From an uncultured virus (IMG/VR IMGVR_UViG_3300033406_000004) (Duplodnaviria > Heunggongvirae > Uroviricota > Caudoviricetes): 20,000 nt of DNA. The notes under the pieces were generated by a model. That model was not told the DNA's origin. It did not search any database and saw only the letters and a list, made by a program, of their open reading frames with translations. The translations under genes were made by a program, and so were the position numbers. Location of the stretch: the IMG/VR virus record IMGVR_UViG_3300033406_000004, one strand, 5' to 3'. This document shows, piece by piece, positions 1 through 20,000 of this stretch; position 1 is the first letter of the stretch; each line of letters begins with the position of its first letter.

Positions 1-1731
1 ATAAAACACGACTTTGAGTTCTGGGCTTTCATGCTTGCCGTGATAGCAGCCAAAGGAGAAGGGCGTGACGTTCCTTTTACCCTTAACAGAGCGCAACGAT
101 ATTATTTAAAAGAATTAGAAGAACTAAGATTGGCCCAAGTGCCGATAGACATCATATTGTGTAAGGCCCGACAATGGGGAGGCTCAACACTCACACAGCT
201 TTATATGCTGTGGATACAGCTATGCCACAAGAGAAACTGGAACTCCGTCATTTGCGGAGACGTTCAGACGCAAGCCTCTGTCGTGGCCGGCATGCTTTCA
301 AAAGTTCTTAGAAACTACAAGGATTGGGCCACGGACGGAGTTAAGCTGAAATCAAGACCATTCGAAGGTTCCCAGAGCACAAGAATAATTGATTACTCTC
401 AATGTATTTACTCTCTGGGGTCCGCTCAAAAGCCTGAATCCCTGCGAAGTCAGGACGTTTCCATGGCTCACTTATCAGAGGTGGGTATATGGAAAGAAAC
501 CAAAGGTAAGAAACCCGAAGATCTCGTTCAGGCCATATTCGGATCTATATTATCCGCTCCCTACACCATGAAAGTTTTGGAATCCACGGCAAAAGGTGTG
601 GGTAACTACTTCCATCGCACATGGCTTGATGCGGTGCAGCACAAAAACAACTTCAAGGCCGTCTTTGTGCCGTGGTTCATGATCGATATCTACTCTAAAA
701 AACTGGATACCAAGAAATATTGCGATTTCATTGCCACAATGAACGAGTATGAGCATTGGTTATTCCGGTTGGGAGCCACGCTAGAGGCCATAAACTGGTA
801 CAGGGGAAAACAAAAAGAGATAAAGGATACCTGGCGCATGTGCTCTGAATATCCTTCAACGGCAAATGAAGCTTTCCAAAGTACGGGTAAACGTATATTT
901 CCGATGCAATACGTGGAAAACGCCCGGCGTACATGCATCGATCCATGTTTCTACGGGGAGTTTGTGGGGAAAGCGGATAAAGGCAAAGATGCCTTTGAAA
1001 ATCTACGTTTTGAACACCTGTCATCACACGAAAAGAAAGAAGATAACTGTCTATGGGTATGGGTTATGCCCGATCTGTCAACTAACTATAGGGACAGATA
1101 TGTCGTGTCAGTGGATGTCGGAGGTGTTTCAGACAGCTCAGATCCATCCGTAATAAAAGTGGCGGACAGGCTTCCGATGTTGGAGGTTGAAGGATTACCT
1201 GAAGTGGTGGCCGAATGGCATGGCCACATTGAACACGATTTGTTGATCTGGAAAGCGGCTCAGATAGCTCGAGCTTACGGGAACGCCCTACTCGTGATTG
1301 AAAGTAACACGCTGGAAACGGACGGCACGGAAGGAGATAATTCCGAATATATATTAGAAGAGATCAGAGGGTTCTATGATAATCTATATTCGCGAACATC
1401 TCCGGAGCAAATAAAAAAAGGAATGCCCACCAAATACGGATTCCACACAAATACGAAAACGAAGCCGGCGGTTATCGGATTCCTGAAATCTGCCATGCGG
1501 GATTGTTTATACATAGAGAGAAGTCGCCGGACCACGTTCGAGTTTGACCTTTACGAGCTCAAGGAAAACGGTACGGAGATGGGAGCCGTGGAAGGCAATC
1601 ATGATGACCTTGTCATGGCTACAGCGATAATGATATACGTATGTTATAAATGGGCTCTGCCGACTTTGATAAAAGCCATGACGGAGAAAGAAAAAAGACG
1701 AACCAGAATAGTGAGTGAAGCATCTATGTAA
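1..1731 (+). CDS. terL: Phage terminase large subunit (5'-truncated by window edge)
   Basis: Frame is open from base 1 (IKHDFEFWAF-M). Motifs: Walker A-like KARQWGGST, Walker B-like AHLSE, coupling motif ESTA, RNase H-like nuclease VSVDVGG, IESN and HDDLVMA. Confidence 0.93.
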   Translation: MKHDFEFWAFMLAVIAAKGEGRDVPFTLNRAQRYYLKELEELRLAQVPIDIILCKARQWGGSTLTQLYMLWIQLCHKRNWNSVICGDVQTQASVVAGMLSKVLRNYKDWATDGVKLKSRPFEGSQSTRIIDYSQCIYSLGSAQKPESLRSQDVSMAHLSEVGIWKETKGKKPEDLVQAIFGSILSAPYTMKVLESTAKGVGNYFHRTWLDAVQHKNNFKAVFVPWFMIDIYSKKLDTKKYCDFIATMNEYEHWLFRLGATLEAINWYRGKQKEIKDTWRMCSEYPSTANEAFQSTGKRIFPMQYVENARRTCIDPCFYGEFVGKADKGKDAFENLRFEHLSSHEKKEDNCLWVWVMPDLSTNYRDRYVVSVDVGGVSDSSDPSVIKVADRLPMLEVEGLPEVVAEWHGHIEHDLLIWKAAQIARAYGNALLVIESNTLETDGTEGDNSEYILEEIRGFYDNLYSRTSPEQIKKGMPTKYGFHTNTKTKPAVIGFLKSAMRDCLYIERSRRTTFEFDLYELKENGTEMGAVEGNHDDLVMATAIMIYVCYKWALPTLIKAMTEKEKRRTRIVSEASM

Positions 1732-1758
1732 AAGAAAAGGGGATTAACCCCCTTTCTT
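1732..1758. terminator. Probable bidirectional intrinsic terminator between convergent terL and portal
   Basis: AAGAAAAGGGG-ATTAA-CCCCCTTTCTT inverted repeat. The single mismatch is a G.U pair on the minus strand, where the stem is followed by U residues. Confidence 0.75.
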
Positions 1759-3763
1759 ATGCCGCTTTTTTAACCACACCATCATTCTTTCCTGCCATAG
1801 AATCATCATTCATAAGCTGAGATAAATGCTGATTGCCTGACTGCTGTTCCACTTGTTGCATCAATGCCGGATCAATCCCCTGAAATGCCAATTGCTGCTG
1901 TTGGGCCTGAGCTTCCTGTGCGGCCTGCTCATCTCTTTTTATTGATTCTAGAATCTTGCCTGAAAAGGCATAAGATGAATTCTCGAGCAATGTTTTTACC
2001 CCTATGGCATTAGACTCGAACAGCTTCATCAGGAATTCATTCTCCAACATCTGGAAAGACGGGGTATTGGGACCGTCTATGATCTGCAGGTCTATGATCG
2101 CATTTTGGACCTTATCCGGATCGTAATACTTAGATTCGTTAGAGTAATCCCTGCCGGCGATATCAAGATATCTGGCAGACTTATAATACTGCTGAATGGT
2201 TTGCACCAGTTTATAATCCCTCCTTCTCCTGAATGCCCGAAACGAATCAAGCAATCCCTTTAAGTTCAGGGATGAATTCTGTACTTGTTGCGCATACAGG
2301 CTGGCTGCCGTGCCCGAAGGAGCCTGCTTGCCCTGCATGGCACCGTTAACGCCTGCTATATCATTGATAAGCTTCAATTGGAGGTTAAGCAATTCATAAT
2401 CACCGGCCGTATTAGCGGATGAATTACATTGCTGAACCACATCCTGAACACGCTTGCCGTCTTTGGGCTTAACAAATATGACTCCGTTATACCTGACATA
2501 TTCATCCACTATTTCCTCCCGATTCATGCTTTCAAACGCACTCTCATCAACGATAATGACACCTTTTGAGGATGCTCCCCGAATAAAGTCGATTAAGGTC
2601 ATTGTGCGATTGATAGCTCTTTGTTGATCTATAAAATCTTCCACGAAGTTGAAAACCCTTCCCTGAACCATCGGATACGCATGAAAAACATAATTATGCT
2701 CTTCATGCCAATAGGGACTTCTGCCTTCCTGCAGCACGTCGCCCCATGGTGTCATGTAACGGTAATACCAATAAAGCTCATTGGAATATTTGTACTCTAT
2801 AAGAAGCACGTCTTCGGGAAGAACACCATTAGCCTGAGCCTCGGCCAGTCTCCTATCGTTCTCAAGATCAAGAGCACGCTTATTCTTGAGATCTTCAAAA
2901 AACCATTTTCCATTCAAAAGATCATGGCAATAATATGCTTCTCTGGTTTCCTGCTTCCACCCGAAAATAACCCGTCGGAGATCCGGACGTGACGGACTGT
3001 AGAAAGTCATGTTCTTATTTTCTTCTCCCTGCAGCCCGTCATAGGAAGCATATAAAGACGTGTATCTTTCATTGCCGTATATCTCTTCTATCCATGCCTT
3101 ATCTTCCGGAGATTTGGCGAAAAGAGAAACAATGTTGTCGATATGCATGTCGTACACTTCGCCAATAACATTCAAATCCCAACCTCTGACATCCTCTATG
3201 TTCGTATTAAAAAACATTCTGGCCGGATTAACGCCGAACACCCAAGCATCGTTGGTTCGTTTGGACGGATTGAAACCGTACTCTATTCTTTGCCCGATAA
3301 AGCCCCCTAAAAGCAATAGGCGCAAGCTGTCAGCATCAAGCTCGTTTAATTCGTTGAGATCATGCACATATTCAAGGGCCAGACTGACCATTTCTCCAAG
3401 CTTGGTCTCCTTCTGATCCCTGACGGAACAAATGGTCTGGGTAACGTTGTTCCTGAACTGTCCGTCTATATTTTTGATAATCGGACTAATCATGTTGTTT
3501 TTAAGAGGAATTTTACCATTCTTCTTAATAAGCTCACCTTCCGTGATGATAGCGTCCGTCTCCGGATCGCGTATATAATCACCCCATTGATCTTCATATG
3601 CATACATGAGGCTTCTGCGCATCTTTTTACGTGCTGTTTCCAGAGAAGCCCAACACGCCGCACACTCTTCGAGGAATTCATGGGCCTCCCCCCTCTCCCG
3701 GGGAACGGCCTGCTTTTCTTTGGTTTTTAAAGGCTTTACGCCTCTATTCAGAAATTTATTCAT
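1757..3763 (-). CDS. Phage portal protein (P22 gp1-like)
   Basis: About 668 aa with DQW, PLKNNMISPIIKNIDGQ, FIDQQRAIN, INDIAGVNGAMQG and a Gln-rich C-terminal tail, adjacent to terL. ATG at 3763 is preferred over the TTG at 3781, which lies inside a promoter-like box. Confidence 0.85.
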   Translation of the reverse strand: MNKFLNRGVKPLKTKEKQAVPRERGEAHEFLEECAACWASLETARKKMRRSLMYAYEDQWGDYIRDPETDAIITEGELIKKNGKIPLKNNMISPIIKNIDGQFRNNVTQTICSVRDQKETKLGEMVSLALEYVHDLNELNELDADSLRLLLLGGFIGQRIEYGFNPSKRTNDAWVFGVNPARMFFNTNIEDVRGWDLNVIGEVYDMHIDNIVSLFAKSPEDKAWIEEIYGNERYTSLYASYDGLQGEENKNMTFYSPSRPDLRRVIFGWKQETREAYYCHDLLNGKWFFEDLKNKRALDLENDRRLAEAQANGVLPEDVLLIEYKYSNELYWYYRYMTPWGDVLQEGRSPYWHEEHNYVFHAYPMVQGRVFNFVEDFIDQQRAINRTMTLIDFIRGASSKGVIIVDESAFESMNREEIVDEYVRYNGVIFVKPKDGKRVQDVVQQCNSSANTAGDYELLNLQLKLINDIAGVNGAMQGKQAPSGTAASLYAQQVQNSSLNLKGLLDSFRAFRRRRDYKLVQTIQQYYKSARYLDIAGRDYSNESKYYDPDKVQNAIIDLQIIDGPNTPSFQMLENEFLMKLFESNAIGVKTLLENSSYAFSGKILESIKRDEQAAQEAQAQQQQLAFQGIDPALMQQVEQQSGNQHLSQLMNDDSMAGKNDGVVKKAA

Positions 3764-3778
3764 AGTTGCTCTTTTAAA

Positions 3779-3786
3779 CAAAAGTA
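3779..3786 (-). promoter_or_regulatory. Bacteroidetes -7 promoter box (TACTTTTG) upstream of portal
   Basis: Matches TAnnTTTG, 15 nt upstream of the portal ATG in the short intergenic gap. No clear -33 box. Confidence 0.5.
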
Positions 3787-3819
3787 TCAGTTAATGTTTC
3801 TACGTGCTTTGTTGAATTG

Positions 3820-6800
3820 CTATTTTTTATCCATTTGGTCAAGCTCGTCCAACATTTTAAATTTCATGTCGGCTATTTCGTTTTTGATCTTATCCGAAGA
3901 GCCTTCATCGGCCAATTGTAAAAGAGAAGCGATATCATCGATTTGATTTTTGTAGGCCTTGACAATCATCATACGACGCTCTTCTTCATCGCTTTTCTTT
4001 TCGATATAGCTATCGCCCAAATCGAACCCCTGCCTAAGTCCCCGTTTGTATTCCCGGTCCCGGCTCTGGCTTTCTTCGAGCAACTTCACATATTTCTGAT
4101 ACCTTTCATTTACGACGGAATTTGGCATGGCCGGATCGAATTGATAGCCAAACCTGTTAACCACAGGAATATCTTTCAGCGCCACATCTTCACCAACCAA
4201 TGGGCCGACAGTAGATTTTACCGTCTGCAGGATTGTTTTTCCTACGCCTCCCATATAAGAAAAGAACAAGTGTTCCACAGCCCCCGGATTGAGTAACGGA
4301 GAATCGGCCCATCCCTTTGTCGCAAAATCCCCACCTGTCATAGAATTGAGTGCCTGAGAAGACTTAACCAGCATTTGAGAAGTTCCTTTATAAACCTTCC
4401 TGTACTCAGGTATGTACGTATTATACTCGTTTTTCTTCACGATAGGTCTACCGGTAAATGATCTGTTAGTGATATAAGCGTCCACAAATGGTTTTATCGC
4501 ATCGGGAGTCAGATTCACAAAAGCGGCTCCAACCAAACCATTTTCACCTTTATCAGAACCCTCGATAAAATTTCGGGGACTGGCATCGAGTAGCTTGCCC
4601 AGAACATCGGCACCCACATTCCTGTCATTGTATTTTCCTCCGACGAATTGAGACAAGATATCTCCAACCCCGAAGAATGCGCGAAGTTCAATAGGAAGTG
4701 GAATTGTCACAAAGTTGTCTTCTCCGAAAAACGGGATAACAATATTGTTCTGCCTTATGTAATCAGGCAACTTATCGTAATCATCATCTCCACCCGAGAG
4801 TATGTTATACATCAATGGCATCATGGCCCCCAACATCATCCAAGAACCCATGGCGATAGATGTACGAACAGGATAGTTCTTGAATGTATGAGAGAAGTTA
4901 TACATGCCCTGTATGCCGGCATTCAAAAAGAAGTAGGACATATCAGCCAGCCAGTTGCCTCCGGCTCCGGATCCTTTTCTATTGAAGTTAACGGATAGCT
5001 CTTTTGCGTCCTTAACACTTCGAACGATGCTCCTTCCCTCTTCCCTGGAGGCTATGTATGCGGAGAATCTGGACATATCTTCCGCCCAGCGGTTACATCC
5101 GCTCAAACCTTTAGCGATGACATGGAATGCATCAGACATTTTCCCGGTCCCGTTGGCCTTATCGATCTCTCTCTTAATCTCTTTTTTATATTGCTCATAA
5201 GATGTCAATGCGACAAATCCTGTTTCTCCACCGTTAGAAAGAAATTCATCAAAGTATTTATCGTACTTGCCATCTCCCTCTTTTCCTGTAAGATATCGGG
5301 TTATAGTAGACGAAGCTTCAGGTATAGCCTTTATAAAAGCAAAATTATAAGAAGCATCCTCTCGAATGCCATTCATGGTCATGGCGTAAATCATATCCCT
5401 GCTTAGGTTGGAAAGAACGAAAGCCGGGTTACGGGTGGTGAAGTTTTGCGTCATGAATCGTTTAATATCACCCTGTGTCTTGACAAGCTTGTTATCAAAA
5501 GGCTTCACGTTATTAAGTCCATTCACAGCCTGAGCCACGCGGGGATCACCATTTATGTAGATCACTAAATCCTTCCCGTTCTCTTTGACTTTTATCGCAT
5601 GCTGATCAGCTTGCCACTTTTTAATTGGAACATCAAGAGATAGACCTTTGGTGACTTTCTTCGCCAGACCACTTTTCTCCAGTTCCTCCATTTGCTGATT
5701 AAATCTTTCCAGCGTATCCAAATCCTCTTCTCTGTTACCCGTAAGTTCCGGGACAACTTCCTGCCATACGTCTCCGTTATTCCTGTACCACACCGGAGCA
5801 ATCGTAGCCATATTGGTAGGATAGTTCCTGACCAGAGAAAGAAGATGCTGTTTCATCTCGTTTTTATTTCCGATAAATACGGCACTCTCGGCCATTGAGG
5901 CTATACTTGCCAACGGATCACCCGATTCACTCTTACGGCCATTTGCTTTCATAAGCGGGTTATTGACCACATCGTTTTCATCCTTGAAAAAATAGTCATA
6001 GAAGTCACCGGCGGTCTCTTCGCTCCATGCTCTCAGGGGAATATAGTATTTATACATTTCAGATATCTGCTTCTTGGTAGCTTTATCTATGCATCCTGAA
6101 CTCAATTGTTTGTTAAGGCTAAACGTGTTTGCCCTACGGACTGAATTCCACAAAGATTCCACATCTTTACTGTCGTGATCCTCTTCAAATTCTTCAATGA
6201 ATAGGACGATCTCGTCTTCAAGAAGAGGATCGGTTTCCTCCTGTTTGAATAATCTATGTTGAAGGCCGGTCAATCCGGCATAATCAACGCTTTGTTGTTT
6301 AATGGCGTAGTTGGACAGGTTTTTTATGGCTGCTTTCTTTGCTGTTTCGACAGTCTGATCAATTTTCTTCTGAAATTTATCAATATCAGCTTGGGTGGTA
6401 CCTTTCTTCGATCTCAAAGACATCAGATCTTGTTGCAGTCCGTTCGCTATGCCAAGAACATGCTCATCCATCTGCTTTTGTTTGCGCTCGATAGCGGCAT
6501 TACGCATGTGCAGGTTTCTCTCTATACCATGTTTTGCCTTCATGTAAGACTTGACCAATTCCGCATCACCCAGCTTTACGACGGCATTCACCAGAGGTTT
6601 AAGATAATCGTTCTTAAATTGTTCGATCTCATAAGTAGAGCGGGAAGCAATGGTGTTCTCGTTCGTGTAAGCATCGCAAAACTCTTCTATCTTTCTGCCC
6701 GTATGTCCGGATACCAATTCCTGAAACCGGCGAAGAGGTAACATCCTGTCTTGCCATCCTTCCCTAAACCTGTCATTCCTCAGTTTTGCGGAAAAATCCT

Positions 6801-9800
6801 TTTTCTCTTCATCCGTGAGCTCCACGGCTTCTTCGGCAATCTTTATCTGGTCCCCTATATTCTCCTTTGATAATGTGTTTGAATCAATTACGGGAGGTTT
6901 CTTCTCTTCATCGGGTATTTCCCTGAATAGTTTATCCCGTATATCCAGATCGCGCATCTTTTTGTCTATGCGCTCTTCGATGGTACCGTTTTCCAAATTA
7001 TTCCTGCTTCTCCAAAGAAGATACTTAATGTCATTGTCTGACATTTCAAGTTCTATGCCCGCCTTACGGAAGAGTTCTTTTATTGCGCTGATTACTTTGT
7101 TCCAGATGGAAGGATCAGTTCCCGATTCGGCTTGTTCAGCCAGATATTCTTCGGTAGCGGTTGCGATATCATAATTGTATTTACTGATCGCCTGTTCAGA
7201 GACATGCTTTTTGATATCATCCGGAAGAGATTTAAATATATCATCTATGGTATCATCGAACTTATCACCAAATAATCCCCTTAATCCCTTATGGCCTGCT
7301 ATCTCATGCAACATCGTACGCTGCGCATCAGCAACGCTCGTAGCATTGGGGAGTACGATAACGATCTCACCTGTTTTGGGATCAAACCAGCCTTTAGAAG
7401 TCTTTTTGCGAAGTTGCAGGGACGCATTGTCATCTGTTATCTCATTCATATCCTTTATGAGCCGAACAGGGGTATTCAATTTATCAGATAGCTCCGATAC
7501 GGATTTGGAAATGGCCTCCTGCTCTTTACTTTCCGGTTTGGAAGTGAGGTCCCTTAAAAGATCATTCAGCGAATCCGCACTCCTATGGTAAAGAGCCTTG
7601 TAGTCTTGATTGCTGACGCCTCCATTTTTATCAAGTTTCTTGTAATATTCCGTTTGATCGTTAAGCCTGTCTATGAACCCTTGGATATATTCCTTTGCGG
7701 CATCGGTTGCGTCTTCTTTCAGAGCGTTAAGTGTGTTTATGAGGGTAGAAGCCTCTAGCTCGAAATCTGTAACAAAGGAATTTGGAGTATATTCACTCTT
7801 ACCGCTTTCTTGAGAATATTTAAAATCCGGCTTTCTTCCATTTATATTTCTACCAAATGAGGCCGATAAACGGTAAACCCGATTAGCCACATTATCCATG
7901 GTTGTTTCAGAGCCACGATAACGAATGTCCGTATTATCATTGAGGTTTGAGTCTTTGCCATTAGGAGCTTTCATAAACGAGCCGTCGGCTACAGCTTTAT
8001 CCTTTATTTCTTCAAGTTCATCGGTTTCACGGAATAAAGGAGCATTAGAATTACTTTCTTGATCGGTTGTAATAGCTGCGGCCTCAATCTTTCTATAATC
8101 CGCAAATGGCTTTTCTTTTTTAGTGTCAGTAGACAACCATTTGTCAAACACATCTTTTGAAACACCGGTAATATTTCCTAGGCCGGTCCACCCTTTTTCA
8201 TAGTTCGCGAGGTAGGCATCACGGGCCTCTTGCTCGGAATTGAAACCATACATTACCTTATGTTCATCAAAGGAACCATCAGGATTAACCTGATCCACAA
8301 CATAAACTGTTTCAGGATTAAGATTCTCGCCTAAGAACACGTCTATATGATCACCGTCTTTCCCTTTTGTACCACGAAAATAGCCATAGCTATTATTCAT
8401 TTTAATACTCCAAGGGGTACCTGAATTGTCAATGCCTTTGCGCTCGCTTCCCTTAGGATTTTCAATAGTCACGTCGTATCCTCCGATTTTCACGTGTCCC
8501 ATCTTATAGTTCCCTGCTTCTTTCTGGGCTTCGGAAGGATTGGCATCTACCTTCTGTTCTTCGTCGGATAGTTCTTTAGCTTTTACTATACGAGAAGCAT
8601 AATCGAGTATCGACTCATCTGTCTTTATTTCAGGAGCGACAAAATTCGGTTTTTCCGATTTATCTTCATTACTTTCCTGAGGAAGAGGAGAAACTATTTC
8701 ATCTTCTCGATTTTCGCTTTCTGCTTCTCTATCAGACTCTTCAGAGCCATCTGTTCTATTTCGTTCTTGCTCTCCTTCAAGTCTTTCTCCATCTTTCGAA
8801 GCGTCATTATCTCCGCTATCTTCACCTTGTCCATCTTCTTCTTTATTTAATTGTGAATAAATCTCATTAATTTCATCTATGCTCATGCCTTCATAAAGCA
8901 TCTCAGCATACTCGGCAGCTTCAAATTCGTCTCTCATGGATGACAAGGCCTGCATTTGCTCATCATCCAAGAAATCTATGTAAGATTGAGTCTGTCGCTC
9001 GTAGGCAGGTATCATGTCGCTTTCTACAGCATCAGAGAAAGCTTTCTTCTGAGCTTCAGTCTCAATCATATGATTGGCTTTCTTATACTCAAGATACAAC
9101 TTACCTGTATTGGATTCAGGACCACCTACAGAGAAACCCATTTCGGCAGAAGCAATCTCGCTAAACCTACCCGATAATTTCTTCTGTAAGTCAGAAGTTG
9201 TACGCACATAATTAGTCGGATTACTAAGCATGAAGTCAACAATTTCATTCTCTGTCACTTCATTGCCGAAGCCGCTTAATTCCTGTGCTAAGGTATCAAG
9301 TTCTTCACCGTCTTTTCTCAACCACGCCTTAGCAAAGGTACCATTTATTTTATTTCGGTCTCCAAAACGATTGAATGAATTAGTATTCATTTTTCTTCCT
9401 AATAGCTCACGTTGCCATGGAAGAAGGATGTTTTCGTGACTGGATTGTTCCTTAGCCACGCCATAAGCTCCGGCCAGCTCAATCGGATCATCCGAATTGT
9501 CGGCAGCCCAATCGGCGTATTCCTCATCGGTGGCTATATCATGAGGAGCCTCATTCTCTTTTTGTGGAGACAACAAACTTTTGATGCTTTCCAATCTGGA
9601 CAGCTCTTGGTTGATACGTTTCTTTGTACGTGCCTTCTCTATGGCATTACCCTTTTTCTCCGCATGGGAAAGTTGCTTTTGTTGGTTGGCAATGTCTTCT
9701 TCCACAATAGAGAGAGCATCTTCTCCGAATTCCTTCTTAAGTGCTTTAGCGTACACGGCAGGATCGCTTACCTGCTTATAATCTACATTTCCTTCCTTAT

Positions 9801-12501
9801 CGAGTGGAAGCGTGTTTTCTTCTTGTTCAGCAGGTGTTGTTTCTGACACATTGCTTTGTTCGCCCGACTGAGTAGTCTTATTCAGCCCTACATTTTCTGA
9901 TAAAATGTTATTTTCTTCATCGTTTACTGACGTATTTATGTTTTGCGGCTCTTCTTGGATATTCTCACTTTGAGCATCGGGAGCCGTCGGAGACTGACCG
10001 TTTATTGAGAGGATGTTATTCGATGGAACAACATAATCGTGCTGTCCGTCCGAAATAACGGCTTCTCCTTCCGGGGTGAATCTGGTGACTTCTCCCGTGA
10101 TGCCCTCTGATGTGGTTATGCTGCTTCCAATTTCCAAGGCGGGAGCCTCCTGTGGCAGTTCTGCTTCTTCCTGCTCTACAATTTGTTGCTCTGCGTCCTG
10201 CTCGGCCTGAGAGGCCATGTCTTCAATCGGTGTGGAATCGATCAAAGAAGAGAACATTGAAGGAGGTGCCATTTTGCGTTTTCCCTCTTCATCCAGATAA
10301 TAGATAACCGGGCTTGACTGCCTCTCATCAACATTGCCTTCATCATCAAATGCAAGTGTCCCGCCAACCACATGTGTCGGCTGTTCGGAAGCTTTGGAAG
10401 AAACACGAACGATGGCGTTCATCTCAGGATTAGCAACGCCCTCTACCTGTTTTCTAGCATTCTCTTTCGCTGTCTGTATCTTGTTTGATACATGATTCAG
10501 GTAACCATCAAAATCGCTTTTGGCGGTCAAGTAGTCTTCAATCAAATCTTTGTTTTGGCTTTCCGGCAACTTCTCGGGATGGGCCTCGTAATAATCCAAC
10601 TCCTCTTGAGGGACAGATTCAACTCTCTTTTTGGCCTCTTCAAAGCCGGTGTAGATCTCCGACTTGTTACGCTCTATGCCTTCGGGAACAGAACCTTCCT
10701 TCTCCGCTTTCTGCTCGGCTTCATTCATCCCTTCCAATTCGGTGAGGCGGCCAACAAAATTAAAGATGGCTTTCTTCTTTCCTTCATCCATGGAAGAAGA
10801 AGCGACCTTGGACAAATAGTCTTTTCTATCCTCTACGGATGCATTCTCTAGTGCTGATTTAATCTCACCGAATTGTGAGCCGTAGACATTGTTCGCTTCA
10901 TCCTCCGCTTGGGAAAGCTTTCTCTCGGCTTCCAGTTTAGGCCTGCGATAACCAATCGCTTTAGAAGAAGACATGATGCCACTCATAAGGCTGACGCTAA
11001 GGAATGTTTCCACATTCTGCCCGGGATCGACAACATCCGACCACGATTGATCCCCTACTATGGCGGCATTCATCGCATTGCCGGCTACTTCTTCGGCATA
11101 CTCGCCGAATGTACCGTGAAATTGAGCGTTCTTTTCAAAATCATTCACGGTCTTCGCCCAATCCGAAGTGCTTACCTTATTAAGCATTTCACCGACTTTA
11201 GTGGCTTTTAAAGCTTTGAATGGCTTGGTAGAAGAGATAACGTCACCCACTTTGCCAATGGCCGGTGCAAAATATTCTCCCAACATTTCGGAGAAATCAT
11301 TTATCGTATTGGAGGCGAAAGCTTTCCCAATCGCTTTAGGAGTTGTTTCTCCTCCCCCGGTGCCTGCGAATTGGGCACGCCCCTCTTTATCTTGGTTAAA
11401 CTTCACGTCTCCCGTTTTTCTGGCTAAGGCATCACCAGCAACATTACCTGCGTGAATCGTTGAGGACATGCCGGCGGCTCCGACAAGATCACCCGCAGTC
11501 CTCAAAATAGCATTCTTGATTATCTGCCCCGTTGTCTTCTCCGCGGCCTCGGTTCCGAACTTACCTACGGCCGCTTTGCCTAGTCCTTGTAAGCCACCCG
11601 ATAATAGGAAGTCTTTCATGTATGAAGCTGATTCAGCAGTGCCGGAACCTATCCTGTAAGGCATGCCGATATCTTTCATGAATTTCTCATCGGATAACGC
11701 TTCTAGTGCGGCACTTTCAAGAAGAGTTTTTTCGCTATCGCTTAAAGGTTCTCCTTTCTCTTTCTTCATGGCGGCAGAGAGCAGGGCACCATTTTCTTTC
11801 ATATCACTAACCCCGAAATCCCATGTGCCAAGCTTTTTAGCTTTATCATAAAATCCTCGACCTATCTCACTTATGGTATTGGTACCATTTGCCTTGCGTC
11901 GGGATGTATCAATGACATCCTTCACATCTTTCGCTTTATTGATAGATGCTTTGGCCGTCATAACAGGGGTGGATGATTCTATCGCATTCATCTGCCCGCC
12001 CGTTCCCTCGGAAGCCACATTGGCAAATGCGCTCAAGATAGGATGTTCGGTAGAGAACTTATTTCGTTTGTCAATCTCGCTGTTTATAGCCGCTCCGTAT
12101 TGTCCCTCTGCCCGTTGCTGAATATCATTCGCCTGCGCTTCGGCTTTCTTTCTCTGTTCCTCTTCGTAATAGTACGCCTTGGATTCAGGTTTCAGATGCT
12201 GAAAGACTGCGTAGGGCATTCCGAACACCTTCGTGTTTTTGCCTGTACCCTCAACATACTGAGAAACATGAGGAGAAGCATCGGAGGGTTTGAAATCAGA
12301 AGCGATGGAACTATAGAACGATTTGGAATCTCCTATCTCCTCGTTATTAAAACCAGCCTTCAACAGATTGTCATGGAACTTAGCCGCACTGGCTTCATCC
12401 TTTATCGCACTTTTAAACTGATCCCGGGTGCCTATCTCTGATTCGCTAACCTTGCCTGATTTGACAAGGTTATCATATAATTTATCTCTATTGTCTTGCA
12501 T
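3820..12501 (-). CDS. Large polyvalent / DNA-ejection (internal virion) protein, 2893 aa, with InPase, zincin metallopeptidase and LPD38-like domains
   Basis: Gly/Ala-rich helical N-terminal region, InPase motifs (GNYKMGH, DGDHIDV, DEHKV), HEIAGH...TEEYLAE peptidase motif, and a C-terminal LPD38-like region (LPDYIRQNNIVIP...IPLPIELR...NRSFTGRPIV). Third gene of a small-medium-large trio upstream of the portal. Confidence 0.85.
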   Translation of the reverse strand: MQDNRDKLYDNLVKSGKVSESEIGTRDQFKSAIKDEASAAKFHDNLLKAGFNNEEIGDSKSFYSSIASDFKPSDASPHVSQYVEGTGKNTKVFGMPYAVFQHLKPESKAYYYEEEQRKKAEAQANDIQQRAEGQYGAAINSEIDKRNKFSTEHPILSAFANVASEGTGGQMNAIESSTPVMTAKASINKAKDVKDVIDTSRRKANGTNTISEIGRGFYDKAKKLGTWDFGVSDMKENGALLSAAMKKEKGEPLSDSEKTLLESAALEALSDEKFMKDIGMPYRIGSGTAESASYMKDFLLSGGLQGLGKAAVGKFGTEAAEKTTGQIIKNAILRTAGDLVGAAGMSSTIHAGNVAGDALARKTGDVKFNQDKEGRAQFAGTGGGETTPKAIGKAFASNTINDFSEMLGEYFAPAIGKVGDVISSTKPFKALKATKVGEMLNKVSTSDWAKTVNDFEKNAQFHGTFGEYAEEVAGNAMNAAIVGDQSWSDVVDPGQNVETFLSVSLMSGIMSSSKAIGYRRPKLEAERKLSQAEDEANNVYGSQFGEIKSALENASVEDRKDYLSKVASSSMDEGKKKAIFNFVGRLTELEGMNEAEQKAEKEGSVPEGIERNKSEIYTGFEEAKKRVESVPQEELDYYEAHPEKLPESQNKDLIEDYLTAKSDFDGYLNHVSNKIQTAKENARKQVEGVANPEMNAIVRVSSKASEQPTHVVGGTLAFDDEGNVDERQSSPVIYYLDEEGKRKMAPPSMFSSLIDSTPIEDMASQAEQDAEQQIVEQEEAELPQEAPALEIGSSITTSEGITGEVTRFTPEGEAVISDGQHDYVVPSNNILSINGQSPTAPDAQSENIQEEPQNINTSVNDEENNILSENVGLNKTTQSGEQSNVSETTPAEQEENTLPLDKEGNVDYKQVSDPAVYAKALKKEFGEDALSIVEEDIANQQKQLSHAEKKGNAIEKARTKKRINQELSRLESIKSLLSPQKENEAPHDIATDEEYADWAADNSDDPIELAGAYGVAKEQSSHENILLPWQRELLGRKMNTNSFNRFGDRNKINGTFAKAWLRKDGEELDTLAQELSGFGNEVTENEIVDFMLSNPTNYVRTTSDLQKKLSGRFSEIASAEMGFSVGGPESNTGKLYLEYKKANHMIETEAQKKAFSDAVESDMIPAYERQTQSYIDFLDDEQMQALSSMRDEFEAAEYAEMLYEGMSIDEINEIYSQLNKEEDGQGEDSGDNDASKDGERLEGEQERNRTDGSEESDREAESENREDEIVSPLPQESNEDKSEKPNFVAPEIKTDESILDYASRIVKAKELSDEEQKVDANPSEAQKEAGNYKMGHVKIGGYDVTIENPKGSERKGIDNSGTPWSIKMNNSYGYFRGTKGKDGDHIDVFLGENLNPETVYVVDQVNPDGSFDEHKVMYGFNSEQEARDAYLANYEKGWTGLGNITGVSKDVFDKWLSTDTKKEKPFADYRKIEAAAITTDQESNSNAPLFRETDELEEIKDKAVADGSFMKAPNGKDSNLNDNTDIRYRGSETTMDNVANRVYRLSASFGRNINGRKPDFKYSQESGKSEYTPNSFVTDFELEASTLINTLNALKEDATDAAKEYIQGFIDRLNDQTEYYKKLDKNGGVSNQDYKALYHRSADSLNDLLRDLTSKPESKEQEAISKSVSELSDKLNTPVRLIKDMNEITDDNASLQLRKKTSKGWFDPKTGEIVIVLPNATSVADAQRTMLHEIAGHKGLRGLFGDKFDDTIDDIFKSLPDDIKKHVSEQAISKYNYDIATATEEYLAEQAESGTDPSIWNKVISAIKELFRKAGIELEMSDNDIKYLLWRSRNNLENGTIEERIDKKMRDLDIRDKLFREIPDEEKKPPVIDSNTLSKENIGDQIKIAEEAVELTDEEKKDFSAKLRNDRFREGWQDRMLPLRRFQELVSGHTGRKIEEFCDAYTNENTIASRSTYEIEQFKNDYLKPLVNAVVKLGDAELVKSYMKAKHGIERNLHMRNAAIERKQKQMDEHVLGIANGLQQDLMSLRSKKGTTQADIDKFQKKIDQTVETAKKAAIKNLSNYAIKQQSVDYAGLTGLQHRLFKQEETDPLLEDEIVLFIEEFEEDHDSKDVESLWNSVRRANTFSLNKQLSSGCIDKATKKQISEMYKYYIPLRAWSEETAGDFYDYFFKDENDVVNNPLMKANGRKSESGDPLASIASMAESAVFIGNKNEMKQHLLSLVRNYPTNMATIAPVWYRNNGDVWQEVVPELTGNREEDLDTLERFNQQMEELEKSGLAKKVTKGLSLDVPIKKWQADQHAIKVKENGKDLVIYINGDPRVAQAVNGLNNVKPFDNKLVKTQGDIKRFMTQNFTTRNPAFVLSNLSRDMIYAMTMNGIREDASYNFAFIKAIPEASSTITRYLTGKEGDGKYDKYFDEFLSNGGETGFVALTSYEQYKKEIKREIDKANGTGKMSDAFHVIAKGLSGCNRWAEDMSRFSAYIASREEGRSIVRSVKDAKELSVNFNRKGSGAGGNWLADMSYFFLNAGIQGMYNFSHTFKNYPVRTSIAMGSWMMLGAMMPLMYNILSGGDDDYDKLPDYIRQNNIVIPFFGEDNFVTIPLPIELRAFFGVGDILSQFVGGKYNDRNVGADVLGKLLDASPRNFIEGSDKGENGLVGAAFVNLTPDAIKPFVDAYITNRSFTGRPIVKKNEYNTYIPEYRKVYKGTSQMLVKSSQALNSMTGGDFATKGWADSPLLNPGAVEHLFFSYMGGVGKTILQTVKSTVGPLVGEDVALKDIPVVNRFGYQFDPAMPNSVVNERYQKYVKLLEESQSRDREYKRGLRQGFDLGDSYIEKKSDEEERRMMIVKAYKNQIDDIASLLQLADEGSSDKIKNEIADMKFKMLDELDQMDKK
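4140..4790 (-). other. LPD38-like C-terminal domain of the giant protein (approximate limits)
   Basis: DYDKLPDYIRQNNIVIP, IPLPIEL, PDAIKPFVDAYITNRSFTGRPI and YMGGVG pattern, recalled from polyvalent-protein C-termini. Confidence 0.7.
6990..7480 (-). other. Zincin-like metallopeptidase domain (HExxxH) of the giant protein (approximate limits)
   Basis: KGWFDPKTGEIVIV strand, TMLHEIAGHKGLR (HEIAGH at 7291..7308) and downstream TEEYLAEQAE carrying the likely third ligand. Confidence 0.75.
7915..8015 (-). other. Remnant N-terminal leader of a polyvalent-protein ADP-ribosyltransferase domain, fused directly to its end linker
   Basis: IKDKAVADGSFMKAPNGKDSNLN is followed at once by DNTDIRYR. The expected QW-QVRT-FK-WFGDW...VYHG core is absent. 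Confidence 0.55.
8090..8550 (-). other. Inorganic pyrophosphatase-like (InPase) domain of the giant protein
   Basis: VDANPSEAQKEAGNYKMGH...IENPKGSER...YGYFRGTKGKDGDHIDVFLG...FDEHKVMYGF. DGDxxD is the family I PPase acidic motif. Confidence 0.85.
8694..8834 (-). CDS. Putative nested out-of-frame gene, 46 aa: MDKVKIAEIMTLRKMEKDLKESKNEIEQMALKSLIEKQKAKIEKMK
   Basis: Translated by hand in the +1 frame of the giant gene, ATG at 8834 to TAG at 8694. A-rich leader TTAAATAAAGAAGAAG with A at -3. Amphipathic two-helix pattern with no Pro, Gly, Cys or Trp. Confidence 0.6.
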   Translation of the reverse strand: MDKVKIAEIMTLRKMEKDLKESKNEIEQMALKSLIEKQKAKIEKMK

Positions 12502-12503
12502 AA

Positions 12504-13616
12504 CTAAGGAAGTAAAGAGGGTTTGTTGTTATTCGGCAAAAGGCTTGCAGATTTTGCGGCTTTTGGAGTTGGAGCGCCTCCTCCGACCAGTTGATTGAAC
12601 TCTCCTGTGAGTTGGGGAAAGTCGGCTATGCGACGCTTTACAATAGAGATGATCTTGGTCGCCTGATCTCCGCCTTCACCCATTTTCATATTGATATCAT
12701 CCAGTGTTCCGTATTTCTGGGGATTCTTCTCCGACTCTTCTTTCATCCTATTGTAGAGAGACAAAAGGGCACCATTCTTACTCTTGGGATAATCTACGGT
12801 TGTGCGTTTACCGTCGGATCCGGTAAGCGTAATAGAATCCATGCCGGTGGAGGAATTACCTTTGCTCGCATTCGTGGCCGCATTCTGTTGAGCGGCCTGA
12901 GCGGACATGCGTTGAGATTGAGCGTTGTAACCCGCCGTGCTCTCCGATTTCTTATTATGCCTTGCCGTCTCCATAAGAACCTTGTCGGCATGTTCCTGAC
13001 TGATTTTATGATTGCGGACCTGTTCCTGCAGAGCGTCATACTTATACTTCATCTCTTCACCAAACTGTCCGTTCTGTATATCAAGCTTATACTTGTCAAG
13101 CGATTGCTTTTGCTTTAGTTGGTCTTCGGCACGCTTTAGCTCAAAGTCTTTGTATTGAGAGCTGAGAACTTTGTTCTGATAATCAATATTCTCATTTCGT
13201 TTCATATCTTGCAAGCTCTGAATCCGCTCATTGGCTTTTGCCGTTTGACTTTGCATGGGAGAAAAAGCCCGTGCGCCCCTGCTAAGGGCCATTCCTTGTG
13301 CGAAGATGTTAGCCATGTCACCTATGAGGGCGGCACTACGATTTCTTCTGAGACGTTTTTCTTCATCGTCAAAATTTGGCCTGTTCCAGTTCTTAAGGAC
13401 ATTATAATATCCCTCGCTGCTAACTCTGTCTGAAACAGAAGGAACATTCTTTTCTTGAGGTACTTCGTCTTGGGGTGGGACTTGCTCAACAGGCTGCTGA
13501 GTTGTCTGAACTTCATCAACAGGCTGTGTAACCGGAACTGCCGGATCTGCAGAATCTGCTATAGCAGGTTGCTTGGCGGTTTTCTCTGTAGGATATAAGT
13601 ATTCAGTCAGTCTCAT
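12504..13616 (-). CDS. Putative medium ejection / internal virion protein, 370 aa
   Basis: P/Q/V-rich N-terminus, an amphipathic segment (AALIGDMANIFAQGMAL), a long coiled coil and an Ala/Ser/Gln-rich linker. ATGA overlap with the upstream gene and a 2-nt gap to the giant gene. Function inferred from position. Confidence 0.6.
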   Translation of the reverse strand: MRLTEYLYPTEKTAKQPAIADSADPAVPVTQPVDEVQTTQQPVEQVPPQDEVPQEKNVPSVSDRVSSEGYYNVLKNWNRPNFDDEEKRLRRNRSAALIGDMANIFAQGMALSRGARAFSPMQSQTAKANERIQSLQDMKRNENIDYQNKVLSSQYKDFELKRAEDQLKQKQSLDKYKLDIQNGQFGEEMKYKYDALQEQVRNHKISQEHADKVLMETARHNKKSESTAGYNAQSQRMSAQAAQQNAATNASKGNSSTGMDSITLTGSDGKRTTVDYPKSKNGALLSLYNRMKEESEKNPQKYGTLDDINMKMGEGGDQATKIISIVKRRIADFPQLTGEFNQLVGGGAPTPKAAKSASLLPNNNKPSLLP

Positions 13617-14173
13617 GCTAAGTTGTTTTTCTTAATTGTGTCGTTAACTGTAGGAGCACTGGAGGCTCCACTCTTACCCCAATTTACTCCCTGAAGGGCC
13701 TGACCGATTAATCCCATACTATTAGAGCCAACCTGTGAAGCACCGTTTTCACCGGCTGCCGATTGAGCTATTTTCTGACTCATTACATTTTGCTGATTCT
13801 GATTATTCACGGCATCAACCTGCTCTTTTTTCTCGTCCCCTCTGGCGGCCAGTCCGGCAACGGTGTCACTCATCAGTTTCTGATCGTTCGCCTGCTGGGC
13901 CAGAACGCCTTCTTGTGTGCCTCCTGTTACGGCTGCCGTAGCCTGAGCTTCCTGATTACGTCTGCGCATTGTATCCTCGACTCTCTTTATGGCAGCCTTT
14001 GAACCGGTAGAATCTAAATAATCCTGATAGTAATTACGCTCATACCAGGCATTGTTTTTCGCCTCTTGCTGCTTTAGCAAATTCTTTTGCTCTTTAGCAG
14101 CATCTGCCGATTTAAACATCCCGTAAATTCCGTTGGCCAGACCGACACCGGCTCCAATTGCACTTAATAACAT
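13613..14173 (-). CDS. Putative small ejection protein (P22 gp7 / T7 gp14-like), 186 aa
   Basis: N-terminal Gly/Ala hydrophobic segment (LLSAIGAGVGLANGIYGMF), then a Gln/Ala coiled coil and a Gly-rich C-terminal segment. First gene of the trio. Confidence 0.68.
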   Translation of the reverse strand: MLLSAIGAGVGLANGIYGMFKSADAAKEQKNLLKQQEAKNNAWYERNYYQDYLDSTGSKAAIKRVEDTMRRRNQEAQATAAVTGGTQEGVLAQQANDQKLMSDTVAGLAARGDEKKEQVDAVNNQNQQNVMSQKIAQSAAGENGASQVGSNSMGLIGQALQGVNWGKSGASSAPTVNDTIKKNNLA

Positions 14174-14202
14174 ATCTATAAGTTTTAATTAATTTCTATG
14201 GG

Positions 14203-14210
14203 CAAACTTA
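14203..14210 (-). promoter_or_regulatory. -7 box TAAGTTTG for the ejection-gene operon
   Basis: Matches TAnnTTTG about 30 nt upstream of the ATG at 14173, followed by an AT-rich leader. Confidence 0.6.
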
Positions 14211-14307
14211 GATATGGGAGAGAAGTTAAAGGTTTCAGAATTACAAAATAGAGTTGTTGTTTTACCACTATTTATTACAGGCTTACTACTTGCTTACTAT
14301 TTCTTTA

Positions 14308-14315
14308 TAGTTTTG
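14308..14315 (+). promoter_or_regulatory. -7 box TAGTTTTG for the divergent HTH gene
   Basis: Matches TAnnTTTG about 31 nt upstream of the ATG at 14347. Confidence 0.55.
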
Positions 14316-14346
14316 TAGATCAACAACTTACGGAAAATTAGTGATT

Positions 14347-14832
14347 ATGAAAAAAGTCAAACAATATAATGCACCTGCGACCGGGACGAGAAGAAAATAT
14401 AGCATGGAAGAGAAAGTGGAAATTCTTCGCGTGCTCAAAGACAATTCGTACGACTACAAAAAGACGAGCGTTCAGACGGGATGCAATTATGGCACGCTGA
14501 AAATGTGGTATGTGAAGTACAAAGACAACTTGGCCAATCTGAATGCCGTCGATATGATTGCGGAGAAAACAGAGCTCAATTTATCAAAGGCGAAAGTAAG
14601 ATTCATCGAAAGACATTATAACCAGTTAAGCCAACTGGCGGAAACATCAATAGGCAGGGCATTGGAATTGCTCAAAGACGAGAAAGACCTGAATAAGGTT
14701 AACGACACGATTAAGATAGTGACGGATTACTTCGCCAAGCTATCCACCAATGAAGAGCAGAAAGAGACGGGGAACAGCCTTATACAACAAACCATCATAG
14801 CACTGAACTCTTTTAATAAGTCCGAGCAATAA
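14347..14832 (+). CDS. N-terminal helix-turn-helix protein; candidate terminase small subunit or regulator
   Basis: RRKYSMEEKVEILRVL...YKKTSVQTGCNYGTLKMW is an HTH of the HTH_Tnp_1/TerS type, followed by long helices. ATG 14347 preferred over GTG 14341. Confidence 0.6.
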   Translation: MKKVKQYNAPATGTRRKYSMEEKVEILRVLKDNSYDYKKTSVQTGCNYGTLKMWYVKYKDNLANLNAVDMIAEKTELNLSKAKVRFIERHYNQLSQLAETSIGRALELLKDEKDLNKVNDTIKIVTDYFAKLSTNEEQKETGNSLIQQTIIALNSFNKSEQ

Positions 14833-14852
14833 TATCCTCACCGCATATTTAT

Positions 14853-14879
14853 AAAAAAGGCTGCTTATCAGGCAGCCTT
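14853..14879 (-). terminator. Intrinsic terminator downstream of the integrase, possibly also serving the HTH gene
   Basis: Minus strand reads AAGGCTGC-CTGATAA-GCAGCC-TTTTTT, between convergent stop codons. Confidence 0.8.
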
Positions 14880-14885
14880 CAATGT

Positions 14886-16094
14886 TTAGTAATTCACTAC
14901 CGCCAGATCAAAATCTCCCGGAGAATTGGTATAATCAATAACTCGGCAAATTGCCGCATCGGCCTGTCTTTGCATGATACGCACATAATTGTAAATTGGG
15001 CGGTTCTCTTTCATCGACTGGCCTATACAATATTCAATGATCTCCGTCTTTATTCCAAGGTCGAAAGCAAACTGAGAGAAAGTCTTTCTTCCGGAGTAAA
15101 AAGAGAACTCTGTTTCAATGCCTACCACTTTGGCCAGATTCTTCAAACACCTGTTTAAATAGCGTTGGAAGTTTGAATACGAGAAATTATACCCGAAATC
15201 CAACTTCCCGTTTCTCTTTAGGTATTTCTTGATAATTGGTTTGGCTTCATCCGGAATAGAAAAGGTTATCGACTTATCTCCCTGCTTATTCAAGTTCGTT
15301 TTTTGCCGGACATACTTTATCGTGTCACCGCTGAAATCCACCTGAACGATATCGGCCAGATTCATTCCGCCAAGATAGAAAGAGAGCAGAAACAAATCTT
15401 TTGCGAGGGACAAACGTTTGTGTTTGGTCTCGAGCGTGCGGATTCGGTTAAACTCCTCTATTGTTATATCCAACTGCTTGATGTTGGACCTTGGCATTTT
15501 GGTATATGCGAAAGGATGGACCTCGTATTTAACCATACCGTCACGTATGGCCTCGTTGATACTGGCTTTCAGATGAGTCAGGCGCATTTGCTTGGTTGCG
15601 TTGCTCAAGTTACTCATACCCCTGACAAACTTATCAATGGTTCCGGGAGAGAAACTTTGAAGGGTTATGTCACCAATGATATTAAGTATCTTGGTGAGGG
15701 TGTAGACATTCATATCCGCATAACTCCCCCTGCCCTCTTTCCGCAATCTCTCAATGCGTTGTTCCATCCATTCTTTGATGGTGGTCAACTGCTCTATCCG
15801 ATGTTTGCCTTCGAGTATTTCTTTTATCTGTGCGCTATTGTATACATACTGATCAGGAATGCCCTCAAGCTTCTCCTGATATTCCGAAAGAACATACTTT
15901 AGACGCAGATTCATCGTGTTTGCGTCTTTGCGACAGATAACCTTGCCATTTTCAAATTGGTATAGACCATCAATCACATAATCCGTTTTAATGTAACGGA
16001 TGTCATTGCGGGTTTGCATAACCGCAATATAAATAGGATACTTTTTTTCTAAAGTTCGTCTTGATCTTAAGACTGATAAATAAATTGTTGCCAT
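14886..16094 (-). CDS. int: Tyrosine recombinase / phage integrase (Bacteroidetes type: arm-binding, SAM-like and catalytic domains)
   Basis: 402 aa. N-terminal YPIYIAV...RYIKT arm-binding pattern, LFLLSFYLGGMNLADI, YVRQKT, FYSGRKTF, IGQS and C-terminal YNYV. Adjacent to a tRNA 3' end. Confidence 0.92.
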   Translation of the reverse strand: MATIYLSVLRSRRTLEKKYPIYIAVMQTRNDIRYIKTDYVIDGLYQFENGKVICRKDANTMNLRLKYVLSEYQEKLEGIPDQYVYNSAQIKEILEGKHRIEQLTTIKEWMEQRIERLRKEGRGSYADMNVYTLTKILNIIGDITLQSFSPGTIDKFVRGMSNLSNATKQMRLTHLKASINEAIRDGMVKYEVHPFAYTKMPRSNIKQLDITIEEFNRIRTLETKHKRLSLAKDLFLLSFYLGGMNLADIVQVDFSGDTIKYVRQKTNLNKQGDKSITFSIPDEAKPIIKKYLKRNGKLDFGYNFSYSNFQRYLNRCLKNLAKVVGIETEFSFYSGRKTFSQFAFDLGIKTEIIEYCIGQSMKENRPIYNYVRIMQRQADAAICRVIDYTNSPGDFDLAVVNY

Positions 16095-16107
16095 AATTTA
16101 AAATGTT

Positions 16108-16131
16108 CAGCGACAAGCACAGCGACAAGCA
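16108..16131. repeat. Perfect 12-bp tandem direct repeat CAGCGACAAGCA x2; candidate integrase arm-type sites
   Basis: 16108..16119 and 16120..16131 are identical and lie between the int start and the tRNA end. Confidence 0.7.
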
Positions 16132-16195
16132 GATTTGCTCATGTACGGGTAAGTTTGCCGTTTTTTTTAAATATCACAACATTTTCCGAGAAAGG

Positions 16196-16226
16196 AAAAG
16201 AGCCGTAAATCGTTGATTTACAGCTC
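16196..16226 (-). terminator. Hairpin downstream of the tRNA (terminator) containing an IHF-consensus site
   Basis: Minus strand reads GAGCTGTAAATC-AAC-GATTTACGGCTC-TTTT. AATCAACGATTTA (16206..16218, minus) matches WATCAANNNNTTR. Confidence 0.72.
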
Positions 16227-16236
16227 GTTACAAAAG

Positions 16237-16310
<74 letters not shown>

Positions 16311-16326
16311 GGCCTTAAATGCGGTG

Positions 16327-16356
16327 CAAAGGTAGTGCTTTTTATCATATTTCAAA
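16327..16356 (-). promoter_or_regulatory. Bacteroidetes housekeeping promoter of the tRNA
   Basis: Minus strand reads TTTG (16353..16356), 18 nt, TACCTTTG (16327..16334), then CA, 16 nt upstream of the tRNA. Confidence 0.8.
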
Positions 16357-16400
16357 ATGATTCTATCACTTTTTTCATTTGCATATCCTGCTAATAGGGG

Positions 16401-17855
16401 CTATAGTCCTAAGGGTAAACCAGTTATATACCAAATAAAAAGAAGAAGTATCCATGCCAAAAGAATGTAAACAGAGTATCGCCAAGTGTATTTCAGCAAA
16501 GATCCGTAAGTGATTTGTCGTTCGTAATGCTGCATGTAGGTAAGCACCAAAGGCATGTAAAACAGAAAAGGAGTAAGAGCGTTGGTTGAACTGTCACCTA
16601 CTCGATAAGCACACTGCGTTAGTTCGGGGGCTATGCCCAGTTGCTGAAATACAGGAACAAAAATAAAAGCCATAAAAGTCCATTTGGTGGTGGATGATAC
16701 CATAATAAGATTGATCACAGCTGTGAACAAGATAAATAGAAGAAGAATGCCCATGTTGCTTATATTAAGCGATAAGAGAAGATCTGCACCACCAATAGCC
16801 AGACACTTATCTAAATGAGAATATTCCAGGCAAGCAAACATTTGGGCTGCAAAAAAAGCGATCACCAGATAAATGCCTAACATTTGCATCGGCTGCGTTA
16901 AACCATCGATGACATCAACATCACTACGATAACGCCCGGAAGCGAAACCATAAACCATCCCCATAAGTCCTACACCAAAGGATATAAGGAATAGAATGCC
17001 CATAATGAAAGGAGAACGAATGAGTCCACCATTTACCCCACGTAGTATGCCCCAAGGAGAAAAAGTAGCCAGAAGAATTGCGACTAAATAGAGCGTGCCT
17101 ATCAGAAAAGAAATAACAAGTGCTCTGCGTTCTTTATGCGAGAGTTGTTTATACCCTTCAGGAGTTACTTCACCGTGATAGCTTCCCAAAGCAGGAAGTA
17201 AATTCCTACGCGTTATAAAATAAATGATGCCAGCAATGAGGAAAGTGGAAACGAACATAAAGTAATAGTTGGACAGGGGACCAACATTCCCACTGAAAGG
17301 CGAAAGGTTTAAAGCTGCATCTTGTGTAGTAGATGCTATCAGAGGATCAAGTGTGGTAAGCACCAAGTTAGCACTATAACCACAAGCCACAGAAACATAA
17401 GCAGTAATGATACCGGCTATGGGGTGAAGTCCCACGGAATGGAAAAGTGTTGCTGCTATAGGTAACAAAATAATATATCCCGCATCACCCACTACATTAG
17501 AAAGCACTCCCAAAAAGATAACCCAAAGAATGATGCGACGAGGATTACGGTGTTTCTTTAATCCGCGACGAATGCAAGCTCCAATGAAGCCTGAGTGTTG
17601 AGCCACTCCTACGCCAAAGAGAGCAACAATGACTAACCCCAAGGGAACAAAGCCTGTGAAATTTGTGACTACACTACGTAGCAACCAACGGATACTTTCG
17701 GGACTAAGCAGGCTTTGCACACGAATTTCACGTCCTGTCTGAGGATGAACAACGTTCAGCCCATAGATATCAAATATCCACGAGAGGAACACGATGACCA
17801 TCGTAAGCAGGAAAAACATCGTGGCGGGGTGAGGCATGTGCCATCTATTCTTCAT
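16401..17855 (-). CDS. abgT: AbgT family transporter (p-aminobenzoyl-glutamate / antimetabolite transporter)
   Basis: MPHPATMF, NFTGFVPLG, GLHPIAGIITAYVSVACGYSAN and AYRVGDSSTN motifs, with many TM helices. ATG 17855 overlaps the upstream gene's end and is preferred over 17885. Confidence 0.9.
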   Translation of the reverse strand: MKNRWHMPHPATMFFLLTMVIVFLSWIFDIYGLNVVHPQTGREIRVQSLLSPESIRWLLRSVVTNFTGFVPLGLVIVALFGVGVAQHSGFIGACIRRGLKKHRNPRRIILWVIFLGVLSNVVGDAGYIILLPIAATLFHSVGLHPIAGIITAYVSVACGYSANLVLTTLDPLIASTTQDAALNLSPFSGNVGPLSNYYFMFVSTFLIAGIIYFITRRNLLPALGSYHGEVTPEGYKQLSHKERRALVISFLIGTLYLVAILLATFSPWGILRGVNGGLIRSPFIMGILFLISFGVGLMGMVYGFASGRYRSDVDVIDGLTQPMQMLGIYLVIAFFAAQMFACLEYSHLDKCLAIGGADLLLSLNISNMGILLLFILFTAVINLIMVSSTTKWTFMAFIFVPVFQQLGIAPELTQCAYRVGDSSTNALTPFLFYMPLVLTYMQHYERQITYGSLLKYTWRYSVYILLAWILLLFIWYITGLPLGL

Positions 17856-18573
17856 CGGCCTCAATATTATCAAGATCAATGACACGAAGTTCTAAAGCCC
17901 GTACAACAAGTCGGGTAGCATTCACTCCCACCCTCTCACCTTCTGCAAAAAGCCGACCTACAAGATCGTTCTGTCGTTTCTCAAGGGATTTCACCCCAAA
18001 CGGCATACCTTTGAGTGCTGCGATCATATCTTTGGTATATCCCAAAGCCAAATGACGCAGAAAGCGTTCGTCGTATTCATCGATGTCATAACCGATAACT
18101 GCCTCTTGTCTGCGCGCATCGTTGGCAACAGATTTCTTGAATCGGTCTACTATCTTCTCAAGAATTGGATAATTAAAAACAAGTTTCTTTCCATCCATTA
18201 CGGCTTGTACATCTGTTTTAGTAAGTAGCTCGCCTGTTTTCAAAATGATGCCATCGGCTCCTGCATCTAGTACATCTACCCAAAGTTTCTCGTTCAAGAT
18301 TTCGCCTGTAAAAATGAGCACTCGCACACCCGGATATCGTTTACAGATGTTGCGACAGATGTCGACGCCTATCGTAGTAGAGCCACCCAAGCCAAGATCG
18401 AGCAATACCATATCGGGCTGCCGACTTTCAATAAGAGGCCAGAACTCTTTCTCTGTCATAGCCGTGCCAATAACTTCTGCATTGGGTATTTCGTGGCGAA
18501 AGATTTCTTCGGTTCCTTTAAGTTCGAGTTTAACGTCTTCTACTATAATTACTTTAAACTGTTTTTCTTCCAT
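17845..18573 (-). CDS. Response regulator, REC domain plus LuxR-like HTH
   Basis: IIVED, VLLDLGL (phosphoacceptor Asp), IFTG, GADGIILK; C-terminal FLRHLALGYTKDMIA...VKSLEKRQNDL. Confidence 0.88.
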   Translation of the reverse strand: MEEKQFKVIIVEDVKLELKGTEEIFRHEIPNAEVIGTAMTEKEFWPLIESRQPDMVLLDLGLGGSTTIGVDICRNICKRYPGVRVLIFTGEILNEKLWVDVLDAGADGIILKTGELLTKTDVQAVMDGKKLVFNYPILEKIVDRFKKSVANDARRQEAVIGYDIDEYDERFLRHLALGYTKDMIAALKGMPFGVKSLEKRQNDLVGRLFAEGERVGVNATRLVVRALELRVIDLDNIEADEE

Positions 18574-18579
18574 CTTTCT

Positions 18580-20000
18580 TTATTTTATTACTTTAGTTTC
18601 TCGTTTAGGAATAGTGAAATAAACGGTGAATCCTCCTTCGGCAGCAGGTTCAGCATTGATGCGGCAACCACGCCGAAGAGCAAATTCATCATGGTCACGA
18701 ATAATCTGCTTGCATACCAAATATTCCGTGCCGGTTAACTCACCCTGCACACCCGCCGTCATTCGATTAAGATTGGGATAGAACAGTTGGTTGAGTTCCT
18801 CTATGGTTTTTTGCCGACGCTTATCTATGAATGAAAAACGTATATATTCCCCATCAGGACAAGCTTGTATTTCCAACTCTCCCTCATAAGGTGCAGAAAG
18901 GGCTTCATCAATCAAGTTCTCGAACAAGAAGCATAACAGTTGAAGATCTCCTACCACCAAGGCTTCCATCGGTTGGAACAAAAGAGAGATCCGATTCAGA
19001 TAATTTTTACTCACCTTGCGAAAATATTTTTCGGCATGCTCAAAGAGATCTGTGACACTTATAACTGAACGACGGAAAGTGACCTCTTCTAATTGCCGCG
19101 AAGCACACGAACTGAGTACCGTAAAAATGCCTTTATAGTATTCTATCAATTCGGCAATTGCTTCTATATTTTCTTTTTCTTCTGCAGGTGAGAGATTCTG
19201 CGATTGGGTCTTATCTATTATTTGTTTTATCTTATTGGGGTAATAGATGGTTTCGTGCTTAATAGTGGAAAGACAATTATCCAACACCATGTTTTGCACA
19301 TGTAGCAAGTTATCTTCCAAAGATGCGCGACGGGTTTCTTCCTGAGCCGATTCAATATCCCGATATCTCATCGCAAGTTTCACCACAGCATTAAATACTA
19401 CAATAGCTATATATCGAGTGATTAACTCAACAAGCAGAGTATCGGTTTCTTGGTTAGCAAGTTCTTGCTTACCAATAGTCAACACACCTACGCAGAGCCT
19501 ATTCTCTCCTGCATCAACGATCAATGGAAGTGCCTGAAAATTTTCTTCGTACAACTGAACTTGTTCATCAAAACAACGTTGCACAATAAGTGGCATCGTT
19601 TCACATCGAGGGTTGGAGGCAAATTCTAACTTATGCGCAGTTTCATTGTAGACAGCTATGCCAATACTGTCTATCATCAAGAGTTCGTTGACCGAATCAA
19701 ACGACTCATCAACAATGTGTTGAGGAATCTCTTTGAGCGTTTCTTCTTCACGCAGTAGAAGTTCGGCTGTCTCTTGTGAGCGTAACAAAGAAGAAGCAAA
19801 CACCGTCTTGTTCACTTCCAAGACTTGCTCAAGATTGAGTCTGTTAATTAACCTCTTCCGCACATATATAATGTAGTAACCTATCAGTGACGATACAAGT
19901 AAAAGCAAACAGAGAATGATCCCTACCGTTTTGTTTGTTGTGGAGCGCTCCAACTGCTTGCAGTAATCCTCGAGTGATTGATCTTCCCCCAGCAACTTAT
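18580..20000 (-). CDS. Sensor histidine kinase-like membrane protein (5'-truncated; degenerate HATPase)
   Basis: Frame is open to the window edge. TM helix (VGIILCLLLLVSSLIGYYIIYV), GAF-like region, H-box-like TIKHET, and an HATPase-like C-terminus ending GGFTVYFTIP. Lies directly upstream of the response regulator. Confidence 0.75.
   Translation of the reverse strand, partial: KLLGEDQSLEDYCKQLERSTTNKTVGIILCLLLLVSSLIGYYIIYVRKRLINRLNLEQVLEVNKTVFASSLLRSQETAELLLREEETLKEIPQHIVDESFDSVNELLMIDSIGIAVYNETAHKLEFASNPRCETMPLIVQRCFDEQVQLYEENFQALPLIVDAGENRLCVGVLTIGKQELANQETDTLLVELITRYIAIVVFNAVVKLAMRYRDIESAQEETRRASLEDNLLHVQNMVLDNCLSTIKHETIYYPNKIKQIIDKTQSQNLSPAEEKENIEAIAELIEYYKGIFTVLSSCASRQLEEVTFRRSVISVTDLFEHAEKYFRKVSKNYLNRISLLFQPMEALVVGDLQLLCFLFENLIDEALSAPYEGELEIQACPDGEYIRFSFIDKRRQKTIEELNQLFYPNLNRMTAGVQGELTGTEYLVCKQIIRDHDEFALRRGCRINAEPAAEGGFTVYFTIPKRETKVIK

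Follow-up and report, generated by a model that had tools for sequence, protein, structure and literature searches.

Small genes fully embedded in another gene, in the +1 frame and with a start of their own, are known from the Rz/Rz1 spanins of lambda and from gene E inside gene D of phiX174. Rz1 is a lipoprotein with a lipobox cysteine, and in lysis it is the partner of its host gene's product. Small partner genes are also familiar from type II toxin-antitoxin operons and polymorphic toxin-immunity pairs, where they abut the domain concerned.

A further out-of-frame gene lying wholly inside an open host gene is the hidden HNH of mycobacteriophage methylase genes (ShiLan domain, Pacc40; Arsenault et al. 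2025, PMC11855218), and the stretch of the host methylase running across it probably forms a loop (PMC11855218). Polyvalent proteins of phages and conjugative elements were described by Iyer et al. 2017 (PMC5512222), and small ORFs neighbouring them were likened there to polymorphic-toxin cassettes. The words “linker”, “low-complexity” and “overlap” occur nowhere in the main text of that paper, so that nested genes and internal promoters are apparently not described in it. On genes nested or overlapping in polyvalent or giant phage proteins, our literature search, in which subscription journals were thinly covered, gave only the ShiLan study and general papers on overlaps, and nothing on nesting in polyvalent proteins. 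Embedded out-of-frame genes are thus already known; what is new here, as far as the searched literature goes, is their nesting in polyvalent proteins.

We analyzed a window of 20,000 nucleotides, which is the terminal part of a 65,431-base virus record. Its minus strand carries the gene of a giant polyvalent virion protein of 2893 aa (3820..12501), with Pfam matches to LPD14 (aa 399-515, E 1.1e-21), InPase (PF18823, aa 1324-1456, 8134..8532, E 1.7e-56) and LPD38 (aa 2572-2781, E 1.2e-34). Several polyvalent-type domains are therefore joined in one very large phage polypeptide, and by these three domains the protein belongs to the group described in PMC5512222. Directly downstream on the same strand is a P22-like portal gene (1757..3781). 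Upstream, two genes of 186 and 370 aa (12504..14173, minus strand) share an operon with the giant gene, judging by gene order; neither product has a Pfam or PHROG match, and gene order makes them probable smaller ejection proteins. For the giant protein itself, its place beside the portal suggests a role in ejection. PHROG matches over its InPase region are head and virion proteins, which, together with the adjoining portal and what is described in PMC5512222, points to its being packaged and injected. The top GenBank matches of the phage are three temperate Bacteroides phages, BF1-TP2, BS-TP4 and BKO1-TP3 (isolated in PMC12694917), and most genes of the record have, by eye, AT-rich leaders devoid of a Shine-Dalgarno (SD) motif. 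On these two grounds, we infer a Bacteroidales host.

An acidic linker (aa 1223-1269, 8695..8835, minus strand) precedes, in the giant protein, a spacer and the FVAP..DY helix that lead to InPase (8533..8694, minus strand). The original prediction was that this linker is the out-of-frame reading of a hidden gene, which we call ORF A (8694..8834, minus strand). Translation in the +1 frame indeed gives the announced 46-aa peptide, of pI 9.5 and closed by a TAG stop, over main-frame residues 1223-1269, and the ATG within GAT GGA, the stop within GAA ATA G and the quoted leader with an A at -3 are all as described. From its sequence pattern, the product is probably a helical hairpin with a (S/T)KN(E/P) turn. 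It has a net charge of +3.5, no His, no Cys and no hydrophobic leader, and matches no Pfam family at E≤0.01; PHROG returned only short, weak matches of coiled-coil type, which differed between family members. The likeness to the ShiLan case thus lies in the arrangement. Whereas the ShiLan element is a homing endonuclease of patchy distribution, ORF A encodes a 46-aa, probably helical peptide without His, Cys or Pfam match, placed at a fixed module boundary. Compared to Rz1, ORF A has neither the cysteine nor a signal peptide, and what the host frame encodes over it is a disordered linker of the 2893-aa virion protein.

The ORF A start lies downstream of an AT-rich, SD-less and unstructured initiation region with A at -3 (8835..8864, minus strand), the main frame of which encodes the last acidic helix of the segment Xc described below. 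Initiation in Bacteroidetes is promoted by an A at -3 and by weak structure (PMC6847099), and the SD-less start of Bacteroidetes type that had been proposed agrees with this. With a start-site matrix built from 48 long ORFs of the virus record, the ORF A leader ranked 4th among 225 internal ATGs, and the three ATGs outranking it open ORFs of less than 20 codons only; its score of 3.0 is nevertheless under that of most real starts (median about 5.6). The region from -30 to +30 is among the least structured 1%. Of 8 loci, 6 have A at -3; the L034/L036 lineage has T. The promoter motif TAnnTT(T/C)G was absent within 200 nt upstream of all 8 ORF A starts checked, so that ORF A is probably read from the mRNA of the giant gene itself. 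Some 500 nt before ORF A, a TA(C/A)(C/A)TTTG site is present inside domain X (GTFAK codons) in three lineages; it was rejected as a promoter because a -33 box is lacking and because the gut clade (defined below) does not have the site.

How much of this would chance alone give? All 161 stops of the +1 frame of the giant gene arise where the main frame has an I, L, V or M codon, so that a linker free of hydrophobic residues is almost automatically open in +1. Seven further +1 ORFs of 39-50 codons starting with ATG are present within the giant gene. Among 5000 synonymous recodings of the linker, 78.5% were open, and 58.9% were open with an ATG at the same site. Length, openness and ATG were therefore discarded as evidence for a gene, composition accounting for them, and the case for ORF A must rest on conservation. 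When the ORF A peptide was compared to the +1 peptides of three distant lineages, it scored 176, against 73 ± 12.5 for the recodings, none of which (0/5000) reached this value. Of the possible objection that shuffled acidic linkers would do as well, the part concerning length and start therefore stands. Synonymous recoding also destroys plain nucleotide homology, so that tests by codon position matter.

Relatives were gathered with the upstream domain X as query. A +1 ORF at the same site was found in five lineages, few and related, whose X cores are 50-99% identical: the window with L001/L013, L002 (=L008), L003-L005 (=L034/L036), L017-L031, and L053. The fourth of these, hereafter the gut clade, comprises 15 loci with 5 haplotypes over 48 codons. 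The ATG and the open frame are kept in all five lineages, and the position of the stop varies by about 10 codons at most. The peptides of the family are 46-56 aa long and consist of two amphipathic stretches flanking the turn, with two invariant leucines and, in two lineages, a 4-residue insertion at the turn; their hydrophobic positions are conserved at identities of 21-48% between lineages. In 10 of 10 lineage pairs, the +1 peptides scored above the main-frame linkers, the weakest pair being significant in neither frame (z 0.8).

The distribution of changes over codon positions points to the same frame. In the overlap, the most conserved position is the third one of the main frame (0.39 differing; 0.45 if aligned on the main frame), whereas in domain X of the same lineages the third position is the least conserved (0.54 differing). 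Within the 15 gut-clade loci, changes at main-frame positions 1, 2 and 3 numbered respectively 12, 4 and 6 in ORF A, 16, 3 and 65 in X, and 11, 7 and 27 in the kinase domain presented below (Fisher p=0.0003). The pN/pS ratio of gut-clade ORF A, which rests on 21 changes, is 0.34 in the +1 frame (p=0.012) versus 1.22 in the main frame; a neighbouring linker stretch without ORF shows the usual pattern, 0.47 in the main frame and 1.81 in +1 (11 changes). Three variants close to the window, two in L013 and one found in three contig sets, leave the +1 peptide unchanged; two of them alter the main frame. A conserved xATG-G start also leaves a main-frame trace, [NYHD][GAVED]. Among sequences available as proteins only, 12 of the 14 from the close clade have this dipeptide at most 9 residues from the last acidic helix of Xc, versus 39% of background linker windows, a difference whose p=0.0005 overstates the case because the sequences are related; when all proteins matching the helix pattern are counted, the dipeptide is present in 18 of 28.

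ORF A thus lies wholly inside a longer ORF, out of frame with it, has its own start and stop, and is under purifying selection in +1. The conservation of ATG, stop and +1 selection anticipated among homologues is what we observed, and the idea that the linker is a by-product of an overprinted gene gains accordingly: five lineages keep a homologous hairpin and selection favours the +1 frame, which is why we read the linker as its shadow. By sequence comparison and selection tests, ORF A is very likely a real small gene, and one that annotation very probably misses.

Upstream of the linker, the giant protein contains domain X (core aa about 985-1136, 9094..9549, minus strand), mostly alpha-helical with a conserved SFxRFGDxN motif, then a variable, acidic helical segment, Xc (aa about 1137-1222, 8836..9093, minus strand), of net charge about -14 over aa 1150-1222. 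The structural model of X is confident and mostly helical (pLDDT 88). X has no Pfam family, sequence searches against solved structures found no relative of it, and among PDB folds there is no clear match, the best one reaching Z 6.6 over 42 residues with an rmsd of 1.0. In BFVD, a single close homologue was retrieved, from Podoviridae sp. ctsfx1, besides a weak hit on a structural protein of Tenacibaculum phage Gundel_1 (E 0.18); the ESM Atlas gave nothing above 0.80 for X or ORF A, and X was not found in GTDB contigs or GenBank phages. Sequence searches retrieved 254 representatives of X at E≤0.001, and among the 150 listed, most are giant proteins.

In 10 of these 150 listed X proteins, the main-frame shadow of the ORF A family was detected at 57 bits or more, always 64-91 aa after X, with a profile that is partly circular because four of these ten matches lie close to the loci it was trained on. 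A weak shadow is present at a similar offset in about seven further X proteins. Among 20 records searched with the short profile, 4 of the 8 that contain X have the ORF A family, against 0 of the 12 that lack X, and only 4 of these 12 are at least 90% complete; in three ORF A-positive records, the profile matches the nested copy only. Adjacency alone accounts for much of this co-inheritance, and the loci had been gathered via X. A motif scan gave 75 loci, among which 23 are X-positive, only two of them new (L136, L172), and the 52 X-negative loci were dropped.

The link to X is not a tight one. Between the window and L008, X cores are 97% and InPases 94% identical, while Xc falls to 37% and ORF A to 41%; Xc and ORF A were therefore changed as a block between flanks that remained nearly the same, and ORF A is not locked to the X-core sequence. 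Nor is it strictly tied to Xc, since between L017 and L053 Xc is 22% and ORF A 48% identical. The co-divergence with a cognate domain seen in toxin-antitoxin pairs is thus not found for X core and ORF A. Other X loci differ in what follows the domain. In proteins P0019, P0020 and P0022, X comes directly before other domains with no linker, and in L172 a stand-alone X gene is followed by an unrelated 102-aa gene. Distant X loci have different +1 candidates: L012 and L055 share a second nested family (z 8.0 in +1, 3.1 in the main frame), and those of L136 (placed with L012 and L055), L056 and L059 are unconfirmed; L057 and L058 gave no convincing +1 candidate.

What follows ORF A is variable: InPase, a kinase cassette, or other domains, and the giant proteins of relatives carry Kinase-PolyVal, MuF_C, ART-PolyVal or PBECR5. 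In the sister phage L001/L013, the spacer of the window is replaced, right after ORF A, by a cassette made of a promoter, a 59-aa +1 ORF (ORF B) and a Kinase-PolyVal domain. The promoter motif of this cassette, TTTG-N19-TATATTTG, matches the Bacteroidales -33/-7 consensus (PMC8748976). A scan for the kinase gave 29 loci, 15 of which were examined: a single representative of the 15 gut-clade copies plus the remaining 14 loci, ten lineages in total. In all 15, a +1 ORF of about 45-65 aa ends just before the kinase, and TAnnTT(T/C)G lies upstream of the kinase at a distance of 202-334 nt; 8 of these sites are exact TAnnTTTG, and 6 have a box resembling the -33 element. The promoter motif is thus found within 340 nt of the kinase in 15 of 15 examined cassettes, versus 0 of 8 ORF A starts. 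In 38 of 45 pairs, peptides of ORF B type resemble each other more than the main-frame readings do, and six called proteins match ORF B; the gut-clade selection test on ORF B had only 6 changes. Its position within the giant gene differs, with the cassette at aa 1389 in one case and at aa 4155 in another. The kinase was not found in the plasmids or phages searched; it is absent from the phage of the window, whose giant gene contains no full promoter.

Promoter, ORF B and kinase succeed each other in the antitoxin-then-toxin layout of toxin-antitoxin operons. The arrangement differs from these, and from toxin-immunity pairs, in that the partner is contained in the very gene that carries the effector, inside its reading frame, and in that ORF A itself has no promoter and does not co-diverge with the X core. 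In L135 and phage BS-TP4, a ddrB-ParB module is followed by a third, unrelated family of nested ORFs (z=16.4 in +1, z=3.5 in the main frame). With the filter used here, the giant genes of BF1-TP2, BS-TP4 and BKO1-TP3 each have one unannotated nested candidate (two of these genes were analyzed without the first 190-350 codons); that of BF1-TP2 is at nt 5810 of L211. Nested partner cassettes had been predicted in the window itself. Relatives bear out the layout, with another hidden gene that precedes the polyvalent kinase; the part of the prediction that tied ORF A to InPase is not supported.

A helical protein rich in Lys, Glu, Leu and Ile gives, when read one base back, Glu, Asp, Ser, Gly and Asn; the shadow of ORF A very likely acts, by this composition, as a flexible joint that connects the N-terminal part of the giant protein with the variable effector array. 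ORF A would probably be translated by SD-independent internal initiation on the late mRNA of the giant protein. Its product, a basic hairpin (pI 9.5, charge +3.5), may pack on the acidic helices of X and Xc (about -12 and -14), as a dedicated partner of X and Xc that would act as chaperone or neutralizer in the producing cell until the giant protein is packaged. Through nesting, the module and its partner would be passed on together as a single in-frame unit. Our best guess for ORF A, a tentative one, is that its product is co-translated with the upstream module and may bind it as partner or chaperone. The complete chain, from nested gene through internal initiation to partner of the X/Xc module, is likewise a plausible scheme that falls somewhat short of probable.

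Another origin would make ORF A an independent passenger, a small late gene engulfed when an upstream gene ending with X was read through, and acting on the host or on assembly. This is possible, if rather doubtful. It would accommodate the faster divergence of ORF A relative to both flanks and the occurrence of unrelated nested families in the same slot before InPase (L135, BF1-TP2, BS-TP4, BKO1-TP3), as well as the existence of stand-alone X and of X-bearing proteins that end soon after X (P0033, P0036). A scan for a split-gene arrangement with P0036 found nothing. No free-standing homologue of ORF A was detected, however, by single-sequence search, which needs near lengths and shared 5-mers; a profile search under the same limits retrieved a single called protein, the sequence of which is that of the nested copy in the gut clade. 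Furthermore, the identity of the nested family follows the upstream module. Partnership with a downstream effector instead, ORF A being the antidote of InPase or of another domain, was part of the original prediction and is improbable: InPases that are 94% identical lie behind nested peptides that are 41% identical, a kinase cassette or further domains can intervene between the two, 15 of 40 InPase domains directly follow, by eye, a kinase or another globular domain, the peptides preceding InPase belong to unrelated families, and five X-negative records carry InPase without any ORF A family match. The roles proposed for InPase, clearing pyrophosphate or targeting nucleotide signals (PMC5512222), also speak against an antidote. 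Since ORF A does not track InPase and has no promoter, unlike the partner of the kinase, the idea is disfavoured; in its favour, all ten strong-shadow proteins have an InPase further on, 158-533 aa after X. In addition, nested ORFs precede InPase in three cultured phages (its position was checked in two), and the kinase cassette shows that an order of partner before effector exists in relatives.

Could the +1 frame be read without a start of its own, or not be read at all? Ribosomal frameshifting would add a helical C-terminal tail to a shortened giant protein of about 1270 aa and would likewise put the +1 frame under purifying selection; some proteins do end shortly after X. It is nonetheless very improbable, as the +1 frame is open only 4 codons ahead of the ATG in 3 of 5 lineages, all five have the ATG with an AT-rich leader, the shadow dipeptide varies between N, Y and D as a conserved ATG predicts, and no slippery site shared between lineages was seen by eye. 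An alternative in which the ORF results from linker composition and shared ancestry, or from constraint at the nucleotide level, and is not translated appears unlikely as well. Composition predicts the openness and ATG, the synonymous null strips nucleotide homology too, and the within-clade test counts 21 changes only, all of which this explanation would absorb. Yet it does not foresee a codon-position pattern inverted relative to X in the same lineages, an ordinary pattern in the neighbouring linker without ORF (11 changes), or hydrophobic positions kept at 21-48% identity. We retain a nested gene, tentatively serving as partner of the upstream X/Xc module, as the preferred reading.

Low-complexity linkers in giant phage proteins are usually dismissed as spacers, and the one described here is the shifted reading of a conserved protein. 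The idea of nested genes can be brought to the bench, because the cultured phages BF1-TP2, BS-TP4 and BKO1-TP3 each carry a candidate. If the hidden genes are cognate partners, they would explain how enzymes that could harm the producing cell are made and packaged, effector modules would be swapped along with their protection, and the peptides would constitute small natural inhibitors of polyvalent domains. For gene callers, the rule would then be to scan hydrophilic linkers in the +1 frame. More generally, and still conjecturally, the giant polyvalent genes of Bacteroidales-type phages may grow by swallowing gene units, each module bringing its hidden +1 partner, and in the case of the kinase its promoter too: ORF A would be a chaperone or neutralizer of X, ORF B an antidote of the injected kinase, and the third family would serve ddrB-ParB. 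If this is true, an unannotated layer of effector-immunity genetics would lie inside virion proteins.

Hidden +1 ORFs occur at several sites in the giant genes. In distant phages, the site following domain X, the mostly alpha-helical domain upstream of the nested ORF A, is occupied by a second +1 family, which begins past a main-frame W.(D/E)D motif (L012:4135-4257, L055:5602-5694 and L136). A 61-aa +1 ORF, unannotated, lies in gp68 of phage BF1-TP2 (L211:5810-5992), flanked on one side by an acidic helical region that faintly resembles X and on the other by the FVAP..DY-InPase module; it occupies the same slot as ORF A of the window, but its sequence is unrelated. A third nested +1 family, with the motif MDxxEAMxWxxxLxxANxG, is located 3' of the ddrB-ParB module in BS-TP4 (L212:4415-4576) and BKO1-TP3 (L213:3956), without annotation in either GenBank record, and in L135.

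Domain X itself was met in two other contexts. In L172 it is a stand-alone gene (open frame of 195 codons), followed by genes that, by eye, resemble packaging genes. On a 234-kb contig, a giant-gene copy ends abruptly inside X (L016:1494-1661), with unrelated sequence beyond. In the window, 14341-14832 (plus strand) encodes a small HTH protein on the strand opposite to the ejection operon. The prophage end is marked by an integrase (14886-16094, minus strand) that has a SAM-like domain; past it, 16401-19998 holds apparent host genes of transporter and response-regulator type.

Other candidates were seen in single giant genes or pairs. In the giant genes of two phages, L062 (aa 1523 and 1644) and L068 (aa 3815 and 3932), a full TTTG-N-TAnnTTTG motif within the coding stretch FFDSxTGKxYLC is followed some 120 codons later by ORF C (+1, 79-86 aa). 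The L066 giant gene (4963 aa) has a candidate 62-aa +1 ORF at aa 1980, directly preceding what seems to be the onset of its helicase/methylase part.

At all 15 loci examined, giant genes carry an internal cassette formed by a Bacteroidales-type promoter, the hidden +1 ORF B and a Kinase-PolyVal domain (L013:4881-5608, L017:6012-6710, L068:6909-7600 on the minus strand, and L102-L115). Its site differs from one giant gene to another, and many copies of the ORF B peptide share a Y(L/F)N(Q/K)FHK..E motif. In P0158, a called 88-aa protein, ORF B is continuous with the N-terminus of the kinase, which suggests a frameshifted variant of the cassette. The layout of the promoter-ORF B-kinase cassette resembles an antitoxin-toxin operon, here translated through as a linker of the giant gene.
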